Assembly: GCA_964555245.1 (NCBI GenBank)
Contig: CAZKRI010000032.1
Location: 93,239-157,238, forward strand
Length of the DNA stretch: 64,000 bases
Direction of reading: 5' to 3'
DNA from: an uncultured Myxococcales bacterium
GTDB taxonomy: Bacteria; Desulfobacterota; Binatia; UBA1149; SPBQ01
Shown: in pieces, positions 1-64,000 of the stretch
Layout of the letters: the number at the start of each line of letters is the position of its first letter
How positions within the stretch are numbered: position 1 is the first letter of the stretch
Notes under the pieces: model-generated
What the model was told of the DNA's origin: nothing
What the model saw: the letters and a program-made list of their open reading frames with translations, nothing else
The model's database searches: none
Program-made: the position numbers and the translations under genes

Positions 1-29
1 CGCCCTCGGCTACGTGGACTGAGGCGGCG

Positions 30-608
30 TCATCGCCCCGCGCTGGCCGCTTCGGTTTTGAAGTACACGATATACGACAGCACGCGGCCGACCAGGAGCT
101 GGGCCTGTTCTCGAGCCGGAGCCGCGTTGCCGTTCCGTGCGACTGCGTCCGGGCCAACGTTCCACGCCGCCGCCATGAGGTCGAGACGGCCGTCGAACTG
201 GCGGCCGTAGCTCGCACTGAGAAAGCAGGCGATCAGGATGTTGATCGCAGGGTCGTGGAGGCCCTCGAGCGTGAGCGCGCCGAGCATGCGCTCGTCGACG
301 TAGCTAAAATCGAAGCCGCTGGTGATCAGCCGCTGGGCGGCCGTGCGGCCGGTGACGGGCAGAATCTGCGTGAGACCGATCGCGCCGCTCGATGAGACCG
401 CTCGCGGGTCGCCGGAAGACTCCGCCAGAATGAGGGCGCGGATGTAGTCCGCCGGCACGGTGGTGTCATCGTAGCTCAGAGCCGAGAAGTAGCGGATGTA
501 CCGGTCGATCTCGCGAAGGCGGGCCAGTTCCGTCGACGATGGCTTCCGCGCGGTAACATCAGCTGCCGCCAGCGGCTGAGCCCACAGCACCGCCACCAAA
601 CCCGCCAT
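30..608 (-). CDS. Lytic transglycosylase (SLT domain) with N-terminal signal peptide. Start chosen at MAGLVAVLW (ATG 608) rather than the longer upstream frame.
   Basis: Motif AESSGDPRAVSSSGAIGLTQI matches the SLT catalytic ES...GLMQ region. Hydrophobic N-terminus after the internal Met. Confidence 0.75.
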   Translation of the reverse strand: MAGLVAVLWAQPLAAADVTARKPSSTELARLREIDRYIRYFSALSYDDTTVPADYIRALILAESSGDPRAVSSSGAIGLTQILPVTGRTAAQRLITSGFDFSYVDERMLGALTLEGLHDPAINILIACFLSASYGRQFDGRLDLMAAAWNVGPDAVARNGNAAPAREQAQLLVGRVLSYIVYFKTEAASAGR

Positions 609-786
609 GGCGAGCCCCCGCGGGATCGGCTTGGCGCGGCGCAGGGACGCACGCCTCCCCCAACCGACTCCTCCCACCGCTACCGATGGTTGCGGAAAGC
701 GAGACCGAGGGCAACAGATCCAAGGGGCTGGTGAGAAAGGGGCCGCGGCGGGCCCGCGCGTTAGCGCAGGCCCGCCGTCGTGGGCG

Positions 787-3700
787 TCAGAAGTTCAATA
801 GATGCCAGCCGCTACGCTGCTGGGTCCAGATGCTGGTGATGGAAGCCACGTCGTCGACCCCGGCAATCTGCAGCGTCATTTCCGGCATGACCGCCGCTCC
901 GAAATCGTTGAACGCCTTAACCTTGAAGATGTACCACCAGTTGGCGTCGAGCTTCTTCACCTTGATGGCAACCAGGAACAGGCCGTTGCGCAGGCCCGGG
1001 CTGTCCTTCGCCGAACGGTCTCGGAAACGGAAGCGCCCGTTCTGGCGGAAGATCAGATCGCCGGGCAACAGCTCGCCACGGTAGATCGTGGCGACGTCAT
1101 TGGAGAGCAGGACGCGGAAGCCGTCGGCGACCGGGTTGATGAGCGCCGGATTGACCACGACGCGCCCACGCAGCTTCAACAGATCCTTCCCTACCGGACT
1201 CAAGCGGATCACGCCCGGATCCTGGGCGATCACCTTGCATGCACTGACCTCGTTGCAGGTCGCGCCGCAGGTCGGAGCACTGGAGGCGTCGCAGCCGCTG
1301 TCCTCGCAATCGATCAGGCTGTCACCGTCATCGTCGATGAGGTTGTCGCAGATCTCCACGGCGGGCGGATCGCATTCTTCACCGCAGGCCACGTCGAGCA
1401 TGCCGTCGCCACAGGTGGTTCCGGCCGCAACGCAGATCCCGGCCACGCAGGCATCATCGGGTGTGCAGGCGTCACCGTCGTCGCACCCGAGGCCTTCGTT
1501 CATCGGCACCACGTCGCATGCGTTGGCCGCCTCGTCGCAGAACCCGGTGCCGCAGCTGCTGGTCAGGGGAGAACAGTCGATCGTGGTGCCAACGTTGCAA
1601 GCCCCACCGGCGGCGCAGCGCTCACGCCCGTCGCAGAACAGGCCGTTGTCGCACAACGCATCGTTGGGCGTGACGCTGCAGACGTTGAGGATCTCGTTGC
1701 AGAACCCTACGGCGCAGCCGACGGTCGCCCCCGAACAGTCCACGCGCGGGCCACTCCCGCAGCCGAACTGCGGGTCGCAAATCTCGGCCCCGTCACAGAA
1801 CAGGCCGTTGTCGCACAGCGTGTTGTCGGTCGTATTCTCGCAGAGGTCGGTGGTCTCGTTACAGGTATCGACCGTGCAGGAGATGGCGTCGGCGCAATCG
1901 ATCGCCGTACCCGCAACGCAGCCCACTCCGACCTGACAGATCTCGACGCCGTTACAGAACAGCGTGTCGTCGCACAGCGTGTCGTCCGGCGTGCTCACGC
2001 AGATGTTATTCACGTCGTCGCAGATCTCCACGGTGCATGGAATGCCGTCGTCGCAGGCCGGGCCGGTGCCGGGCTGACAGCCCAGCAGCAGGTCGCAGGT
2101 CTCACCGCCGTTGCAGGTGACACCGTCGCTGCACAAGACGTCGGCAGGCACGTTGACGCAGCGGCGCCCGGCTTCGTCGCAGCCATCGATGGTGCAGGTG
2201 ATCGCATCGTTGCAGGTGACGGGCACACCCGAGAGGCAGCCGGCAAACAGATCGCAGGTTTCCGCACCGTCACAGAACAGACCGTTGTCGCACAGCGAGT
2301 TGGCCGGCACGTGCGAGCACGTATCCGCAACCTCGTCGCAGGCGTCGACCGTGCAACCGATGCCGTCACTGCAAGCAACCGTCGCTCCGGCCTGGCAACC
2401 GGCGGTTGCGCTGCACACTTCGGCCCCGTTGCAGAACAACCCGTCGTTGCAGAGGCTGTTGGTGGGAACGTTCACACAGGCATTGGCAACGGTGTTGCAT
2501 GCGTCGATCGTGCACACGATGCCGTCGTTGCAGGTGGGCGCAGCCCCGGCCTGACATCCGAGCAACGCGTCGCACACCTCCGTGCCGTTGCAGAAGAAGC
2601 CGTCGTTGCACGCCACGTTATTCGGAGCGTTCACGCACGAGTCGAGCGTCTCGTTGCAACTGTCGGTCGTGCACGCGACAGCGTCGCCGCAATTGACCGG
2701 TGCACCGGCCTGGCAGTCGTTTATGACATCGCAGGTTTCTGGCCCGTTGCAAAAGAGCCCGTCGTCGCAGATCGCGTTGTTCGCAATATGGGTACAGGTG
2801 TCGGTCGTCTCGTTGCACGCATCGGTCGTGCACCCGACGCTGTCGTTGCAGTTGACCAGCGCAGCGGCCTGACAACCGATCAACGCATTGCACGTCTCGA
2901 CGCCGTTGCAGAACAGGCCGTCATCGCACAAGGCATTGCTCGTGGTGTTGAGGCACTGGTCGCCAATCTCATCGCAACTGTCAACCGTGCAGCTCACACC
3001 GTCGCTGCAATTGACAGGAGTGCCCAGTTGGCAACCCAGCAGCGCGTTGCAGGTCTCGACGCCGTTGCAGAACTGGCCATCGTTGCAGACCGCATTGTTC
3101 GGCGTGTTGTCACACTGGTCCGTGGACTCGTTACAGGAGTCGGTCGTGCATGCCACCGAATCGGTGCAGCTCACCGGAGTGCCCGCCTGGCAGCCCAACG
3201 TTGCGTTGCAAGACTCCACGCCATTGCAGAACTGGCCGTCGCTGCAGGCTGCATTGCTCGGCGTGTTGTCGCAGGCGTCGGTCGCTTCGTTGCAAGCGTC
3301 GATCGTGCAGGCCACCCCGTCGTCGCAGTTGACTGCGGTGCCGACCTGGCAGCCCAACGTGGCGTTGCAGGCCTCCGCCCCGTTGCAGAACAGACCGTCG
3401 TCGCAGACCGCGTTGTTCGGCGTGTTGTCGCAGGCATCGGTCGCTTCGTTGCAAGCGTCGATCGTGCAGGCCACCCCGTCGTCGCAATTGACTGAGGTGC
3501 CGACCTGGCAGCCCAACGTGGCGTTGCAGGCCTCCGCCCCGTTGCAGAACAGACCGTCGTCGCAGACCGCGTTGTTCGGCGTGTTGTCGCAGGCATCGGT
3601 CGCTTCGTTGCAAGCGTCGTTCGTGCAGGCCACCCCGTCGTCGCAATTGACTGAGGTGCCGACCTGGCAGCCCAACGTGGCGCTGCAGGTCTCCGCCCCG

Positions 3701-4350
3701 TTGCAGAACAGACCGTCGTCGCAGACCGCGTTGTTCGGCGTGTTGTCGCAGGCATCGGTCGCTTCGTTGCAAGCGTCGACCGTGCAGGCCACCCCGTCGT
3801 CGCAACTGACTGGGGTGCCAGCCTGGCAGCCCAACGTGGCGTTGCAGATCTCCGCACCGTTACAGAACGCCCCGTCGTCGCAGGCCGCGTCGTTGGGCGT
3901 GTTGTCGCAGGCGTCGGTCGCTTCGTTGCAAGCGTCGATCGTGCAGGCCACCCCGTCGTCGCAGTTGACCGGGGTGCCCGCCTGGCAGCCCAACGTGGCG
4001 TTGCAGGTTTCGGCCCCGTTGCAGAACGCCCCGTCATCGCAGGCCGCGTCGTTGGGCGTATTGTCGCAGGCGTCGGTCGCTTCGTTGCAAGCGTCGATCG
4101 TGCAGGCAACCCCGTCGTCACAGGTCACCGCGGTGCCACCGGTACAGGTCGCGGCCTGACAGGTTTCGCCGGTGTTGCAGAACAAACCGTCGTCACAAGG
4201 CTGCAGGTCGCAGCTCGGGTCGAGGCAGTCGACGAGTAGATCGCCGTCGTTATCGATACCGTCGGTGCAGTCGCTCTCGGCGAGCGCAGTCCCGGGCGCA
4301 AGCACGGCAGCAAAGAGGAAGGCAAGCAGGAAACGCCTCGTGTGTCGCAT
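787..4350 (-). CDS. Giant secreted cysteine-rich tandem-repeat protein: signal peptide, about 18 units of a 53-54 aa CDDGxxCTxDxC-type repeat (resembles Dictyostelium-type CTDC and myxobacterial Cys-rich repeats), then a non-repetitive C-terminal domain of roughly 160 aa.
   Basis: Start at MRHTRRFLLAFLFAAVLAPGTALA (ATG 4350). Repeats CDDGVACTIDACNEATDACDNTPNNAVCDDGLFCNGAE(A/T)CNATLGCQ. Element CGDGMLDVACGEECDPP resembles a myxo-type Cys repeat. N-terminal CTDGIDNDGDLLVDC resembles the MopE-like metal-binding motif. Confidence 0.7.
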   Translation of the reverse strand: MRHTRRFLLAFLFAAVLAPGTALAESDCTDGIDNDGDLLVDCLDPSCDLQPCDDGLFCNTGETCQAATCTGGTAVTCDDGVACTIDACNEATDACDNTPNDAACDDGAFCNGAETCNATLGCQAGTPVNCDDGVACTIDACNEATDACDNTPNDAACDDGAFCNGAEICNATLGCQAGTPVSCDDGVACTVDACNEATDACDNTPNNAVCDDGLFCNGAETCSATLGCQVGTSVNCDDGVACTNDACNEATDACDNTPNNAVCDDGLFCNGAEACNATLGCQVGTSVNCDDGVACTIDACNEATDACDNTPNNAVCDDGLFCNGAEACNATLGCQVGTAVNCDDGVACTIDACNEATDACDNTPSNAACSDGQFCNGVESCNATLGCQAGTPVSCTDSVACTTDSCNESTDQCDNTPNNAVCNDGQFCNGVETCNALLGCQLGTPVNCSDGVSCTVDSCDEIGDQCLNTTSNALCDDGLFCNGVETCNALIGCQAAALVNCNDSVGCTTDACNETTDTCTHIANNAICDDGLFCNGPETCDVINDCQAGAPVNCGDAVACTTDSCNETLDSCVNAPNNVACNDGFFCNGTEVCDALLGCQAGAAPTCNDGIVCTIDACNTVANACVNVPTNSLCNDGLFCNGAEVCSATAGCQAGATVACSDGIGCTVDACDEVADTCSHVPANSLCDNGLFCDGAETCDLFAGCLSGVPVTCNDAITCTIDGCDEAGRRCVNVPADVLCSDGVTCNGGETCDLLLGCQPGTGPACDDGIPCTVEICDDVNNICVSTPDDTLCDDTLFCNGVEICQVGVGCVAGTAIDCADAISCTVDTCNETTDLCENTTDNTLCDNGLFCDGAEICDPQFGCGSGPRVDCSGATVGCAVGFCNEILNVCSVTPNDALCDNGLFCDGRERCAAGGACNVGTTIDCSPLTSSCGTGFCDEAANACDVVPMNEGLGCDDGDACTPDDACVAGICVAAGTTCGDGMLDVACGEECDPPAVEICDNLIDDDGDSLIDCEDSGCDASSAPTCGATCNEVSACKVIAQDPGVIRLSPVGKDLLKLRGRVVVNPALINPVADGFRVLLSNDVATIYRGELLPGDLIFRQNGRFRFRDRSAKDSPGLRNGLFLVAIKVKKLDANWWYIFKVKAFNDFGAAVMPEMTLQIAGVDDVASITSIWTQQRSGWHLLNF
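3191..4144. repeat. Six near-identical tandem copies of a 159-bp (53-codon) unit inside the giant repeat gene. Unit starts at 3191, 3350, 3509, 3668, 3827 and 3986. More diverged copies extend back to about 1200.
   Basis: Direct reading: cagcccaacgtggcgttgcaggcctccgccccgttgcagaacagaccgtcgtcgcagaccgcgttgttcggcgtgttgtcgcaggc... recurs with only a few substitutions at a 159-nt period. Confidence 0.85.
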
Positions 4351-4741
4351 GGATCGTCCTGGCTGTTGGTCTATGCCGAGTGCACAGGCATGGCGATGCA
4401 CAGCACCCACGGTCGGAGAAAGCCGATCTCAGCGTAAACACCATCGGCTCTGACTTGGGATACTGTTGCGCGCCAGCCCGCGATCGGCGGCGCGAAGGCT
4501 GGCCGTCAGCGCGAGCGCGGCCTCTCACCGGCGCTCGCCGACGACAGAAAAAACTCCTTGAATCACGCGGGTTTTGCGCGGACGCGTCGGTCGATGCGTC
4601 CGCAACATTGCGGGGAATCGCCCGCGCCCGGCCCGAATCGACACATAACGCGGGCTCGTCTCCACTGGCCGCCCCGAACGGGGGTGCGGCTAGCCGGAGC
4701 CGCGGTGGCCGCGTCGGACCGTGCTCGAAAGGTGGCCTGCC

Positions 4742-5092
4742 TCAGGCAACGGCCTGAACGGGAACGCCGTCGCTGCTTTGATCGGCCAGACGGCTGATGG
4801 TGCGCGTGAAGTACGCAGCCGCCCCCTCCGACAGCTCTCCCGCGCCCAGCCTCTGACGGGTCTCCGCCAGGGCATAGTAAACCAGGCTGTCCGGAATACG
4901 GGCCGCGAGCTGCTCATAGAGCGCGACCGGCTCCCGATCGCCGCAGAGATCCAGGATTTCCTGCGCGACGGCCGCCCGCGAGTTGGCCTGAGCCCGGCTG
5001 AAGTCGGCCAGCCTGTGTGACTGCTCCTGAATCAGCAGAACCAGAGCGAGGCCAACGGATATCCAAATGACTGCTGTGGCTAGTGCGTCCAC
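4742..5092 (-). CDS. Hypothetical small membrane-anchored protein (N-terminal TM helix VDALATAVIWISVGLALVLLI). Start assigned to GTG 5092, preceded by GGGAGG. The frame stays open up to TTG 5140.
   Basis: Frame looks like coding codon usage. RBS-like GGGAGG 6 nt upstream of the GTG. No recognisable family. Confidence 0.35.
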   Translation of the reverse strand: MDALATAVIWISVGLALVLLIQEQSHRLADFSRAQANSRAAVAQEILDLCGDREPVALYEQLAARIPDSLVYYALAETRQRLGAGELSEGAAAYFTRTISRLADQSSDGVPVQAVA

Positions 5093-5338
5093 AACCTGCC
5101 TCCCAGCGCGGATGCGTACCGCGTGTCTGCCAAGGAGCAATCGTCGTGCCTACGGCGATTGCTCCGCCTGACTCCGAAGATACGCACCTTGGTCGGCAAC
5201 TCCGCATGGCGGACCGCAGGTCAATCCTCAATCTGCTGTGTCGATTTTGTGACGGTCGAGACTTCGACCGTTCCCGCTCTGGGAGTCCTTTCTGCTAGAG
5301 TGAGCCGGCCCAGGCCAACAACGGGGAGAACGCTAGAG

Positions 5339-6334
5339 ATGAATACGGTTGCCTTGCGCTCGTTCGTGGCATCGTCGGTGGTGGCGGTTTGGTTGTCGGT
5401 TGCTGGGACCGCGAGCGCCGGTCTCGGCGATTGCGCCCAACCGTTGTCCACCGGCCCTTCCCCGCTGGCCACCGACTGCCTGTTCATCCTGCGAGTGGTC
5501 GTAGGGTTGCTCACCTGCCCCTCCGATCCCTGTGTTTGCGCCCCCAAGGGGACCCTTCCTGCGTCGGCCACCGACGCGCTTCTCTGTCTCAGGGTGGCGA
5601 CGGGACAGCCACTTCCGTTGAGCTGTCCGTGTGGCGGTAACGGGTGCGATCAGAGCCAGATCCCCGAGTGCGGTGGAACCTGCGGGGACGAAGGACGCAC
5701 CTGCGCGCCGGATCCGTTCGATCCTGGGCATTGCACCTGCCTCAATGCGTGTGAACAGAGCGCAGCGCCGGCTTGCGGCGTGAGCTGCGCAGACATCGGA
5801 TTCCCGGATGAGCAATGTCTGCCGGTCACTCGTACGCCGCAGGGCCAGCCGTCGACCGAGGCTTGTGCGTGCTTGCCGGCCGACCTCGTCAGTTGCGCGA
5901 ACGCCGCTGCGCCGGCTTGTGAAGGTATTTGCCAGGCAGGCAGCACCTGTGAGGACACCGGCGGCGGCTGCGCGTGCACTGCGCAGCCGGTGCAGGGCCC
6001 TTGTGGTGGCGCCTCACCTCCGGCCTGCGCCGGCACCTGCACGGACGGCTTCATCTGCGAAACCTCCGGCGCCGGCTGCGCGTGCGTCGCGTACGTAGGA
6101 CAGCCGGCGAGTTGCTTCGAAGCCGGCGCTCCCGTCTGCGGCGGTACCTGCGCGTCGGGCGATCTGTGCGCCGTCGAAGTTCTCGGCTCGTGCGAATGTC
6201 TGGCACCCTGCGAGGTTTCACCGGCCCCCGCATGCGGCGGCGACTGCCCGAGCGGTGGCACCTGCACCGCCGTGACCGTGAGCACCTCGACCGTGATGCT
6301 CGAGCTCTGTGCTTGCGAGCCGGCCGGCAACTGA
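5339..6334 (+). CDS. Secreted cysteine-rich protein. Signal peptide, then an internally duplicated segment (ATDCLFILRVVVGLL / ATDALLCLRVATGQPL), then about 7 copies of a roughly 30-aa PACxGxCxxGxxCxxxxGCAC repeat.
   Basis: ATG 5339 preceded by GGGGAG. MNTVALRSFVASSVVAVWLSVAGTASA is signal-like. The repeat is read directly from the translation. Confidence 0.65.
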   Translation: MNTVALRSFVASSVVAVWLSVAGTASAGLGDCAQPLSTGPSPLATDCLFILRVVVGLLTCPSDPCVCAPKGTLPASATDALLCLRVATGQPLPLSCPCGGNGCDQSQIPECGGTCGDEGRTCAPDPFDPGHCTCLNACEQSAAPACGVSCADIGFPDEQCLPVTRTPQGQPSTEACACLPADLVSCANAAAPACEGICQAGSTCEDTGGGCACTAQPVQGPCGGASPPACAGTCTDGFICETSGAGCACVAYVGQPASCFEAGAPVCGGTCASGDLCAVEVLGSCECLAPCEVSPAPACGGDCPSGGTCTAVTVSTSTVMLELCACEPAGN

Positions 6335-6552
6335 AACGGCTCGACACCCCCGGTGGGGTGGAGTGGCGCGAGGCCTCGCGATCAACGCGATCGCCATGCG
6401 CGGGGCGGAGCCGAAGCGATCATTCATCGTCGCGGCTAGAAAACCCTTGACCCAAGCTCGCCGTTCGCTATACACGGCATGCCGCCCGGCAGCCCGAGCT
6501 CGCTGGTGGATGCAGCGCGGCGTGCGACGCTTTTACCATCGGGCACTGCCGT

Positions 6553-7956
6553 ATGCGCCATACCTGCGCTTTCCACCCAGCCCTTACGCGTGGGGTTACC
6601 TCATTCTCAGCGCTGATTGCCGTCCTCGCTCTGTGCCTGACGGCACTTGAGCGCTCGGCCGAGGCCAGCCCGGCGTTCATTCCCGACATCTTCAGCGACG
6701 GAATGGTCCTGCAGCGCAACTCGCCCGCACCCGTATGGGGTGAGGCTGCGCCCGACGAACAAATCACCGTCACGTTCAATGGCCAGGAGAAGTCGGCGTT
6801 CAGTAACGGTGTGGGCGAATGGATCGTGCATCTGGATCCCATGCCGGGCGGTGGCCCCTTCGATCTGACGATCTCGAGCTCGAGCGAGAACAGAATCATC
6901 CACGACGTGCTGATCGGCGAGGTCTGGCTGTGCAGCGGTCAGTCCAACATGTCGCTCTCGCGCGTCAAGCACGACGTGCTCAACCAGTACCGCTCGCAGG
7001 TTCGCGGGATCACACGTGTGGGCTGGTCCGATCGTCCCGGTCTGATTGCGTTCCAGTTCGGGCTGGATTTGAGCAACGCGCTGGGCGTGCCGGTCGGTCT
7101 GATCAACAACGCGAAGCGCGGGTCGAGGCTCCGCTCATGGTTGCCGGTGTCGGCGCTCAACGACCCCGACCCGCAGGTCGCCGCCATCGCCTCGGCGTGG
7201 CTGCCGCCCTGGGGAGAGAACTATCCCCTTCGGATGGGTCCATACCTGCGCTACGGCATCCGCGGGGTCGCATGGTGGCAAGGCGAGACGGATCTGCAAT
7301 CGGCTGGCGAGCATCGCCATATCCTTCCAGCGTTCATCCGTGCGCTGCGCGCGGAATGGGGGATTGGCAACTTCCCTTTCCTGTTCGTGCAGACTCCCAC
7401 CGGCCGCGGCCTGCAGCTCGGCAACGCCGCCAAATCGCTGCCAACTAATCCCAACGGCTCACCCCAGGCCGCCGTCCTGCGCAACGCATTCATCACCGCG
7501 TTGCAGGAGCCGAACACGGGAATGGTCGTCACGACTGACTTGGACGGCGGCACGCATCCGCCCAAGCCAGCGCGGCCTACCTATGCGCACCGCCTTGCCG
7601 ACGTGGCGCTAGCCGAGGTCTACGGTCAGAGCTTCATCTACTCGGGCCCGATCTTCCGATCGGCCGTGCTGGAAGGGAACCAGGTTCGCGTGAGCTTCAG
7701 GTCGAACACTTCCGGCGGGCTTTTCGCTCCGGGAGGCGCCCAGCTGCAGGGCTTCGCGCTGTCGGCGGACGGGCAGAGCTACGTCTGGGCAGACGCCGAG
7801 ATCGTCGGCAACGACGTGATCGTCTGGAGCGATCAGGTGCCTGCGCCCGTTGCCATCCGTTACGGCTACGCAACTCGGCCGGCATGGGCGAACCTGTTCA
7901 ACACCAGCGGTATGGGTGCTGCGCCGTTCGCAGCCGCGGTCACGCCCGGTCCCTGA
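6553..7956 (+). CDS. Sialate O-acetylesterase-like carbohydrate esterase (SASA / SGNH-type) with signal peptide.
   Basis: GEVWLCSGQSNM active-site Ser motif and overall SASA-like layout. N-terminal hydrophobic segment. Confidence 0.75.
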   Translation: MRHTCAFHPALTRGVTSFSALIAVLALCLTALERSAEASPAFIPDIFSDGMVLQRNSPAPVWGEAAPDEQITVTFNGQEKSAFSNGVGEWIVHLDPMPGGGPFDLTISSSSENRIIHDVLIGEVWLCSGQSNMSLSRVKHDVLNQYRSQVRGITRVGWSDRPGLIAFQFGLDLSNALGVPVGLINNAKRGSRLRSWLPVSALNDPDPQVAAIASAWLPPWGENYPLRMGPYLRYGIRGVAWWQGETDLQSAGEHRHILPAFIRALRAEWGIGNFPFLFVQTPTGRGLQLGNAAKSLPTNPNGSPQAAVLRNAFITALQEPNTGMVVTTDLDGGTHPPKPARPTYAHRLADVALAEVYGQSFIYSGPIFRSAVLEGNQVRVSFRSNTSGGLFAPGGAQLQGFALSADGQSYVWADAEIVGNDVIVWSDQVPAPVAIRYGYATRPAWANLFNTSGMGAAPFAAAVTPGP

Positions 7957-8019
7957 AGCGCCCTGCAACCCGCAGCGCACTCCGCGCCCGTCGACGCAGC
8001 CTGCCCCCCCCTCGATCGC

Positions 8020-8859
8020 CTATCCGAAGTACGCCGCGGCGAAGTCGCGTAGGCCGTCGCGCGCCTCCGGCGACCGTCGCCAGGGTGCGACGATCAGCCG
8101 GTCGACACCGGCTCGTCGCCACAGCTCAATCTCATCGCGGCCGCGCACATCCGCCATCACCGTGACCGTGAAACACTCGGCAAGCCGGCCAGCCTGGGCA
8201 CGCAACTCGCGCAGCCTAGCCACCGGTCGCGCCACGCTCGCCGGGGTGTGTTGAAGTCCGATCCAGCCGTCGCCCGCGACCGCCGCACGGCGCAGCGCGG
8301 CTTCGGACTCCCCGCCGACGTGAAGCGGCGGCCAGGGTTTTTGCGTCGGCTTGGGCTCGAACACCACCGGTTCGAACGTGAAAAACTCCCCGTGGTGCTC
8401 TACCACCGGCTCGCTCCAGAGCCGCTTGCAGATGGCCAGCGCCTCATCCAACCGCCGCCCGCGGCTCGCGAAGTCGACGCCGGCGGCCCGGCACTCGCCG
8501 GCAAGCCAGCCGGCGCCGATGCCGATCTCCGCACGGCCCCCCGAAACGATGTCGAGAGTCTGCACGGCCCGCGCAGCGACGAAGGGATGCCTCAAGCCCA
8601 GCAGGTAGACGTGAGTCCCGAGCCGGACCGTGCGGGTCTGTCCTGCCAGGAAGGAAAGATACGCAAAACAGTCGAAGACCGGGGTGGTCGCGGCCACGGG
8701 AGGCTCGTTCAGGCCCGGGTGCGGTGAGCCCGACAGCGTCTCGGGGAAGATCAGGTGCTCAGGCAGCCACACCGATTCGAAACCGAGCCGCTCGGCCTCG
8801 ATGGCGACCGCCAGATGGAAGGCGGGGTTGAGCCGTCCGAGCGCGACGCCGAACCTCAT
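8020..8859 (-). CDS. Luciferase-like monooxygenase (LLM) / F420-dependent oxidoreductase family protein.
   Basis: MRFGVALGRLNPAFHLAVAIEAERLGFESVWLPEHL is a typical LLM N-terminus. TIM-barrel-like family pattern. Confidence 0.75.
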   Translation of the reverse strand: MRFGVALGRLNPAFHLAVAIEAERLGFESVWLPEHLIFPETLSGSPHPGLNEPPVAATTPVFDCFAYLSFLAGQTRTVRLGTHVYLLGLRHPFVAARAVQTLDIVSGGRAEIGIGAGWLAGECRAAGVDFASRGRRLDEALAICKRLWSEPVVEHHGEFFTFEPVVFEPKPTQKPWPPLHVGGESEAALRRAAVAGDGWIGLQHTPASVARPVARLRELRAQAGRLAECFTVTVMADVRGRDEIELWRRAGVDRLIVAPWRRSPEARDGLRDFAAAYFG

Positions 8860-8862
8860 CGG

Positions 8863-9639
8863 TCACAGAGTGTAGCGGCCGTCCTCGGTCAGGCGCCATC
8901 CGCCGGCGGCGGCCGTGCCACCGTCCACGTGCAGCGTCGTCCCGGTCACGAACAGCGATAGATCGGAGGCGAGGAACAGCGCCGCGCCCGCGACGTGGTT
9001 GGGGTGCCCCTTGCGTGCCAGAGGCGCACGCACCTGCGGATCTCCGATTCCCGGCGTGGGGATCAGGTCGGGCGCGATGGCATTGACGCGGATCCGCCGC
9101 GCGCCGAGCTCCAGAGCAAGGGTCCTGGTCAGGTTCTCGACCGCGGCCTTCATCGCCGCATAGATCGCGTATCCCGGGGCACCGCGCCCGGCTTCGATCG
9201 AGCTGATGTTGAGGATCGAGCCGCCGGTATCGGGAAACAGCGGGAGCGTCGCGCGGATGCAGTTCGTCACGCTCGTGAAGTTCTCCGCAATGAGGGCGTC
9301 CTGCGCATGGGCACTGAGCTCCGCGAACGCGGCGTGAAAACCCCCTCCGGCGTTGTTGACGAGCACGTCGACCCGGCCGGCTTCCGCACCAACCCGGGCG
9401 ACGAACGCGCCCACGGCCTCGCCGTCGCGCACGTCAAGGCGCCCGGTCCATGCCCGCCGGCCCAGGGCCCGCACCGAGCGCGCGGTCGTCTCGAGGTTCA
9501 CCTCGTCGCGGTCGCAGATCGCCAGGTCGGCGCCGAAGCTGGCCAAGGTCAGTGCGATCGCCTCGCCGATCCCGGCGGCGGCCCCGGTAACGAGCGCGAC
9601 GCGGCCTTCCAGCGAGACGGTAGCAGGACCGAGCGGCAC
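8863..9639 (-). CDS. Short-chain dehydrogenase/reductase (SDR).
   Basis: VTGAAAGIGEAIAL Rossmann motif, NNAG, and catalytic YAAMKAAV. Confidence 0.85.
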   Translation of the reverse strand: MPLGPATVSLEGRVALVTGAAAGIGEAIALTLASFGADLAICDRDEVNLETTARSVRALGRRAWTGRLDVRDGEAVGAFVARVGAEAGRVDVLVNNAGGGFHAAFAELSAHAQDALIAENFTSVTNCIRATLPLFPDTGGSILNISSIEAGRGAPGYAIYAAMKAAVENLTRTLALELGARRIRVNAIAPDLIPTPGIGDPQVRAPLARKGHPNHVAGAALFLASDLSLFVTGTTLHVDGGTAAAGGWRLTEDGRYTL

Positions 9640-9710
9640 CGGCCCAAGCTATCAGCCGGACCTCCGCTCGTCACGCCGCCGCCCGGCACCAAGCCTGCCA
9701 CGATCGCGCG

Positions 9711-10292
9711 GTGGACGTTCGCGAGCGAAGGGTCCTGGTCAGAACCGCCGCCGTGCATGAGAATGCCGCCGTGAGCTGGCTGGCACACGCGGCCGGAACC
9801 GGCGCGACGTTTGCGCAGGTGTTCGGCCTTTGCCCAGAGCTTCATCGTGGGTTCGAGCGTTTTTACGGATTGTTCTGGCAACGGCGGCTCGTGGATCCGG
9901 TGGTACTCGAGCTGTGCCGGTTGCAGGTGGCCGCGCTGCTCGGCTGCACCGTCGAGCGCGAGGTGCGCTACCGCGCCGCCGTCGAAGCCGGGTTGACGGA
10001 AGCCAAGGTTGCCGAGCTTTCCCGCTGGCGAACCAGCCCGAGCTTCAGCGAACTGGAGCGGGCTTGCTTGGGTTTCGCGCAGCGGTTCGTCACCGACGTG
10101 CACGGGCTTACCGATGAGGACGTCGCCGCTGTCTCTCGTCTGCTCGGCGAACCGGGAACGGTGGCGCTCGCCGAGGCGATCGCCTTGTTCGAGGGCTTCT
10201 GCCGCTTCCGCCTCGCGCTGGACGTCCAGAGCGAGGTCCAGGGGACCGTTCCCACTCCGACGGCCGAGCCCACGGGTAGGCTCGAACGATGA
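9711..10292 (+). CDS. Carboxymuconolactone decarboxylase (CMD/AhpD-like) family protein. Start uncertain (in-frame GTGs downstream of the ATG at 9711).
   Basis: AhpD-like core (…LELCRLQVAALLGCTVEREV…). Ends in ATGA overlap with the next gene. Confidence 0.55.
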   Translation: MDVRERRVLVRTAAVHENAAVSWLAHAAGTGATFAQVFGLCPELHRGFERFYGLFWQRRLVDPVVLELCRLQVAALLGCTVEREVRYRAAVEAGLTEAKVAELSRWRTSPSFSELERACLGFAQRFVTDVHGLTDEDVAAVSRLLGEPGTVALAEAIALFEGFCRFRLALDVQSEVQGTVPTPTAEPTGRLER

Positions 10293-10822
10293 CCAAGCGT
10301 CCGCGCAGCCCGCGTATCCGCCCCCCGCAGCAAGCGGCCGCCGATCCCATTGCCGGCAGTGCGCTCAGCCACCAGCCCGAAACCCTACGGGCGTTCCTCG
10401 ATCTCTACGCAACGCTGTGGGAGGGAGGCTCGGTGGATGCCGCGACCAAGGAGATGGTTCGGCTGCGCAACGCGCAGATCACCGACTGCGGCTATTGAAA
10501 GAACGTTCGCTTCGCCGTGGCGAAGGAGCAGCTTGTCGACGAGTCCGCGGTCGCCCAGATCCAAAATCACCGCGCGTCGACCGTGCTCACCGCACGCGAC
10601 AAGGCGCTGCTCGCTTACGTGGACCTGCTGCTAACGATACCTGGTGCGATCGACGAGCGGGTGACCGCGCAGCTGCTGACGCACTTCTCTCCCGCGCAGA
10701 TCGTCGAGCTGACCGCAGCCGCGGCCGTGTTCCTCGGGTTCTCCAAGCTCGCCATCGCCCTGGGTCCGGTACCGGACGATCTGCCCCGGATGCTCATGCC
10801 GCTGCCCGCTCGCCCCGACTGA
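10289..10822 (+). CDS. AhpD/CMD-family protein read through an in-frame TGA (10496..10498) at the second Cys position of CxxC (…RLRNAQITDCGY-U-KNVRFAVAKEQ…). Candidate selenoprotein; alternatively a pseudogene.
   Basis: ORFs 10289..10498 and 10517..10822 are in the same frame, separated only by the TGA. Family motif C-x-x-C. Stem-loop cuucgc/cgug/gcgaag at 10510..10525 begins 11 nt 3' of the UGA. Confidence 0.55.
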
Positions 10823-10834
10823 ACCCTTCTCGGG

Positions 10835-12196
10835 TCAGCCGGCTAGGGACGCGCCCGCCGCCCCGGCGCTGCCGCAATCGAGACTGGCGCACAGCTCGGC
10901 GAAGCTCTTCACCGTGTGCCGCTTGGCCAGCGACCGGATGCGGGTCGCCGGTCCGATCAGACCGGCAGTGGACAAGACCACGTCGGCGTCCACGGAGGCA
11001 ACCGCGGCCGGCGCGGTCAGCCCGGCGCGCAGCGTCGCCGCAACGGCGACCTCGGCGTAAGCCGCGGCGAACTCGTCGGCGTCGCCGGGACTGTCCCACG
11101 TGGTGAGCCACACGAACTCCAGCCGGGTCCCGCAGCGGGCGACGAGATAGCGATCGCCGTTCCACCCTTCCCAGGCCTCCGGCCGGGCGCTGGCTGCCAG
11201 ATCCCGGAAGAGATAGCTCAGCCCGAGCTCGCCAGCCGTGTTCTCGTAGACGAACGCGCATTCGGCGGGCAGCAGTTCGCGCAACGGGCGCAGATCGATC
11301 GACTGGAAGCCCTCCTCGCGCCGCGAGGGATGGAGCACCTGTTCGGTCGAGATCGGCGGACGTTCCAACAAAAGATCAGCCTCGAGCATGGCGAGTCGGT
11401 AGCCCTTGGTGTAGGGGAACGGCACACCGTAGCGGATCATCGCCGCGCGCTCGTGTAGCCGATTCTCCGAGAGTTCCGCATCGAGGCTCGACTCCAGGTC
11501 GACGGGTGCGGGCGGCGTCATCCGGGCATCGAGCGCCTGAAAGCTGATGCGGACGGCGTCGCCCTCAATCGCCGCTTGCAGCGCCGCCACCACGTCATCC
11601 TGATCCTGCAACGTCTGCGTGGCGCCGATCAGCGCCGGGTAGGCTTGGTGTTGCAGCAGGTGAGTCAGCTCGTGCCCGAGCAACAGCTCACGGGCGAGGT
11701 CGCGCCCCATGAGCGCAGAGACCAGGGAGACCGAGAACGGCGTCTCCGGCTCGTCGACCACGTAGAGCACGCGCCGGCTCGGAACGTAGAGCCCGCCAGC
11801 CTCGGCGCCGACGCTGTCGACGAACTCGGTGAACAGGTCTTGGTCGCGGGGCCATAACCCCACGGCGACCAACCCATCCTGATAGGCGGCCGCCGCCTGG
11901 GGTGGCCACTGCTCCTCCAGCGCGCGCGCCACCGCGGCGCGTAGATCCCCGCTGCTCACGACGCGCGCGTCAACCAGGCCGCGGGCTTGGATCCCGCGCG
12001 CCTGTTCGACGCGGGCGATGATGGCAGCGAACGGCTCGGGACGGATCGCGCCGTCCGAGACGATCGAGCGCGCGCAACCTGCGGCCGCTGCGACGCCTGC
12101 CAGCGCGAGGACCAGCAGAACCCGGGCGCCAGAACCCGATCGCGCGACGGCCTGCCGGCCCGACGATGCGATGCCCGGATGCCGCACGCTAGCCAC
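10835..12196 (-). CDS. Lipoprotein with HExxH zinc-metallopeptidase-like motif (GHELTHLLQH).
   Basis: Lipobox LLVLALAGVAAAAGC, HELTH motif. No confident family assignment. Confidence 0.55.
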   Translation of the reverse strand: MASVRHPGIASSGRQAVARSGSGARVLLVLALAGVAAAAGCARSIVSDGAIRPEPFAAIIARVEQARGIQARGLVDARVVSSGDLRAAVARALEEQWPPQAAAAYQDGLVAVGLWPRDQDLFTEFVDSVGAEAGGLYVPSRRVLYVVDEPETPFSVSLVSALMGRDLARELLLGHELTHLLQHQAYPALIGATQTLQDQDDVVAALQAAIEGDAVRISFQALDARMTPPAPVDLESSLDAELSENRLHERAAMIRYGVPFPYTKGYRLAMLEADLLLERPPISTEQVLHPSRREEGFQSIDLRPLRELLPAECAFVYENTAGELGLSYLFRDLAASARPEAWEGWNGDRYLVARCGTRLEFVWLTTWDSPGDADEFAAAYAEVAVAATLRAGLTAPAAVASVDADVVLSTAGLIGPATRIRSLAKRHTVKSFAELCASLDCGSAGAAGASLAG

Positions 12197-12213
12197 GCCG
12201 GGGGCGCAGCCGC

Positions 12214-12528
12214 TCAGCTATCCGAGCCGGTCGCGCGCTCGGCTCGGCGCCGGGCGCGCAGCGCCTTGCGCTCGGCGCGCCGCTCGGTGCGCTTGTCCGA
12301 CTTGTCAGCCGTCCACACCGCGTCCTCATCGAGCCGGTGCACGACCAAGGCCTGCGCCAAGACGATCCCTTCCTGCAAGGCCAAGGCTCGTACGCTCGAA
12401 TCCGGCTCGGCGATCGGCATCGAATCGCCTGCGCGCGAAACGGTCGCGCCGCCGATCAACAACGCGAGCGTAACGACAACGGCCAGAAACAAGCTGATCC
12501 GAAAATGCTTGGTAAACTGCCCCTCCAT
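12214..12528 (-). CDS. Hypothetical small membrane-anchored protein with basic C-terminus.
   Basis: N-terminal TM segment ISLFLAVVVTLALLIGGATV. Arg/Glu-rich tail. Confidence 0.4.
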   Translation of the reverse strand: MEGQFTKHFRISLFLAVVVTLALLIGGATVSRAGDSMPIAEPDSSVRALALQEGIVLAQALVVHRLDEDAVWTADKSDKRTERRAERKALRARRRAERATGSDS

Positions 12529-12590
12529 CCAACTCCCCCTCCACGCCCGTGCGGCGTCAACGTCTCAGCATAGAGTTCTCTGCTCGAATC

Positions 12591-13073
12591 TCAATACTTG
12601 ACAGTCGCCGACGGATCTGTCGCGCGCCGTTTTCGGCGGCGGCCTTGCAGAAAAGAACGGCCCGGGTCGACGATGAACGCATCGCGGACCGCTTGTCTGC
12701 CCAGCAGCATGCGAAAGCCCATCGCGTCGCGCGAGGTCAGCGTCAGCTCGATGGGAACGCTCAGCTCACCGATCCGCACCGCGGTCTGGATCACCGGCCG
12801 TCGTTCGACCAGGCCGCCAGAGTTTCGGATGCTACGGTACTCGAGCAACGTCGCCTCCGCCTCGACAGCCTCGCGTTCGCTCCGTTGGAACGGTAGCACA
12901 CGAAACCGGACGAGCAGCCGCGCCCCGTGCCGCACGACCCGCACGTCATAGGCGTGCAGCGCCGAGGATCGCGCTCCGGTGTCGACCTTGGCCTTGATCC
13001 GCTCGACTCCGAGCTCCGGGAGGCCAACCCACTCGCGCCAGCCAATCACCTGTCGCTCGGATCTGCCGTGCAT
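12591..13073 (-). CDS. Retropepsin-like aspartic protease of the RimK-associated / DUF785 type (annotated as ATP-dependent zinc protease). Start at MHGRSERQ (ATG 13073); the frame is open to 13157.
   Basis: IGWREWVGLPELGVERIKAKVDTGARSSALHA matches the DUF785 core, including the DTGA aspartyl motif. Confidence 0.6.
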   Translation of the reverse strand: MHGRSERQVIGWREWVGLPELGVERIKAKVDTGARSSALHAYDVRVVRHGARLLVRFRVLPFQRSEREAVEAEATLLEYRSIRNSGGLVERRPVIQTAVRIGELSVPIELTLTSRDAMGFRMLLGRQAVRDAFIVDPGRSFLQGRRRKRRATDPSATVKY

Positions 13074-13192
13074 GGGCGTCGCGCACCTTACCACAGGCCG
13101 CGGCCAATGCTCTTGCGCCTGGCCGGCGTCCGCGTCACCAATGACGCCGTCCAGCATCTATAAGGGAGCGCCTCCCCGTAGGTGCGCAACTC

Positions 13193-13723
13193 ATGACCCG
13201 GCGGACTTTCATCGAGCGATCCTTGTTGCTAGGGAGCCTGTGGTTGGTGGGCCCGGCGTGTGCCCGCAGCGAGCGGACCACCAGTGCCACCGAGCCGTCA
13301 TCCGACATCGAGCGCTTGGCCAAGCCACGGGAGGAATGGCGGCGGCTCCTGGGACCGCAGCGCTACGCGGTGCTCTTCGAGGAGGACACCGAACCGCCCT
13401 TCTCGAGCCCGCTCAACGATGAGAAGCGGGCGGGCACCTTCGTCTGCGCGGCGTGCTATCTGCCGCTGTTCGCCTCGGATGCGAAGTTCGACAGCGGCAC
13501 GGGTTGGCCCAGCTTCACACGGCCGATCGAGGGGCACGTCGGCCTCGAGGACGATTTCAAACTCCTGCTGCGCCGCACCGAATACCACTGCATCCGCTGC
13601 GGCGGGCACCAGGGGCACGTCTTCGAGGACGGGCCGCCCCCCACCGGGCAGCGTTGGTGCAACAACGGCTTGGCGCTCGAGTTCGTCCCCGCCGAACTAC
13701 CCCTGCCTCGGCTACGCACATGA
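13193..13723 (+). CDS. msrB: Peptide-methionine (R)-S-oxide reductase MsrB with Tat-type signal (RRTFIERS).
   Basis: CAACYLPLF…GWPSF…HCIRCGGHQGHVFEDGP…RWCNNG are classic MsrB motifs. ATGA overlap with msrA. Confidence 0.85.
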   Translation: MTRRTFIERSLLLGSLWLVGPACARSERTTSATEPSSDIERLAKPREEWRRLLGPQRYAVLFEEDTEPPFSSPLNDEKRAGTFVCAACYLPLFASDAKFDSGTGWPSFTRPIEGHVGLEDDFKLLLRRTEYHCIRCGGHQGHVFEDGPPPTGQRWCNNGLALEFVPAELPLPRLRT

Positions 13724-14358
13724 AGGCCGTGACTCCCATGATCGCTCTGGCCGTGACGCTGGCAGGCGCGACGGCTACGATGGCGCAGACAACCCAACCG
13801 GAGCAGGCCATACCGATGACAGAACAAAGCCATCTCAAGAAGGCAACGTTCGCTGGCGGCTGTTTTTGGTGCATGGAACCGCCGTTCGACAAGCTCGACG
13901 GCGTGGTTTCGACGGTATCCGGCTACACCGGCGGACGCACCGAGCATCCGTCCTACGAGCAGGTCAGCGCCGGCGGCACCGGCCACGCCGAGGCGGTGGA
14001 GATCCAGTTCGATCCGGCCAAGATTACCTACGCGCGCCTGCTCGACGTGTTCTGGCGCAACATCGATCCAACGACCCTCAACCGCCAGTTCTGCGACATC
14101 GGCGACCAGTACCGCACCGCGATCTTCTATCATGACGATGAACAGAAGCGCCTAGCCGAAGAATCCAAGCGCGCTCTGGAGCAACCCGATCGTCTCGGAA
14201 CGAAGATCGTTACCCAGATCGTTTCTGCCTCGGCGTTCTATCCGGCCGAGGACTACCACCAGGACTACTCGACGAAGAATCCGCTGCGCTACAAGTACTA
14301 TCGCTTCTCGTGCGGCCGCGACCAGCGGCTCGAGGAGCTCTGGGGCGACGACTCATGA
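13720..14358 (+). CDS. msrA: Peptide-methionine (S)-S-oxide reductase MsrA with signal peptide.
   Basis: GGCFWCMEPPFDKLDGVVSTVSGYTGG and HQDY motifs. Confidence 0.9.
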   Translation: MKAVTPMIALAVTLAGATATMAQTTQPEQAIPMTEQSHLKKATFAGGCFWCMEPPFDKLDGVVSTVSGYTGGRTEHPSYEQVSAGGTGHAEAVEIQFDPAKITYARLLDVFWRNIDPTTLNRQFCDIGDQYRTAIFYHDDEQKRLAEESKRALEQPDRLGTKIVTQIVSASAFYPAEDYHQDYSTKNPLRYKYYRFSCGRDQRLEELWGDDS

Positions 14359-14377
14359 GGCACCGCGCTCGACGGAC

Positions 14378-16768
14378 TCAGCCGCGCAAGACCACGGCGG
14401 TCCACGCGTCGCCGCCCTGCTCGGAGTCCGCCGGACCGAACGCCGCTACGTAGGGCGAGCCATCGAGCGCCGCGCGCACCGCGCGCTTGAGCGCGTCGGT
14501 ACCGTGGCCGTGCAGCACGAAGACGCCGTCGTGACCGGCGAGCATCGCCTCGTCGAGAAAGCGCTCCAGGCGTACCAGCGCCTCCTCCACCCGGGTTCCG
14601 CGCAGATCCAGCGTGTTGGCTGCATGGCGCACGATTCGGTTGATGGCGGTCGATCGCGCCGGCTGCGATGAGGATCGGCTCGGCGGCCTCGCGAGTCTGT
14701 CCGGAGCATCCGGCTCGAGTTTGCGCAGTTGGTTCGGCGCGACCCGCACGCTGAGCGCCGCCGCACGCACCTCGACCTCGCGACCACGGACCGCGACCAC
14801 CTCGCCGGTCAAGTTCAAATGCTCGATGCGCACGCGATCGCCCGGTTGCGGGCTGGGCGCTGCGCGGTCCTCGCTCTCCGTCGGCCCGACCATCACCGAA
14901 TCGCGCGTGTGCCGAACGGCCGACCGCGCGGCGGCGGCGGCGGCCGCCGAGGGGGCGCGCTGCAGGTCGGCGACGATGGCGCCGATCTCGCGCTCTGCCT
15001 GGCGCGCCCTTTCCACCAGCGCCGCTGCGGCCTCCTGCTCGAGTTGCCGGGCCCGCCGCCTGATGTGAGCCTCGCGCTCGGCCACCGCGGCTTCACGGCC
15101 GGCTACCTCTTCCAGCGCTCGCTCGGCCTGCAACCGGGTCTCCCGCGCGCGGGTGCGTTCCGCTTCGAGGCTCGCGAGCGTCTCCTGCAAGGCACGCTCG
15201 CCCTGATCCATTAGCGCGCGTGCGCGCGTGACGACCGCCGGCTCGATCCCGGCGCGCAAGGCCGCGGCCAGCGCATGACTTTCGCCAGCCAAGCCGGGGA
15301 GGATGCGATACGTGGGACGCTCGTCACGGTACTCCATCGCCGCGACGCTCACCCGGCGGTCAGCGGCGGACATCGCCTTGAGCTGCGCGTAGTGCGTGGT
15401 GACGACTACGCGCGCACCGGCCTCGGCGAATCGTTCGACGAGCGCGCGGGCGAGCGCGCCGCCCTGGGCGGGATCTGTGCCCGCGGCAATCTCGTCGAGC
15501 AGCAGGAGGGCTCCCGGCCGAACCTCAGCGAGCATCCCGTGCAAGTTGGCCAGGTGGCCGGAGAAGCTGGAGAGTCCACCGTAGACGCTCTGGCGATCTC
15601 CGATGTCGGCTAGCACAGGCTCGAACAGGTCGACCCGGGAACCCTCAGCCGCGGGCACGAAGCAACCGGCGCGCACCAGTAGCGCGCAGATTCCGATGGT
15701 CTTCAGGGCGACGGTCTTGCCGCCCGCGTTCGGTCCCGTCAGCACCAGCACCGGCTGCTCGGCCGTCAGGCGCAAGTCGTTCGCCACGACCTCGGCACGC
15801 TCGAGCACCAGGACCGGATGTCGCGCCGCGCGCAGATCGACGATGGCCTGATCGGCCACCTCAGGCCGCGCGGCGTGCATCCGCAGCGCAAGCTCGGCCC
15901 GCGCCACGATCAGATCGATGGCGGCGGCTGCGGCCAGCGCCGCGACGAGCGCCGGCGCGTGCCGGCCGACCAGCGCACTGAGGTCGCGCAGAATCCGTAG
16001 CTCCTCCGCACGCAGCTCGGCCTCGGCGACGCGGCGCTGATTGTTGAGCGGCACGACGGCATGGGGCTCCAAGAAGATCGTCTGCCCCGAGCGCGAGGCG
16101 TCGTGCACGATGCCGAGGTCGAGTCCCTTGGCGTGCGCCTTGATCGGCACGACGAAGCGTTCTGCGCGGATCGTCACGTAGCGATCCTGAAGCACCCCAG
16201 CGAACTCCTCGTCCACCAGGAGCGCGTCCATCCGCTCGCGCACCCGTCGGTCCAACGCCTGGATCCGCCGTCGCAGCTCGCCCAAAACAGGATAAGCGCG
16301 CTCGCTCAGCTCGCCCCGCTCGTCGAATGCCGAGGTCAAGGTCGACAGCAGCGCCCGATCGATGTCGATCGCGTCACCCGTGGATGCGAGCGTCGGAGCC
16401 GACTGCCGGCGCACGTCGAGAAAGCCGCGCAACCCGACGAGCGCCGCAACCGTGCTGGCCACGGGGCGTAGCTCACCTGCCTCTAGCAGTTCTCCTCGCT
16501 CGCTGCGCGCGACCAGGCCGGCGATATCCTCGACTCCACCCGTCGGCGGAAACGCCCCCTCCGATGTGAGCAGGCCGAGCGCCTCGCCGACCGCATCGAG
16601 CGTCCGGTGAATCGCCGCCAATTCATCGAAAAGGTCGAGTTCCAATGCCGCCCGCCGCCCCGCCGCGGTGCGCGCGTGCGAGGCAAGCGCACCAAGCACG
16701 TACGGCCAGTCCAGTGCCTCGAGGGTCCGTTGGGACAGGTCCATCGAGGCCACCGCTAAGCCGGCCAC
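14378..16768 (-). CDS. mutS2: Endonuclease MutS2 (MutS ATPase core plus C-terminal Smr domain). Start uncertain: GTG 16768 or ATG 16744.
   Basis: Walker A LTGPNAGGKTVALKTIG. C-terminal Smr region LDLRGTRVEEALVRLERFLDEA…VLHGHGT. Confidence 0.85.
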   Translation of the reverse strand: MAGLAVASMDLSQRTLEALDWPYVLGALASHARTAAGRRAALELDLFDELAAIHRTLDAVGEALGLLTSEGAFPPTGGVEDIAGLVARSERGELLEAGELRPVASTVAALVGLRGFLDVRRQSAPTLASTGDAIDIDRALLSTLTSAFDERGELSERAYPVLGELRRRIQALDRRVRERMDALLVDEEFAGVLQDRYVTIRAERFVVPIKAHAKGLDLGIVHDASRSGQTIFLEPHAVVPLNNQRRVAEAELRAEELRILRDLSALVGRHAPALVAALAAAAAIDLIVARAELALRMHAARPEVADQAIVDLRAARHPVLVLERAEVVANDLRLTAEQPVLVLTGPNAGGKTVALKTIGICALLVRAGCFVPAAEGSRVDLFEPVLADIGDRQSVYGGLSSFSGHLANLHGMLAEVRPGALLLLDEIAAGTDPAQGGALARALVERFAEAGARVVVTTHYAQLKAMSAADRRVSVAAMEYRDERPTYRILPGLAGESHALAAALRAGIEPAVVTRARALMDQGERALQETLASLEAERTRARETRLQAERALEEVAGREAAVAEREAHIRRRARQLEQEAAAALVERARQAEREIGAIVADLQRAPSAAAAAAARSAVRHTRDSVMVGPTESEDRAAPSPQPGDRVRIEHLNLTGEVVAVRGREVEVRAAALSVRVAPNQLRKLEPDAPDRLARPPSRSSSQPARSTAINRIVRHAANTLDLRGTRVEEALVRLERFLDEAMLAGHDGVFVLHGHGTDALKRAVRAALDGSPYVAAFGPADSEQGGDAWTAVVLRG

Positions 16769-16788
16769 TGCGATGCGTCAAGCGCGGC

Positions 16789-19700
16789 TCAAGCCGGGAC
16801 GGGCGCGCCCATCTCCTCGCAGAGCCTGCGCGCCATCTCGCGCTCGCGCTCCGCGGCGGCATGATTGCCGGCCGCAGCCTCGAGCGCAGCACGCAGGATG
16901 TGAACGCGCGGGGCGAAGCTGCGGGTCCCCATCTCTTCGATGGATGACCGCGCCCGGCTGAGCAGCGAGTCGACGGCGGCGCGGGCCGCACCGCCGTGCA
17001 TTCGAGTCAAGATTTCCGCCTCCGCCAGCAGGGCCGGCGCGATGAACGTCCTCATCCCGGTCGACCGAACCCTCTCGGATGCCTGGCGAACGAGGTCGAG
17101 TGCCGCGTCCATGTCACCGCGCGCAAGTGCAAGCTGTGCGCGTAAGAACGTCAAGGCGAACTGCTGAAACCCGAACGCGACCTGCGCCAGGCGTTGCACC
17201 GTCGCTTCGAGCTCTTCGACCGGCATGCCGAAGCCGGATATGTCCGGTGTGAGAGCCACACACGCGCATGAGACCGCCACCGCCATGCGTACACCCGTCG
17301 CCTCGCCGAGCCGACGCGCCTCGCGGACGCAAGCGAGCGCACGCTGGCGATCCCCCCACAGGGAACAGACGCAGGCCACCAGGCCGAGCGTGATCGCTAG
17401 GTCGATGCGGTCGTCCGTTGCGCGCGAGTGCTCGAGCGCAAGATCTGCCCCGGCCAGCGACTCGGCATACCTACCGGCGTAGGCGGCGCACGTAGCGCTG
17501 AAGCCCCTGCTCCAACCGGCGGTCTGAAATCCCATGTAGTCACTCGCGCCGTCGATGCCGACCTCGCCTATCTGGTCGAGCGTCGCAATCGCCGCCGCCG
17601 GGTCGCGAAACGTCTGCACGACAAGCCAGAAGCTCAGGGCCGCCGAGATCAAATAGTCGTCGCCTGTCTCGCGCGCAGCCATCAGCGCCCGGTCGAGCAG
17701 CGGGAACGCGCCCACCATGTTGCCATCGACGTATGCGACGTTGCCTTCGGCAATGAGGATTCGTATCTCCGCGTGCGGGTCGTCGCAGCCCTCGAGCGCT
17801 CCGCGCGCCTCGGCCAGCAACGCCGGCGCATCGACGCTCGCGCCGGCGCGAAGCCCACGCATCAGCTCCTGGCAACAGGCGCGGATCCGTTGCGACCTCA
17901 CCTCCGGCGTCGGCTCGATGCTCGCCGTCAGGGTCCGTACCTTGCGCCAGTGCTCGTAGCACTCGGCAACGTTGCTCTGCCCGATCCACAGAGCGGCACG
18001 CTCGTACCACCGCGCTGCCGCCAGCAGCTCGCCGGCTTGCTCGTAGTGATGGGCGAGAAGCGCGGCGCGCTCGTCCCGCACCGCATGCGCCTGCGACTCC
18101 AGCGCGCGCCCGAGAGCGGCGTGCAGCGCTCGCCTACGACCGCCGAGCAGAGATTCGTAGGCAACGTCGCGGGTCAGCGCGTGCTTGAACGCGTACTCGG
18201 CGTCGGGATAGAGCGCCGTCGGATAAACGAACTCGTCGTCGACGAGCTTCGACAGGATCGGCGCGAGATCGCTCGGCGCACGCTCGGTCGCGGTCGCCAG
18301 CAGTGCGAGCGGAAAATCTCGGCCGATCGCGGATGCGGCCTGGAGCACCTGCTTGGCCTCGTCGTCGAGTCGGTCGATGCGCGCGGCAAGGACGCCTTGA
18401 ACGCTCCCGGGCACAGGAATCGCATCGATCGGAGTCTCCAAGCGGAAGGCGCCGCGCGCGCCGACGATGTGCCCTTGTTCGGCAAGCTCGCGCGTTATCT
18501 CCTCGATGAAGAACGGGTTCCCGCCGGTGCGCTCGCGCACGCGGGTGCGCAGCTCGGCGAGAGTCGGGTGGCGACCGAGCAGGAAGTCCATCAACTCGTC
18601 GATCTCGCCCGCGCCGAGCGGCGCGAGCGGTACCTGCTGGTAGTACGACTTCTGGATCCATCTTCCGGAGAACTCGGGCCGGAAGTTCAGCAGCAGAAGC
18701 AATTTTCCGCTCGGCACACTGTCGATCAGGGCGTTGAAAAAGACCGTGCTGCCGGGATCCATCCAGTGGAGGTCTTCGACGAGCACCACGACCGCGTCAC
18801 GCTCGCCGCGTGCCGCGGTGAAGCGCCGCAGGACGTCGAGGATCCGGCGAGTCCGTAGCTCCGGGTCGGTCACCGGGATCGGTCGCTTTGGATCGGGAAC
18901 ACCGAGGAAGTCGAACAGCAACGGCAGCGTGTCGATCAGCTTCTCGTCGATCAGCACCACGCGGCCGGCGATCTTGTCGCGGGCGCGTTCGGGCGAATCG
19001 TCGTCCTTGATGCCGAAGACGTTGCGGTACAGCTCGAGCACCGGGAACAGCGGCAGCGTCCGACCGTGGGGCAGGCAGTAGGTCTCGTAGACCGTCACGC
19101 CCCGCTCGCGGCAGCGCTCGAGAAACTCGAAGCAGAGGCGGCTCTTACCGGTGCCCGCCTCGGCGACCACGCCTACGATGCGACCTTGACCGCCCCTGAC
19201 CTCCTCGAAGGCTTCTTCGAGCGACTCGACCTCCCGCGAGCGGCCGACGAAGCGCGAGAAGCCGCGGCTTCGTGAGACGTCCAAACGCGTGCGCAGCTCC
19301 CCGAGGCCGGTCAGTGCGAACACCTCGACCGGCTCGCGCACGCCCTTGATCGTCGAGCGACCCAGACCCTCGAGCGCGAAGTAGCCGCGCACGAGATCGG
19401 CGGTCGCTCCTGTCAGGTAGGCCTTGCCGGGCTCGGCGATCTGCTGCATGCGCGCGGCCAGCCCCACGCTGTGCCCTTGCGCCGTGTAGTCCATGCGCAA
19501 GTCGTCGCCGATGCGTCCGACGACCACGTCTCCGGAGTTGAGCCCGATGCGTGCGGCGACCGGCAGCCCGCGCTCGATCCGCAGTTCGTTGGCGTACTTG
19601 CGCAGCTCGCTCTGGAGATGGAGCGCGGCGAAGCAGGCGCGCTGCGCGTGGTCTTCGTGCGCGATCGGCGCACCGAACAGCGCCATGACACCGTCACCGG

Positions 19701-20094
19701 TGTACTGGTTGATCGTGCCTTCGAAGCGATGGATGCCCTCGGTCATGATCGCGAAGAAGCGATCCATGACGAGGTGCCACTCCTCGGGGTCGAGCTGCTC
19801 GGACATCGCCATGGACCCTTGAATATCGCTGAACAGAACGGTGACGCGCTTGCGCTCCCCCTCGAGCGCACTGCGCGAGGAGAGAATCTTGTCGGCGAGG
19901 TGCTTGGGCGTGTACGCGCCCGGTGAGCGTTCGACAGGCTTCTCGATCGCCGCCTGTCCGCAGGCGGGGCAGAACTTTGCAGACGCTTTCAGCGAGGCGC
20001 CGCAGGTCGCACAGGCACGGGCGAGCTTTGCCCCGCACTCCTCGCAGAACTTGGCCGCGGCCTCGTTCGGGTGCTTACAGACGGCACATTCCAT
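16789..20094 (-). CDS. Multidomain signalling protein: double zinc-ribbon, class III adenylyl/guanylyl cyclase domain, AAA ATPase, and TPR/regulatory C-terminal region.
   Basis: CAVCKHPNEAAAKFCEECG…CATCG…CPACG. Cyclase region RVTVLFSDIQGS…YTGDGVMALFGAP. P-loop GVVAEAGTGKSRL. Confidence 0.8.
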   Translation of the reverse strand: MECAVCKHPNEAAAKFCEECGAKLARACATCGASLKASAKFCPACGQAAIEKPVERSPGAYTPKHLADKILSSRSALEGERKRVTVLFSDIQGSMAMSEQLDPEEWHLVMDRFFAIMTEGIHRFEGTINQYTGDGVMALFGAPIAHEDHAQRACFAALHLQSELRKYANELRIERGLPVAARIGLNSGDVVVGRIGDDLRMDYTAQGHSVGLAARMQQIAEPGKAYLTGATADLVRGYFALEGLGRSTIKGVREPVEVFALTGLGELRTRLDVSRSRGFSRFVGRSREVESLEEAFEEVRGGQGRIVGVVAEAGTGKSRLCFEFLERCRERGVTVYETYCLPHGRTLPLFPVLELYRNVFGIKDDDSPERARDKIAGRVVLIDEKLIDTLPLLFDFLGVPDPKRPIPVTDPELRTRRILDVLRRFTAARGERDAVVVLVEDLHWMDPGSTVFFNALIDSVPSGKLLLLLNFRPEFSGRWIQKSYYQQVPLAPLGAGEIDELMDFLLGRHPTLAELRTRVRERTGGNPFFIEEITRELAEQGHIVGARGAFRLETPIDAIPVPGSVQGVLAARIDRLDDEAKQVLQAASAIGRDFPLALLATATERAPSDLAPILSKLVDDEFVYPTALYPDAEYAFKHALTRDVAYESLLGGRRRALHAALGRALESQAHAVRDERAALLAHHYEQAGELLAAARWYERAALWIGQSNVAECYEHWRKVRTLTASIEPTPEVRSQRIRACCQELMRGLRAGASVDAPALLAEARGALEGCDDPHAEIRILIAEGNVAYVDGNMVGAFPLLDRALMAARETGDDYLISAALSFWLVVQTFRDPAAAIATLDQIGEVGIDGASDYMGFQTAGWSRGFSATCAAYAGRYAESLAGADLALEHSRATDDRIDLAITLGLVACVCSLWGDRQRALACVREARRLGEATGVRMAVAVSCACVALTPDISGFGMPVEELEATVQRLAQVAFGFQQFALTFLRAQLALARGDMDAALDLVRQASERVRSTGMRTFIAPALLAEAEILTRMHGGAARAAVDSLLSRARSSIEEMGTRSFAPRVHILRAALEAAAGNHAAAEREREMARRLCEEMGAPVPA

Positions 20095-20365
20095 TGCGAT
20101 TTCGCAGCTGCGGGACGATCGCTGTCCGCGTCCGCCTTACCTATCGGCAATATCACGCTACGGTCAATCTCGAGGCGTCTAGACGCCTCACAAGGCGATT
20201 GACGGCCGGCGGCCAAGTGCGGTAGCGTGCGCCACGACGGACCGAGTCCGGCGAGAGACCCGCCCTGCCGCCACGGGCCTTGTTCGGGCCCAGCCCGCCG
20301 ACTGAGATCGCTCACGCGAGCGTTTCCTCTATACGCGCGCGGTGAGCGTCGAAGAGGGCACGTCG

Positions 20366-20458
20366 ATGACGCAATTCGTGGCCGTTCTGATCGCAATCGC
20401 GGTCGCGCTGGGATTTCTGGGTACCCTGTTCCGGCTATCGCATCACTGGGAGGGCTGA
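20366..20458 (+). CDS. Possible 30-aa hydrophobic peptide MTQFVAVLIAIAVALGFLGTLFRLSHHWEG, too short to appear in the ORF track.
   Basis: ATG with GAAGAGGG 6 nt upstream. One predicted TM helix. Lies in a roughly 400-bp intergenic gap. Speculative. Confidence 0.2.
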   Translation: MTQFVAVLIAIAVALGFLGTLFRLSHHWEG

Positions 20459-20513
20459 CCAGAGTCCGGAGCGGGTGCCGGCGTCCAAGGTTAGCCGGCG
20501 CCCCGACCGCCCT

Positions 20514-21122
20514 TCACCTGGAGCTAGCCTCGCGTCGTAGCGGGACGCCGGCCGCAGAGGCGCGCGCTGTCTCCTCGTCGAGGGTCAAACCGAAGCCGTC
20601 GGCAAGGCGGGTCAGGTAGTTGAAGATGCCGACGATGTGTCCGACCTCCAAACAGGCGCGGTCGTCGAAACCGAGCGCACGTAACGGTTGCCAGTCGGAC
20701 TCGACCATCTTGGTCGGGGTGGCGCTGAGCTTCTCGGCAACTTCGCACAGGGCGCGGTCGCGCGTGGACAGGCTCCCCAGCGCGCGCCAGCGCCGGGCCT
20801 TGATCGCGTCCACCAGCTCCGCGTCCCCGTGCTCGACACGCAGAAACTCTGCGTGGGACTGCGTTCAATAGAAACAGTCCTGGGCGGCTGCGGTTACTGC
20901 CGCGACCATCTCCCGTTCGCGCCGGTCGAGTGATCCCGGAGCAAACATGATCTGTGCAAACAGCAAGCCGAAAGCCGGACCGAGATCGCGGTGCGCCATG
21001 ATCAGACCGGCCATCGTCGGCAAAAAGCCGAAGTCGTAGGGATGCCCGGACGGCATCGCAGCGCGCAGCTCGGTCTGGTCCGGGAGCGCGACCCATGCGG
21101 GTGGTGGTAATGTTTGGCTCAT
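20514..21122 (-). CDS. Peroxidase-related / AhpD-like CMD-family protein read through an in-frame TGA (20865..20867) inside C-F-Y-U-T-Q-S-H, i.e. CxxUxxxH where the family has CxxCxxxH. Candidate selenoprotein. Start ATG 21122 (MSQTLPPP), preceded by GGAGGA.
   Basis: ORFs 20865..21149 and 20514..20813 are in the same frame, separated by 17 sense codons after the TGA. Perfect stem-loop cacgcag/aguuu/cugcgug (20855..20837) begins 10 nt 3' of the UGA. Confidence 0.6.
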
Positions 21123-21292
21123 GGTGTTCGTCCTCCTCGATCGCAGCACCGCAAGCGGTGCTGCGGTGCCGACTCTACCTCTACGTCCCGAGCAGGTCGA
21201 CGGATCATCGGGTTGCGCTTGGCAAACCTCCCTCCCCCCGTGCTAAGGAAAGCGCCGCCGGGCCGCCGCGGGTGTCCGGCAAGGAGGCTTCC

Positions 21293-22978
21293 GTGTCGAG
21301 ACGGAGAACAGTGGCGATCACGCTCGTGGCCTGTATCGCGGCAGCGGGTTGCGCGCCAAGGCTCCCTGCTGACCCAGATCGGACGGCTTCTGCGCGGCGC
21401 GTGATTCCGAAGGGTGCAACCGCTCCTCTTTTCAACGACCTGGGGAACCACCACTACTCCGTCACCACGAATTCCGAGCTCGCCCAACGCTACTTCGACC
21501 AGGGCTTACGGCTCTGTTACGCCTTCAACCACCAGGAAGCCGTGCGCTCGTTCCGCGAGGCGGAGCGGTTGGATCCCAACTGTGCGATGTGTTTCTGGGG
21601 CGAGGCGTTCGCCCTGGGCGCCAACATCAACAAGCCCATGGACGACGCCGATGTGCCGGTGGCGTGGGCTGCCGTCCAGAACGCCCGTCGCACCGCCGCC
21701 AGCGCAACTTCCAAGGAGCACGCCCTGATCGATGCGCTGGCCGTGCGCTACAGCGAGCAGCCGGTCAAGGACCGCGCTCCGCTGGACCTCGCTTATGCGG
21801 ATGCCATGCGCACGGTCGCGCGGGCCTATCCAAACGACCTCGACGTGCAGACGCTGTTCGCCGAGGCGCTCATGGATACGATGCCGTGGAACTACTACGA
21901 GAAGGACGGCAGCCCCAAACCGGCCACGCTCGAGGTCGTCGCCGCGCTCGAAGGCGTAATGGAGCGCGAGCCGCTCCATCCGGGCGCGTTGCACTTCTAC
22001 ATTCACGCCGTCGAGGCATCCGCCACGCCCGGGCGCGCCGAGACGCCTGCCGACCGTCTGCTCGGCCTGATGCCGGGCGCCGGTCACCTGGTGCACATGC
22101 CCTCTCACATCTACATTCGGGTCGGACGCTACCACGACGCCAGCGTCGTCAACGAGCTGGCGGCCAAGGCCGATGAGTCCTACCTCACGCAGTGCAACGC
22201 GCAGGGCTTCTATCCGGCGATGTACTATCCCCACAACGTGCACTTCCTGTGGGCCGCCGCCAGCTTCGAAGGCCGCAGCCAGGTCGCTCTGAATGCCGCA
22301 CGCAAGCTGGTCGCATTCATCCCGCCCGAGCGCGTCGGCGAGTTTCCGTTCCTCGAAGAGCTGCTGCCGGTCGTCGCGTTGACGCAGGCTCGCTTCGGGC
22401 AATGGAAGGAGATCCTCGCGGCCCCTGCGCCCGCGGCCGAGTTCCGGTACGCGACCGGCATGTGGCACTACGCGCGTGGCCTCGCTCTGGTACGCAACGG
22501 CCGGATCAAGGACAGCGAGGACGAGTTGCGTCAGGTTGTCGCACTCGCCGAGAGCGAAGCGATGCGTTCACTCATGCTGCTGTCGGTGCAGACCAGCGCC
22601 CAACAGCTGCTGAGAATCGCCGCGAAAGTCCTCGAGGGCGAGATCGCTGCTGCGCGCGGCCGCTGGAGCCAGGCCATTGCAGCGCTCGAGCGAGCGGTGA
22701 CCCTCGAAGCCGACCTCACCTACTCCGAGCCGCCGCCCTGGTACTTCCCGGTGAGAGATGCGCTGGGACAAACCCTGCTCCGCGCTGGACGTGCCCGCGA
22801 CGCCGAAGCCGTCTACCGCAAACAACTCGCGTCCACCCCCGGTAACGGCTGGAGCCTGTACGGACTCGCGGCCAGTCTGCGCGAACAGGGCAATGTGGCT
22901 ACCGCCGCAGCGGTCCAGGCAGACTTCGAGGCCGCCTGGGCCCTGGCCGACGTCCCGCTTACGGGCTCGGTGTTCTAG
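21293..22978 (+). CDS. TPR-repeat lipoprotein. GTG start at 21293 with AAGGAGG RBS and lipobox (LVACIAAAGC).
   Basis: AAGGAGG 6 nt upstream of the GTG. Signal/lipobox TVAITLVACIAAAGCAPR. TPR-like helical repeats throughout. Confidence 0.6.
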   Translation: MSRRRTVAITLVACIAAAGCAPRLPADPDRTASARRVIPKGATAPLFNDLGNHHYSVTTNSELAQRYFDQGLRLCYAFNHQEAVRSFREAERLDPNCAMCFWGEAFALGANINKPMDDADVPVAWAAVQNARRTAASATSKEHALIDALAVRYSEQPVKDRAPLDLAYADAMRTVARAYPNDLDVQTLFAEALMDTMPWNYYEKDGSPKPATLEVVAALEGVMEREPLHPGALHFYIHAVEASATPGRAETPADRLLGLMPGAGHLVHMPSHIYIRVGRYHDASVVNELAAKADESYLTQCNAQGFYPAMYYPHNVHFLWAAASFEGRSQVALNAARKLVAFIPPERVGEFPFLEELLPVVALTQARFGQWKEILAAPAPAAEFRYATGMWHYARGLALVRNGRIKDSEDELRQVVALAESEAMRSLMLLSVQTSAQQLLRIAAKVLEGEIAAARGRWSQAIAALERAVTLEADLTYSEPPPWYFPVRDALGQTLLRAGRARDAEAVYRKQLASTPGNGWSLYGLAASLREQGNVATAAAVQADFEAAWALADVPLTGSVF

Positions 22979-22981
22979 GGA

Positions 22982-23443
22982 GTGTCCGACGTGCGCGAGA
23001 CCGAACCGCCGTCCGCCCGGCTACGAGAGCTGATCTTCAAAGCCAACGAAGAGACCTTTCGCGCCTGGAACGCGCACGACGCCGCGGCCGTGGCTGCAGT
23101 GTTCGCACCAGAGGCCGTGGTGGTCGACGTGCTGACCGGCGAAACCATCACCGGACGCGAGGCGATCCGGACGCGTACGGCTTCGCTGTTCGAGGCTTTT
23201 CCCGACCTGTCGCTGACCCGCGTCATGCTGCTCATCGATACCGCGACCAACGCCGATCAATGGGTCATGCGAGGCACGCACCGCGGCCCGTTCCTCGGGA
23301 TTCCACCCAGCGGCCGTAGATTCGAGGTGCGCGGCGCAACCTTCAGCGAGTTCGATCAGGCCGGCCTGGTGGTGCGCGACACCAACTACGTCGACGTCGC
23401 GGCTTTGCTCGCGCAGATCAGCCCCGCGCGGGCTGAAGGCTGA
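22982..23443 (+). CDS. SnoaL-like / NTF2-fold protein (ester cyclase-like), GTG start.
   Basis: Family-typical pattern …WNAHDAAAVAAVFAPEAVVVD…, about 150 aa. Confidence 0.6.
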   Translation: MSDVRETEPPSARLRELIFKANEETFRAWNAHDAAAVAAVFAPEAVVVDVLTGETITGREAIRTRTASLFEAFPDLSLTRVMLLIDTATNADQWVMRGTHRGPFLGIPPSGRRFEVRGATFSEFDQAGLVVRDTNYVDVAALLAQISPARAEG

Positions 23444-23479
23444 GGCCGGACGCTTGCGGGTCCGGCCTCAGCATCGTGG

Positions 23480-25084
23480 TCACGGCCCTTTCGCCTTGTA
23501 CTGCGTTGGGCTCTGCAGCGTGAAGGTGGAGAACGTCGTCTTGAAGCACTCAGTCGTGAAGCCGTCGTCGATCAGCAACTGCACGACGACGCTGGGCGCC
23601 AGCGCGGCGGTCGAAGGAGGCCCGAGCAGAGCGCCCTTCCCCTTCACCTGCACCTGGGACTTGCCGGCCGCGCCGGCCTTGAGCTTACCGCCAGTGATGC
23701 CGTCGGGCGTGGCGGCTTTGTTTTTGTACTTGAACCCGGTGGTGCCCGATGGCTTCCAGCACGGCTGAGTCCCGCACAGCGGCATCACGCCGCCGTTGGG
23801 GATGTCCGCTTCCAGCAGCGGCTGCGGATTGATCGAGGCGTCGTAGACACACAGGCGGTACGTCGAGCCCGCTACGGTCGGCGTCTGGAAGTCGCCGATC
23901 ACGGTTGCCACCCCTTTGTTCCACTTCCACTTGAAGGAGTCCTTGGTGTTGTCGGCGTCGTTCTTGATCTGGAGCGAGGACTTACCGAGCCCGGTCACGT
24001 CCGCGAGGTTGCACGAGCCGTCGGGCTCGGGAAGCGGACCGCAGAGCGGCACGAGCGTGGTGCTCGTGGTCGACGTGGTGGTCGTCGACGTCGTGATCGT
24101 CGTCGTGGTCGACGTGGTGGTGGTCGTTGAGGTGGGAGTCGCAAACGCTGGCGTCAGCTCCAAGGCGTCGACGTTGTCGCCGCCGGGATGGAACGGATGC
24201 GGGCCGCAGGCTCGCGCCGGCCAGAGGTTCACAATGTCCTCGGGGATGAGGATGCAGAGCGGGCCGGCAAGGCCGAACAGCGCCGGATCCGCCAGGACGT
24301 CGCCTTCTTCGATTGGCATTCCGAGGCAGGAATCGAAGAGTCCGATGCTTGCCGAGCCGGGCGCCAGCGAGAAGAGGACGTAGTCCCCGCCGCCCCCGGG
24401 AATCGGGCCATATGCACAGTCCATTGGCGGGTCCGAGACGACGAGACCGTCGATGTCGTCGGTGCCCGGGCCGAAGAAGTCGAGCCCGAGCACGGGCGCC
24501 GGCGCGTAGAGACAGGCGGGGAAGCCGCCTATCGTGCCGATCACGTCAGCGCCGGATAGACCAACACCGGCTCCGGTCGCAGCATCGACCGAGAAGTACA
24601 CGAGAATGTCAGGTGTACCGTCGACCGGGCCCGAATCAATCGCGCCGACCGGGAGAAAGTCGACTGCGTCGATATCGTCACCTCCCGGCATCGGCTCTAT
24701 GAGACCAAGGGGAGCACTGAAGAAAGGCGGCCCCCCCGGTGCGTTCCCATCTGCGATCTGGCGGTGCGGCATCGGCGGGAACCCGAACGGCAGAGGTCCG
24801 GCAAAGTTGCCACCGGTGTAGTAGACGTCGGCAGGAGCATCGGAGCTAAGAGGCAAGAGAGCCGATTCGGTACCCACGTTCGGCGGGAACGGCACTGCAC
24901 CCGGTACGCACCCTGGCACGGTCGTACCCGTCGCCGGCAGGTCAACGCTGAACAGGATGCTCACGGCACCCGGCGGAATGGGAAACGGAAGACCCGGTGG
25001 GGCGACGAGACCCGTGGAGAAGCCGTCGAGGTTCGCCGGCACCGGCGGGCCGAACCAGCCTAGTCCGCAGCCCGGAGGCGCCAT
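23480..25084 (-). CDS. Pro/Gly-rich N-terminal region, Thr/Ser-rich linker (TPTSTTTTTSTTTTITTSTTTTSTTSTT), and a C-terminal Cys-containing domain of roughly 190 aa of unknown function (KSSLQIKNDADNTKDSFKWKWNKG…YRLCVYDAS…). Start uncertain: candidates 25084, 24772, 24688. No obvious signal peptide.
   Basis: Long coherent frame. C-terminal domain is homologous to the small ORF at 35725..36024. Overlaps the plus-strand ORF at 24957..25084. Confidence 0.5.
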   Translation of the reverse strand: MAPPGCGLGWFGPPVPANLDGFSTGLVAPPGLPFPIPPGAVSILFSVDLPATGTTVPGCVPGAVPFPPNVGTESALLPLSSDAPADVYYTGGNFAGPLPFGFPPMPHRQIADGNAPGGPPFFSAPLGLIEPMPGGDDIDAVDFLPVGAIDSGPVDGTPDILVYFSVDAATGAGVGLSGADVIGTIGGFPACLYAPAPVLGLDFFGPGTDDIDGLVVSDPPMDCAYGPIPGGGGDYVLFSLAPGSASIGLFDSCLGMPIEEGDVLADPALFGLAGPLCILIPEDIVNLWPARACGPHPFHPGGDNVDALELTPAFATPTSTTTTTSTTTTITTSTTTTSTTSTTLVPLCGPLPEPDGSCNLADVTGLGKSSLQIKNDADNTKDSFKWKWNKGVATVIGDFQTPTVAGSTYRLCVYDASINPQPLLEADIPNGGVMPLCGTQPCWKPSGTTGFKYKNKAATPDGITGGKLKAGAAGKSQVQVKGKGALLGPPSTAALAPSVVVQLLIDDGFTTECFKTTFSTFTLQSPTQYKAKGP

Positions 25085-26516
25085 CGGAATCGTCGTGAGG
25101 GCGAGCGGATCCCAAACATCGCCGTCCGGTGAAAAGTTCGCGCCGAGGCACGGAGGTCCGAGCGGTGGAGGAGGCGGCAGAGTTACCGAGCCGGGCGCCC
25201 CTGAGATCGTCTGGGCAACGATCGACGATCTCTACGTCCACCGTCCGGACGGTACCCTGGTGCTCGGTTTTCGGGTCGCTGCGCCCCCCCAGCATGAGTT
25301 CCGGACGGTTCCGACCCTGGCCGACCTCGACGGAGACGGGAGCCTCGACATCGTGGTCGGGGCACGTGGCGATACCGCGAGCGATCCCGGTCAAGTCCTC
25401 GCCTTCCGTTACTCCAGCGGCAACCCGACTCTGCTGCCGGGCTGGCCTCGAGAGGTGGACGACAACTCTCTCTACGCATCCGCGTCGGTGGGAGATCTCG
25501 ACGGTGGTGGACCGGATGTCGTCGTGGAGAGCTACGACCGAATCTATGCCTGGCACGCCGACGGCACACCGGTCGCCGGCCTGCACGGCGCGCCGCTGGC
25601 GGCTCCCATCGATCAGGCCGAGACCGCGGGGTCGGGGTCGGTCCGGTCTTCGTCGCAACCGGCGCTCGCAGACCTGAACGGCGACGGGACGCTCGAGATC
25701 ATCGTCGGCTCCAACGTCCTGCGTGCCGACGGAACCGCTCTGCCCGGATGGGAGGGCGCGAAGCCTGGCGCTAGGAATAGCCTGTCGGCGGCCGTGGGAG
25801 ATCTCGACGGCGTGGCCGGCAACGGTTTCGAAGTCGTGCTTGGAACGGATGCCTGGCATGCCGACGGGACCACTGTCACGGGTCGCCCGTTTCCCTCTCC
25901 CCTCGCCTCCGCAGTGCTCGGCGACTGCGGCGATGGGGATCTCGACACGATCGTCGGCTCGCGCGATCCGTTCGAACCAGGCGTTGCCGCGTTTCGTCCG
26001 GACGGAACCATGCTGGAGGGATATCCGAAGAGTCTCTACGGAAATACGGGAGATGCGGGTGCACCGGTGATCGGCGACTTCGACGCCGACGGGCTCGTCG
26101 ACGTCGCCACCGCCATCACGGACGCCGGCTATGGCGGTGTGGTCGCGGTGTGGGACATGCCCGGCACCAACCACGACGAGCGTCACGCCTGGCCCATGCT
26201 CGGGCATGACGTCCGGCACACCGGCCTCTACACCCTCCCCCCGCCCAACCGGCCCGCGAACCTCGCGGCAACCCTAGAGGACGGGGCTTTGCGGTTGACG
26301 TGGGAAGACCGGAGCGCCGTCGAGGATGCCTATGTCGTCGAGCGTTCGGCCACGGGCGCACCGTGGACTTACTCCGCGATCGCCCAGCTCCCGGCCAACA
26401 CGACGGCGTACGTAACTCCTGTCGTCGGGGGAACCTATCGCGTCCGCGCCACACGACAGGATCCACAAAGCGGAACGAGCCTCTCGTCCGTGGCCTCGGA
26501 CCCGGTCCAGCCGTAG
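24957..26516 (+). CDS. FG-GAP / integrin-alpha-type beta-propeller repeat protein with a C-terminal fibronectin-III-like segment. True start is probably downstream of 24957.
   Basis: Repeats LADLDGDGSLDIVVG, VGDLDGGGPDVVV, LADLNGDGTLEIIVG, VGDLDGVAGNGFEVVLG, GDFDADGLVDVA. The N-terminal 40-70 aa are G/P-rich low-complexity and overlap the minus ORF. Confidence 0.55.
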   Translation: MLTAPGGMGNGRPGGATRPVEKPSRFAGTGGPNQPSPQPGGAIGIVVRASGSQTSPSGEKFAPRHGGPSGGGGGRVTEPGAPEIVWATIDDLYVHRPDGTLVLGFRVAAPPQHEFRTVPTLADLDGDGSLDIVVGARGDTASDPGQVLAFRYSSGNPTLLPGWPREVDDNSLYASASVGDLDGGGPDVVVESYDRIYAWHADGTPVAGLHGAPLAAPIDQAETAGSGSVRSSSQPALADLNGDGTLEIIVGSNVLRADGTALPGWEGAKPGARNSLSAAVGDLDGVAGNGFEVVLGTDAWHADGTTVTGRPFPSPLASAVLGDCGDGDLDTIVGSRDPFEPGVAAFRPDGTMLEGYPKSLYGNTGDAGAPVIGDFDADGLVDVATAITDAGYGGVVAVWDMPGTNHDERHAWPMLGHDVRHTGLYTLPPPNRPANLAATLEDGALRLTWEDRSAVEDAYVVERSATGAPWTYSAIAQLPANTTAYVTPVVGGTYRVRATRQDPQSGTSLSSVASDPVQP

Positions 26517-26553
26517 CGCTGGGCAGTGACGTCAGCCAGCGCGAAGCGAGAGC

Positions 26554-27867
26554 CTATCCCGCATCCCCCGCTGCCCGGATCCGCCGCAGCAGCACCTTTG
26601 CATCCCGCTGTTCCGGCTCGAGCGCGAGGCTTTGCTGCCAGTGCTCGCGGGCTTCGACCAGCCGGCCTTCCTGGCGCAACAGGTTGCCGAGGTAGCGGTG
26701 CACGTCGGCCATCGCTTGGTTCTGGTCGAGCGCCCGCCGGTAGGCCGCCTCGGCACGTGCGCGGTCGCCGAGCCTCTCGTAGAGGACTCCGAGGTTCTTG
26801 TGGGGGCGCGCGTAGTCAGGACTGATCGCGATGGCACGCTGGTACGCTCGCTCGGCCTCATCGAGTTTGCCGGCATGATGCAGAGCCACTCCGAGATCGT
26901 TTTGCACCTTCTCGTCTTGCGGCTCGAGCGCAGCAGCACGGGTAAACGCCTCGATCGCCTTTTCACGATCGCGAGCACGCAGGGCGGCCCGCCCCATCCG
27001 GCGCCAGATCTCGGCATCCTCCGGCCTGAGCGTGGCAGCCTCGGCATAGGCGATGAGCGCGCGATCGTACTGCTTGTTGTCCACGAACTTGTCCCCGGCG
27101 CGACGGTGCAGGTAGACGGGGTTCGAGAGCGTAAGCAGACCGATCGCCACTGCCGCGACCGCGGCCAGGCCACCGGCGGCGCCGAGCACACGCCAGACCG
27201 ACAGACGCGACAGCGGCAACGCCTGACGTACGCGGGCGATCGCAAAGCAAGCAAAGGCTGCCAGGATGCAGGTCCCGCCCACCATCTCGCAGGCCTCTTC
27301 GAGCGCGACCTCGATCCGGTACAGCCCCGCGGGAATGAAGTAGGGTTTGGCCGCGCCCTCCAGGATGAAGCTCGCCGTCCATAGTCCCAGCCCGGCCAGC
27401 CCGAGCCCCTTTGCGCCCGGCAGCGGCCCCAAACGCGTCTGCAGGAGGGAGACGATGACGACAAAGGCTGCGACGATGCCCGGCGCAAAGATGAGCTGCC
27501 AGGGCAGCACACCTTGAAGGAGCGAGTCGGCCGGAAAGAACGCCCGCACCGCGTGGGTCAGCACGCGCTCGTGCAAGGCGAGCGCTTCATCGGCCGAGAG
27601 ATAGAAGAAGCCCAAGCCGACCACCGGCCAGATCCACGTGGACCACTGCGGGCTCCCCACGTCGCGCCGCTCGGCCTCGAATGCGAATAGGCAGGTGCCG
27701 CCGATGCCTGCAAGCTGAAGCGCCGAGAACCAGGCCGGCAGCGTGTGCTCCTTGTCGAGATCGACCAGAGCGATGTCGGGCAGCAACAGGTGCGCGGCCA
27801 CGAGCAACGCCTCAACGGCGCCTATCGCGACTGCGTAGGGAAGAAGAATTCGCCACGCGCTACGCAT
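26554..27867 (-). CDS. Integral membrane protein with N-terminal multi-TM region and C-terminal TPR repeats.
   Basis: Several hydrophobic helices (aa 1-250), then TPR-like repeats (AIEAFTRAAALEP…AERAYQRAIAISP…AEAAYRRALD). Confidence 0.65.
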   Translation of the reverse strand: MRSAWRILLPYAVAIGAVEALLVAAHLLLPDIALVDLDKEHTLPAWFSALQLAGIGGTCLFAFEAERRDVGSPQWSTWIWPVVGLGFFYLSADEALALHERVLTHAVRAFFPADSLLQGVLPWQLIFAPGIVAAFVVIVSLLQTRLGPLPGAKGLGLAGLGLWTASFILEGAAKPYFIPAGLYRIEVALEEACEMVGGTCILAAFACFAIARVRQALPLSRLSVWRVLGAAGGLAAVAAVAIGLLTLSNPVYLHRRAGDKFVDNKQYDRALIAYAEAATLRPEDAEIWRRMGRAALRARDREKAIEAFTRAAALEPQDEKVQNDLGVALHHAGKLDEAERAYQRAIAISPDYARPHKNLGVLYERLGDRARAEAAYRRALDQNQAMADVHRYLGNLLRQEGRLVEAREHWQQSLALEPEQRDAKVLLRRIRAAGDAG

Positions 27868-27905
27868 GGCGCAACAGGCCGATGCTGAGCGAGGCTAGAC
27901 CGCCC

Positions 27906-28691
27906 TCAGTCGCCGCCGCCGGGGCCGGAGGTGTCGTCCTCGTCCTCCGAAACGCTGGGCGAGACTTCTTCGTCGTCGCCGTCAGACTCGCTGGGCGAGG
28001 GCTGCTCATCGTCGCTCACGCTCGGTGAAACGTCGTCCTCGCTCACCGAGGCGGATGCCGACGCGCTAGGGTCAGCGGAGGGCTCCCCATCGGCGGGGCT
28101 GGCGGAGGGTGAGACCGACGCGCTGGGCTCGTCCTCTTGCGTGCCGTCGCCGTCACCGCCGTCGACCGGGCTGACCGAAGCCGATGCCGACGGAGAGACG
28201 CTCGGATCATCCTCCGGGTCCCCGTCGAAGGGGCTCACCGACGGGGAGGCGCTCACGCTCGGCTCTTCGGTGCCGGTATCGGGCACATCGCCTTCCAGAA
28301 TTGGGCCGCCCTCGGTATCCGCTACCACGAGGGTGCAGGCGCCCGGGTCGAAGTCCAGGGGTTCGTCGCGGCTGCTGCGCCGATCGCCGGCACGCAATCG
28401 TACCTTGCCTCCGCCACCTCCATTGGTGGCGATGTCGGCCACGTGAGCACCGCCGCAGAGCACCTTGAACCCAGAGTCCGCGGCCAAGCCCGCCACCCGG
28501 ATCTTCAAGCTCGCGCCCGAGTGGCCGCCGCGATTCTTGAATGCTGCGCTCCCGGTCGCACTGGACCCGGCGGTCGAAGCGGAAAGCGCGGTCTTTGATT
28601 TGCTGCCGCCTGAGACTGCCACGCCCGTCAGGAGCAGCACCATCGAAGCGACGGATGAAAGACAAGCGATGCGCCGGAAAACAGTGGTCAT
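27906..28691 (-). CDS. Secreted protein with extremely acidic Ser/Pro/Asp/Glu-rich low-complexity C-terminal half.
   Basis: Signal-like N-terminus (IACLSSVASMVLLLTGVAVSGG). GGAGG RBS. Repetitive SVSPSASASVSP… tail. Confidence 0.5.
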   Translation of the reverse strand: MTTVFRRIACLSSVASMVLLLTGVAVSGGSKSKTALSASTAGSSATGSAAFKNRGGHSGASLKIRVAGLAADSGFKVLCGGAHVADIATNGGGGGKVRLRAGDRRSSRDEPLDFDPGACTLVVADTEGGPILEGDVPDTGTEEPSVSASPSVSPFDGDPEDDPSVSPSASASVSPVDGGDGDGTQEDEPSASVSPSASPADGEPSADPSASASASVSEDDVSPSVSDDEQPSPSESDGDDEEVSPSVSEDEDDTSGPGGGD

Positions 28692-28824
28692 GGTGGAACC
28701 TCCTGGAAGAATGATGTTCTGCCCTTAATACAGTGCACCCGCTCGCGCAAGTCGTTGATGAGTCGCAGCAGCGAGCGTCGCCCCGCCGGCTTAGGACTAG
28801 CGTCCTACTTCGATCGAGTGGGAA

Positions 28825-29586
28825 TCAGATGCTCATCATCCCCCGGCGTGGGACGTTGGTTCCGTAGGTTTCGCTCGCGATCGGGGCGCCCATCTCGGCC
28901 AAGACCGTGCGCTGTTGCGCGAGCGGAGTGCGCATCGAGCGATCCTCGAACGGCCTGAGCCGCGCGAATTCATCGAGCGCCAGAACACGGTCGACGTATC
29001 CCGCAGTTCGGGGCCAGCGAGCCGATTCGATCGAGAAGCCTGCGAATGCGGCGTTGCGGAAGAACGTCGCGATCGAGATGTCGGCAATCGAAGGCGCGCC
29101 GAACAAGAATCCGTCCGGCGGCGCGATGCTCTCGAGGTAGTCGAGCACACTTGGGATTTCTTCCCGCCGCGCGCGCTCGACGACGGCCTCGTCGGTCGGC
29201 TCCCCCCAGACGAACGGCCGGATGACGAGCTGATTGAAGAAACGCCAGATCAGCACCTCTCCCATGCGCGTGTCGGCGAACTCCTCCAACCAGCGGGCCT
29301 TCGCCCGGTCCACCACGTCGATCGGATAGAGCGCGGGCTCTGGATAACGGTCCTCGAGGTACTGACAGATGACCGAGGAGTCGGCGAGCGTGACCCGGTC
29401 GTCCACGAGTACGGGAACCCGGCGCACCGGGCTCAGCTTGGCGAATCGGTCATCGCCCAGAAACGGAACGATCGGATCGATGCGGTACGGTATGCCCTTG
29501 AAGTGCAGGACGACCAAGACTTTGCGGACGTAGGGGGAGACGTACGATCCAATGATCGTGACCGGGGGTCGCGCGACCTCAGGCAT
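28825..29586 (-). CDS. Glutathione S-transferase family protein.
   Basis: Thioredoxin-like N-domain (VSPYVRKVLVVLHFKGIPY…RRVPVLVDD) and helical C-domain. Confidence 0.75.
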   Translation of the reverse strand: MPEVARPPVTIIGSYVSPYVRKVLVVLHFKGIPYRIDPIVPFLGDDRFAKLSPVRRVPVLVDDRVTLADSSVICQYLEDRYPEPALYPIDVVDRAKARWLEEFADTRMGEVLIWRFFNQLVIRPFVWGEPTDEAVVERARREEIPSVLDYLESIAPPDGFLFGAPSIADISIATFFRNAAFAGFSIESARWPRTAGYVDRVLALDEFARLRPFEDRSMRTPLAQQRTVLAEMGAPIASETYGTNVPRRGMMSI

Positions 29587-29591
29587 ACGGG

Positions 29592-30039
29592 TCAGACATA
29601 GGAAGGATCGAATTCGCCGCCGTTCTTGCCGACCCAGGCGACCGTCTCATCGCCGATCCCGTCCTCGTAGGTGTCCGAGAGGTAGACGATTCGATCGTCT
29701 TGGTAGCGAGCCTCGGAACGGCCGCGAATGGTCACCGGTGCCATCCCTTTGCCCTCGTAGGTTCCCTTCCAGGGCACGGCGACGCCGTCGGGTTGCATCT
29801 CGGGAGCGCCGGTAACCTCAACCCGCCGGACGGCGAACTTGCGATCGAAGCCGTCGAGCGACTTGCGGATCCCGCGCAGAACCGCGGCGCGGCCTTCCAG
29901 CCGGCAGGCGAAGGGAACGTTCTTGACCTCGTAGACGGCGTCCTCGGTAAAGTATCGTTCCAGGCGCGACCAATCGTCGTCGAGATAGGTCTTCTCGAAG
30001 TCGGCCGCGTAGGCGACGAAACGGTCGAGAAAATTCATC
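29592..30039 (-). CDS. SnoaL-like / NTF2-fold protein. Start at MNFLDRF (ATG 30039) with GGAGG RBS; the long upstream extension is rejected.
   Basis: GGAGG 7 nt upstream of the ATG. Family-like length (148 aa). The upstream extension is Ala/Arg-rich. Confidence 0.6.
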
Positions 30040-30177
30040 ACGGTACCTCCGTGCGTTGCCGCGGCGGCCAGTATCCCGGCGGCGGTGCCTGTGACAAGCG
30101 CGCCCCACGGCAGCCTTGACAAGCACCGGTTGCGCGGGTGTATCGTCCAACGGCCGCCGGCAGTCCCGGCGGCGAAC

Positions 30178-32253
30178 ATGCCCCGCACCCGAATAGCAAC
30201 CAAGGGGCTTTCCCTGACCGTATCGCTGCTGGCCGTAGCCGCGGTCGCGCACGCGCAGCCCTGCACGACGGTCGATGAAGCGCGCGCGGTGCTCAAGGCG
30301 GCCAAGTCCGAGGTCCGGTGCAACGACCGCCGGCTGGCATCAGACCCAGCCCACGTGTGCACGATCGAGGCGGCTCCCGCGTGCTCGGCAGCTCTCGTCG
30401 ACGATACCGTCGCGCTGGCCTACGGAGCGAACAATCCGCCCCTCGCCGCCGTCGATCGCTCGACGCTTCGCGACCAGCTTCGCTGCCAGCGTGCGATCGG
30501 CAAGGGAAGCGCATCCTTCATCGGGCTCAAGCTCAAGTTCCTCGTTCAGGGATCGAGCGCAGCTGAAGCGGAGCTTCGAGCACGCAAGCGTCTGGACCGC
30601 CTGCCCGACCGATGCGCCGTCGGCGTGGCCCAGAGCAACGGTGTTCTGCTGCCGGCGGTTGGCCCCCAGCTCGCAGCTGCGGTCGGCGGTGCCGGCTCAA
30701 CCGTGGACGCGGTCGCACTGCCCGCTGCGTTCGTGACGCTGCTGGAGACCTGGGTCGACCGGATCGGGCCCAACCCGCAGCCACTCAAGCCCAACATCGT
30801 GCTGATCATCACCGACGATCAGCGCGGGGATACGATCGCACCGCAGTTCATGCCCAAGCTCACCGCCGAGCTGGTCGACTCGGGTGTGCTGTTCCCCAAC
30901 GGCTTCTCCTCCAATCCGGTGTGCTGCCCGAGCCGGGCGAGCATCTTGAGTGGCCAGTACGCCCACAACCACGGGGTGCTGCAGAACCGCGAGGGCGATC
31001 CGTTGAATCCCACTGGTGGGATCCAGGCGTTCAACGACGTCTCGACCTTGTCCACTTGGCTGCGCGACCAGGCTGGCTACCGGACCGGGCTGTTCGGCAA
31101 GTACCTCAACGGCTACCGCCAGTTCAGCAACGATTACGCCGCAAGCCACGGAGGGTTGCAGTACGTTCCGCCTGGATGGGACCGCTGGTACGCCGTTCAC
31201 GGTGGCGGAGGTCAGTACGGGATCACGTTCGCCGATGAGACCGGGGCGATCGTCGACACCGACCCGGGGAGCTGCGTCGATCTTCCTCTCGGCCAGGAGT
31301 GCGCGGCCACCCAGGCCCCCGATTGTCCGCACTCGACCGACCACCTGCGGGACAAAGCGATCTCGTTCATCGACGAGGCGCTCGGGCTCGGGAAGAGGTT
31401 CTTCCTCTATCTGTCGACGCAGTCGCCGCACGGGCCGGCCTGTCCGGCCATGCGGCACCTTGGAATGTTCGCGGGGCTTCCACCCCACCGGCCGCCCAAC
31501 TACAACGAGGGTGAGCCGGGGCAGGATCCCGACAACGACAAGCCCGCCTGGCTCCGGCAGCAAGGCCCCATCGACGCCGCCGCGATCGACCAGTTCCGGA
31601 TCAATCAGCTCGAGTCGTTGCAGAGCGTCGACGAGGCCATCGAGGCGATCATGCAGAAGCTGCGCGACACCGGGCACGACCGGGACACGATCGTGATCGT
31701 GTACGGCGACAACGGCTACCTCTGGGGCGAGCATCGTCGCGAGAAGAAGTCCTGCCCGTACGAAGAGTGCCTCCGGGTTCCCTTCCTGGTCCGCTACCCG
31801 CCGCTGGCTCCGCTGCCGCGCAGCGACGACGGCCCGGTGATGAACATCGACCTCGCCCCCACCCTCGCGGCACTAGCTGGTCTTGCTCCCGCCGGGCTGC
31901 TGCCGCCAATCGACGGGCTGAGCATGGTCGACCAACTCGACGGCACCGAGGCCGCCTGGCGCACCGACATTCTGGGCGAGCACTGGGGTAGCGAGCCTCA
32001 GCCTGGCGATCTTTCCCCACCGATCCCGACCTTCGCCTTGGTCCGTGGCCCGCAGTGGAAGTACACGGAATACTGCACCGGGGAGACCGAGCTCTACGAT
32101 CTCACGCAGGATCCCAACGAGCTGACCAACATCGCCGGCGCCAACCCCGGCGTGGTCGCCACGATGGCCGCACGGTTGCGCGAACTGAACGACGAATGGC
32201 CGGCAACGATCCCGTTTACCTGCGGCATCTTCGACGACGACGAGAACGAGTAA
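30178..32253 (+). CDS. Cys-type sulfatase (arylsulfatase family) with signal peptide and an extra N-terminal Cys-containing domain of roughly 200 aa.
   Basis: CCPSRASILSGQYAHNHG is the sulfatase C-x-P-x-R formylglycine motif. Start at MPRTRIATKGLSLTVSLLAVAAVAHA. Confidence 0.85.
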   Translation: MPRTRIATKGLSLTVSLLAVAAVAHAQPCTTVDEARAVLKAAKSEVRCNDRRLASDPAHVCTIEAAPACSAALVDDTVALAYGANNPPLAAVDRSTLRDQLRCQRAIGKGSASFIGLKLKFLVQGSSAAEAELRARKRLDRLPDRCAVGVAQSNGVLLPAVGPQLAAAVGGAGSTVDAVALPAAFVTLLETWVDRIGPNPQPLKPNIVLIITDDQRGDTIAPQFMPKLTAELVDSGVLFPNGFSSNPVCCPSRASILSGQYAHNHGVLQNREGDPLNPTGGIQAFNDVSTLSTWLRDQAGYRTGLFGKYLNGYRQFSNDYAASHGGLQYVPPGWDRWYAVHGGGGQYGITFADETGAIVDTDPGSCVDLPLGQECAATQAPDCPHSTDHLRDKAISFIDEALGLGKRFFLYLSTQSPHGPACPAMRHLGMFAGLPPHRPPNYNEGEPGQDPDNDKPAWLRQQGPIDAAAIDQFRINQLESLQSVDEAIEAIMQKLRDTGHDRDTIVIVYGDNGYLWGEHRREKKSCPYEECLRVPFLVRYPPLAPLPRSDDGPVMNIDLAPTLAALAGLAPAGLLPPIDGLSMVDQLDGTEAAWRTDILGEHWGSEPQPGDLSPPIPTFALVRGPQWKYTEYCTGETELYDLTQDPNELTNIAGANPGVVATMAARLRELNDEWPATIPFTCGIFDDDENE

Positions 32254-32265
32254 CCAGGAAACACG

Positions 32266-32299
32266 ACCCGATGGGGAACGGCACACGCCCCCCATCGGG
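32266..32299 (+). terminator. Intrinsic-terminator-like hairpin just 3' of the sulfatase stop codon.
   Basis: CCCGATGGGG-aacggcacacgc-CCCCATCGGG (10-bp stem), followed by UAAAUCU. Confidence 0.4.
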
Positions 32300-32458
32300 G
32301 TAAATCTCCGACGCAGCGGCGTACGTCTCTTGACCTAGGCACCGGAGTAGGACGAAAGTCCAGGGGTTTTTACGGACCTTTGTCGGGGGCAGCGGCCGGC
32401 GCACATCGATGTTCCCCGGAAGCTGCCTGTCGGCGTTCATCAGAGGGAGGGTACCGGC

Positions 32459-35400
32459 ATGCCGACAGTCACCAGTCGTTTTGCACGCGCGGTGGCCACG
32501 GTCGCCTGCGCATTGTTGCTATCCGCCGCCAGGGCACTGGCCGGCGGCGCGGTGATGGTCGTCGGCCACGATGCTGACGATCACGGCTTCGAAGCCACGT
32601 ACGCCGATCTCTACGACCTGCTGCTCGCCAGCACCACCAACGGCAGCAGCGGCATTCTCGCCATCGGCGCCGACGCCGGCTCGGCCGCCGGCAACTGGAT
32701 CACCACCGTTGCCGGCCTCATGAACACACCGCAGACGGTCACCTTCGTCAACGACGCCGCAATCTCGACGGCCTCGTTCTCCGGCTTCGCCATCATCCAC
32801 GTGCCGAGCACGAACATCGATACCCCCGGCGGCATCAATTCGACCACCGAGCAGCCGCTGCTGGTCGCCCGCGCCGTCGACATCGCCGGCTTCATCAATG
32901 GGGGCGGCTCCCTCTTCGGACTTACTCAGGACAGCGTCACGGACGCCTACGGGTATCTGGGGTTGTTCGCGGAGATCACCTCCGTCGGAGTTCCGGCGAG
33001 CGGGGACTGTGGCGGCGGTCAACAGTTCGACAACATCACGTCCACTCCAGCGGGGCAGGCTCTCGGCATCACCGACACGAACGTGGATGGGTGCTGCTGG
33101 CACAATTCGTTCACGAGCTACCCGGCCTTCTTGCAACCGCTCGCGACGGTGGACGAGCCCGGGTGCACCAGCCCGGTCATCGACGGCCATGCAGCGATGC
33201 TCGGCTGTCTGAACTGCACCTTGCCCGGCCAGATGAGCCTGGCGCCGGCGGTTGATCTCAACCCGCCCGGGACCAGCCACACCGTAACCTCGACGTTCCT
33301 CGAAGGCCTCGCGCCGAACGACCCCATCGTGGGCGTGCTCACCGATTATGACGTCATTTCGGGTCCCAACGCCGGGGCGAACGGTACGGACACCACCAAC
33401 GTCAACGGCCAGGCTTCGTTCACCTACACCAGCAATGGAAGCATCGGAGTGGACCGGATTCAGGCTGCCGCCCAGGATCCGAGCACGCTCGACATCGTGA
33501 CCTCCAACACGGCGATCAAGTTCTGGGACGAAGACTGCAACAGCAACTCGATCCCGGACACCTGCGATCTGGACTGCAACGGATTCGCCGACGACTGCCT
33601 GCTCTTCGCTGGCTGCGGCACGAGCGCCGATGCGAACGGCAACAGTGTGCCCGATGACTGCGATGAGTGCTTGACGGACGCCGACTGCGACGACGGCAAC
33701 GTCTGCACGGACGACGATTGCGTGTTGCCTGCCGCGCAGTGCACGAACATCCCGAATACCGCGCCCTGCGACGACGGCTTGTTCTGCACCGCAACCGACG
33801 TGTGTGCCGGCGGCGTCTGCACGGGCTCCGGTGATCCCTGCCCCGGCCAATTCTGCGACGAAGCGAACGATCAGTGCGCGGACTGTACGGCGAACGCTCA
33901 GTGCGACGACGGCATCGCGTGCACCGTCGACACCTGTACGCCGGGCGGCACATGCGCGAGCGCGCCCGACGACAGCTTGTGTCCGGATACGACGTGCACG
34001 AACGGTGTCTGCAACGCGATCAGCGGCTGCGGGAGCACGCCCACCAACGAAGGCGGGCCCTGCGACGACGGGAACTCCTGCACGACCAACGACGTCTGCA
34101 TCGCGGGAGTCTGCACCGGCACGAGCGACACCTGCGGCAACGGCACCGTGGAACCCGCGTGCGGTGAGACCTGCGAGCCACCGGGCACGCTCACCTGCGC
34201 CAGCGACTGCACCGACGCGGAGTTCTGTCGCGGGCCCATCCCGCCCCCGGGCGTCGACTGCAACGATCCCCTCACTCCGCCCGAGCTGTGCGACCCCTGC
34301 GATCTGATCTGCTTCCCGGGGGAGCAGCCGACCGTGCGGCGCGCCGCCGGTCGCATCGGGTTCGTCTCGGACGAGAACTACACCGGCACCAATATCGACG
34401 GGAACGACGAGATCCACATCTTCGATCTCAAGCACTTCTTGCGACGCAAGAAGAAAGGCGCCGCCCAGCCTGTTGCGCTGATCGATTCGGTGGTGCAGAT
34501 CACCGACACGACGGTCAACGGTGTCAGCGCCATCGCCGTCAACGAAGCACCGAGCTTCAATGCAAGTGGACGCTATCTGGCGTTCGCATCCAACGCGGAC
34601 GTGTTCGGCGATGGCTTGAGCGATGACGGCAACAACGAGATCTTCCACCACAAGCTCACCGTCAAGAAGAGCAAGATCATCAAGACCAAGATCACGGTCG
34701 ACCTCCAGGAGAGCAACCGCATCACGGCCACCGCCGGCGTCGACAACCGCAACCCGAACCTGCGCGCCTTCCGCGGCAACCTCCTCATCTTCGACTCGCC
34801 CGGGGATCTGGTCCCCGACCGCTGCTCGGGCGGCGACCTCGATCTCGAGCTTTGCACCACCAACGCCGACTGTGCCGGCGCCGTCTGCGGCAACCCCGAG
34901 GGCAACCGCGAGGTTTTCGAGTGGGTCCGTAGCGAAAGCTCGGGCGACACGCCGTTGCGGCAGCTAACGGCTTCACCCAGCGGCACGAGTACCGTGGGCC
35001 AGGCCGGCAACTTCAACACCAAGGCTACCGTCTTCTCGAGCGACGCCGACCTGATCGGTCAGAATCCGGACGGAATCGGCCAGATCTATCGAATCATCAA
35101 GAAACCCGAGAACCTGGTGCAGATCAGTCAGCTCACCGACGCGACCACCCCCGGGGCCACCGCCAGCGACCCGGTGCAGTCACGCAAGCCGCTCGCCACG
35201 TTCATTTCGGATGCCGACCTGACCGGAGCCAACCCGCTGACGCTCGATCAGGTCTTCCTGTGGCGCGAGAGCGGCGCACCGGCGTTCACGCAGATAACCG
35301 ACACTCCGAGCGGGCTCTGCGAGTACGACGCGCCGGCGATCGACGGCGGCGGGCGGTACATCGCGCTCGCCACCAACTGCGATCTCTTGGACAGCACCGT

Positions 35401-35620
35401 CGGTATCACCCCGACCCTATTCTTCTTCGACGTCGTTCGCGGCGGGTACGTCGGTTTCTCGGTCGCGTCGCCTGGCGGCGAGCCGGTCGCCAATCCGATC
35501 GTGACGCAACGGGCCAAGCGGGCCGTGTTCGAGCTTCTCGACCAGAATGACGATCCGGACGCGGTCTGTATTTTCCGGATCCGCAAGGAGCACTTCGAAG
35601 GCCCGCTCACACCGCCGTAA
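32459..35620 (+). CDS. Giant secreted multidomain protein: signal peptide, N-terminal domain, Cys-rich CxDGxxCTxDxC (CTDC-like) repeats, a myxo-type CGNG…GE.CE repeat, and a C-terminal TolB-like (PD40/WD40-like) beta-propeller region.
   Basis: GGGAGG RBS. Signal MPTVTSRFARAVATVACALLLSAARALA. CDDGNVCTDDDC, CDDGLFCTATDVC, CDDGNSCTTNDVC. CGNGTVEPACGETCEPPG. PD40-like GRYLAFASNADVF…GNNEIF, GRYIALATNCDLLD. Confidence 0.75.
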   Translation: MPTVTSRFARAVATVACALLLSAARALAGGAVMVVGHDADDHGFEATYADLYDLLLASTTNGSSGILAIGADAGSAAGNWITTVAGLMNTPQTVTFVNDAAISTASFSGFAIIHVPSTNIDTPGGINSTTEQPLLVARAVDIAGFINGGGSLFGLTQDSVTDAYGYLGLFAEITSVGVPASGDCGGGQQFDNITSTPAGQALGITDTNVDGCCWHNSFTSYPAFLQPLATVDEPGCTSPVIDGHAAMLGCLNCTLPGQMSLAPAVDLNPPGTSHTVTSTFLEGLAPNDPIVGVLTDYDVISGPNAGANGTDTTNVNGQASFTYTSNGSIGVDRIQAAAQDPSTLDIVTSNTAIKFWDEDCNSNSIPDTCDLDCNGFADDCLLFAGCGTSADANGNSVPDDCDECLTDADCDDGNVCTDDDCVLPAAQCTNIPNTAPCDDGLFCTATDVCAGGVCTGSGDPCPGQFCDEANDQCADCTANAQCDDGIACTVDTCTPGGTCASAPDDSLCPDTTCTNGVCNAISGCGSTPTNEGGPCDDGNSCTTNDVCIAGVCTGTSDTCGNGTVEPACGETCEPPGTLTCASDCTDAEFCRGPIPPPGVDCNDPLTPPELCDPCDLICFPGEQPTVRRAAGRIGFVSDENYTGTNIDGNDEIHIFDLKHFLRRKKKGAAQPVALIDSVVQITDTTVNGVSAIAVNEAPSFNASGRYLAFASNADVFGDGLSDDGNNEIFHHKLTVKKSKIIKTKITVDLQESNRITATAGVDNRNPNLRAFRGNLLIFDSPGDLVPDRCSGGDLDLELCTTNADCAGAVCGNPEGNREVFEWVRSESSGDTPLRQLTASPSGTSTVGQAGNFNTKATVFSSDADLIGQNPDGIGQIYRIIKKPENLVQISQLTDATTPGATASDPVQSRKPLATFISDADLTGANPLTLDQVFLWRESGAPAFTQITDTPSGLCEYDAPAIDGGGRYIALATNCDLLDSTVGITPTLFFFDVVRGGYVGFSVASPGGEPVANPIVTQRAKRAVFELLDQNDDPDAVCIFRIRKEHFEGPLTPP

Positions 35621-35724
35621 ACAACCGGCATGGAACGGCAACGAGCGAATCCGCGTTGACAGCCGTCGCTGCGGGAGAGTAAGACCGTGGCAGAGAACGC
35701 CGTCTCCCGGAGGAGGCTGCTGCC

Positions 35725-36024
35725 ATGGCTCAATCGTACGGTCGACGCGTCACGGGTATCGCGCTCGGTCTGCTCGCCGGCTTCGCACTTCAGCGGCCGG
35801 CTACCGCAGCGACGATCTGCCCCGCCAAGCCGTTCTCAGGATGCGTAACGAGCGAGAAGGCGTCGTTCCAGATCCGCGGCGACTCGGATGACGCCCGTGA
35901 CCAGCTCAAGTGGAGCTGGTCGAAGGGAGCGGCGGTCGGCCAGGCCGAACTTGGAGATCCCTCGGTGACCACGGCTTACGCCCTGTGCATCTATGATTCG
36001 ACGGGCAGCGCACCCTGCCCGTAA
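35725..36024 (+). CDS. Small secreted Cys-containing protein (99 aa). A truncated paralog of the C-terminal domain of the 23480..25084 protein; possible gene remnant.
   Basis: Signal-like GIALGLLAGFALQRPATAA. KASFQIRGDSDDARDQLKWSWSKGAAVGQAELGDPSVTTAYALCIYDS aligns with KSSLQIKNDADNTKDSFKWKWNKGVATVIGDFQTPTVAGSTYRLCVYDAS. Confidence 0.45.
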   Translation: MAQSYGRRVTGIALGLLAGFALQRPATAATICPAKPFSGCVTSEKASFQIRGDSDDARDQLKWSWSKGAAVGQAELGDPSVTTAYALCIYDSTGSAPCP

Positions 36025-36174
36025 ATGGGGTCAGGTCAGATTTTCGACGAATCTCATGCGCACCGTGCCAGAGAGAGTTTCTCCTGGTCCGATCACTCGT
36101 AGACCGGTCAGCTCGCGCGACTCGAAACCGTTTGCATGACGCAGCGTCAGGATCGGCACCGCCACTAGTCGCGT

Positions 36175-37371
36175 TCAGAACACATCCATCGTGGGGAACG
36201 CGTCCGTAGCCCGGATGCAACTCCACAGGTAGATCGCCAGGCCGAGATCTCCCGTCCACAGCGAGTATCGATAGCGGCCGTACTCCTCGTGGTGCCGTTC
36301 GCACTGCGCGATCCCGTGCATCGCGAACGCTCGCGCCCGATCCAGCCAGAGCTGGTTCCGAGTCCGGCGAAAGAGCTTGAGGAAGGCGTAGCCGTTGCCC
36401 GCCGTTCCGTGACAGAGATTGGCGCCCTTTTGCAGGGGACCAGCGGTCCAGATCAGCTCTCCTGCTTCGCTCAGCAGCTCATCGAGGGCGGAATCAGGAA
36501 GCTCGGCAAGGCAAGTCACCACGCCCGGGGCGCCGTGACAGTGTTGGACCAGCAGCGCGGTGCGGCCGGGCCGCGGGGTGCCCACGCTCTGAGGCCAGTT
36601 TACCCGGCCCTCTGCGCGCAGTGCCGTCGCGGTGATGGTCTCCACGATGCGACGTTGCCACTGGCGCCAATCGGCCGGCGGCAGCACTCGGCGACCGCGA
36701 ATGAGGGCGAACGCGTTGCCCGCGAAGCCATGGACGGCGCCCAACAGCTTGGAACGGGCGCCGAGAAAATCTTGCGTCCAGAGATAGCAGCCGTGCTCGG
36801 AGTCTTGCTCGAGTGCGCGGCCGAGCGCGCTGGCGCTACGGCGAAACAGTTCGGCCCAGGACTCATCCCCGGTCCACTCATGCATCGCGAGCGCCGCCAG
36901 CATGGTTCCGGGCGAGCCCAACATGAGCTCGAGGGCTGGGTGCTCCTCGTTCCCCGAGATCGCCTTGGCAAGCTCCGTCGCAACTTCCGGCGAGCGGCTC
37001 CGCTTCCAGGAGAGCAGAAGAATGCCGGCATCTCCCACGAGCAGGGAACCGGTGTCCGGCGTGAAGAGCCGGACGGTGGCGCGATTCGGCTCGAGCAGTC
37101 CGGCCAGCGCCTCCGCGAAATCCGCGGGCGGTCCTGCCGCGCCAACCTCGTGGAGATAGTCGAGGCCCCACATGACGCCGGCCGCGCCGAAGTAGAGCAT
37201 CCGCAGCGGTTCGGTCGCAGCCGGGGAGTCGAGAGCATGGGCCGGCCACAGGCCGTTCGTCGTAAAGTCCCGTTGCGTCGCGGCCGCGATCCGCTCGATG
37301 GCGTCCCGAGCCGCGGCCACGTCCCACGGCGTGCCGATGAGTGGCTCGTGTCTCTCGGTCTCGAACAACAT
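36175..37371 (-). CDS. LanC-like protein (lanthionine synthetase C-like fold), stand-alone.
   Basis: Conserved LanC motifs: …AHG-like, VQHCHGAPGVV (WCxG/CHG) and LCHGTAGNGYAF. Size about 400 aa. Confidence 0.7.
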   Translation of the reverse strand: MLFETERHEPLIGTPWDVAAARDAIERIAAATQRDFTTNGLWPAHALDSPAATEPLRMLYFGAAGVMWGLDYLHEVGAAGPPADFAEALAGLLEPNRATVRLFTPDTGSLLVGDAGILLLSWKRSRSPEVATELAKAISGNEEHPALELMLGSPGTMLAALAMHEWTGDESWAELFRRSASALGRALEQDSEHGCYLWTQDFLGARSKLLGAVHGFAGNAFALIRGRRVLPPADWRQWQRRIVETITATALRAEGRVNWPQSVGTPRPGRTALLVQHCHGAPGVVTCLAELPDSALDELLSEAGELIWTAGPLQKGANLCHGTAGNGYAFLKLFRRTRNQLWLDRARAFAMHGIAQCERHHEEYGRYRYSLWTGDLGLAIYLWSCIRATDAFPTMDVF

Positions 37372-37485
37372 GCGTGCGGCACCTCGCTTGGAGGCACAAG
37401 CGGTACGGGTTTGCCTGGCCTGCCATCACGTGTCCATTGGTGACCTGCTTTGCCGGCACCCGATCGCGTGTTAGCGTAGCGCAGC

Positions 37486-37905
37486 ATGGGGCAGGTCGTT
37501 CCACCTTTAGCATCCGGTCTCGATGATGCTGTAGCGCTCATCGGCAGGCGCTTCGCGCCGGCCGCGATCCTGCTCTACGGCTCGGCCGCTCGCGGCGAGC
37601 TACGTCGCGACAGCGACATCGACATCGGGATTCTGTTCGGAAGCCAGCCCCCGGATGCATTCGAGCTCGCGTCGACACGCACGGACGTCGAAGCACGGGT
37701 CGGACGCGACGTTGACCTCGTCGTCCTCGATACCGCGTCGCCAATTCTGTCGATGGAAGTGCTGCGCGAGCATCGAGTCCTGCTCAACCGCGCTCCTGAG
37801 ATCATGGAGAGCTTCATCGTGAAAACCCTCGGGGCGTACTTCGATCTCAAGCGCGTCCGGCGCCCCATCGAGGAAGCGCTGCGACGTCCGACCGTCTCCG
37901 CATGA
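37486..37905 (+). CDS. mntA: Minimal nucleotidyltransferase (MNT-type) antitoxin.
   Basis: GSAARGELRRDSDIDIGILF NTase motif. ATGA overlap with the downstream HepT gene. Confidence 0.75.
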   Translation: MGQVVPPLASGLDDAVALIGRRFAPAAILLYGSAARGELRRDSDIDIGILFGSQPPDAFELASTRTDVEARVGRDVDLVVLDTASPILSMEVLREHRVLLNRAPEIMESFIVKTLGAYFDLKRVRRPIEEALRRPTVSA

Positions 37906-38333
37906 CGGACGCGGTTCTCGCAAAGCTCGCTTCCATCCGGCGGTACCTGCAGCGAATTCGCGATGTCACCCGTGGCGATGCGTCCAGGGTGTCCGATATC
38001 GACGTTCAAGACGTCGTAGTCCTCAATCTCCAACGGGCAATCCAGGCCGCGATCGACCTGGCCGCTTACCTGATCTCCCGCCGGCGGTGGGGCTTACCGG
38101 ATTCCTTGAAGGCACACTTCACTATCCTACAGCAAGAGAGAGTCATCGACGCTAGCCTCTGCCAGCGACTCGAAGCGATGGTTGGCTTTCGCAACATCGC
38201 CGTTCACGACTACCAAGCTCTGGACCCGAAGGTTCTGCAGCGAATCGTTGCCGAACGACTGGGTGATTTGGAGAGCTTCGCCGTGGCAATCACGCGAGTG
38301 CTGGCGAAAGACGCGGGAACGCCCCTTCCGTAA
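37902..38333 (+). CDS. hepT: HepT-like (DUF86, HEPN-fold) RNase toxin.
   Basis: HEPN R-x(4-6)-H motif in FRNIAVHDY. Size and genetic pairing with MNT. Confidence 0.75.
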   Translation: MTDAVLAKLASIRRYLQRIRDVTRGDASRVSDIDVQDVVVLNLQRAIQAAIDLAAYLISRRRWGLPDSLKAHFTILQQERVIDASLCQRLEAMVGFRNIAVHDYQALDPKVLQRIVAERLGDLESFAVAITRVLAKDAGTPLP

Positions 38334-38678
38334 CTCTCGCGGACCTGAACTCTCGCCAGGCTGGCCCAGTGTCTCTGCGAACTCTTCCCGAGCTCACCAC
38401 CGGCGGTCCTGGGCGGGGCCTCCGGCCGCTCTGGTCGGAATTTGCCAGGCGTCTGCAGTACCAGTGTCTTGCACAAACGCTGGGACAGCTGTCGGGTCAG
38501 CTGCTGCGAGTCGCACACCCCATGCCCTCCGCCCATGCAATCGTACGCCCAGCGAACCTTAGAGGACGTAAATGGTCGGCCGACGGCTTGACAGCCGACA
38601 CCTCGGCCCGCAATCCTGAGATGATCGATGCACTGTGAGGGCCGGGCCACCGGCTCGCGAACAGCGGAGGAAAGCCCA

Positions 38679-39785
38679 ATGAGCCGTACCGATAGATATA
38701 CTCGGATGAGCGTGGTGTTTTCGGTCGCGGTCATTCTCGGCGTGCTCGACGCGACGAGTTGGGCCGACACGGGGGCAGACCACCGCCTCAAGCAGAGCCT
38801 GCCGATCAAGCTCGGAACATCGGGAGGCAGCGTCGCGGATACGAGCAAGGCGTTCTGCTGTGGGGGCACTCTGGGAGCAGCCGTGACCTGCAACGGGGCC
38901 GTCCACATTCTCTCAAACAACCACGTCCTGGGGCGCTCCGGCAGCGCAGCCGCCGGCGAAGATGCCATACAGCCCGGCTTGATCGACAGCGGCTGCAGAG
39001 CCAACCAGGCGAACGTCGTTGCCGACTACGCGGGCAACCTCGTGCCGCTTGGAACCGCCAACGTCGATGCCGCGCTCTCGATCGCCCGGCCGGGAGCCGT
39101 GAACACGAGCGGGGAAATCCTAGACATCGGGGTCCCCTGCGCGACTGCGAAAGCGGTAACCATCGGCATGCCCGTGGCAAAGAGCGGTCGCACGACCGGT
39201 TTCACGATGGGAACGGTACAGGCGATCAATGCCACGGTATCGGTGCAGTACCAGAAGGGCTGCAACGCCGGCAAGAAGTTCTCGGTGCGGTTCGAGAACC
39301 AGATAACGGTGACGCCTGGTACCTTCCTACAGTCGGGTGACTCCGGATCGCTCATGGTCACCAACGATTCGAATCATCAGCCCACTGGCCTGCTCTTTGC
39401 GGGCAGTAGCAGCATCGCGATCGCCAACCCGATCCAGGACGTGATCGATGCCTTCGCACCGGTGTGCGGGGGAGACTTAGCGTTCGTGGGTGCGGCCTGC
39501 GCGGCCAACGCCTCGTTGATGGTCGGCATGGCGGAACCGGATCCCTCGCAGATTGCCCTGGCCAGCGCCGTCAAAGGGCGGCACGTCGGTCAGCTCATGT
39601 CCGACGACGCCGTACTGGGCGTCGGCGTGGGCGCTTCGGAAGACGATCCCAGCGAGGCGGCGATCGTGCTCTATCTCGAGCAGGGCCGCAGCCACCGGCC
39701 GCTTCCTGCGAAGCTCGATGGCGTACGGGTGCAGGTGGTTCTGACTGACCGGATCGTTGCGCGCGTGGGAGCGTGCGGCGACTGA
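38679..39785 (+). CDS. Secreted S1-family (chymotrypsin/trypsin-like) serine protease with a C-terminal extension of roughly 100 aa.
   Basis: GGAGG RBS. Signal MSRTDRYTRMSVVFSVAVILGVLDATSWA. Catalytic serine motif LQSGDSGSLMV. His region HILSNNHVLG. Confidence 0.7.
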   Translation: MSRTDRYTRMSVVFSVAVILGVLDATSWADTGADHRLKQSLPIKLGTSGGSVADTSKAFCCGGTLGAAVTCNGAVHILSNNHVLGRSGSAAAGEDAIQPGLIDSGCRANQANVVADYAGNLVPLGTANVDAALSIARPGAVNTSGEILDIGVPCATAKAVTIGMPVAKSGRTTGFTMGTVQAINATVSVQYQKGCNAGKKFSVRFENQITVTPGTFLQSGDSGSLMVTNDSNHQPTGLLFAGSSSIAIANPIQDVIDAFAPVCGGDLAFVGAACAANASLMVGMAEPDPSQIALASAVKGRHVGQLMSDDAVLGVGVGASEDDPSEAAIVLYLEQGRSHRPLPAKLDGVRVQVVLTDRIVARVGACGD

Positions 39786-40458
39786 GCACCCGGCTCAACG
39801 CTTCCAGGCACTCGCGTCCAGTACCCGATTGGCGATCAGGTAACGCTTCGACCAATAACCACGGTCGAGCCCCGACAGGATCATCCCCCTGCTTAGCCGA
39901 CACGCCGGCGAACTCGCCACGTCCGAGGTAAAAACCGACGTGCTAACGGTTGGACCATAATGTGGTTTTTTTGGCCACCTCGTCGAGCAGGCGCTCCGCC
40001 ACCACCTGCAGGCGCTGCACGAGCTACCGTCCGACGTCATCATTCATCCCCAGTTGGTGGTCACGCGGAAGTCCGGGGACGCGATCCTGAAAGAGTTGAA
40101 GACCGGGAAACCCTCGCGAGCGTTGCGCGCCCTCTTGCGCAATGGAGACTAGACCGCAACCTGGGGAAAACATACGTCGCCGTCGAGGGCGGCTCGAACT
40201 CTCGGCCGCAACCTATGCCCATGTTCCTTTCGATGCGCGCCATCAAGGCTGGAATCGGCTGACGCGACGCTCACCGAGACCCGTACCGCCCCTGACGCAT
40301 GCTGGGGCGCGCGCGCCTTTGGTCACCCGCGGCACAGCTCCCAGGCGCAAGGGGTGTGCGTGCGGGCAGCCACTTGGGGAACCAGTGCCGTTCCGGCGCT
40401 GCAAAATACCAGCACGGGTGTTGACGGCCCCGAAAGCGGCGGGATAACCTTATCTTCC

Positions 40459-41415
40459 ATGATCAGATCTAAAGCCGTATCGACCCTGCTGTTTCTCATG
40501 CTCTTCGCTGTCTCATCGGCCCTCGCAGCCGACGACACGAATGACGGCCAAGCCGGAGTGTGCATCGAGCGCTGCCTGCGCTCGGCGCACGAGCTTTTTC
40601 ATGACTGCGTCGCCGCAGGCGGTGACCCCACCGTCTGCCGAGCCGACGCCCAAGTAGCTTTCCGTGAGTGCATGGCAACGAATTGCGAGCCGCCCGGCTG
40701 CGAAGAGCGCTGTGCGAACAAAGCAGCCAAGCTCGAGCAGCGCTGCCTCGAGGCGGGGATCGCGCCCGACCGTTGCGCAGCGATCTCGCAGGAGGCGGAA
40801 ACGCGCTGCGTCGCCGCGTACTGCGAACCCGACCTGCGCCCGTGCGAGCGTAGGTGTGTACGCTTGGCGCATCGCCTGCTCCACGCCTGTGTGAAGGAAG
40901 GTGGCGATCCGGAGACCTGTGCTTCGCGCGCGCGCGAAGTCGCGCAGAACTGCATCGCGGACCACTGCAGTCCGCCTACCTGCGAGGATCGCTGCGCGCG
41001 GCTTGCAGGCGCGATTCGTGACGCGTGCGTTCTGGCGGGCGGTACCGAAGAGGAGTGCGCCACGCTTGGCCGCGCGGCGTACCATCGCTGCACCAACCTG
41101 CACTGCGATCCGTCGCTTCGCTGCGAGCGCAAATGCGCAGCGTTGGCGCACGGGGCGATTGCAGCGTGCTTGGCCGGTGGCGGCGATCCGTTGGACTGCG
41201 AGGAGACTGGCAGGACGGTATTCAAGAAGTGCCTCGAACGACGGTGTGAGCTGCCACCACCCACCAACCCGTGCGAGGAACGATGCGAAACCGTTGCCCG
41301 AACCGTCTACGACACCCTGGTCGCCGGCGGATTGGATCCCGAGCGCGCGGCGTACAAGGCGCGGGCGCTGTACCGTCGCTGCGTGGCGGGGCTGTGTTCC
41401 GACATCGGTAGCTGA
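40459..41415 (+). CDS. Secreted protein built of six ~48-aa cysteine-rich repeats (CExRCxx[LA]AxxxxxxCxxxGGDPxxCxxxAxxxxxxCxxxxCxPP). No recognisable family.
   Basis: Signal MIRSKAVSTLLFLMLFAVSSALAA. Repeats read directly: CIERCLRSAHELFHDCVAAGGDPTVC…, CERRCVRLAHRLLHACVKEGGDPETC…, CERKCAALAHGAIAACLAGGGDPLDC…. Confidence 0.6.
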   Translation: MIRSKAVSTLLFLMLFAVSSALAADDTNDGQAGVCIERCLRSAHELFHDCVAAGGDPTVCRADAQVAFRECMATNCEPPGCEERCANKAAKLEQRCLEAGIAPDRCAAISQEAETRCVAAYCEPDLRPCERRCVRLAHRLLHACVKEGGDPETCASRAREVAQNCIADHCSPPTCEDRCARLAGAIRDACVLAGGTEEECATLGRAAYHRCTNLHCDPSLRCERKCAALAHGAIAACLAGGGDPLDCEETGRTVFKKCLERRCELPPPTNPCEERCETVARTVYDTLVAGGLDPERAAYKARALYRRCVAGLCSDIGS

Positions 41416-41559
41416 CTGTCGGACTGAGCACCCAGCTGCGACATGCTGACGGCCCGTGACGGCACCACCGTCGCCCACCAGGAGTCGTGCAAGCTGGCAT
41501 CGCACCTGCGAAATAGTGAGGCTTGCCTCGGGCTCGTACATGGAGTCCTATCGCAACCC

Positions 41560-42051
41560 ATGGATGAGATCCTCCGAGCGTGCGACGGGATAGCGTCGGA
41601 GCGTACGATCCCGGCCGGCGAAACGCTTCTCGCGGAGGGCCAGCGAGTCGGCGTCCTCTTCATCTTGGTCGATGGCGAGGTCGAGGTTCTCAAGGGCGAT
41701 TTTCGGATTCACTCGATCTCTGAGCCGGGCTCGGTCTTCGGTGAGATCTCGGTACTACTCGACGCGCCACACACGGCGACGGTCAAGACCACGTCGCCGT
41801 GCCGGTTCTACGTCGTCGAGGACCCGCTCGAATTTCTGCGCTCGCGGCCCGAGATCGCGCTCGACATCGCGAGACTTCTCGCCGAGCGGCTGCACGCAAT
41901 GACTACTTACCTCGTCGATCTAAAACAGCAGTTCGAGGGCAGCGACGACCACTTCGGCATGGTCGACGAAGTGCTCGAGACGCTGGGCCATGCACAGCGC
42001 GGGCGGCACGTGCCGGGCTCCGACCGCGACCCCGATCCGACCGTATCCTGA
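41560..42051 (+). CDS. Cyclic-nucleotide-binding (cNMP/CAP-like) domain protein with a short C-terminal tail.
   Basis: …LLAEGQRVGVLFILVDGEVEVL…SVFGEISVLLDAPHTATVKT… beta-roll pattern of cNMP-binding domains. Start at MDEILRAC (the frame is open from 41443). Confidence 0.55.
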   Translation: MDEILRACDGIASERTIPAGETLLAEGQRVGVLFILVDGEVEVLKGDFRIHSISEPGSVFGEISVLLDAPHTATVKTTSPCRFYVVEDPLEFLRSRPEIALDIARLLAERLHAMTTYLVDLKQQFEGSDDHFGMVDEVLETLGHAQRGRHVPGSDRDPDPTVS

Positions 42052-42071
42052 GCAGCACGCGACGCGCGCTT

Positions 42072-42833
42072 TCACGCGAGAGCGGCGACCGGGCGCACCA
42101 ACGGTTCTCCGAGGTCGACGTACTCGCTGCCCGCAAGCGAGAACCACATTGCACGCCGCTCGTCGGTGTCGATGACGATGTGGCAGGGAACCGGCCCGAT
42201 CTGTCTGCCGGAATTGAACACCCAGGTGTCGCCAATGCGGTCGACCCACGATCCGCCTGCACGGAACGGTGACTGATGGATGTGGCCGGTGAACACCATG
42301 TCGGGGCGGTACTGGGAGATCCATGCCGACAGGTCGCTATCGCCGTAGTGCCGCGTTCCCGCCCAGCTCGTCGGCGATTGGTTGGGTGGGGAGTGATAGA
42401 TCCATACCCAAGGGTGCTTGCTGCCGTCTCGCAGCGCTCCGTCACGCGCGAGCTGCGCGGCCACTTGCTCTCGCGTCGCGGAGCCGTCCCACCAGGGGCA
42501 CACGGTGAACAGCGTGCCGTCGACCTCGAGCGCGTCACCGTCGGTAGACACGCCGAGCTTACGCACCCGGGCCATCCACCCTGCGACCTTCTCGCCGGCA
42601 TCGTTGGTGGCGTTGAGATCGTGGTTGCCTGAGCACACCAGAAGCTTCGCCCGCGAGCTCACACGCTGGAGGTACTTCAGGGTGACGACAATCTGTGCCT
42701 CGAGGGCCACGGCCGACGAGACGTCGAGATGATCACCCGCGACGACGACGAGAGAGAATTGGTCCGCCGTTTTCTGGAGCCAATCGAGCTGCTTGAGCGT
42801 GTAGTGAAGGTCTGAGACGAGGAGGCATCTCAT
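42072..42833 (-). CDS. Calcineurin-like metallophosphoesterase with class-III cyclic-nucleotide phosphodiesterase-like motif set.
   Basis: VSDLHY, AGDHLD, SGNHD, GHIHQ motif series (D…GD…GNH[DE]…GHxH). Confidence 0.7.
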   Translation of the reverse strand: MRCLLVSDLHYTLKQLDWLQKTADQFSLVVVAGDHLDVSSAVALEAQIVVTLKYLQRVSSRAKLLVCSGNHDLNATNDAGEKVAGWMARVRKLGVSTDGDALEVDGTLFTVCPWWDGSATREQVAAQLARDGALRDGSKHPWVWIYHSPPNQSPTSWAGTRHYGDSDLSAWISQYRPDMVFTGHIHQSPFRAGGSWVDRIGDTWVFNSGRQIGPVPCHIVIDTDERRAMWFSLAGSEYVDLGEPLVRPVAALA

Positions 42834-43031
42834 CGCGCGGCGCCGCGCTCATGGTTTGCGCCGGAGTGAGTCCCAACGCAACAAGCTAGCCGCACGGCCA
42901 TGGACGCGGACTGGAGGCCGTGGAGCGTTTCGTTTCTAGCGGAACCGGCACCGCTACCGGGACCAGTGACGAAGCCGAAGAGTGCGTCGCGGAAGCAGCG
43001 GCGAAGTCGTTGAACTAGCGGGGAAAACGGA

Positions 43032-43104
<73 letters not shown>

Positions 43105-43155
43105 CGGGGCTCTGTTATACGTGTGCGACCTTGGGATCAAGGTCGCGGGAGAGAA

Positions 43156-43232
43156 TGGGGTGAGCGACGGGATTCGAACCCGCGACAACCGGGACCACAA
43201 CCCGGGGCTCTACCGCCTGAGCTACGCCCACC
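43156..43232 (-). tRNA. tRNA-His (anticodon GTG) with extra 5' G(-1) and encoded 3' CCA.
   Basis: Reverse complement GGTGGGCGTAGCTCAGGCGGTAGAGCCCCGGGTTGTGGTCCCGGTTGTCGCGGGTTCGAATCCCGTCGCTCACCCCA. Anticodon loop uuGUGgu. 8-bp acceptor stem typical of tRNA-His. Confidence 0.85.
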
Positions 43233-43332
43233 ACAAGCATTGGCCGCGTCTCGCCGGCCCTCGCTGCGCCCCTCACGACGAGACGCGATCGACAGCGGGA
43301 GAGCCTAGGGCGATTGCGCCCCGGAGTCCAGT

Positions 43333-43713
43333 TCACATGTTGAGTTGGAGGCGGGCGGCCTCGGTCATCATGTCGGGGGTCCATGGTGGGTCCCAGACCA
43401 GGTCGATGGCGCAGTCGCTCACCGCATGGATGCAGCGGACGGCGCGCTCGACCATGCCGGGCATCGAGCCGGCCACGGGGCACATCGGCGTGGTGAGCGT
43501 CATCTTGATGGCGACCTTGCTGCCCTCGTCGATCCTGAGGTCGTAGACCAGCCCGAGATCGTAGATGTTGACGGGAATCTCCGGGTCGTAGACGGTGCGC
43601 AAGGCATCGACGACCATCTCCTCGAGCTTCTCGGGGGTGAGCTTGACGTTTTCGGTGGCGGCGGGCGGGCCCGGTGCCGTTGGCTGAGTTGGTTCGGTCG
43701 TTGGTTCTTTCAT
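43333..43713 (-). CDS. sufT: DUF59/MIP18-family Fe-S assembly protein (SufT-like). Start at MKEPTTEP (ATG 43713) with GGAGG RBS.
   Basis: …VYDPEIPVNIYDLGLVYDL…TLTTPMCPVAGSM… is the DUF59 core. GGAGG 7 nt upstream of the ATG. Confidence 0.75.
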   Translation of the reverse strand: MKEPTTEPTQPTAPGPPAATENVKLTPEKLEEMVVDALRTVYDPEIPVNIYDLGLVYDLRIDEGSKVAIKMTLTTPMCPVAGSMPGMVERAVRCIHAVSDCAIDLVWDPPWTPDMMTEAARLQLNM

Positions 43714-43745
43714 GTGACTACCTCCGATGACTAGACGCTCCGAGG

Positions 43746-44210
43746 TCACTCCGTCACCGCGACGTTCTCACCGCGGCCGTCGATTGCGTTGCGCAAGGTG
43801 TGCCAGGCCAAGGTGGCGCACTTGACCCGCAGCGGATACTGGCGGACGCCCTCGAAGACCGCGAGCTTGCCGATCTCGACCGGCTCGCCGGGCTCCGCGC
43901 CGGCATCCTTTTGGCCGGTCACGGTCTCGCGCAAGCGACGGAACAAGGCGCGCGCGTAGCCGACGGTCTTGCCTTTGACGGCCTCGGTCATGAGCGACGC
44001 GGACGCGGTAGAAATCGCGCAACCCGCGCCTTCGAAGCGAATGTCCTTGACGGTCTCGCCCTCGACGTCGAGGTAGAGTCGAATCTTGTCGCCACAGAGC
44101 GGATTGTAACCTTCGGCACGGTGGGTGGCGCGCTCGAGCTTGCCGTAGTTCTTGGGCTGCCGGCTGTGATCGAGAATGGTCTCTTGGTAAAGCTCGCGCA
44201 GCTCGGACAT
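43746..44210 (-). CDS. sufU: SufU/IscU-like Fe-S cluster scaffold / sulfur acceptor.
   Basis: NifU-N-like domain with Cys ligands (NPLCGDKIRL…GAGCAISTASASL…VKCATLAW). Confidence 0.85.
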   Translation of the reverse strand: MSELRELYQETILDHSRQPKNYGKLERATHRAEGYNPLCGDKIRLYLDVEGETVKDIRFEGAGCAISTASASLMTEAVKGKTVGYARALFRRLRETVTGQKDAGAEPGEPVEIGKLAVFEGVRQYPLRVKCATLAWHTLRNAIDGRGENVAVTE

Positions 44211-45481
44211 CAGAGCAGCACCTTACGCACGTGATCGAGGCCGGCCACGAGCCGGTCGACGTCCTCTTTCGTGTTGTAGATCGCGAACGAAGCGCGCGCC
44301 GTGGCCGGCACGCCGAACCGTTGCATCACCGGCTGCGCGCAGTGGTGGCCGGTGCGAACCGCGATTCCTTCGTGGTCCAGGATCGTTCCGATGTCATGCG
44401 GGTGGCAGCCGTCGATCACGAAGGAGTGGACAGCGGCTTTGTCGGCGGCAGTCCCGATCAATCGCAGCCCCCGCACGGTAGCGAGGGCCGGCTCCGCATA
44501 CTCGAGCAACTCGCGCTCGTAGGCGGTGACCGCATTGATGTCCAGGCCGATCAGGTAGTCGACGGCTGCACCCAGCCCGATCGCCCCGGCGATATCCGGC
44601 GTCCCCGCCTCGAACTTGTGCGGAATCTCGTTGTAGGTCGTGCGTTCGAAGGTCACCGACAGGATCATCTCGCCCCCACCCTGCCAGGGCGGCATCGCTT
44701 CGAGCAGGCTTGCCTTGGCGTAGAGCGCGCCGATGCCGGTGGGTCCGTAGGCCTTGTGGGCGGAGAGCGCGTAGAAGTCGCAGTCGAGATCCTGGACGTC
44801 CACCCGCATGTGCGGAACGGCCTGCGCGCCATCGACCAGAACGGGCACGCCGTGGGCGTGGGCCATGCGGACGATCTCCTTGACCGGGTTGACGGTGCCC
44901 AACGCGTTGGAGACATGCACCAGAGCGGCGATCTTCGTGCGCGGCGACAAGAGCTTGGCGAGCTCATCGAGGATTAGCTCGCCGCGGTCGTTGATCGGCG
45001 CTACTCGAAGCCGCGCACCGGTCTGCTCGCAGAGGATCTGCCACGGCACGATGTTGGAGTGATGCTCCATGGCCGTGATCAGCACCTCGTCGCCCGAGCC
45101 CACGTGGCTGCGCCCGTAACTCTGGGCGACCAGATTGATCGCCTCGGTGGTGCCGCGCACGAAGACGATCTCGCGAATGTCCCGCGCGTTCAGGTACATC
45201 TTGACCTTGCCGCGAGCTCGCTCATACGCGAACGTCGCGCGCTCGGCCAGCGAGTGGACGCCGCGGTGAACGTTGGCGTTGTCCTGCTCGTAGTAGCTCA
45301 GGATTGTATCGAGCACCTGGCGCGGCTTCTGTGAAGTGGCTGCGCTGTCCAAGTAGACCAGGGGCTTGCCGTGAACCTCCTGCTGGAGGATCGGAAACTC
45401 GTCTCGCACGTTGCGCGCCACACCGAATCCGGCGAGCGACTCGGTGGCCTTGCGGGCGAGCTGCTGAGCGCGCGGCATCAT
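44210..45481 (-). CDS. sufS: Cysteine desulfurase SufS (PLP-dependent, class V aminotransferase family). Start set to ATG 45481, right after the sufD stop; the long upstream extension in the ORF track is rejected.
   Basis: …LVYLDSAATSQKP…RGVHSLAERATFAYE…HVSNALGTVNPV…SAHKAYGPTGIGALY… motifs. Operon context. Confidence 0.9.
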   Translation of the reverse strand: MMPRAQQLARKATESLAGFGVARNVRDEFPILQQEVHGKPLVYLDSAATSQKPRQVLDTILSYYEQDNANVHRGVHSLAERATFAYERARGKVKMYLNARDIREIVFVRGTTEAINLVAQSYGRSHVGSGDEVLITAMEHHSNIVPWQILCEQTGARLRVAPINDRGELILDELAKLLSPRTKIAALVHVSNALGTVNPVKEIVRMAHAHGVPVLVDGAQAVPHMRVDVQDLDCDFYALSAHKAYGPTGIGALYAKASLLEAMPPWQGGGEMILSVTFERTTYNEIPHKFEAGTPDIAGAIGLGAAVDYLIGLDINAVTAYERELLEYAEPALATVRGLRLIGTAADKAAVHSFVIDGCHPHDIGTILDHEGIAVRTGHHCAQPVMQRFGVPATARASFAIYNTKEDVDRLVAGLDHVRKVLL

Positions 45482-45482
45482 C

Positions 45483-46838
45483 TCAGGGCTTTCTGCCCGC
45501 AATGGGCTCATGTTGGCTCGGCGCGAGCCCGGAAAGATCGCGTTCGAGCGCGCTGCGCAGTTCGGCCGGTTGGAGCGTGGCGAGCACCTCTGCCGCAAAA
45601 CCGTAGGTGAGCAGGGCGCGAGCGCTCGCTTGGTCCAGACCACGCTGGCGCAGGTAGAACATGGCGTCTTCGTCCAGATGTCCGACGGTCGCGCCGTGGG
45701 TGCAACGCACATCATCGGCGTGGATCTCGAGCTGCGGCCGCGTCTCCACCAGGGCGCCTTCGCCTAGCAGCAGATTCTTGTTCGTCTGCTCGGCGCTCAC
45801 CTGCTGGGCGTCACGGCGCACCTTGACGCTGCCCGTGAACACACCGCGGGCCTGGCCATCGAGAATGCCTTTGTACAGCTCGCGACTGGTCGTTCGAGCC
45901 ACCGCGTGGTCGATCACGGTGTGATGATCGACGTGCTGGCGTCCGCCGATCATGTAGAGCCCATACAGCGAACAGCTTGCCCCGTGTCCAGATAGCACGG
46001 TCGCGATCTCCGTCCGCGACAGCGCGGCGCCGAACGCGACCGCATGGGACGCGAACGTGCTGCCGGCCTCCTGAAACACCTGAATGCGATGGACGTGGAA
46101 CGCGCGCGCATCCTCTTTCTGAATCTTGCAGTGCGAAAGCGTCGCGTCGACGCCGAGCGCGATCTCGGTGACGGCGTTGGTCAGGTAAGGATGCTGGGCG
46201 TCACCCAGATAGTGTTCGACGACGGCGGCACGCGCTCCTGGCTCCACCAAGATGAGATTCCGGAGATGCGCAAGCGTCGGCTCGGACGTCGCCTCGGCGT
46301 AGAAGACGAGGTGGATGGGGTTGATGCAGCTCGTTGCGCGAGGCACCCGGACGATCGCGCCATCTTCAAAGAACGCCGTGTTGAGCGCGGCGAACCCATG
46401 CACACCGTAGTCGAGCTGGCGTGCGAGCGTCCCCGACAGACCCCCATCCTCCGCTTCGATGCGGGGGCGAATGCTGCCCGCTAGATCTGAGAGCGCTGGC
46501 TCGCCGGATCGCGATAGCTCGGCCATGAAGTGGCCGTTGACGAAGACCAAAACGGTCGCGGCCTTGTCCGCCGGGATCGAGGCGACGGCGCGAGCCACAG
46601 CCGCCCGGTCGAAGCTCAGTCCGGAGCGCGCGACCCGCCGGAACGGGATCTGAAGAAGCGAGCCGACGCTGGTGTACTTCCAGTCCTCGTTCTTGGATCC
46701 AGGGAAACCGATCTCGGCGAACCGCCCGATCGCCGAACGACGCAGATCGCCAATCCAGCCTGCGCCACCGGCCAGCTCACCGCGGGATCTTTCGAACTCC
46801 GCCAGAAAGCTCTCTCGTGCCTGTACGGTCGTGGCCAT
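45483..46838 (-). CDS. sufD: Fe-S cluster assembly protein SufD.
   Basis: SufB/SufD-family beta-helix C-terminal region. Position between sufC and sufS. Confidence 0.85.
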   Translation of the reverse strand: MATTVQARESFLAEFERSRGELAGGAGWIGDLRRSAIGRFAEIGFPGSKNEDWKYTSVGSLLQIPFRRVARSGLSFDRAAVARAVASIPADKAATVLVFVNGHFMAELSRSGEPALSDLAGSIRPRIEAEDGGLSGTLARQLDYGVHGFAALNTAFFEDGAIVRVPRATSCINPIHLVFYAEATSEPTLAHLRNLILVEPGARAAVVEHYLGDAQHPYLTNAVTEIALGVDATLSHCKIQKEDARAFHVHRIQVFQEAGSTFASHAVAFGAALSRTEIATVLSGHGASCSLYGLYMIGGRQHVDHHTVIDHAVARTTSRELYKGILDGQARGVFTGSVKVRRDAQQVSAEQTNKNLLLGEGALVETRPQLEIHADDVRCTHGATVGHLDEDAMFYLRQRGLDQASARALLTYGFAAEVLATLQPAELRSALERDLSGLAPSQHEPIAGRKP

Positions 46839-46847
46839 CTTGGGGGT

Positions 46848-47607
46848 TCAGGCCGGAGTCGCCTGCGTCTCGATCCAGCCGTAACCCCGCTGCTCGACCT
46901 CGCGCGCCAGCTCGGGACCGCCCGAGCGGACGATGCGCCCAGCGGCGAGCACGTGGGTGTGATCGGGAACCACATGGTCGAGCAAGCGCTGGTAGTGGGT
47001 GATCACGATCATCGCGCGCTGGGGAGAGCGTAGCGCGTTGATGCCGCGGGCGACGGTTTGCAGCGCGTCGATGTCGAGGCCCGAATCGGTCTCGTCCAGA
47101 ATCGCCAGCCGCGGCTCCAGCATGGTCATCTGGAAAATCTCGTTGCGCTTCTTCTCTCCGCCCGAGAAGCCGTCGTTGAGCGGCCGGTTGAGCAGATCTT
47201 CCTTCATGTCGACCAGGCTCAACTTCTCGCGAGCCAACTTGAGGAAGTCCATCGCGTCCAATTCGGGACGGCCGCCGTGACGGCGGACGGCGTTGAGAGC
47301 TTCCTTGAGGAAGTAGGCCGTGCTCACGCCGGGAATCTCAACGGGGTACTGGAACGAGAGGAACACGCCCTCGCGCGCGCGCTCTTCGGGTGGCATCGCC
47401 AACAGATCACGCCCCTCGAACAGAACCTGGCCGGCCGTCACCGTAAACGCTTCGCGCCCGGTCAACACTCCGGCCAAGGTGCTCTTGCCCGAGGCGTTAG
47501 GCCCCATGACCGCGTGGACCTCGCCGGCGCGCACCGTCAGATCGATCCCTCGCAGGATCGGCTTGCCCTCGACTTGGGCGTGAAGGTTGCGAATCTCGAG
47601 CATCACC

Positions 47608-47615
<8 letters not shown>
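46848..47615 (-). CDS. sufC: Fe-S cluster assembly ATPase SufC.
   Basis: [44 protein letters not shown] signature LSGGEKKR, Walker [11 protein letters not shown]. Confidence 0.9.
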
Positions 47616-49068
<1,453 letters not shown>

Positions 49069-49081
49069 GCTCGCTACCTCC

Positions 49082-49570
49082 CTACCCCTCACGCACGACC
49101 GGCGCGCCGGTTTGCGTCCCGCGGGCCATCTCGGTGATCCACGCCAGCGGTGGCTGCGCACCGGCCGCCAGATCGGCCACCGTGATGCTCGAAAGCGCGG
49201 CGTGCAGCAGAGCGTTGAGGCTGGTCCAGACCGCTCGGATCGAACAGTTGGGTGTGTGAACGCAATCTCTGAGCGCGCCCGGATGCGCCTCGCAGAAGGA
49301 GTCGGGGAACAACGGGCCGCCCAGGATGGTCAGGGCATCCCAGAGCGTGACGTCTCCAGCGGGCCGGCTCAGCTGATAGCCACCCGCCGCTCCACGCGTG
49401 CTGCTCACCAGGCCGCCTTGCCGCAGGATCCGCATCAGCTTGGCGACGTACTCGGGACCCAGGCCCTCGGCGGTCGCGATCTCCTGGATCCGCATCGGCT
49501 GAGCCACCTCGTGACGCGCGAGCTGGAGCAGGCAGCGAAGACCGTACTCTTCCTGGGATGAGAAATGCAC
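49082..49570 (-). CDS. Rrf2-family transcriptional regulator (IscR/SufR-like) with three C-terminal Cys (candidate Fe-S ligands). Probable leaderless GTG start at 49570.
   Basis: [13 protein letters not shown]…[10 protein letters not shown] Rrf2 wHTH signature. Cys cluster [19 protein letters not shown] sigma70-like promoter sits 7 nt upstream of the GTG. Confidence 0.75.
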
Positions 49571-49577
49571 TGGGCGA

Positions 49578-49606
49578 GGTATAGGGAATCTATACCGACT
49601 AGTCAA
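49578..49606 (-). promoter_or_regulatory. Sigma70-like promoter (minus strand TTGACT-17nt-TATACC) overlapping two palindromes (GGTATAG-N5-CTATACC and GACTAGTC). Candidate autoregulatory operator of the Rrf2 regulator and suf operon.
   Basis: Read directly. The -10 hexamer ends 7 nt before GTG 49570. The palindromes overlap the -35/-10 elements, as is typical of IscR-type sites. Confidence 0.4.
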
Positions 49607-49742
49607 TATTGGGGTCAGGTCACACTTAATAAGGGCCGCCACCCATCTGGGGCCCACGGCATTCCGACCGCTGGCCTTACGGCGATACTAAATTCGAACT
49701 TTTCCGTTTGACTCTAGTAGTACGGGCATCCAGGCTGCCCCC

Positions 49743-50468
49743 GTGCCCGATTTCCAGTACCCGCAATTCTGCGCGGTGGCTCGAGCGGCCGAGGTCGTCG
49801 GTGAGCGCTGGACCCTGCTGCTACTGCGGGAGCTGTTCTTCGGCCCGCAACGCTTCAGCGACCTGCGCCGCCAGTTGAGTCAGGTGAGCCCGAGCGTACT
49901 CAGCGAGCGTCTGGGGTTGCTCGAAGCGCAGGGGATCATCCGTAAGCGGGAGCTCGAGCCTCCGGCGGCCGCGACCGTCTACGAGCTTACCGAGGACGGC
50001 CACGCTTTCGGTCCCGCGCTCATCGCGCTGGCGCGTTGGGGGATGCGCTTCCTGCTACCGGCTCGGCCCGGCGATCAGATCGACGTCGGGCGCCTCGCGT
50101 TCATGCTTCAGCAATTCGCGCGCGCTTCCGCCTCCCCCGCCCTTTCCTGTGCTCTGCATGTGACCGACCCGGGCAAGTCGCGCCGGATACTCCTGGCCGG
50201 CGGCGCGACAGGAACTCAGGTCACCGAGATGAGCGCTACCACCGCCGCACCCGCGGTCGACGTCACGGTGGAAGCGAGCGCCTTGGACTTGGTCGGAGTC
50301 CTGATGCAAACGATCGATCTAGCGGTCGCCGAGCGCGAGGGGCGCGTTCGGATCAGTGGCGACCGAGCAAAACTAGCCGAGCTGCCCCAACTCTTCGAGA
50401 TCGAACCATCCCATTCCCGAACGATCTCGTTGTCCCCCCAACCCAACCAACAAGGAGAAACGTCATGA
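49743..50468 (+). CDS. HxlR-family winged-helix transcriptional regulator with a C-terminal extra domain.
   Basis: CAVARAAEVVGERWTLLLLRELFFGPQRFSDLRRQL HxlR signature. Divergent from rrf2. Confidence 0.7.
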   Translation: MPDFQYPQFCAVARAAEVVGERWTLLLLRELFFGPQRFSDLRRQLSQVSPSVLSERLGLLEAQGIIRKRELEPPAAATVYELTEDGHAFGPALIALARWGMRFLLPARPGDQIDVGRLAFMLQQFARASASPALSCALHVTDPGKSRRILLAGGATGTQVTEMSATTAAPAVDVTVEASALDLVGVLMQTIDLAVAEREGRVRISGDRAKLAELPQLFEIEPSHSRTISLSPQPNQQGETS

Positions 50469-51115
50469 GCACGTTACACGGAGTCAATGCCTCACCGTTC
50501 GTTCGCAAGGCGCGCATCGCGCTGAAGGAGAAGGGCATCGCCTACACCCTCAATCCCGTCTTTCCGATCAACGTGAGCGAAGAGTACCGCAAGATGAGCC
50601 CGCTCGGGAAGGTCCCCTGCTACACGACGCCGAAAGGTGACAACATCCCGGACTCCTCCGTGATCATCGCCTACCTCGAGCGCGTCCAGCCCAAGCCGCC
50701 TCTGTATCCGGCCGACGCGGTCGAGTTCGCCCGTGCCCTTTACTTCGAAGAGTACGGTGATTCGGGGCTCATGGGACAGATCGGTCCGGTGTTCTTCAAC
50801 CGCATCGTCGGCCCCAAGTTCATGAACAAGCCGGCCGATGAGGCCGCGATCAAGCTGTCGCTGGAGACCGGGCTGCCGCCGTTGCTCGCCTACCTCAACG
50901 AGCAGACCAAGGACAAGCGGTTCCTCGTGGGCGACGCCTTCAGTGTGGCCGACATCGGAATCACCTCGCCGTTCATCAATCTCATGCACGCTGGCGAGGA
51001 CGTCGACGCCAAGAAGTACCCGCACCTGGCTCGATACCTGGCCAACATGTTCGAGCGGCCCTCGATCAAGGAGCTGATCGACGAAGAGAAGGCCCTGTTC
51101 CCACGCGCGGCTTGA
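50465..51115 (+). CDS. Glutathione S-transferase. Start at MSTLHGV (ATG 50465, AAGGAG RBS, ATGA overlap with hxlR-like gene).
   Basis: GST N-domain (ASPFVRKARIALKEKGIAY…VPCYTT) and C-domain (FSVADIGITSPF). Confidence 0.8.
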   Translation: MSTLHGVNASPFVRKARIALKEKGIAYTLNPVFPINVSEEYRKMSPLGKVPCYTTPKGDNIPDSSVIIAYLERVQPKPPLYPADAVEFARALYFEEYGDSGLMGQIGPVFFNRIVGPKFMNKPADEAAIKLSLETGLPPLLAYLNEQTKDKRFLVGDAFSVADIGITSPFINLMHAGEDVDAKKYPHLARYLANMFERPSIKELIDEEKALFPRAA

Positions 51116-51164
51116 AGCTTGGGATTCAGCCGGGGCGGCGCAGACCGCCGCCCCGGCCCCTGCT

Positions 51165-52973
51165 CTACGGAGTCACGCTCCAGACCGGCCCGAGCCCGCT
51201 GTCGAACTGGGCGCCGCTGAACAGCAGATGGGCGCCGGGCAAGAAGTCCGCCCCCAGCATGAACGCATCCAACTGGTAGAGCGTGCCGGACATCGAACCG
51301 GCCCCGATCAACCCGGCCATTCCAAGCTCGGTGACGTCAGTAACGGCCGTTCCCCCCGGCAGCTCGACGGTGGTGCGGCTGAAGCCACCGCTCTTGTTTC
51401 GTGAGAGCGCACCGCCCCCGCTCGGCGTGAAGTGATCGGAGCGGTAGGTCGTGCCTCCCACCACGGCGTACGCGTAGAGAACGTCGCCGGGAACATCGAC
51501 ATCCAGCTCGTACTCGACGAACAGATAGTCACGCGGATCGCCGAGCGCCAGGGTATTGGTACGTGTCGGCACCTCGATCTTGGTCTCGCGGATCATCTCC
51601 TTCGCCATCGCGACGTAGGAAACCGGATCCAGGTCCATGCCCCGCTCGCGCGGCAGACCGCTGTCGTCGAATTCGAACGGCGCCAGGGCGAAGCGCAGTC
51701 GCGAGTCGCCGTCGTCTTCGACCAGGCCGTTGGCCGTGCTCGTGCGGACGATGGGATGCGTGCCCAGGAAGCCTCCGGCGAACACCGGCAAGATCCCGCT
51801 CTCGTCGGGCCGGAATCGTACCTCCTCGAGCACCCCGAGGTCGCTCACGTCGACCTCGACGTAGCCTTCGATGTCGGTGGTCCGCCCGTACTGGGCCATG
51901 AGCACGTTCGGGAACAGCCCGGTTCCGCCGTCCTCATTGCTCCAGATCATCACGTAGCGGTACGTGGTCATGCCGCTTTGCGGGATCGCGCGAACGTAGG
52001 TCACCACGGGCACATCGCTGACCGCATTGCCGGGATGGGAACTGAAGACGTTGAGATCATCGTCCAACCCCAGCAGCACCGGTGCGAAGCGGAGCGCGTC
52101 GTAGCCGGGGTCGCTCGGCGCAAGCACGGAGGCCTGAGCCGATGCATGGATCACACCGGCGGAGGTCGAGGCGGGGCTCAGGGTTTTGCTGTGACGCAGC
52201 CCGATCGTGTGATCGCCTGCGCTGAGATCGCCCAGGAGAATGCGGTAGTCGGTTGCGGCCTCACCGTTGTGGACGACGATCGTGCCGAGGGCCTGGCCAT
52301 CGACGTCATACTCCAAGACGATCGATTCGGCTCCGTACAGACCCCAGTCGGACGCTTCCGACGACAACGTCAACGTGGCGGCGCCTTCGCCAGCAACTGC
52401 CGCCGTGAACTCCAACGTCTGAATGCGGCCCGGACGCACCGCGGTCGGCATGATTCCTTCGACCCAGTCGGAGACCTGCGCGCACAGCGTCGCGCCATCG
52501 CAGGCGCCCGGCTTGTCGGCCGAGGTCGCGCAGGACTGCGCGTCGTTAGCGAGCTTGTCCATGGTTCCGGTGCGCCGGCGTTTGAGGCGTTTTGCGGCGA
52601 GCTTGCCTGCCGCCTTCGCACGCGCGAGCTGACAGTCATCCGCCGCCGACATCGCGCAGGAGCCGGCGTCATCCCACGCGGCAGCCAGTGCGGTCTCCGC
52701 CATCGCTCGGATCTGGCAAGCGAGCAGATCCCCGCAGGCCGGTGATAGCCCCGACTCGGCCGGGTCGGGCAGCGGACAAGCTGTGGGACAGCCGGGATCC
52801 CCGTCCTTCGCGCAATCGAGCACCGCTTTCGATGCTCTCTTCGCGTAGACCTCTAGCGTCTTGGGATCGGTCGAATCCTCGACCGAGCAGTCGCCGGCGC
52901 ACTGGGCTGTCGCGCGTACAGGGATTGCAAGAAAGGAACCGATGAGGAGGCACATCAACGCGAAGCGAAGCAT
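51165..52973 (-). CDS. Large secreted hypothetical protein (about 600 aa). N-terminal Cys-containing helical region, then a beta-rich region. No recognisable family.
   Basis: Start at MLRFALMCLLIGSFLAIPVRATAQ (signal peptide). Coherent long frame. Confidence 0.5.
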   Translation of the reverse strand: MLRFALMCLLIGSFLAIPVRATAQCAGDCSVEDSTDPKTLEVYAKRASKAVLDCAKDGDPGCPTACPLPDPAESGLSPACGDLLACQIRAMAETALAAAWDDAGSCAMSAADDCQLARAKAAGKLAAKRLKRRRTGTMDKLANDAQSCATSADKPGACDGATLCAQVSDWVEGIMPTAVRPGRIQTLEFTAAVAGEGAATLTLSSEASDWGLYGAESIVLEYDVDGQALGTIVVHNGEAATDYRILLGDLSAGDHTIGLRHSKTLSPASTSAGVIHASAQASVLAPSDPGYDALRFAPVLLGLDDDLNVFSSHPGNAVSDVPVVTYVRAIPQSGMTTYRYVMIWSNEDGGTGLFPNVLMAQYGRTTDIEGYVEVDVSDLGVLEEVRFRPDESGILPVFAGGFLGTHPIVRTSTANGLVEDDGDSRLRFALAPFEFDDSGLPRERGMDLDPVSYVAMAKEMIRETKIEVPTRTNTLALGDPRDYLFVEYELDVDVPGDVLYAYAVVGGTTYRSDHFTPSGGGALSRNKSGGFSRTTVELPGGTAVTDVTELGMAGLIGAGSMSGTLYQLDAFMLGADFLPGAHLLFSGAQFDSGLGPVWSVTP

Positions 52974-53074
52974 GGCGGGACTATACACGCCGGGCGACGC
53001 TCCTGTCCACGCGGGATTGCCCCGTTTGCGCCCAGACCGCTCTCGCGTTTTAAGACCGGAGGCCACGAACGAAT

Positions 53075-53587
53075 ATGGCAACGCTCACCCACATCTTGGG
53101 GCTCGTTATTCTGATCGCTGTGGCGCTCCTCGCCCTGGCCTGCCTCGTCATCGGTTTGCCCGGCACGTTCTTCCTGTTCGGCATCGCACTGGCCTACGGA
53201 TGGATCACCGGTTTCGAGATGGTCACCTGGGTAAAGCTGGCCTGGCTGCTCGCTCTGGCTGTGGTCGCCGAGATCCTCGAGCTCGCCTCGGCCGCGGTAG
53301 CGACCGGCACCGAGCGCCCCACCCGGCGGGTGACAGTCGCCGCCTTGAGCGGCGGTTTCGTCGGTGGCCTGGTGGGGACGCCGTTTCTGCTGGGCGTGGG
53401 TTCGTTGCTCGGCGCACTGACGGGTGCGTTCGCCGGTGCGACACTGGCGGCAAGCAGTGAAGGCAAGCAGACGCAGTCGGCGCTGCGCGCGGGACTGGCC
53501 GCGATGCGCGGCCGCCTGCTCGGCTTCGTCGTCAAGGCGTCGATCGGCGTGGTGATGCTGATCGTTCTGATCGCCGCGGCGCTGTAG
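53075..53587 (+). CDS. DUF456-like small integral membrane protein.
   Basis: GGAGG RBS. Four hydrophobic helices. Gly-rich GGFVGGLVG…LGALTGAFAG segments typical of DUF456. Confidence 0.6.
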   Translation: MATLTHILGLVILIAVALLALACLVIGLPGTFFLFGIALAYGWITGFEMVTWVKLAWLLALAVVAEILELASAAVATGTERPTRRVTVAALSGGFVGGLVGTPFLLGVGSLLGALTGAFAGATLAASSEGKQTQSALRAGLAAMRGRLLGFVVKASIGVVMLIVLIAAAL

Positions 53588-53681
53588 CCTTCGGAGCTAC
53601 CGGGACGGAAGTAGCCGGCTACGTGTTGACGGAAGCGCGTAGTACGACCACACTTGCTATGTATTACAGGAGAAACAGACG

Positions 53682-53927
53682 ATGCGAAGCGTGAGACTCG
53701 ACGAATCGCTCGAATCTCGCCTGGAGGAGGCGGCCCACCTCAGCGGCGAGCCCGTCTCCAACATCATCCGGCAGGCGATTGAGGAGCGTTGCGCCGCCAT
53801 GCTGGGACAACGGCTTGCGCACCGCCTGCGGGACGTCGCAGGAATCGTCCGCAGTAAGGGCGGACGCGCGCGACGCACGGGCAAGAAGTTCTCGGCCCAG
53901 CTAAAGAAGAAACAGGGTCGCCGTTGA
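53682..53927 (+). CDS. vapB: Ribbon-helix-helix (CopG/VapB-like) antitoxin.
   Basis: MRSVRLDESLESRLEEAAHLSGEPVSNIIRQAIEE RHH pattern. Overlaps the downstream PIN gene. Confidence 0.6.
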   Translation: MRSVRLDESLESRLEEAAHLSGEPVSNIIRQAIEERCAAMLGQRLAHRLRDVAGIVRSKGGRARRTGKKFSAQLKKKQGRR

Positions 53928-54331
53928 TTTTGGTGGACGCGGGTCCTCTCGTCGCGGTCATCGACCGCGGAGAGGCCGATCACGAACGGTGTCTCATGGC
54001 TCTCTCGAGCCTTTCCGCGCCCATGATCACGACCTGGCCCGCGTTCACCGAAGCGATGTACCTGCTCGGAAGCGCGGGGGGATGGAAGGCTCAGGACGGG
54101 CTCTGGAAGCTGCTGGAACGCGGAGACCTGCAGCTCGTCCCGCTCGACGACCCACTGCAGAGTCGAATCCGCGTCCTGATGGCCAAGTACAAGGATCTTC
54201 CTATGGATCTGGCCGATGCGTCTCTGGTTGCTGCCGCCGAAGCGCTCGGGATCACACGGGTGTTCACCCTGGATCGCGATTTCCGGGTCTATCGCTGGAA
54301 AGGTAAGCGCAGGTTCGAGATCGTCCCCTGA
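53924..54331 (+). CDS. vapC: PIN-domain toxin (VapC-like). TTG start at 53924 or GTG at 53933.
   Basis: Acidic PIN residues (ILVDAGPLVAVID…DLADASLVAAAE…TLDRDF). Confidence 0.7.
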   Translation: MILVDAGPLVAVIDRGEADHERCLMALSSLSAPMITTWPAFTEAMYLLGSAGGWKAQDGLWKLLERGDLQLVPLDDPLQSRIRVLMAKYKDLPMDLADASLVAAAEALGITRVFTLDRDFRVYRWKGKRRFEIVP

Positions 54332-54351
54332 GCGTACCTGTCAGTCCACCC

Positions 54352-54729
54352 CTAACGTGGTGACGCGCCGACCAACGCAGTGACCGCGTTGACGAGATCG
54401 GTCGTGTTGAACGGCTTGGTCAGGTATGCGCTCGCGCCGCGCGCCAGCGCCTCGGCGCGATCGGTGTCCTTGGCGCGCGCCGACAGCACCAGGATCGGAG
54501 GCTCCGCGGCGGAGGAGCCGCGGCCCAGCTCGGTGAGAATGTCGAGCCCGGACTTGCCCGGAAGATTCAAGTCCAACACGATCAGGTCCGGCGCCGGGGC
54601 CTGACGCAGTCGTTCCAGCGCTTGGATTCCGTCGCTGCAGTGCTCGATCTCGAAGCCCAGGTCCTCCAGACAGAACTCGACGAGCACGGCCACGTGGTGA
54701 TCGTCCTCGGCCAGCAGCATCCGCTTCAT
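54352..54729 (-). CDS. Single-domain CheY-like response regulator receiver.
   Basis: LLAEDDHHVAVLVEFCLEDLGFEIEHCSDG…DLIVLDLNLPGKSG…YLTKPF receiver motifs. Confidence 0.8.
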   Translation of the reverse strand: MKRMLLAEDDHHVAVLVEFCLEDLGFEIEHCSDGIQALERLRQAPAPDLIVLDLNLPGKSGLDILTELGRGSSAAEPPILVLSARAKDTDRAEALARGASAYLTKPFNTTDLVNAVTALVGASPR

Positions 54730-56669
54730 GAGCTCACCTCCGGCATGAGCAGATCGGCCGGCTCACTCGGCTGAGCGACTGCACGCTCGCTTATCTCGAC
54801 CGGCAGCACGATCCGGAACCGGCTTCCGGCGCCCGGCGCGCTCTTGACCTCGATCCGCCCGCCGTGGCGCTCGACCAATGCCTTGACGATGGAGAGCCCC
54901 AGTCCGGTGCCACCTACCTGCGCCGCGTAGGCGGCGCTGCTGCGGAAGAAGCGGTCGAAGATCCGGACCAACTCGGTCTCGCCGATTCCGATGCCCGTGT
55001 CCTCCACGTCCACGATCACGGTGCTCGCGGTCTCGCTGTCGACCGAGACGGTCACGGTGCCCTGCGGCGTATACTTGATCGCGTTGGCCACCAGGTTCTG
55101 GAAGACCTGATAGAGGCGTTCCCGGTCACCGCTGATCCGGCACGAGGCCAGGCCGCGCAGTCCGACCGCGAGGCCCTTGGCTTCGGCGCGCGTGCGCTCG
55201 TTCGTAATGGCTTCGGCCAAGAGCGCGACCAGGTCGAACTGCGCGATCTCGAGCGGCGCCGTGCTCACGCGGTCGACGTCGAGGAGGTCGGAGACCAGGT
55301 GCTTGAGGCGCTCGACGTTCTCGCCGACTATTCCAAGAATCTTCCGCTGTTTCTGCGAGACCGAGCCGGCCCGCTCCTCGACGAGCAACTGCACGAACCC
55401 CTGAATGGACGTGAGCGGCGTACGCAGTTCGTGGGAGACGTTGCCGATGAGATCGTCCTTGGCGCGGTGAACCTCGTCCTCCCAGGTCACGTCGCGGAAC
55501 ACGGCCAAGCGTCCGATGGGGTTGTCCGCTTCCGAACCGTAGCTGCGCCAGGAGACCCGCAGGGTGCGCGGTACGACCGCGTCGATTCGGCAGCGACGGT
55601 AGAGGGGCCGGCCCGAGTGATCCCCCTGCCCTCCCACGCCGAGGGCGTAGTCGAACGCATCGGCGGGGTCGGGCTTGAGCCGCCGCAACCGCTGCGCCAG
55701 GTCGCAGGCGGGCATGCCGCGGATCGCAACCCCGTCGCAGCCCATCATCTCCTCGAAGCTACGATTGGCATAGGCAACCGCGCCGTCGTGCGCGAGCACG
55801 ACGATGCCGTCGCTGGTGACCGAAAGGATCGCCTCGAGCTTGGCTTTCTCCTCGGCCAGCCGCGAGAGGTACCGCTTGCGCTCGGAGATATCGCTGACGT
55901 AGGCGGTGAAGGTGAGCGAGTTGCGGCGCCGCACCTCGCCCACGCGCAACTCCACGGGGAACTCGCTGCCGTCGCGCCGCATGGCCACGCTCTCGAAGCG
56001 CCGGCCCAGCAGCTTGGCGCCGCGGCCAGCTGCGCAGTCGCGCAGCCATCGATGATACGCTTCGCGGAGGAAGGGAGGCACGACCAGATCGGCGATCGGG
56101 CTGCCCAGGGCCTCCTGTCGCGTGTACCCGAACATCTTCTCGGCCGCTGGGTTGAACTCGAGCACGGTCCCGCGGTCGTCCAGACTGATGATCGAATCGA
56201 GCGCACAGCCCAGGATCGCGCGCGTGATCTCGTCATTTTCGTGCAGGTAGCGGACGATCTTCACCGTCTCCTCGACGTCGCGCACGATGATCTGGATCAG
56301 GTGCTCGCCGGCCACGCGGCAACGGCTCGCGGAGATTTCGGCCGGAAACAGCTGGCCGCTCTTCTTGCGGCAGGTCAGCTCGAAGCGCGCGATGCGGTGC
56401 GAGAAGATCCCGCGTAGCTCGGCTTTGACGGTCGCGCCCGCTTCCTCCGGGTAGAGGTCGGCAAGGTCGAGATCGGCGAGCTCGTCGCGAGTGTAGCCGA
56501 ACAAATCGAGCGCACCGCGGGTGGCGTCGACGATGCGGCCGGACTGGTCGTACAGCAGCAGACAATCGGGTAGATGGTCGAACAGCGCCTTGTAGGCCGC
56601 GCCGTCGAGGCTGCCATCCTTCTCGGCGACGCCACGAGCCTGCGATTTGCCCAAGCCGAACAATGCCAC
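54726..56669 (-). CDS. Multi-PAS sensor histidine kinase (HisKA plus HATPase_c). GTG start at 56669 with AGGGAG RBS.
   Basis: PAS segments, H-box SHELRTPLTSIQG, G-box GTGLGLSIVK. ATGA overlap with the receiver gene. Confidence 0.8.
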   Translation of the reverse strand: MALFGLGKSQARGVAEKDGSLDGAAYKALFDHLPDCLLLYDQSGRIVDATRGALDLFGYTRDELADLDLADLYPEEAGATVKAELRGIFSHRIARFELTCRKKSGQLFPAEISASRCRVAGEHLIQIIVRDVEETVKIVRYLHENDEITRAILGCALDSIISLDDRGTVLEFNPAAEKMFGYTRQEALGSPIADLVVPPFLREAYHRWLRDCAAGRGAKLLGRRFESVAMRRDGSEFPVELRVGEVRRRNSLTFTAYVSDISERKRYLSRLAEEKAKLEAILSVTSDGIVVLAHDGAVAYANRSFEEMMGCDGVAIRGMPACDLAQRLRRLKPDPADAFDYALGVGGQGDHSGRPLYRRCRIDAVVPRTLRVSWRSYGSEADNPIGRLAVFRDVTWEDEVHRAKDDLIGNVSHELRTPLTSIQGFVQLLVEERAGSVSQKQRKILGIVGENVERLKHLVSDLLDVDRVSTAPLEIAQFDLVALLAEAITNERTRAEAKGLAVGLRGLASCRISGDRERLYQVFQNLVANAIKYTPQGTVTVSVDSETASTVIVDVEDTGIGIGETELVRIFDRFFRSSAAYAAQVGGTGLGLSIVKALVERHGGRIEVKSAPGAGSRFRIVLPVEISERAVAQPSEPADLLMPEVSS

Positions 56670-56682
56670 CGCGACTCTCCCT

Positions 56683-58097
<1,415 letters not shown>

Positions 58098-58104
<7 letters not shown>

Positions 58105-58442
58105 GGCGGTTGCTTGCCCAGGGAGAGCGAGCCGTCGCAGATCGCGACCGCCTCGCGCAAGCGCAGCGCGAACGCCCGCACGTCGGTCTCGGACGCGCCG
58201 GCATCGAGGGCGTTGTCCAAGCACGCTGCCGTGTCGCTGATCTGGGCGTAGCCGTAGGAGGCTCCCGTGCCGCGCAGGTTGTGGGCGATCACACGACAAC
58301 ACCGGCGTGCATCGGTTCCCGTCGACTGACCATTCAAGAGCGAGAGCAGCTCCGCGACATCGGCGGCCGCCTCATCGAGGAAGGCACGCTGCAGCTTGAG
58401 GAATCTCTGTTTGCGATCCGCTTCGAGCACCGCACACCTCAT
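58098..58442 (-). CDS. Hpt (histidine phosphotransfer) domain protein.
   Basis: HNLRGTGASYGYAQI matches the Hpt HxxKG phospho-His helix. 114 aa. Overlaps the NtrC-like start. Confidence 0.6.
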
Positions 58443-58570
58443 TCCAGCCTACCATCTGGTTCGGCCGCGGCTCGGCATAAAATGACGCGGGACCCGCCGG
58501 TCAGCCCACCGACGAGTCCCGCGTTTGCTGCAGAGAGAGAGGAGGAATCACACCGTGGCCTGCCGGAGGG

Positions 58571-58597
58571 CTCGCACCGTGGGGGGTTCGGTGCGAG
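58571..58597 (-). terminator. Perfect 9-bp stem / 9-nt loop hairpin (CTCGCACCG…CGGTGCGAG) 27 nt downstream of the flp stop codon. Candidate terminator or attenuator; no U-tract.
   Basis: Read directly from sequence. Confidence 0.3.
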
Positions 58598-58623
58598 CCT
58601 ACCGGCCTGCCGTTCGGCCTGGA

Positions 58624-58794
58624 CTACTTCGCGTTGCCGAGAGTCGAGGCCGAGGCGTTGAACACAGCAACGATCTGGTCGCGCAGCGCGGTCACCGCAC
58701 CGATCGTCGCCACCGCGATCAAAGCCAACAGCATGGCGTACTCCGCCATCGACGCGCCCTGCTCATCCTTCACGAAAGTCTCGAAAAGCTTCAT
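58624..58794 (-). CDS. flp: Flp-family type IVb prepilin (Flp/Fap pilin). Start at MKLFETF (ATG 58794).
   Basis: MKLFETFVKDEQGASMAEYAMLLALIAVATIGAV has the characteristic Flp G/xxxxEY processing motif and a hydrophobic stretch. AAAGGAGAA RBS. Confidence 0.7.
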   Translation of the reverse strand: MKLFETFVKDEQGASMAEYAMLLALIAVATIGAVTALRDQIVAVFNASASTLGNAK

Positions 58795-58862
58795 TTGGTT
58801 CCGTTCTCCTTTGGTTATCGATCCCCGCGACCTGATCGCGTTCGTCGTAGTGCTCGGACATC

Positions 58863-58878
58863 TGCAAGCGAGATGCCA
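58863..58878 (-). promoter_or_regulatory. Sigma54 (-24/-12) promoter match TGGCAT-N5-TTGCA, about 57 nt upstream of the flp start codon.
   Basis: Minus-strand reading TGGCATctcgcTTGCA. GG and GC spacing identical to the TGGCACG-N4-TTGCW consensus. Confidence 0.4.
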
Positions 58879-59225
58879 TCGCGGCGCAACTCGCGCTGCA
58901 GAGCGAGTTTGGCGTCTTGGCCACCGCCGCCCTGGCCTCGAACCCAGCATCCGCAACGTTCAGACGTTCAATCTTGAGTCAGCCGTCTCATCTCGTCTCG
59001 ATCTGATGCGGGCCTGCTGCGGCAGACCGGCGCCGGCTCCATGGCATCCGCTGGGCCGGCCGCCCACGCACGTCGCATGCGCCGGACGCCACCGTAGTGG
59101 CACCATGACCCACTTGCACCAACTCGAAGCATCGACTCGAACCGGTGGATTGGACGCGGACGATCCACTAGCCTTGCCCACCCCTGGCCGGCCGGCTCGC
59201 CCGGCCGGCGGCCACGAGGAGACCT

Positions 59226-60776
59226 ATGGCGGAGTACGGATTCTGGAATCTGGCGCGCGCCAACCCGGACAGGCTCGCGCTGGTGACCCCGCGGGAGCGG
59301 CGGATCAGTCGCGGCGAGTTGGCGGCAGCCTCCAACCGCCTGGCGCGGGCGCTACGCGCCCTCGGTGTAAGCAAGGGCGACGCAGTGGCGACGCTGCTGC
59401 CGAACGAAGCCGAGATGATCGAAGCGTACCTGGCCGCATTTCAAATCGGTTGCTACCTGGTTCCCATCAACCATCACCTGGTCGGCCCTGAGATCGCCTA
59501 CATCGTCGACAACTCCGACTCGAAGGCGTTCATCGGCCACGAGAGCTTCGCCGAGGTCTGCCAGGCGGCGGCCGGGGAGTTCTCCGTACCCAATGCGGCC
59601 CGGCTCGCGGTCGGCTCGATACCTGGGTTTCGGACCTACGCGGACGTCGTGGGCGAGCAGCCCGACGGCCCACCAGAGGCGCGAACCGCGGGCGCCGTCA
59701 TGAACTACACGTCGGGCACGACCGGAAAACCCAAAGGCGTACGCCGGCGGCTTCCGGATACGGACCCGGACACGATGGGAGCGCTCTATGCGCTGTTCCT
59801 GTCCATGTTCGGAATCCAGCCCGAAGACGGCAACGTTCACCTGTGCGGCTCGCCGCTCTACCACACCGCCGTGCTGTTGTTCGCGTCATCCTCTCTGCAC
59901 TTCGGCCACGCCGTGGTGCTCATGGACCGGTGGACCCCCCAAAGCTGCCTCGAGCTCATCGAACGATACCGGGTAACGACCAGTCACATGGTTCCCACCC
60001 AGTTCCACCGGCTGCTCGGTCTGCCCGAAGCCGCGCGCAAGAGGTACGACCTCGCTTCGCTCCGCTGCATGATCCACGCGGCCGCGCCCTGCCCCACCGA
60101 AACGAAACGAAAGATGCTCGAGTGGTGGGGTCCCGTGGTCTACGAATACTACGCCGCAAGCGAAGGCGGCGGCACGCTCGTAACGCCGCAGGAGTGGCTC
60201 GAGTATCCGGGAACCGTGGGAAGGCCCTGGCCCAGCTCCGACATCAAGATCTTTGACGACCAGGGAAACCCCTGCCCCGTCAACACTCCCGGAACCGTCT
60301 ACATGGCGCTCGGCACCAACGAGTTCCGCTACCACAAGGACGAGGCCAAAACCGAGGACAACCGGCGCGCCGGTTACTTCACGGTCGGCGACATCGGCTA
60401 CCTCAACGAGCAAGGGTATCTGTTCCTCTGCGACCGCAAGGTCGACATGATCATCTCGGGCGGCGTCAACATCTATCCGGCCGAGATTGAGGCGGTGCTG
60501 CTCACGCATCCCCATGTTGCGGATGCCGCGGTGTTCGGGATTCCCAACGAGGACTGGGGCGAAGAGGTCAAGGCCACGGTTCAGCTCATCGACGGCATCT
60601 CACCCGATGATGGCACGAGCCAGGACGTTCTCGCGTTCTGCGACGACAAGCTTGCCAAGTACAAGCGGCCCAAGTCGATCGACTTCGTCGTCGAGATGCC
60701 GCGCGATCCCAACGGGAAGCTCTACAAGAGGAAGCTTCGCGACCCGTACTGGGCCGGCCGTTCACGGGCGATCTGA
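59226..60776 (+). CDS. Acyl-CoA synthetase / AMP-dependent ligase.
   Basis: AMP-binding motif YTSGTTGKPKGV, plus …GYLNEQGYLFLCDRKVDMIISGGVNIYPAEIE… and C-terminal PRDPNGKLYKRKL. Confidence 0.85.
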   Translation: MAEYGFWNLARANPDRLALVTPRERRISRGELAAASNRLARALRALGVSKGDAVATLLPNEAEMIEAYLAAFQIGCYLVPINHHLVGPEIAYIVDNSDSKAFIGHESFAEVCQAAAGEFSVPNAARLAVGSIPGFRTYADVVGEQPDGPPEARTAGAVMNYTSGTTGKPKGVRRRLPDTDPDTMGALYALFLSMFGIQPEDGNVHLCGSPLYHTAVLLFASSSLHFGHAVVLMDRWTPQSCLELIERYRVTTSHMVPTQFHRLLGLPEAARKRYDLASLRCMIHAAAPCPTETKRKMLEWWGPVVYEYYAASEGGGTLVTPQEWLEYPGTVGRPWPSSDIKIFDDQGNPCPVNTPGTVYMALGTNEFRYHKDEAKTEDNRRAGYFTVGDIGYLNEQGYLFLCDRKVDMIISGGVNIYPAEIEAVLLTHPHVADAAVFGIPNEDWGEEVKATVQLIDGISPDDGTSQDVLAFCDDKLAKYKRPKSIDFVVEMPRDPNGKLYKRKLRDPYWAGRSRAI

Positions 60777-60790
60777 GGTGCTAGAGAAAA

Positions 60791-60825
60791 GCCTCCGCGC
60801 CGGAGGAGGATCCGGCCGCGGAGGC
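60791..60825 (+). terminator. Long GC-rich hairpin (GCCTCCGCGCCGGA-ggagga-TCCGGCCGCGGAGGC) 15 nt after the acyl-CoA synthetase stop. Candidate terminator without U-tract.
   Basis: Read directly. About 14 bp of pairing with one bulge. Confidence 0.35.
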
Positions 60826-61150
60826 ATGTAGTGCAACCGAAGAGCTGCTGCCGAAGCTCCCCGGTACGGCGCGTCAGACATCACGGACGTGATGCCCGAC
60901 CCCCTTCCTCCCTACGCACCCGCTGGCGTGTGCCAGAGTTTGACCGGATGCGCACTTTACCGCCGTGCACCGTTCACTCGACAACCGGCGGGCTCGACAC
61001 CGATCATCGCGGTCCCCATATACAGCCGCCGGGCACGCCCGATCAATTAGGACTTTCCCTAACGCCACTAAGGGCGGCTAGCGAGGTCAACTTCGGGGTC
61101 TGCCGAAACTCTAGGAATCGGAGGTAAAGGTCAGGCTGAGCAGTTCTCCT

Positions 61151-61167
61151 CCCCCCATTGGGGGGGG
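61151..61167 (-). terminator. C6-att-G8 hairpin immediately 3' of the aldehyde dehydrogenase stop (minus strand). Possible terminator.
   Basis: ctcctCCCCCCattGGGGGGGGac read directly. No U-tract. Confidence 0.25.
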
Positions 61168-61175
61168 ACACAGCG

Positions 61176-62717
61176 CTACGTCAGCCACTGCCACAGGCGA
61201 GTTCCCCAAACCCACCGGACCATGCGCTGGAAATTGCGCAGCTTGCGCGCGGTGAACGGGTACCAGGCAGGCTCGTTCTTGCGGCCAAAGCGGTCGACGA
61301 TGATCGGTTGGGAGTAACAATAGCCACGCAGGCCCTCCTCACCGTTGACCCGTCCGACCCCGCTGTTGCGAACGCCGCCGAAGGGCGCCTCTGTGGCGCC
61401 GTAGGTCATCGAGCTGTCGTTGACGATGACCGATCCGGCCGAGATCCGCCGGGCGTACTCGACCGCTTTGCCGCGATCCCGCGTCCAGATCGTGGCCGTG
61501 AGGCCGTAGCTGGTGTCGTTGGCCAGGCGAATCGCCTCATCCTCGTCCCGCACGCGCAAGATGGGCAGAACGGGCCCGAACGTCTCCTCACGCATGATCG
61601 CCATCTCTTGGGTGACGTCGGCGAGCACCGTCGGCTCATAGAACAGGCCCTTCAGCGCCGGATTGCGCCGCCCTCCCACCAGGGCCTTGGCCCCTTTGGC
61701 AACGGCCTCATCGACGTGGCGTTCGATGATCTCGAGTTGGCGCGGCCAGAAGATCGCACCGACGTCGAACTCGCCTTCGGCTCCCTGACGAAGCGTACGG
61801 GTCAACGCGACGACGCGTTCGGTGAACTGGTCGGCGACGGATTCGACGACGTAAACGCGTTCGACAGCCATGCAGACCTGGCCCGAGTTCATGAAGGCGC
61901 CGAACACCACACCGCGCGCCGCGCGCTCCAGATCGGCGTCCGCGCAGACGATGCAGGGATCCTTGCCACCCAGTTCGAGCGTACACGGGATGAGGCGCCG
62001 CCCGCAGGCCTCACCCACCTTGCGTCCGGTGGCCACGCTGCCGGTAAACGAGATCTTGTCGACCCCTGCCTCGACGAGCGCCGCGCCTGTCTCGCCGTCG
62101 CCGAGCACGACCTGCAGCACGTCAGGCGGCAGACCGGCAGCCGCGAACAGATCGCCGACGAGCTTGCCCGAGCACGGCGTGACCTCCGACGGCTTGAGCA
62201 CGACCGTATTGCCCGCCATCAACGCTTGCACGGCTGGGTTGAGCGACAGAACCAACGGCGCGTTCCACGGCGTGATGATGCCGACGACGCCGAGCGGCCG
62301 GTAGACGATGCGCAGGCTCTTCATCGGGCCCAGCAGGTGCATGCGCCGCTTGCGCTCGGCCAGGATCTTCTTGGCATGCTTGGACCAGTAGGCGAGGAAA
62401 TCGCAGGAAGCGATGATCTCGATCATCAGCGCTTCCATGCGGGCCTTTCCGGTCTCCAGGCAGACCACGTCGAGGTAGTCGTCTTGGCGCTGGACCAGCA
62501 GCTTGAGCGCCCGCCTCATGTAGGCGGCACGGCCGTCGAATCCGAGTGCCGCCCACGCCGGCTGGGCTACGCGGGCGCGCTCGACCGCGCGACGGACGTC
62601 CTGCGGAGTCGCGACCTCGATCTCGCCAATGGGAGCCAGGGTGGCGGGGCTGGACAGCTTGAAGCGCCGCTTGGCCCCCGGCGCGACCGCCAGCGGTTCA
62701 ACGATGGCCACGGGCAA
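61176..62717 (-). CDS. NAD(P)-dependent aldehyde dehydrogenase family protein.
   Basis: FTGSVATGRKV, LELGGKDP, catalytic Cys region NSGQVCMAVERVYV, EETFGPV. Confidence 0.85.
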   Translation of the reverse strand: MPVAIVEPLAVAPGAKRRFKLSSPATLAPIGEIEVATPQDVRRAVERARVAQPAWAALGFDGRAAYMRRALKLLVQRQDDYLDVVCLETGKARMEALMIEIIASCDFLAYWSKHAKKILAERKRRMHLLGPMKSLRIVYRPLGVVGIITPWNAPLVLSLNPAVQALMAGNTVVLKPSEVTPCSGKLVGDLFAAAGLPPDVLQVVLGDGETGAALVEAGVDKISFTGSVATGRKVGEACGRRLIPCTLELGGKDPCIVCADADLERAARGVVFGAFMNSGQVCMAVERVYVVESVADQFTERVVALTRTLRQGAEGEFDVGAIFWPRQLEIIERHVDEAVAKGAKALVGGRRNPALKGLFYEPTVLADVTQEMAIMREETFGPVLPILRVRDEDEAIRLANDTSYGLTATIWTRDRGKAVEYARRISAGSVIVNDSSMTYGATEAPFGGVRNSGVGRVNGEEGLRGYCYSQPIIVDRFGRKNEPAWYPFTARKLRNFQRMVRWVWGTRLWQWLT

Positions 62718-62723
62718 GCCTCA

Positions 62724-63071
62724 CTACGATTTTCGCGGGCGGCCGCCCGGCGTGTACAGCGGGATGGTGATCGGCGAAACCTTCGACTCGGTAACCGCCG
62801 GCATGGCCAGGATCTTGGCCGTGCCACCCTTGTCGACTTCGTCGATGCGCACCACCGCATGCAGCGGCACGCTGGTGCGCTTGACCCCGTTGAACTCGTT
62901 CTTGAGCTCCTGCTCGCCGGGATCGACGATCACCTCGGAACGCTTGCCCCAGACGATGTCCTCGATCTGGATGAACCCAAACAGCTCACCATGGTGAACC
63001 CGGCGGGCGTACAGCTCGTAGACCTTGCCCTCGTTGAAGAAACGGACGCGAAAAATCGGCTTGCTTGCCAC
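62724..63071 (-). CDS. Small conserved-looking hypothetical protein. GTG start at 63071 preferred over the long Arg-rich extension to 63290.
   Basis: Coherent segment KPIFRVRFFNEGKVYELYARRVHHGELFGFIQIEDIVWGKRSEVIVDPGEQELKNEF… No confident family. Confidence 0.4.
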   Translation of the reverse strand: MASKPIFRVRFFNEGKVYELYARRVHHGELFGFIQIEDIVWGKRSEVIVDPGEQELKNEFNGVKRTSVPLHAVVRIDEVDKGGTAKILAMPAVTESKVSPITIPLYTPGGRPRKS

Positions 63072-63177
63072 CTGTGGGAATCCCCCCGCGGGACGGTCCA
63101 GCCTGTATAAGGTTCCCGGCCAACGATGCAAGGCGGTGGGTTGCGGGATCCGAGCCCCACGTCTAAGGAGGCCCCCA

Positions 63178-64000
63178 ATGTCCGAACGCAAAGACACGCC
63201 CGAGCAGGTCGAGTTCCGCCAGTACTGCCGCCGCTGGCTGGCCGACAACCGTCCGGCGGCCCCCGCCTTCCGGCTTCCCGAGTTCGCCATCGAGGTGATG
63301 ACCGAAGAGCAGCGGCGCTACCTGTGCGACTGGCAGAAGAAGTGCCACGCCGCGGGCCTGGTGGGTGCCGACTACCCCAAGGCGTACGGCGGCCACGGGC
63401 ACGAAGGCTTTCAGCGGACCGCGAGCCAGGAGATGTCACGGGCACAGGTCCCCTACCTCATCAACGTCATCGGTCTGGGCATGGCCGCGCCCACGATCCT
63501 CCACCACGGCAGCGAGGAGCAGAAGCGCCGTTACCTGCCTCCCTTGCTGGCGGCCGAAGAGATCTGGTGCCAGGGATTCTCCGAGCCGAACGCCGGCAGC
63601 GATCTGGCCAGCGTGCAGAGCTCGGCCGTGCGGGAGGGCGACAACTGGGTCATCAACGGCCACAAGGTGTGGACCAGCCTGGCGCACTTCGCCAGTTGGA
63701 TGATCATGCTCTGCCGTAGCAGCAGCGCAGACAAGTACGGGGGGCTCACCTATTTCATCGTGCCGATCGCAGACGCGCCGGGGGTCACGGTCCGGCCGCT
63801 GATCAAGATCACCGGCGAGACCGGCTTCAACGAAGTGATCTTCGAGAACGTCCTGGTCCCCGACCGGTTGCGAGTCGATGCCGTGGGTGAAGGCTGGAAG
63901 GTGGCCATGACCACCCTGCTGCACGAGCGCGGAGCTGCCGAGTCAGCCGGCGGCGGAGGCGGGCTGTCGCTGGAAGACCGCGTGGACGCGCTGGTCCGCT
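63178..64000 (+). CDS. Acyl-CoA dehydrogenase, 5' partial (continues beyond the window end). Not in the ORF track because no stop is reached.
   Basis: AAGGAGG RBS, ATG at 63178. Manual translation gives …WCQGFSEPNAGSDLASVQSSAVREGDNWVINGHKVWTS…, a classic ACAD N/middle-domain signature. Confidence 0.8.
   Translation, partial: MSERKDTPEQVEFRQYCRRWLADNRPAAPAFRLPEFAIEVMTEEQRRYLCDWQKKCHAAGLVGADYPKAYGGHGHEGFQRTASQEMSRAQVPYLINVIGLGMAAPTILHHGSEEQKRRYLPPLLAAEEIWCQGFSEPNAGSDLASVQSSAVREGDNWVINGHKVWTSLAHFASWMIMLCRSSSADKYGGLTYFIVPIADAPGVTVRPLIKITGETGFNEVIFENVLVPDRLRVDAVGEGWKVAMTTLLHERGAAESAGGGGGLSLEDRVDALVR

Follow-up and report, generated by a model that had tools for sequence, protein, structure and literature searches.

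Concerted evolution and variation in length are common among long secreted repeat proteins, and the streptococcal Alp/Rib and staphylococcal Bap-type proteins are tandem-repeat surface proteins whose copy number varies by recombination. A second point of comparison is Dicty_CTDC (PF00526), a family that marks proteins of the Dictyostelium extracellular matrix, ecmA and ecmB among them (PMC4931340), and that has been listed among the families without structure (PMC8078820). Here we describe a gene from a 64,000-nucleotide stretch of bacterial DNA (the window) that resembles the former in its DNA and the latter in its protein. As a tandem repeat its array is ordinary, and what is new is another member of a very common family: at least 5770 database proteins carry the repeats at E ≤ 1e-3 in a search limited to 8000 candidates, and the few named sources among these homologs are MAGs labelled Myxococcales, Deltaproteobacteria, Phycisphaerae, Candidatus Binatia and Thermodesulfobacteriota.

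The repeat gene lies on the minus strand at 787..4350 (stop codon 787..789), starts with ATG and comprises 1187 codons plus the stop; in the list of open reading frames the frame extends to a GTG at 4410. The GC3 of the gene is 84%, and its product, an acidic, Cys-rich repeat protein that is predicted to be secreted, is matched exactly by a protein in the public collection (P0001). Two overlapping plus-strand frames (802..3495 and 2888..4159) were discarded as GC-rich antisense artefacts, because the homologs and the dN/dS result given below belong to the minus strand. The whole 1187-residue protein matched no Pfam or NCBIfam model, and a promoter and terminator scan of positions 1..5300 found no promoter-like sites and terminator-like sites at chance level only. 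Residues 1-24 (4279..4350; MRHTRRFLLAFLFAAVLAPGTALA, followed by ES) form a predicted Sec signal peptide with a basic n-region, a hydrophobic core and an A-x-A site, and this is the sole hydrophobic segment of the protein. The in-frame repeat in a secreted Cys-rich gene described by the first-pass annotation agrees with the reading frame and with the signal-peptide-like N-terminus, and the protein may be located at the surface.

The gene encodes about 17 tandem modules of 53 residues. Fifteen are clean and in register; they are preceded by an N-terminal half-unit, a degenerate first module consisting of the B half alone (CDDGLFCNTGETCQAATCTGGTAVT, 4126..4197), and followed by two degenerate C-terminal units, so that an earlier estimate of about 18 units was roughly right. 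The two degenerate units and the Cys-rich linker after them, which includes a CGDG...EECDPP element, occupy 1255..1740. Tandem Repeats Finder gave a period of 159 with 9.8 copies over 2578..4137 (82% matches, no indels, score 1571), and a degenerate probe for CDDGxFCNG found 16 minus-strand matches at 159-nt spacing across 1628..4197, where shuffled sequences lead one to expect none. Over positions 1..8000 the same program reported, besides the 159-nt array, two short 18-nt arrays, neither of them upstream of the gene; no simple-sequence tract was noticed in or upstream of the gene, a reading made without a dedicated scan.

The first-pass annotation had flagged six near-identical 159-bp repeats with a few substitutions per copy, starting at 3191, 3350, 3509, 3668, 3827 and 3986. 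These copies are real and correspond to units R1-R6 (3172..4125) with a phase shift of 19 nt, but near-identity holds for R3-R5 alone (3331..3807), which differ from one another by 2-5 nt (97-99% identity) and form the zone at risk of assembly collapse. R1 and R2 are 92% identical, and the remaining pairs within R1-R6 differ at 15-25 of 159 nt (84-91%), giving a range of 84-99% for the six units as a whole. The nine units R7-R15 (1741..3171) keep the 53-codon register and are older and diverged, with 55-76% nucleotide identity to all other units; against R1-R6, R7 is 72-76% and R8-R15 are 57-72% identical.

Each 53-residue module contains eight Cys arranged as two four-Cys halves, the A half CDDGVACTIDACNEATDACDNTP and the B half CDDGLFCNGAETCNATLGCQAGTP. 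The array of 795 residues contains 120 Cys and 128 Asp or Glu as opposed to 3 Lys or Arg. AlphaFold2 models were used for confidence values and secondary structure, and the model of R7-R9 (pLDDT 93.4) consists of paired beta-hairpins with a short helix in each unit, for which there is no counterpart among solved structures. Across 1647 units, Cys1 and Cys4 are jointly absent in 281, with Cys4 alone absent in 6 and Cys1 alone in 26, and this joint loss implies a Cys1-Cys4 disulfide. The other Cys probably form disulfide pairs as well, and the array would be elongated in shape.

It is the A half that brings the module close to Dicty_CTDC. Both are built on a four-Cys repeat of about 24 residues with a CxDxxxCTxDxC core, iterated in long tandem arrays in secreted proteins, and the A half of each unit aligns to positions 1-23 of the PF00526 HMM. 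In the present protein this half has four Cys in 23-24 residues, is tandemly iterated and follows a signal-peptide-like N-terminus. R1-R5 matched PF00526 over five stretches with 26.1 bits (E 7e-6), just short of the gathering score of 27 bits; R6-R10 scored 16.7 bits and R11-R15 gave no match to the model. Among three-unit segments from the family, 14 of 37 matched at E ≤ 0.01, and precomputed PF00526 matches are present in many of the closest homologs. Because the match is significant but below threshold, the array repeat is best regarded as a related repeat and not as a curated member of PF00526. It also differs in being a 53-residue double unit, with Dicty-like halves and four-Cys halves of another type in alternation, and in having a bacterial host; a solved structure or known function exists in neither group. 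Membership in the Myxococcus cysteine-rich repeat (TIGR02232 / PF13948) was considered and dropped, as neither model matched in the Pfam and NCBIfam scans and a single CGDG...EECDPP element was all that could be seen by eye. PF13948 is present in some homologs.

The repeats are flanked at both ends by a motif of the type E..C.D..DNDGD...DC.D..C, putatively Ca-binding, that recalls the teneurins (PDB 7PLP) and thrombospondin type-3 repeats. The N-terminal copy (ESDCTDGIDNDGDLLVDCLDPSCDLQPC, residues 25-52, 4195..4278) matched the teneurin C-rich Ca2+-binding domain of Teneurin-4 (PDB 7plp_A) by phmmer with E 4.8e-4, and the alignment keeps eight of the nine side-chain positions that serve as Ca ligands in teneurin (PMC9058538). 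The second copy (EICDNLIDDDGDSLIDCEDSGC, 1291..1356) was recognised by reading the sequence; alignments A1 and A3 show conservation of its C and D columns, and at least 62 of 99 family members carry a similar motif upstream of their C-terminal domain. Only this motif of about 25 residues is common to the two systems, the remainder of the present protein being unrelated to teneurin. The protein ends in a basic beta-sandwich domain of 155 residues (790..1254, pI 9.9) that belongs to an uncharacterised family and has no Pfam model. A word-indexed search with the C-terminal 189 residues gave no scored match; an exhaustive search of representatives did. The domain is an independent module: it forms the end of the protein in 137 of 143 representatives and is also found joined to surface-type repeats of other kinds, DUF11 and CARDB among them.

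Comparison with relatives separates an old part of the gene from a young one. The syntenic ortholog P0122 (locus L001) has 19 units to the 17 of P0001, so that unit number differs between close relatives. Units 8-17 of P0001 pair one-to-one with units 10-19 of P0122 at 68-91% amino acid identity, and the nine C-proximal modules are old, with one-to-one counterparts in a syntenic relative. Units 2-7 of P0001 lack such partners; they are 79-96% alike among themselves, with best ortholog matches of 79-89%. The N-proximal units are closer to one another than to any module of that relative and are homogenised within each lineage, a case of concerted evolution. dN/dS against the L001 ortholog is 0.11 for units 8-17 and 0.14 for the C-terminal domain (dS about 1.0), which places both under purifying selection. 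Positive selection on R3-R5 was considered and set aside: all of the 2-5 differences are nonsynonymous, in numbers too small to carry meaning. In a further cluster with one named member, a Bradymonadia MAG, the proteins measure 1359, 1412 and 1465 residues, that is, they differ in steps of 53. Several other related clusters are fixed in length across many assemblies (full-length members of 1821 residues, n=8; 1525, n=4; 1177, n=3), and instability is thus no general feature of the family. Scans of metagenome contigs found no further alleles of the gene and no second assembly of the same population.

The reading that we favour, with a probability of roughly 60% for the dynamics and the stalk role taken together, takes the array as the young end of a modular gene whose product is a strongly acidic repeat protein, secreted and rich in disulfides. 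N-proximal units would be continually duplicated, deleted and homogenised by unequal homologous recombination or replication slippage between adjacent units, together with gene conversion, while purifying selection would act on the C-proximal units and the C-terminal domain. Since every unit keeps the frame, the outcome would be a longer or shorter protein and not an on/off switch. Once exported by Sec and disulfide-bonded, the modules may make up an elongated stalk that probably binds cations and has a teneurin-like, putatively Ca2+-binding motif as a cap at either end, and the basic C-terminal beta-sandwich may bind a ligand or tether the protein to an anionic matrix or cell surface. The architecture thus points to an extracellular matrix or adhesin-like stalk as the likeliest role, in which the protein would act as a spacer much as Dicty_CTDC proteins may do in the Dictyostelium matrix. 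At the DNA level the array behaves like the recombinationally variable surface proteins of the Alp/Rib and Bap type: long in-frame repeats free of indels, high nucleotide identity (in R3-R5), concerted evolution and, between close relatives, length alleles that differ by whole units. It departs from them in its small, disulfide-rich module, which is unrelated to Ig-like domains, and in its organism, an environmental diderm in which the surface location of the protein is probable.

The most serious alternative, a sizeable minority possibility, is that the number, and perhaps also the order, of the near-identical units is wrong through short-read collapse or mis-joining, and that the differences among relatives are likewise assembly noise. 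R4 and R5 share the longest exact run between any two units (124 nt, 3337 vs 3496) within the 97-99% identical core, and the earlier caveat about collapse proved realistic in relatives: the close homologs P0121 and P0123 are gene fragments cut inside the array at contig ends, and two loci of a sister lineage, L002 and L003, are identical over 16,000 of 16,000 flanking nucleotides (8000 + 8000) while their genes differ by exactly 1272 nt, or eight units (28 vs 20), with a clean junction inside 101 nt of identity. L003, whose contig name (k141_) is in the MEGAHIT style, equals L002 minus exactly those eight units, and this difference may have arisen in assembly and not in the genome. Against noise as a general explanation, neighbouring units in the window are always separated by 2 nt or more, and mostly by 12 nt or more, the array itself occurs in every ortholog and in thousands of homologs, and counts differ also where the units are too diverged to collapse, as between P0001 and P0122, whose N-proximal units are of different sequence type. 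An artefact could thus alter the count of R3-R5-type units but not create the array, and the three such units in the present assembly are a lower bound pending long reads. The 17 vs 19 units, the 53-residue length steps and the eight-unit difference thus favour either expansion and contraction or assembly collapse. As two assemblies with identical flanks differ by eight units, gene length in this repeat family is unreliable in short-read metagenome assemblies, which is a practical warning.

A bolder proposal, which we consider doubtful, takes the C-terminal beta-sandwich, which in most cases follows a teneurin-like Ca motif, as an undescribed sorting or surface-anchoring module of Myxococcota-like bacteria and the 53-residue unit as a new disulfide-rich fold, possibly lectin-like, that shares an evolutionary origin with matrix repeats in the Amoebozoa (Dictyostelium, Entamoeba). 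The suggestion that the array is a multivalent lectin, its B half being a scytovirin-like four-Cys carbohydrate-binding knot and the whole a polyvalent binder of polysaccharide or glycoprotein surfaces, seems improbable. The B half shares with the cyanobacterial lectin scytovirin (PF20888; PDB 2JMV) the Cys spacing C-x5-C-x5-C-x5-C and several residues of the motif C(D/N)GA.TC....CQ.GT, found there in the repeated RCSNNKQCDGARTCSSSGFCQGT, and a unit profile aligned with both scytovirin repeats (2jmv) in register at E 0.034. PF20888 was matched by 4 of the 37 three-unit segments (best E 2e-4), but not by the window's own three-unit query, and every one of these similarities is weak, driven mainly by Cys and Gly columns and short of the curated thresholds; scytovirin, moreover, is a 95-residue lectin of two repeats, whereas the present units form a long array. 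The sole Foldseek matches in the PDB were to the Cys-rich heavy chain of the Entamoeba Gal/GalNAc lectin (E 6e-4), at a TM-score of just 0.28. Aromatic residues, usually abundant in sugar-binding sites, are few in the units (17 in 795 residues).

That the repeats exist for rapid, selectable surface variation within a population, by phase or antigenic switching, is very improbable, since a unit of 159 nt (3 x 53) makes frameshift switching impossible and the in-frame units leave a phase-variable contingency locus, to which the array had at first been likened, unsupported. Near-identical in-frame repeats at the distal, N-proximal end, the length variants among close relatives and the presence of paralogs in the same genomes as possible donors (P0069 on the same 168-kb contig; P0070 adjoining P0077) would suit antigenic variation, as would the N-terminal 240 residues of P0122, which are 78% identical to the paralog P0069 and 71% to P0001. 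The length-invariant clusters, the dN/dS of 0.11-0.14 in the conserved parts (about 0.11 in units 8-17) and differences within R3-R5 that are too few for a test of diversifying selection speak against it, and we know of no host immune pressure on an environmental MAG organism of this kind.

The biological value of the array is modest and lies in a very large family that has neither a characterised member nor a solved structure, and in its sub-threshold relationship to social-amoeba matrix repeats. Usable starting points are the confident AlphaFold2 model, the Cys1-Cys4 disulfide implied by joint loss and the unannotated C-terminal domain. Downstream of the repeat gene, on the same strand, lies a gene for an SLT lytic transglycosylase (30..677; Pfam SLT, E 6e-15). 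It follows the repeat gene in L001, L002 and L003 and is absent beside the more distant homologs P0070, P0010 and P0008; because the pairing is confined to close orthologs, a functional link between the two genes was rejected. The window probably comes from an environmental MAG, whose MutS2 protein is 55-56% identical to those of uncultured Myxococcales MAGs.

The tandem array is carried by a real gene. The only supported long ORF lies on the minus strand at 787..4410, with the ATG at 4350 as its likely start codon, giving a protein of 1187 amino acids (window gene 787..4350). This protein is an exact match to P0001, a member of a public collection whose NCBI record comes with a 168-kb contig. 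A syntenic ortholog, P0122, is encoded at locus L001, where a lytic transglycosylase (SLT) gene lies next to it downstream as in the window. The two genes are separated by a dS of about 1.0, with dN/dS values of 0.11 (units 8-17) and 0.14 (C-terminal domain). GC3 of the window gene is 84%, at a window GC of 66%. Long plus-strand ORFs over the same DNA were rejected as antisense artefacts of GC-rich sequence.

Tandem Repeats Finder places the array at 2578..4137, with a period of 159, 9.8 copies, 82% matches, no indels and a score of 1571. When the protein is printed in a 53-codon register, 15 clean units can be recognized, numbered R1 to R15 from the N-terminal side (R1 at 3967..4125, R6 at 3172..3330 and R15 at 1741..1899, all on the minus strand), preceded by a half-unit and followed, towards the C-terminus, by two degenerate units. 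A degenerate probe for CDDGxFCNG codons matched 16 times at 159-nt spacing on the minus strand of the window gene, and had no matches in dinucleotide shuffles. The six copy starts listed by the first-pass annotation are R1 to R6 with the phase shifted by 19 nt, so that the annotation is right about location, period and reading frame, about the ends of the gene and, roughly, about the number of units. Its description of six near-identical copies holds for R3, R4 and R5, which are mutually 97-99% identical (2-5 nt differences), but overstates the identity of the other pairs, namely 92% for R1 and R2 and 84-91% (15-25 differences) for the remainder. R7 is 72-76% identical to R1-R6, and R8-R15 are 57-72% identical to them; the longest exact run common to two units is 124 nt (3337 versus 3496). 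The array is real and rightly placed, and the earlier description of it was overstated in part.

Each 53-residue unit contains eight cysteines arranged in two halves, an A half with the spacing C-x5-C-x4-C-x6-C (for example CDDGVACTIDACNEATDACDNTP) and a B half with the spacing C-x5-C-x5-C-x5-C (for example CDDGLFCNGAETCNATLGCQAGTP). Over its 795 residues the array holds 120 Cys and 128 Asp plus Glu, and only 3 Lys plus Arg. Cysteine presence was tabulated in 1647 units from 124 homologs: all eight are present in 969, exactly Cys1 and Cys4 are absent in 281, and 6 have lost Cys4 alone and 26 Cys1 alone. Because Cys1 and Cys4 are lost together, the pattern argues for a disulfide between them. 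An AlphaFold2 model of R7-R9, built with a 37-row alignment of three-unit segments, has a mean pLDDT of 93.4 and predicts a beta-hairpin, a short helix and a second short hairpin for each unit. The sole Foldseek match of the unit model among PDB structures is the Cys-rich heavy chain of the Entamoeba Gal/GalNAc lectin (E 6e-4, TM 0.28).

The array is flanked by distinct terminal elements. Residues 1-24 resemble a Sec signal peptide (MRHTRR, a hydrophobic core, then ALA followed by ES at the apparent cleavage site), and this is the sole hydrophobic segment of the protein. Residues 25-52 (ESDCTDGIDNDGDLLVDCLDPSC..., 4195..4278, minus strand) match the C-rich domain of teneurin-4 as crystallized in 7PLP (E 4.8e-4), which binds three Ca2+ ions via a set of acidic residues (PMC9058538); eight of its nine Ca2+ ligand side-chain positions are kept in the alignment. 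A second teneurin-like motif follows the array (EICDNLIDDDGDSLIDCEDSGC, 1291..1356, minus strand), so that sequence resemblance to the Ca2+-binding motif of animal teneurins is found at both ends of the array. In most family members a variant of this motif is found ahead of the C-terminal beta-sandwich. The C-terminal domain itself comprises the last 155 residues, is basic (pI 9.9), has no Pfam model, and is modelled as a beta-sandwich with confidence above 90.

The whole protein has no Pfam or NCBIfam match. R1-R5 approach PF00526 (Dicty_CTDC) with 26.1 bits in five stretches (E 7e-6), below the gathering score of 27; R6-R10 reach 16.7 bits and R11-R15 have no match to this model. The match of the window fragments runs through the A half. 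PF00526 is also matched by 14 of the 37 three-unit segments of the family, and precomputed matches exist on many close homologs. Dicty_CTDC is a mark of Dictyostelium matrix proteins such as ecmA and ecmB (PMC4931340), and has been named among the repeat families without a structure (PMC8078820). In the B half the cysteines are spaced as in scytovirin and part of the scytovirin motif is present, which raises the reading of the array as a scytovirin-like multivalent lectin. PF20888 is matched by 4 of the 37 segments (best E 2e-4) and the unit profile reaches PDB 2jmv at E 0.034; such slight sequence resemblance makes the relation a lead rather than membership and the lectin a doubtful reading.

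The repeat family is large: of 8000 candidates that were scored, at least 5770 reached E<=1e-3. Its few named sources are MAGs labelled Myxococcales, Deltaproteobacteria, Phycisphaerae, Candidatus Binatia and Thermodesulfobacteriota, and fusion partners of the repeats in homologs include subtilases, P-domains, VWA, malectin and IPTL-CTERM, among others. P0019 and P0067, annotated as proteins of the green alga Mesostigma viride (eukprot Mesvir1), share 47-53% identity with the window protein across 66-82% of its length; either bacterial contamination of the algal assembly or horizontal transfer could explain this. The C-terminal domain family is much rarer than the repeats: a search of 1.84 billion proteins yielded 279 representatives at E<=1e-3. 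In 137 of 143 representatives no more than 30 residues separate the domain from the end of the protein, and Cys repeats occur in only 10 of 73 long members, others carrying DUF11 or CARDB-type repeats; on these grounds the domain is an independent C-terminal module. An acidic DxDxD motif is found upstream of it in at least 62 of 99 members.

Units 8-17 of the window protein pair one-to-one with units 10-19 of P0122, which has two units more, at 68-91% amino acid identity. Window units 2-7, in contrast, have no one-to-one partner there; they are 79-96% identical to each other and at best 79-89% identical to any P0122 unit. The three N-proximal units of P0122 (L001, 654..4535) belong to a six-Cys subtype (VDDGVACTDDSCDE.NDV.VN), which fills P0069, a 765-aa paralog encoded on the window's 168-kb source contig outside the window. 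Over its first 240 residues P0122 shares 78% identity with P0069 and 71% with P0001, and this region may have arisen by exchange between paralogs. Taken together, the unpaired window units and the P0069-like units of P0122 fit concerted evolution of the usual kind, restricted to one end of the array. Two further paralogs, P0070 (1007 aa) and P0077 (1486 aa), adjoin on one contig (L011, 5001..8024 and 8435..12895) from metagenome ERZ27248688, also the source of L003, and have the same C-terminal domain; with P0069, they place the window gene in a multigene family.

The first-pass annotation had warned of both recombinational expansion or contraction and assembly collapse, and relatives back both caveats. 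A sister lineage (L002, L003) has the same neighbourhood (adh_short, luciferase-like, ..., gene, SLT), and its gene encodes 1876 aa in one assembly versus 1452 aa in the other, the sources being JGI 3300032138 and ENA ERZ27248688, within flanks of 8000 nt that are 100% identical on both sides. Joining the first 353 nt of the longer gene to its last 4107 nt gives the shorter one, so that exactly 1272 nt (8 units) are missing, with the junction in 101 nt of identity; the cause is either recombinational deletion in the very recent past or collapse during assembly. The close homologs P0121 and P0123 are fragments that start inside the array. Members of one 90% cluster, with a Bradymonadia MAG as its one named member, measure 1359, 1412 and 1465 aa, and other clusters are of constant length (1821 aa, n=8; 1525, n=4; 1177, n=3). 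An assembly artefact could affect the count of R3-R5-type units, but cannot account for the existence of the array.

The best-supported reading takes the window protein as a modular stalk that is secreted, rich in disulfides and highly acidic. Unequal homologous recombination, slippage and gene conversion would drive the turnover of its N-proximal units; the older units and the C-terminal module are conserved. Because units are whole codons, their gain or loss would change length rather than switch expression by frame shift, and the suggested analogy to contingency loci is not supported. The order of signal peptide, Ca motif, rod, Ca motif and basic beta-sandwich, the sequence relation to amoebal matrix repeats, and the joining of the C-terminal module to other surface-type repeats point to a role as an extracellular matrix or adhesin-like spacer, whose binding or anchoring end would be the C-terminal domain. 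The protein is a new member of a large, known, uncharacterised protein kind, and its significance is modest.

Other Cys-rich proteins are encoded in the window. The ORF at 32459..35620 (plus strand, 1053 aa) has a signal-peptide-like start, no Pfam match, a CDDGxFC probe match at 33767, a short block of related Cys-rich repeats at about residues 400-570 (CDDGNVCTDDDC..., CDDGLFCTATDVC...) and thereafter a long D-, G- and N-rich region. The divergent neighbour of the window gene (5123..6334, plus strand) encodes a 403-aa Cys-rich protein with its own repeated motif of about 45 residues (..A.P.CGG.C..G..C....C.C..) and no Pfam or NCBIfam match; at its position L002 and L003 have an LTD-domain protein and a 284-aa protein instead. 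The window MutS2 (14378..16768, minus strand) is 55-56% identical to that of MAGs labelled uncultured Myxococcales, so the window probably comes from a deep environmental lineage resembling Myxococcota, one absent from the set of species-representative genomes. The MutS2 gene adjoins a gene of no relation to the array (16789..20094, minus strand) for a 1101-aa protein with a double zinc ribbon, an adenylate/guanylate cyclase domain, an AAA_16 ATPase and TPR repeats. ARAGORN reports a tRNA-Ala(GGC) at 22986..23081 (minus strand) with its anticodon at position 38; its length, 96 nt, is unusually high for a tRNA from bacteria and could reflect an insertion or a mis-call.

Follow-up and report, generated by a model that had tools for sequence, protein, structure and literature searches.

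Two adjacent CMD-fold genes and an in-frame TGA codon

The window analyzed here (i.e., the whole stretch of DNA, 64 kb in length) contains two overlapping genes, designated A and B, that encode paralogous proteins of the CMD/AhpD fold, as well as a more distant gene of the same fold (Table 1). Translation of the window showed that the open reading frames 10289..10498 and 10499..10822 form a single frame, which opens with ATG 10289, closes with the TGA at 10820..10822 and has the TGA at 10496..10498 as its sole interruption, in agreement with the initial annotation of this DNA; across the stop, the translation reads EMVRLRNAQITDCGY, the stop codon itself and then KNVRFAVAKEQL.

Table 1. Features of the A-B locus and of the second CxxU gene in the window
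Feature	Position	Strand	Description
Gene A	9771..10292	+	CMD-fold paralogue of gene B; PF02627 41.3 bits
Gene B	10289..10822	+	177 codons; one CMD/AhpD-fold gene, predicted Sec at codon 70
Gene B active-site motif			E55...C67-G-Y-U70-K-N-V-R74
In-frame TGA	10496..10498	+	Read as selenocysteine (predicted); second Cys position of CxxC
SECIS-like stem-loop	10505..10529	+	RNAfold approx. -13 kcal/mol
Lower stem	10505..10508 / 10526..10529		GUUC/GAGC, 4 bp; bulged G 10509
Core stem	10510..10515 / 10520..10525		CUUCGC/GCGAAG, 6 bp
Loop	10516..10519		CGUG
GTG codon	10517..10519	+	Gene-caller start of a 101-aa ORF (P0001); within the hairpin loop
Second CxxU gene	20514..21122	-	AhpD-like, TIGR01926 type; motif DCFYUTQSH
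TGA of second CxxU gene	20865..20867		
Hairpin of second CxxU gene	20837..20855		CACGCAG-AGUUU-CUGCGUG, 9 nt past the UGA

When read through, gene B matches the Pfam model PF02627 (CMD) with 45.3 bits (cutoff 23) over residues 30-111, a span that includes the stop. A Cys homologue (P0003; 49% identity to gene B) carries GCGYCKNVRF at the motif, and the TGA corresponds to the second Cys of this sequence. Profile alignment of residues 25-159 to solved AhpD-like structures in the PDB likewise runs without interruption across the TGA. Both the family assignment and the placement of the UGA at the second Cys of CxxC, as initially proposed, are borne out by the PF02627 match, by the alignment to P0003 and by the alternation of TGA with TGC and TGT among relatives.

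Distribution of TGA and Cys codons among related loci

The codon at the position of the in-frame TGA was compared between the window and 88 related loci. TGA was found at 39 of these loci (and at L001, a duplicate of the window), TGC at 44 and TGT at 5, and neither TAA nor TAG occurred at this position in any of the 88 related loci or in the window. In nearly every complete locus, the frame following the TGA remained open for 104-112 aa, up to a normal C-terminus, as compared to 101-115 aa in the Cys forms, and in a neighbor-joining tree TGA and Cys forms were intermixed, with approx. 8 TGA clades. A scan of a genome collection with the Cys homologue returned one locus. Among the 150 best cluster representatives from a library of 1.8 billion proteins, at least six proteins end exactly before the selenocysteine (Sec) residue, and 17 have their start immediately past it, which is the signature of TGA genes that have been split erroneously. 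Overall, these comparative data lend support to Sec as the residue encoded by the TGA of gene B.

A conserved stem-loop accompanies the TGA codon

The 6-bp stem with a CGUG loop that had been noticed initially, starting 11 nt 3' of the TGA, is present at 10510..10525, and folding of the RNA past the UGA (RNAfold) predicted a longer structure, in which the core is extended by a lower stem (Table 1). The loop begins 17 nt 3' of the UGA. Among TGA-type relatives the hairpin follows the consensus CUUCGC-N4-GCGARG; all loops contain G, and 28 of 29 loops of TGA-type sequences contain GU. A small apical loop that contains G is a criterion for bacterial SECIS elements (PMC1088965), and the gene B hairpin has this feature.

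Of 36 distinct TGA-type sequences, 35 had the complete in-register 6-bp stem, as compared to none of 48 Cys-type sequences, where the mean was 3.1 pairs (P approx. 7e-23, Fisher's exact test, not corrected for phylogeny). L051 is the only exception, and there a double change (C to A plus G to U) preserves an 8-bp stem in a shifted register. Codon choice differed between the two types in the same region: the codon for Ala72 is GCG in all 36 TGA-type sequences as compared to 25 of 48 Cys-type sequences, and at codon 73 TGA-type sequences have AAG or AGG, the latter being rare otherwise, where Cys-type sequences have CGN. Moreover, 95% of stem cells were paired in register, as compared to 33-55% in slid controls. 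These data indicate that the hairpin is maintained by synonymous codon choices that are fixed in TGA forms, as would be expected of a bacterial SECIS element.

In register, a formal test on the hairpin detected changes from U-A to U-G only and no two-sided covariation; the structural argument for the stem thus rests on its conservation and on the contrast between TGA-type and Cys-type sequences. Since the stem encodes the conserved peptide R-F-A-x-A-K, its conservation is partly a matter of the protein. In an 81-nt window of this sequence (66% GC), the local fold was no more stable than that of shuffled sequence (z = +0.28), and as the fold alone is not significant, the significance of the hairpin derives from the comparative data. 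A search of Rfam around the hairpin gave no match at the gathering threshold or at E values up to 10, save for a chance match to a snoRNA. We also considered an intrinsic terminator, which was rejected as there was no terminator or promoter match in 9500..11000.

Probable selenium use by the organism

Approximately 10 kb from gene B, a second gene with the CxxU motif is encoded on the opposite strand. It matches TIGR01926 with 113 bits (cutoff 81.8), and it shows 26% identity to gene B, with CFYU aligned to CGYU. With a hairpin of its own, this gene provides the only support within the window for Sec decoding by the organism. No selA, selB, selD or tRNA-Sec (selC) was found within the 64-kb window by Pfam and NCBIfam scans of approx. 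40 ORFs, by ARAGORN or by Rfam. A 96-nt "tRNA-Ala(ggc)" called by ARAGORN at 22986..23081 on the reverse strand was considered as a possible mis-called tRNA-Sec and rejected, as it has no Rfam support and is situated where a SnoaL ORF begins. A scan of the whole window for in-frame TGA codons with coding-like flanks returned the gene B site, ordinary neighboring genes that share a frame, and antisense shadows; the TGA at 20865 fell below the thresholds used. We infer from gene B and the gene at 20514..21122 that the organism decodes Sec, and the two genes together probably mark it as a selenium user.

One could propose that the UGA is read without selenium, either by near-cognate insertion of Cys or Trp or in a lineage that has lost the Sec pathway, so that the gene would be poorly expressed or silent and yield at best small amounts of a Cys or Trp variant. 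The lack of Sec machinery among the genes of the window is in keeping with this proposal; metagenome bins are often incomplete. Against it, the window has an intact SECIS-like hairpin, which L003, a diverged relative, carries in identical form, and a second TGA gene with a hairpin, from a different CMD subfamily, has been kept in the same window. Without SelB, the upkeep of TGA and hairpin would have no known benefit. We therefore regard reading of the UGA without selenium as unlikely.

Selection downstream of the TGA and the integrity of gene B

As TGA can arise from a Cys codon by a single base change, gene B might be a pseudogene, i.e., a Cys-type CMD gene hit by a TGC- or TGT-to-TGA nonsense mutation, with both halves decaying; public gene calls, which list the halves as separate small ORFs, and the lack of Sec machinery in the window could both be read this way. 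L003, which comes from another sample and shows 88% amino acid identity to the window variant, retains the TGA, however, and the codons downstream of the TGA show 13 synonymous and 12 non-synonymous differences between the window and L003. In the 48 conserved C-terminal codons, the same comparison yielded 7 synonymous differences and no non-synonymous differences, which points to purifying selection on the sequence 3' of the TGA. Together with the recurrence of the TGA at 39 loci in approx. 8 clades, whose frames are intact and normal in length, the absence of TAA and TAG at this position, the occurrence of the hairpin with TGA only and the presence of a TGA at the same catalytic position in a second gene of the window, this selection brings the pseudogene reading close to refutation, and we consider it very improbable.

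Equally improbable, in our view, is the production of two polypeptides, in which translation would stop at UGA 10496 (69 aa) and restart at GTG 10517 (101 aa), with the split CMD domain assembled from both parts. This GTG is in frame, 18 nt past the stop, and is the start chosen by gene callers. It lies in the hairpin loop, however, with no Shine-Dalgarno sequence ahead of it, and in 21 of 30 distinct TGA-type sequences the 15 codons after the TGA contain no in-frame ATG, GTG or TTG. The codons between TGA and GTG moreover encode the family-invariant K/R-N-V-R-F, including the invariant Arg74, and a split would sever the catalytic helix and part its two redox residues. GTG 10517 is thus probably not a real start codon, and independent expression of the second half from it, which the initial annotation had named as an outcome that would contradict read-through, is opposed by the location in the loop, the lack of a Shine-Dalgarno sequence and the lack of a counterpart in most relatives.

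With these alternatives weighed, it is highly likely that 10289..10822 constitutes one gene encoding a 177-residue CMD/AhpD-fold selenoprotein, in which the UGA at 10496..10498 would specify Sec, the hairpin would act as the SECIS element and the product of gene A would be the partner.

Gene A as a redox-degenerate partner

The ATG of gene B overlaps the stop codon of gene A (10290..10292) in the sequence ATGA, as initially described. The extent of gene A is to be corrected: its longest ORF runs from GTG 9711, the start assumed initially, and GTG 9771 (MSW...) is the likelier start as it fits the homologues (the L002 homologue begins MSWIDA). Gene A shows 31% identity to gene B and had been regarded as a Cys-type CMD paralogue. 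Its motif, however, reads LLGCTVERE, i.e., C-T-V-E (C-x-x-E) rather than CxxC, and among relatives CxxE was found in 17, AxxP in 26 and other motifs in 7. Given this degeneration of the redox motif, to CxxE or to AxxP, gene A is not a Cys-type copy.

Gene A was located directly upstream of gene B in all 71 loci with enough sequence, often with an overlap of 1-4 nt, and in some organisms A and B are fused as one protein; translational coupling of the two genes, proposed initially from the ATGA overlap, is plausible on these grounds. Beyond the A-B pair, no conserved neighbor was recurrent, the top clusters being antisense shadow ORFs. Given the degenerate redox motif of A, its constant presence next to B and the fusion of the two in some organisms, A and B probably work together as a pseudo-dimer that has one active site. 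This architecture is supported by a confident AlphaFold model of a fused A-B homologue (P0004), which represents that homologue and not the pair of this organism. The model reached a pLDDT of 91.5 and a pTM of 0.92, and its B domain matched AhpD-like structures with TM scores of 0.75-0.80 relative to the target.

Over its whole length, the P0004 model had human Sestrin2 (PDB 5dj4, 5cuf) as its best match, and both have two AhpD/CMD-like domains per chain; the match is weak (E approx. 1e-3, TM 0.55-0.60, rmsd approx. 10 A, 11-12% identity). Only one of the Sestrin2 domains reportedly retains the redox motif. The redox-active domain is C-terminal (B) in A-B, and the window contains two genes rather than a fusion. 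We thus treat the likeness to Sestrin2 as an architectural analogy only.

Predicted active site and mechanism

The closest solved relatives of gene B are PA0269 of Pseudomonas aeruginosa (PDB 2ijc, 2o4d), Atu0492 (2gmy) and M. tuberculosis AhpD. Residues 25-159 of gene B match the PA0269 profile with E = 3e-16, and E55 and C67 align to Glu36 and Cys48 of PA0269. The proton-relay arrangement Glu...Cys-x-Tyr-Cys is matched by E55...C67-G-Y69-U70 in gene B, the second Cys being replaced by predicted Sec in gene B and conserved as Cys in its Cys-type homologues. The relay His four residues past the second Cys (His55 in PA0269, His137 in M. tuberculosis AhpD) is reported to be invariant and essential in the AhpD-like family (PMC3141380). 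In the gene B subfamily, on the other hand, this position is occupied by an invariant Arg (R74); E55, C67 and R74 were all invariant in 65 of 65 distinct motif sequences. A further difference is that PA0269, Atu0492 and M. tuberculosis AhpD are homo-oligomers, whereas gene B has a dedicated paralogous partner.

Under the preferred reading, UGA 10496..10498 would be recoded as Sec, with the stem-loop 10505..10529 acting as a bacterial SECIS that directs SelB, with Sec-tRNA(Sec), to a ribosome that has paused at this codon; recruitment of SelB to this hairpin is suggested by the standard bacterial mechanism. In the C-x-x-C redox motif, the Sec would stand in for the second Cys, which in M. tuberculosis AhpD is Cys133, the attacking nucleophile. 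The selenolate would then attack an oxidized substrate, and Cys67 would resolve the resulting selenenyl-sulfide. The product of gene B, which would be made together with that of the overlapping gene A, is most likely a thiol/selenol oxidoreductase or a peroxidase-type enzyme.

Relation to known selenoproteins

The CMD/AhpD-like family has been known since 2005 to include CxxU selenoproteins, and gene B adds one member. The CMD domain-containing or "AhpD-like 2" selenoproteins share with gene B the PF02627 domain, CxxU with Sec at the second Cys, abundant Cys homologues and, directly past the UGA, a stem-loop of bacterial type whose small apical loop contains G; judged from these published descriptions, gene B may belong to the same subfamily. 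The obligate redox-degenerate partner and the Arg in place of the relay His were both absent from the published accounts of CMD/AhpD-like selenoproteins consulted for comparison.

AhpD-like 1 proteins, i.e., TIGR01926 "peroxidase-related enzyme" (COG2128), and NF041238 (AhpD_rel_CFYUT) have the fold and CxxU position of gene B. Gene B scored below the cutoffs of both models (52.7 as compared to 81.8 bits for TIGR01926, for which the Cys homologue P0003 scored 39.2 bits, and 18.7 as compared to 175 bits for NF041238), and its motif is CGYUK, not CFYUT. NF053654 "YciW-related (seleno)protein", a CMD-fold model with Sec and Cys members, was the best or second-best NCBIfam match for A, B and the fused homologues; with scores of 38-69 bits (43.5 for B, 38.5 for A) against a cutoff of 310 bits, these proteins are distant relatives rather than members. 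Overall, no curated NCBIfam selenoprotein model reached its cutoff with gene B, and because none covers the subfamily, annotation pipelines will keep splitting its genes.

As selenoproteins of this kind are already known, the finding is mainly an annotation correction. Gene B and dozens of its metagenomic relatives are stored publicly as two meaningless small ORFs, and reading the TGA as Sec joins the halves into a complete redox enzyme. The under-called selenoproteome suspected initially is confirmed as far as gene B is concerned, whose halves are held in the public collection as separate proteins of 69 and 101 aa. As CxxU proteins with the AhpD/CMD fold rank among the most common selenoproteins known from bacteria, the scientific gain is modest. 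The subfamily goes slightly beyond the ordinary in its constant degenerate paralogous partner and its Arg for the catalytic His, and the tight link between TGA and hairpin, which holds across Sec and Cys lineages that are interspersed, clearly illustrates how a SECIS is kept by selection on synonymous sites.

More tentatively, the A-B pair might represent a distinct, uncatalogued selenoprotein family, although we consider this rather doubtful. Such a family would be defined by an obligate two-gene, sometimes fused module with a redox-dead partner (CxxE or AxxP), the motif E...C-x-x-U/C-x-x-x-R, a Sestrin-like two-domain architecture and a SECIS formed from the codons for R-F-A-x-A-K and lost at each replacement of Sec by Cys. 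If so, it would offer a clean natural series on the decay as compared to the persistence of a SECIS within a coding region.

Position of the internal TGA in gene B

The CMD/AhpD-fold gene studied here (gene B) runs in one frame from an ATG at 10289 to a TGA at 10820..10822 and has a single internal stop, a TGA at residue 70, around which the translation reads ...KEMVRLRNAQITDCGY, stop, KNVRFAVAKEQL...; its ATG and the stop of the upstream ORF share an ATGA overlap. The frame, its lone TGA, this overlap and the hairpin downstream are in the sequence as the initial annotation had described them. With a Cys put in at the stop before the search, the product matched the Pfam CMD family (PF02627, cutoff 23) with 45.3 bits over residues 30-111, i.e., across the stop. 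A profile of the gene B family aligned contiguously, over residues 25-159, with the solved AhpD-like PA0269 (2ijc, 2o4d), 7xw1 and Atu0492 (2gmy), with its C-x-x-C on the Cys-Ala-Tyr-Cys of the solved AhpD-like proteins. The nearest full-length homologue, the Cys-containing P0003, is 49% identical and carries the motif GCGYCKNVRF. This homologue and the structure-profile alignments therefore place the TGA exactly at the second Cys of CxxC, as had been proposed initially.

Coordinates of gene B and other features in the window
Feature	Position	Strand	Description
Gene B	10289..10822	+	internal TGA 10496..10498
Gene B hairpin	10510..10525		CUUCGC-CGUG-GCGAAG, 11 nt past the TGA
MsrB gene	13193..13723	+	Pfam 'SelR' domain, normal Cys-type ORF
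Second TGA gene	20514..21122	-	AhpD-like; TGA 20865..20867; motif DCFYUTQSH, CxxU position
Second TGA gene hairpin	20837..20855		CACGCAG-AGUUU-CUGCGUG, 7 bp, starting 9 nt past the UGA
SnoaL-like ORF	22982..23443		
ARAGORN 'tRNA-Ala (ggc)'	22986..23081	-	96 nt
Glutathione S-transferase gene	28825..29586	-	
LanC-like protein gene	36175..37371	-	
SUF Fe-S assembly operon	43746..49657	-	Rrf2 regulator, SufB, SufC, SufD, SufS, NifU-like protein
Glutathione S-transferase gene	50036..51115	+	

Alternation of TGA and Cys codons among relatives

The DNA of relatives was obtained from exact look-ups of truncated proteins that phmmer had found among 1.8 billion representatives and from one metagenome scan, which returned 80 loci. 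Among the best 150 representatives, about 101 carried CxxC, at least 6 proteins ended exactly one residue before the second Cys and 17 started just past it. At this position the related loci had TGC in 44 cases, TGT in 5 and TGA in 39, not counting L001, which duplicates the window; TAA and TAG never occurred among these loci. Past the TGA, nearly all complete loci had an open frame of 104-112 codons, as compared to 101-115 in Cys forms. A locus from a different sample (L003; protein 88% identical) retained the TGA and differed downstream of it by 13 synonymous and 12 non-synonymous codons; all 7 differences in the conserved last 48 codons were synonymous. TGA and Cys forms were interspersed in a neighbour-joining tree, with about eight TGA clades.

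If the two halves of gene B were expressed independently, the second would start at GTG 10517, where gene callers do begin a 101-aa ORF (P0001). This reading is unsupported, as the GTG sits within the hairpin loop, no Shine-Dalgarno sequence was found for it, 21 of 30 distinct TGA-type sequences lack any in-frame start-like codon in the first 15 codons past the TGA, and the codons skipped by such a start encode an invariant K/R-N-V-R-F segment. Decay of a pseudogene explains neither the codon alternation nor the open frames, the L003 pattern or the interspersed tree.

Hairpin downstream of the TGA

Beyond a bulged G, the hairpin is prolonged by a lower stem (GUUC/GAGC), so that the longer structure spans 10505..10529. 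An 81-nt segment containing the hairpin folded no better than shuffled sequences (z = +0.28); at the 66% GC of the window the hairpin is by itself unremarkable, and the case rests on comparison with relatives. Of 36 distinct TGA-type sequences, 35 had all six in-register pairs; no Cys-type sequence out of 48 did so (3.1 pairs on average; P about 7e-23, Fisher's test, uncorrected for relatedness). The single outlier (locus L051) kept an 8-bp stem, shifted in register by one codon, through a C-to-A and G-to-U double change. The Ala72 codon was GCG in 36/36 TGA-type and 25/48 Cys-type sequences, and at residue 73 TGA types had the Lys codon AAG or the Arg codon AGG, as against CGN Arg codons in Cys types. 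Loops varied freely (AGGU, GGUC, CGUG, AGUU, GGGC), with G always present and GU in 28 of 29. A formal count found 95% of cells paired, against 33-55% in slid controls, and no two-sided covariation in register, all changes being U-A to U-G; what argues for hairpin function is therefore the conservation of synonymous sites and the strict co-occurrence with TGA rather than classical covariation. In a numbering with the U of UGA as position 1, loop G22/U23 lies within one nucleotide of G23/U24, the positions contacted by SelB in E. coli fdhF. By the published criterion, a bacterial SECIS lies immediately 3' of the UGA and has a small apical loop that includes a G (PMC1088965).

Because the stem is identical in kind and placement across every TGA clade, the simplest history would start from a Sec-containing ancestor, with Cys replacing Sec repeatedly and the hairpin decaying each time. 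In two Cys-type loci (L052 and L062), five of the six stem pairs and AGG, a rare codon for Arg, persist past the TGC; these loci may be recent Sec-to-Cys conversions, the hairpin perhaps being a SECIS relic.

Probable selenocysteine use and known selenoproteins

The codon, frame and hairpin comparisons support the initial reading of gene B, which is very probably a UGA-read-through CMD/AhpD selenoprotein. No tRNA-Sec, selA, selB or selD was found within the 64-kb window, and the one organism-level support for Sec use is the second TGA gene, which is of the TIGR01926 type (113 bits, above cutoff) and retains the canonical relay His. The ARAGORN tRNA-Ala (ggc) call, unconfirmed by Rfam and overlapping the start of the SnoaL-like ORF, is most likely spurious and is not a tRNA-Sec.

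Both the AhpD-like (COG2128/TIGR01926) and the CMD-domain (PF02627) type of CxxU selenoprotein were reported in 2005, and they count among the selenoproteins that are most abundant in bacteria (PMC1088965, PMC2398784, PMC13188914). Gene B represents a kind already known, the gain being an annotation fix and some subfamily-level peculiarities. It scores above the PF02627 threshold but below the cutoff of every curated NCBIfam (seleno)protein model, which is probably why it is listed publicly as two ORFs.

Upstream partner gene

Gene A, upstream, encodes a CMD-fold paralogue of B (31% identity; PF02627, 41.3 bits). GTG 9711 opens its longest ORF; homologues, including that in the related locus L002, start at the position of GTG 9771 (MSW...), which is probably the true start, making the annotated 193-aa product 20 residues too long. 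Gene A was directly upstream of B in 71 of 71 loci with enough sequence, often with overlaps of 1-4 nt, and fusion of the two in many organisms gives a single protein of 330-360 aa (310-360 aa for P0004 and about 20 others). Since gene A has C-T-V-E at the place of the redox motif in the window, and CxxE (17), AxxP (26) or other motifs (7) across the family, it is a redox-degenerate partner, and its initial description as a Cys-type paralogue (backup copy) does not hold. In the confident AlphaFold model of the fused P0004 (pLDDT 91.5, pTM 0.92), the domain for B can be superposed on those of PA0269 and Atu0492 (TM 0.75-0.80 relative to target). The best whole-length PDB match of this model, which represents the fused homologue only, is human Sestrin2, likewise with two AhpD-like domains; this match is weak (TM 0.55-0.60, E about 1e-3).

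Predicted chemistry and gene neighbourhood

The relay of PA0269 and MtAhpD consists of Glu, Cys, (Tyr/His), Cys and His (PMC3141380). Gene B has Glu55, Cys67 and Tyr69, with Sec70 in place of the second Cys, whereas the relay His position is an invariant Arg (R74; 65 of 65 distinct motif sequences) in its family, which is a separate subfamily. Given these residues, the product would be expected to be an AhpD-type thiol/selenol oxidoreductase, in which the selenolate of Sec70 would attack as nucleophile and Cys67 would then resolve the product.

The neighbourhood is loosely redox-themed (MsrB, glutathione S-transferases, SUF operon), a context not conserved across loci of A-B homologues. The LanC-like protein resembles the cyclase portion of lanthionine synthetases of classes II-IV, with scores that fall far short of the cutoffs, and no adjoining kinase or dehydratase domain was detected. 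SufS of the SUF operon has an N-terminal extension and scored 692 bits with the family 2A encapsulin cargo cysteine desulfurase model, below its 800-bit cutoff.

Follow-up and report, generated by a model that had tools for sequence, protein, structure and literature searches.

The window analysed here is a single stretch of DNA of 64,000 nucleotides, and its minus strand very probably encodes an AhpD-like selenoprotein at 20514..21122, with UGA86 of this gene read as selenocysteine (Sec). The membership of the product in its protein family, the alignment of the Sec position with Cys, the conservation of the TGA and the selection acting on the hairpin behind it are direct observations. Coordinates are collected in Table 1.

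Table 1. Positions, in window coordinates, of the predicted selenoprotein genes and their elements
Feature	Position	Strand	Remarks
Predicted AhpD-like selenoprotein gene	20514..21122	-	202 codons including Sec86; terminal TGA stop at 20516..20514
In-frame UGA, predicted Sec codon (U86)	20865..20867	-	TGA in homologous loci; aligned to the second Cys of CxxC
Redox motif C83-F-Y-U86-T-Q-S-H90	20853..20876	-	C83, Y85 and H90 invariant (alignment A2)
Shine-Dalgarno sequence GGAGGA	21131..21136	-	8 nt 5' of the ATG at 21122..21120
Predicted SECIS hairpin	20837..20855	-	7-bp stem CACGCAG/CUGCGUG, loop AGUUU; 9-nt spacer after the UGA; synonymous-site conservation
Predicted second, distinct CMD-family selenoprotein gene	10289..10822	+	177 codons; U70 at the TGA 10496..10498; motif DCGY-U-KNVRF
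SECIS-like hairpin of the second gene	10505..10529	+	Core CUUCGC-CGUG-GCGAAG at 10510..10525, 11 nt 3' of the TGA; lower stem GUUC/GAGC

The frame 21122..20514 is interrupted only once, by the TGA at 20867..20865, and the first-pass annotation of the window was right in describing two ORFs of one frame that are split by a single TGA. The translation of the gene around this point is ...AAVTAAAQDCFY*TQSHAEFLRVEHGDAELVDAIKARRW..., where the asterisk marks the TGA. The sequence AAQDCFY-(TGA)-TQSHAEFLRVEH corresponds to C83-x-x-U86-x-x-x-H90, which agrees with the earlier proposal that the TGA takes the place of the second Cys of a C-x-x-C-x-x-x-H motif with its His at +4. On both sides of the TGA, GC content by codon position is highest at position 3 and lowest at position 2. 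In most homologues the equivalent ATG is accompanied by an AGGAGG-like site, and the Sec codon is found 85-93 codons 3' of that ATG. Besides C83 and H90, alignment A2 has an invariant E71, located 12 residues ahead of C83.

Profile searches were run on the protein with Cys put in at the TGA. The product scored 113.1 bits (cutoff 81.8) over residues 30-179 with the NCBIfam model TIGR01926 (“peroxidase-related enzyme”), matched the Pfam family CMD (PF02627) with an E-value of 1e-9, and passed the cutoff of the AhpD core domain TIGR00778 (ahpD_dom; 31.2 bits vs 27.8), while the AhpD equivalog model gave no match. With TIGR01926, P0001 and P0003, which are Cys homologues, reach 109 and 117 bits. 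As judged from these profiles, the predicted product is an AhpD-like protein of the carboxymuconolactone-decarboxylase fold and of the subfamily TIGR01926. Its nearest solved structures, 6k40 (AhpD, E 1.6e-23), 2oyo, 2pfx, 2prr and 3c1l, are all Cys-containing AhpD-like or “uncharacterized peroxidase-related” proteins of about 190-200 aa, which align over residues 29-185 and share the pattern ERE...CxYCxxSH. The printed alignments place their C-x-Y-C-x-x-S-H onto C-F-Y-U-T-Q-S-H and keep the upstream E-R-E motif; these proteins differ from the product studied here in having Cys at the Sec site and no UGA or SECIS. The comparison with Cys homologues that had been recommended earlier thus puts the TGA on the second Cys of C-x-Y-C-x-x-S-H, and the solved AhpD-like structures agree.

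The literal C-F-Y-U-T motif and a C-terminal CMD domain are shared with NF041238 (AhpD_rel_CFYUT (seleno)protein), which corresponds to “hypothetical protein 1” of the Sargasso Sea (seleno)protein set. However, the proteins of that model have 357 aa and two domains, in contrast to 202 aa and one domain here. The product falls outside NF041238 because its match is limited to the C-terminal CMD domain of the model (profile positions 216-344 only) and stays below the cutoff (61.5 bits vs 175).

To compare the Sec codon, we scanned a single genome of each species; 261 genomes had relatives, and the aligned codon was read in the best 80 loci. Neither of the two search patterns could have favoured TGA, since one lay 3' of the site and the other demanded Cys or Trp there. 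The codon is TGA in 79 of these 80 loci and TGC in the remaining one (L016), and the tblastn matches cover both halves of the protein (residues 1-200). Identity of the gene product to these 80 genome-encoded relatives is 62-72%. According to the record titles, the best 80 loci come from Binatia, Chloroflexota (Dehalococcoidia and Thermomicrobiales), Actinomycetota, Gemmatimonadota, Acidobacteriota, Gammaproteobacteria, SAR324 and others; synteny between the window and the 80 loci was not found. Together with the conservation of the hairpin described below, we consider this comparative evidence decisive.

The public protein collection gives a complementary picture. Its full-length homologues include proteins with Cys at the site (P0001, P0003, P0005 and others, with DCxYC) and some with “W”, and in addition more than 100 gene calls of the family are shortened to 111-130 aa and start a few codons past the site. 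For P0004 (L166:117-713) the called “W” is TGA in the DNA. The locus studied here is a clean example of this recurring annotation error, in which family members are cut short or given Trp at the Sec site. The Logan records show two ORFs, one of 85 aa and one of 99 aa, in place of this gene; since these public calls split it in two, the locus is mis-annotated, in line with the earlier remark that it appears unannotated.

Some ORFs among the public entries (P0010, P0019, P0022, P0024) run from the C-terminal half of a first copy into the N-terminal half of a second, tandem copy and end exactly in ...DCHY; such ORFs joining tandem copies imply two adjacent selenoprotein genes. Another entry, P0002, derives from locus L167 (ENA ERZ27253378 contig, 521-523) and has a genuine GGA (Gly) at the Sec codon, one T-to-G step from TGA. 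The hairpin of L167 is almost intact, with CGC replacing CGU. Either this substitution is recent, and inactivating or neutral, or the GGA is an assembly variant.

The two short ORFs returned by gene callers, together with the mutability of the site seen in the relative L167, could be taken to mean that the TGA arose by nonsense mutation or through an error in sequencing or assembly, and that the locus is a pseudogene or really has TGC/TGT. We give this explanation hardly any credence. The window is matched at 100% identity by Logan assemblies of three separate runs, over 9.5 kb (SRR9952632), 11.2 kb (SRR9952630) and 1.0 kb (SRR15166932). The TGA at 20865..20867 is contained in the assemblies of SRR9952630 and SRR15166932, and the TGA of the second gene in that of SRR9952632. 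Because the separate-run assemblies are identical through the TGA, it is not a sequencing error, and the same codon occurs in nearly all of the species-level homologues (79 of the best 80). Moreover, both halves of the gene are conserved as protein and the hairpin is conserved as RNA.

It is highly improbable, too, that the UGA is a true stop which leaves an 85-aa N-terminal fragment and an internally started C-terminal fragment, maybe the parts of a split enzyme. The 17 codons from the TGA to the first possible start encode TQSHAEFLRVE.., where conservation within the family is highest and where the catalytic His lies, and a stop at the UGA would delete the residue at the catalytic position. 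This explanation draws on an in-frame GTG at 20813 and on homologues with ATG directly after the TGA (U-M-Q-S-H), but such an ATG occurs in just 2 of 80 Sec forms. It would also leave the conservation of the hairpin unexplained.

This hairpin is another line of evidence for the reading of UGA86 as Sec. The perfect stem-loop reported by the first-pass annotation to begin 10 nt 3' of the UGA is present at 20855..20837; its first base is the 10th nucleotide after the UGA, the distance from the UGA to the loop is 16 nt, and the loop exposes G and U. All seven pairs are kept in 77 of 80 Sec-form sequences and the loop AGUUU in 76. At the level of codons, the 80 Sec forms use CAC for His (79/80), GCA (65) or GCG (15) for Ala, which gives an A-U or G-U pair, GAG for Glu (80/80), UUU for Phe (76/80), CUG for Leu (80/80) and CGU for Arg (77/80). 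The control codons, which encode equally conserved amino acids, vary freely: Tyr-1 is TAC in 40 sequences and TAT in 39, Glu+11 is GAA in 42 and GAG in 38, and Leu+17 is encoded by at least four codons. At Arg positions outside the hairpin CGU makes up at most 15%, and synonymous codon entropy drops at codons +4..+9. Three of the codons used in the hairpin, GCA, UUU and CGU, are rare in the window, with 8%, 13% and 12% of their synonymous sets, respectively. In the Cys form L016 the corresponding sequence is GCC...UUC CUG CGG, and only five of the seven pairs are left.

The significance of the hairpin comes from this comparison of homologues and not from its fold energy. Against shuffled sequences its z-score is -0.61, i.e., it is no more stable than expected by chance in sequence of 66% GC, and among synonymous recodings that follow the codon usage of the window, 28% equal or exceed it in stability. 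The RNAalifold covariation test found no double changes (0), because the hairpin is nearly invariant. Overall, the hairpin looks as a SECIS element under selection should look, and its SECIS role, predicted earlier from position and shape, is supported by selection at synonymous sites and by loss of the hairpin in one Cys form.

In the SECIS of E. coli fdhF, the hairpin lies inside the coding sequence and has G and U in an apical loop roughly 18-21 nt after the UGA. The hairpin described here resembles it in being placed within the coding region shortly 3' of the UGA and in carrying G and U in the apical loop. It differs in its perfect stem of 7 bp with no bulged U, its 9-nt spacer and its AGUUU loop, and its role as a SECIS is a prediction.

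The window contains another gene of the CMD family with an in-frame TGA (Table 1), in which Arg instead of His is found at +4. We ran a full HMMER search from a Cys homologue and aligned the hits, which fell into three groups: Cys forms that have DCG[YF]C[KR]NVRF, numerous N-terminal fragments that end in ...DCGY and numerous C-terminal fragments beginning with MRF or VRF. In metagenome contigs this family has TGA in 30 loci and TGC/TGT in 44. With the window and L084 added there are 32 Sec forms, and with L085 added 45 Cys forms, for counts of the hairpin. All six core pairs of CUUCGC/GCGA[AG]G with an NGUN loop are present in 30 of the 32 Sec forms vs none of the 45 Cys forms. At codon +9 the Sec forms have AGG or AAG, and the Cys forms mostly CGC or CGG. 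By these comparisons 10289..10822 is predicted to be a second, independent selenoprotein gene; the paralog that the first-pass annotation had noticed for its like substitution proves to be a true member of a Sec/Cys family and to have a hairpin of its own. With this second gene, decoding of UGA as Sec by the organism becomes more likely.

None of the NCBIfam models reaches its cutoff for the family of the second gene. One can suggest, tentatively and as a combined reading that we consider rather doubtful, that (a) the second gene represents a CMD selenoprotein subfamily outside the curated models and (b) the 19-nt SECIS of the AhpD-like gene is a portable cassette. Such a subfamily may be characterised by DCGY-U-[KR]N[VI]RF without His at +4, by a SECIS dependent on AGG/AAG at codon +9 and by a split pair with a CMD partner that lacks CxxC. 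The 19-nt SECIS has an invariant sequence in at least eight lineages that bear different labels; it may be carried along when the gene is transferred horizontally, and it may be held fixed by the overlapping codons of the active-site sequence HAEFLR.

The second gene is one half of a two-gene pair, since the CMD-family gene 9711..10292 (+) overlaps its start by ATGA. In other organisms both halves of this pair (9711..10822) are fused into a two-domain protein of 338-357 aa. Beside the pair, 8020..9639 (-) encodes a luciferase-like monooxygenase and a short-chain dehydrogenase. There is a weak association here, as no other families adjoin the AhpD-like gene elsewhere as often as these two (80 loci).

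When all frames of the window were scanned for in-frame TGA codons flanked on either side by a coding signal, the second CMD gene was recovered, and the TGA at 20865..20867 fell just under the GC3 cutoff of the scan. Its remaining hits came from antisense frames or adjacent genes.

A Pfam scan of 40 called genes, ARAGORN and Rfam detected none of selA, selB, selD and tRNA-Sec within the 64-kb window. The 96-nt “tRNA-Ala(ggc)” called by ARAGORN at 22986..23081 (-) was considered as a tRNA-Sec or allo-tRNA. It has no Rfam tRNA match, lies antisense inside the SnoaL-like gene 22982..23443 and is most likely a false positive.

The lack of Sec machinery in the window, together with the W that some public gene calls have at the site, would fit a reading of the UGA as a standard amino acid (Trp, Gly or Cys) through reassignment, a near-cognate tRNA or a Cys-charged tRNA. 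This is nevertheless quite unlikely. The “W” is an artefact of gene calling with an alternative code on TGA, as the DNA of P0004 demonstrates, and TGA is not reassigned because it is the main stop codon of the window, ending 35 of the 48 genes called. The homologues belong to many phyla with the standard code. In addition, a conserved hairpin with a GU loop about 16-19 nt after the UGA is the signature of SelB-dependent decoding, and the hairpins of both families are lost from their Cys forms.

Under the preferred reading of UGA86 as Sec, decoding would follow the canonical bacterial pathway. The hairpin 9 nt past UGA86 would act as a bacterial SECIS and recruit SelB-GTP-Sec-tRNA(Sec); Sec would be inserted at UGA86 by this SelB-dependent mechanism, and translation would go on rather than terminate.

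For catalysis the closest guide is AhpD of M. tuberculosis (Rv2429), which has the same C-x-x-C-x-x-x-H motif and a Glu 12 residues ahead of the first Cys. We take E71, C83, U86 and H90 to correspond to its Glu118, Cys130, Cys133 and His137. The second Cys of that enzyme is said, in work attributed to Nunn in 2002 and Koshkin in 2003, to be the nucleophile. By analogy, U86, which replaces the second Cys of C-x-x-C-x-x-x-H, may serve as the nucleophile and C83 as its resolving partner, with H90 and the invariant E71 probably forming a proton relay. Such a protein would work as a selenol/thiol oxidoreductase, which may either detoxify hydroperoxides or re-reduce an oxidised partner. The likeness to the M. 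tuberculosis enzyme does not extend to the equivalog model or to the surroundings of the gene, as no ahpC adjoins it here. To our knowledge, the TIGR01926 subfamily has no demonstrated AhpC-reductase role.

The statement made earlier that AhpD-like selenoproteins are an established class agrees with the literature. In 2005, Zhang et al. reported the AhpD-like CxxU proteins, with 27 sequences from the Sargasso Sea, as a family of selenoproteins that was then new (PMC1088965). In the Global Ocean Sampling survey, “AhpD-like 1” comprised 299 Sec sequences, the fourth-highest selenoprotein count (PMC2398784), and the table of a 2026 review gives “AhpD-like protein, CxxU” as a selenoprotein family under TIGR01926 (PMC13188914). 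The gene studied here shares with this family (COG2128/TIGR01926) a score above the TIGR01926 cutoff, a CxxU motif with Sec at the second Cys position, the existence of Cys homologues and a SECIS-like hairpin directly 3' with G in the apical loop. By every one of these sequence-level criteria it is predicted to be an ordinary member of a family known since 2005, with no difference in kind, being an unannotated representative from an uncultured organism.

Our understanding of selenoprotein biology is unchanged by this locus, and no new mechanism is indicated. The corrected annotation adds two predicted selenoproteins to an uncultured GC-rich organism, which implies that this organism can use selenium. 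For re-annotation, the Sec-vs-Cys contrasts of both families provide compact, testable definitions of their SECIS elements.

The neighbours of the AhpD-like gene in the window encode a TPR protein, a cyclase-AAA-TPR regulator and a SnoaL protein. An AhpC/peroxiredoxin or another conserved partner adjoins neither the gene here nor its relatives across the 80 loci. Luciferase-like monooxygenases are neighbours in 19 of these loci and short-chain dehydrogenases in 14, which is too inconsistent to interpret.

The divergent intergenic region 5' of the AhpD-like gene contains a perfect palindrome of 11+11 nt, CGCAGCACCGC-TT-GCGGTGCTGCG, at 21142..21165, 20-43 nt ahead of the start codon. It is not terminator-like because no T-run follows it, and its possible roles are those of an operator site or a 5'-UTR hairpin; conservation of the palindrome was sought 5' of the 80 homologues and not found.

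The window is also rich in genes for redox and stress functions, at 13193..14358 (+), 28825..29586 (-), 50465..51115 (+) and 43333..49570 (-). MsrB and a signal-peptide-bearing MsrA, with GCFWC and RCGGH, are both Cys forms; in addition there are two GST-like genes, and a suf Fe-S cluster operon is complete and has an Rrf2 regulator.

Follow-up and report, generated by a model that had tools for sequence, protein, structure and literature searches.

The question raised by this locus is what kind of protein module two of its open reading frames (ORFs) share, and in what condition each of them carries it. The window, meaning the whole 64-kb stretch of DNA that was analyzed (66% G+C), contains a long ORF of 534 aa at 23480..25084 on the minus strand and a short ORF of 99 aa at 35725..36024 on the plus strand. 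A preliminary description proposed that a Cys-containing segment is common to both, and the similarity is real. In BLASTP, residues 368-417 of the long protein align with residues 45-93 of the short one with 40% identity, 64% positives, and one gap (E 5e-13), so that the common stretch amounts to 50 aa. Scored with a hidden Markov model (HMM) of 175 positions that was derived from 164 domains of the family, the short ORF gives E 1.6e-16 (positions 4-64) and the long ORF E 3.7e-70 (positions 2-175). A Cys pair precedes the aligned block in both proteins, as had been described: the long protein has C-x9-C, the short ORF C-x7-C. The pair corresponds to the first and second conserved Cys of the family, for which the spacing is 7 residues in 110 members and 9 residues in 35. 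The short ORF ends 8 codons past a conserved YD, and the long protein runs 117 residues further, again in agreement with the first description. When either sequence is compared with the whole window by tblastn, these two copies are the only ones found (E 6e-10 and 4e-11); the next-best match has an E value of at least 0.1, and there is no third copy.

The long gene is laid out as follows.

23483..24055, minus strand: complete domain copy, residues 344-534 (HMM E 3.7e-70; AlphaFold2 pLDDT 92.3)
24056..24142, minus strand: Thr/Ser-rich linker ATPTSTTTTTSTTTTITTSTTTTSTTSTT, encoded by an imperfect repeat with a period of 9 nt
24143..25231, minus strand: acidic passenger made of "..FSVD/FSLAPGS.. 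DDIDAL" units, 41% identical to the homologue P0178
25232..25234, minus strand: in-frame TAG, apparent breakpoint of a 5′ truncation, at the site of the signal-peptide hydrophobic core in homologues

Beyond the preliminary description, it can be added that the domain belongs to a huge, obligately C-terminal family, that the long gene appears to be 5′ truncated and has no signal peptide, and that the two copies, at 40% identity, are evidently old paralogues, a recent duplication being excluded. Identity between the short ORF and other family members is 28-46%.

An abundant C-terminal domain family

The domain spans about 175 profile positions and is all-beta, with six essentially invariant Cys (residues 348, 358, 412, 437, 442, and 513 of the long protein) and further conserved W, G, P, Y-D, and Q residues. 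The six Cys point to folding in an oxidizing compartment. No His, Ser, or Glu is conserved among the family's conserved positions as it would be in a catalytic site, and the domain reads as extracytoplasmic and structural rather than catalytic. An enzyme or toxin reading of the domain was discarded on its fold and on this lack of conserved catalytic-type residues. Since the fourth and fifth conserved Cys are lost jointly in 4 sequences, and the first and second are spaced by only 7 or 9 residues, the likely disulfide pairing is 1-2, 4-5, and, by elimination, a long-range 3-6. An AlphaFold2 model of the domain, based on an alignment of 16 sequences, is predicted with high confidence (pLDDT 92.3, pTM 0.89) and contains about 12 beta strands.

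In a word-indexed search, the C-terminal 191 residues of the long protein matched 28 proteins, each annotated as "hypothetical" and none with a Pfam domain over the matching region. The exhaustive HMMER search, in which the profile was made from the same 16 sequences, identified 7,347 proteins at E ≤ 1e-3 among 1.84 billion cluster representatives, with 1,820 at E ≤ 1e-30. The profile search that had been suggested as a check thus found the similarity to be highly significant, and it led to no known family. At E ≤ 1 neither window protein matches a Pfam-A or NCBIfam model over the domain, the domain profile has no match to PDB sequences at E ≤ 10, and a Foldseek comparison of the domain with the PDB gave nothing under E 0.05. 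Across Pfam-A, NCBIfam, and the PDB, then, no solved structure or curated family is significantly similar to the domain, which bears out the early impression that it could not be assigned. The literature searched on Binatia/Binatota and on sorting domains held nothing relevant to it. The domain is a real and abundant module that is absent from the curated libraries and literature searched.

The named genomes that encode the domain comprise two Candidatus Binatia metagenome-assembled genomes (MAGs) and one MAG each from "Deltaproteobacteria", Gemmatimonadota, and Terriglobales, and the family is a so far undescribed one in uncultured Gram-negative bacteria. Five genome loci and six metagenome loci were retrieved for context, with a narrower alignment; no conserved neighbor gene was found across these few loci. 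In one of them (L005), on a 4.77-Mb Candidatus Binatia contig, the adjacent genes 1943..3751 and 3885..5504 each terminate in the domain (E 8.8e-38 and 4e-40), giving tandem paralogues in one genome. One of the pair is built like the long protein, with a signal peptide, "FSLAPGSPTL...GDxIDAL" repeats, a linker, and the domain. The gene for another member, P0011, runs off the end of its contig in an assembly that is fragmented.

As a module, the domain is obligately C-terminal. Of the 173 members retrieved, which range from 157 to 1,699 aa, 161 have it right up to their final residue, and it is both single and terminal in more than 90% of members; only three have two copies. In 37 members the last six residues are FKAKGP, and most others have a close variant. 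In the long protein of the window the C terminus reads ...YKAKGP (...TFTLQSPTQYKAKGP), immediately ahead of the stop (23480..23482). The metagenomic protein P0001 (L009, 2..1393) is among the few exceptions: it has no stop after ...KGP and goes on beyond the domain for 43 aa rich in Ser and Thr.

A signal peptide opens many of the full-length members. Ahead of the domain, 30 members have Cys-rich repeats, 11 an Asp-rich segment resembling thrombospondin-3, and at least 21 of 130 a Thr/Ser/Pro-rich linker. Some secreted proteins carry no cargo, among them P0018, which consists of a signal peptide, a Thr linker, and the domain, and P0139. The Cys-rich repeats are distinct from the domain itself. 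Myxococcus-type Cys-rich acidic repeats are about 40 aa long with a CxxCxDGNxCTxDxC-like pattern, and the corresponding models (TIGR02232 / DUF4215) have no match within the domain; they occur only upstream of it in some members, as in P0029, where the repeats lie at 698-729 and the domain at 835-1005.

The domain and the rest of the protein have opposite charge. The domain has a median pI of 9.05, with 84% above pI 8 and a mean net charge of +5.6. The upstream parts have a median pI of 4.15, and none of 115 is above pI 8.

Passengers and the candidate role of the domain

The proteins to which the domain is attached are very diverse. Among 79 full-length members, Pfam recognizes 44 different partner families, mostly once each. 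These include subtilase (S8), trypsin, M36, and M43 peptidases, phytase, lysyl oxidase, and GH114, as well as legume lectin, CBM96, and lactonase and sortilin-type propellers. The same 79 members match 35 NCBIfam families, among them choice-of-anchor B (E 3.8e-141), choice-of-anchor Q, the myxosortase-dependent phytase, T9SS-dependent and rhombosortase-dependent M36 peptidases, and the MYXO-CTERM protein MtsC (through MtsC-like TSP3 repeats). We take these NCBIfam families to be named for the differing C-terminal sorting signals that their members carry across lineages.

The passenger of the window tells a similar story on a small scale. Its "FSVD/FSLAPGS...DDxDAL" repeats (24143..25231, minus strand, with homologues P0178-P0193) are themselves an unannotated family, for which no Pfam or NCBIfam model was found. 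At least four kinds of C-terminal end occur in this passenger family. One homologue, P0189, ends in a PEP-CTERM signal (TIGR02595 at 22.3 bits against a cutoff of 16; PF07589 at 27.5 against 20.7), P0179 in a type I dockerin (30.7 against a cutoff of 22.9), as does P0180, and P0186 in a hydrophobic C-terminal anchor. Only the closest homologue, P0177 (69% identity), has the poly-Thr linker and the new domain. From these exchanges we infer that PEP-CTERM, MYXO-CTERM, T9SS C-terminal domains (CTDs), or dockerins may serve the same passenger families elsewhere in the role that the new domain has here.

The best explanation of these observations, to which we give a probability of roughly 55%, is that this is a new C-terminal surface-anchoring or sorting domain, of which the window holds two decayed copies. 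An anchoring or sorting role is suggested because the domain is strictly terminal and almost always single, has flexible linkers upstream of it and unlimited passenger diversity, and substitutes for known anchors. It would most likely act as a non-covalent surface anchor or address. A Sec signal peptide would export the protein, and a variable acidic passenger (an enzyme, lectin, propeller, or adhesin-like repeat) would be joined via a Thr-rich linker or Cys-rich repeats to a basic beta-sandwich, presumably stabilized by disulfides, that closes the protein at its exact C terminus with ...F-K-A-K-G-P. The domain could then hold the passenger non-covalently on the anionic envelope or matrix, or it could present the passenger to surface-attachment machinery. 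The positive charge of the domain suggests binding to an anionic envelope or matrix polymer. The argument for anchoring is one of analogy, from position and from substitution for known anchors.

The known systems most like the new domain in position also show how it differs. The T9SS CTD (TIGR04183 / Por_Secre_tail) is likewise a beta-sandwich at the extreme C terminus of Sec-exported proteins with very diverse passengers, and M36 peptidases are found as passengers with either tag. Neither window protein matches TIGR04183, TIGR04131, or Por_Secre_tail at E ≤ 1, and the 25 commonest of the 35 NCBIfam families include no T9SS sorting model. PEP-CTERM, MYXO-CTERM, and rhombosortase signals occupy the same position on the same passenger families, including the homologue of the window passenger mentioned above. 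Those short signals consist of a motif, a transmembrane helix, and a basic tail in about 25-35 aa, whereas the new domain is folded and soluble and has no hydrophobic helix; its C terminus lacks the PEP-CTERM architecture of motif, hydrophobic helix, and Arg/Lys cluster and matches neither TIGR02595 nor PF07589. The type I dockerin is also C-terminal and non-catalytic, tethers a range of secreted proteins to a scaffold on the surface, and takes the place of the new domain on two passenger homologues. It differs in being a Ca-binding duplicated F-hand of about 60 aa with no Cys framework; the Pfam scan found no dockerin (PF00404) match in the all-beta, six-Cys domain, and we know of no cohesin-like partner for it. 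The autotransporter (T5SS) barrel, PF03797, is also C-terminal, and it is 12-stranded, about 250-300 aa long, and usually Cys-free, with a terminal aromatic residue. The new domain departs from this description, and an autotransporter-barrel reading was set aside on size, Cys content, and fold.

The main rival to the anchor reading takes the parallel with T9SS literally: the domain would be a cleavable secretion tag for a dedicated outer-membrane translocation or attachment system (compare the T9SS CTD with PorU/PorV), and would then be removed or covalently processed. Its exact C-terminal end, conserved terminal hexapeptide, and nearly invariable single copy fit such a tag, and it stands in for T9SS-, rhombosortase-, and myxosortase-dependent tags on the same passenger families. 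We consider this unlikely all the same, as the domain, with 175 aa and three disulfides, is about twice the size of a T9SS CTD, no NCBIfam or Pfam sorting model matches it, and no partner machinery or conserved neighbor was found at the few loci retrieved. The cargo-less secreted proteins also count against a pure sorting tag; they are a better fit to a binding or structural module and favor one with a binding activity of its own. The two domain copies found in three members would likewise be unusual for a sorting signal.

A basic pI could also fit binding to any anionic polymer, not necessarily one of the producer cell. On this basis the domain might instead be a lectin-like module, similar to a carbohydrate-binding module (CBM), directed at an external anionic substrate (plant, algal, or microbial polysaccharide, humic matter, or minerals) and not at the cell's own envelope. 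Such a module, the next rival after the cleavable tag, is somewhat less likely again. CBMs occur at either end of proteins, internally, and in tandem, whereas the domain is overwhelmingly terminal and single; many of its passengers do not degrade polymers (propellers, lectins, choice-of-anchor families, and adhesin-like repeats), and elsewhere the same passengers bear cell-anchoring signals, not CBMs. The likeness to CBM-type beta-sandwiches and to the PPC domain is that all are accessory beta-sandwich modules of secreted enzymes, and the difference is that the new domain is strictly terminal and single-copy, is found on many non-enzymatic passengers, and has no Pfam match. The PPC domain also supplies the model for a fourth interpretation, namely that the domain is a C-terminal propeptide or intramolecular chaperone that aids folding or secretion and is then removed. 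It is indeed found at the C terminus of secreted proteases, among others, yet the passengers are mostly not proteases, Pfam finds no PPC match, and the strong conservation, the three disulfides in 175 aa, and the existence of domain-only proteins speak for a function of its own. This interpretation has very little probability.

Between anchoring and sorting, a further proposal is possible and is put forward tentatively: the domain, as a folded and basic CTD with disulfide bonds, may be the cargo tag of an undiscovered dedicated sorting or attachment system in Binatia-like bacteria, recognized by its free ...KAKGP terminus and functionally parallel to, and evolutionarily unrelated to, the T9SS and exosortase systems. 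To our knowledge, the Binatia-like phylum has no cultured representative. If partner machinery exists, it would amount to a new protein-sorting pathway. Whatever the exact role, thousands of secreted proteins from uncultured, environmentally widespread bacteria end in one unannotated domain. Naming it should improve genome annotation and flag surface and secreted proteomes, and the domain is a clean target for structure determination and binding assays.

The condition of the two window copies

Neither copy in the window looks intact, and both have presumably lost their function, which cautions against taking either as a working example of the domain. The damage appears to be at opposite ends of the two genes. 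The long protein retains the complete domain and begins MAPPGCGL..., without a signal peptide. Its passenger is 41% identical (E 5e-47) to that of P0178, which has a signal peptide, and the frame homologous to P0178 extends 48-49 codons upstream of the only available start, ATG 25084. At the upstream end of this alignment, "SSIVAQTISGAP..." stands opposite "...ARVSAQSFSNAP...", one codon past the in-frame TAG at 25232..25234. No signal-peptide-like sequence is found upstream of the long gene in any minus-strand frame; the DNA upstream of the TAG is the antisense of a plus-strand FG-GAP gene.

The long gene and this FG-GAP repeat gene (25095..26516, plus strand; PF13517, E 1.7e-18) are arranged head-to-head, and the FG-GAP gene, too, has no signal peptide. 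The Logan gene caller places the start of the FG-GAP gene at GTG 25095, within the antisense of the coding sequence of the long gene. The long gene appears to have lost its start codon and signal peptide at the head-to-head rearrangement junction near 25232 (stretch 25215..25234), and its product is probably no longer exported. Because the long gene and the FG-GAP gene both lack a signal peptide, a single deletion or rearrangement probably removed both 5′ ends together with the shared promoter region. The same junction is seen in Logan contig SRR9952632_203365, which was assembled from SRR9952632, agrees fully with window 21906..34691 over the part compared, and may not be an independent sampling.

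The long ORF is open for 583 codons and has a normal GC content at third codon positions (GC3) of 0.81, so either the truncation is recent or translation from ATG 25084 still yields a product. A collection of 5.8 billion proteins does not contain the long protein, with neither a self-match nor an exact match. Annotation of the gene as a pseudogene on the grounds of this absence was considered and dropped; the Logan assembly calls the identical 534-aa product.

The linker of the long protein was initially described as the product of a simple repeat that could slip. The repeat holds up (24056..24135, period 9, 8.9 copies in Tandem Repeats Finder), although it is imperfect, with 69% matches. As its period is a multiple of three, slippage can alter only the length of the linker, in frame. 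In P0177 the linker is 3 residues longer.

The short ORF has kept the opposite end of its gene.

35725..35811, plus strand: start codon and signal-peptide-like N terminus MAQSYGRRVTGIALGLLAGFALQRPATAA, as read from the sequence
35815..36003, plus strand: truncated domain copy, profile positions 4-64 of 175 (HMM E 1.6e-16)
36004..36174, plus strand: tail STGSAPCP of the short ORF, stop codon 36022..36024, and a 150-nt spacer, preceding a convergent LanC-like gene

A ribosome-binding-like site, GGAGGAGG, is located 8 nt upstream of the start. The ORF keeps C32 and C40 (conserved Cys 1 and 2), the WxW strand, and the LCIYD strand with C88. It is without three of the six conserved Cys, including the presumed partner of C88. 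No trace of the missing domain positions 65-175 (about 110) is found downstream in any frame, either with a six-frame HMM search (--max) or with tblastn. When the mature fragment is modeled by AlphaFold2 with the matched 16-sequence alignment, the result is poor (pLDDT 54.1, pTM 0.30), and within the model of the whole domain the same segment reaches a pLDDT of 84-97.

The preliminary description had left the choice between a truncated copy and a minimal version of the domain, and the comparison comes down on the side of truncation. We read the short ORF as a 3′-truncated gene remnant that may still be transcribed, because it covers no more than the first third of the domain, has no counterpart of similar length (queried against 5.8 billion proteins, it matches nothing but itself), and has no predicted stand-alone fold. 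The signal peptide would have been kept as the rest of the domain was lost. The alternative of a functional mini-protein, perhaps a decoy or regulator that is secreted and derives from the N-terminal part of the domain, would account for the intact ATG, the GGAGGAGG site, the signal-peptide-like N terminus, a GC3 of 0.75, and the identical sequence of the ORF in two Logan assemblies. It is very unlikely given that no second such protein exists in so large a collection, that half of the Cys framework is gone, that the fragment is modeled so much less well alone than within the whole domain, and that its GC3 is slightly below the 0.80-0.86 of neighboring genes.

The gene at 16789..20094 (minus strand) encodes a zinc-ribbon/adenylate-cyclase/AAA_16/TPR protein and the one at 14378..16768 (minus strand) a MutS2-Smr protein; they represent an ordinary chromosomal context, and nothing links either of them to the domain. 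Directly upstream of the short ORF, 32459..35620 (plus strand) encodes a 1,053-aa protein with a signal peptide and many myxo-type Cys-rich repeats (CxDGNxCTxDxC), as well as a C-terminal repeat region; it has no Pfam-A match at E ≤ 1e-3. On the other side of the short ORF, within 36022..36403, the 150-nt spacer looks AT-richer than its surroundings by eye. Both Logan contigs with the short ORF end at window position 36403, inside the LanC-like gene (36175..37371), and this shared end may reflect strain variation or a repeat boundary.
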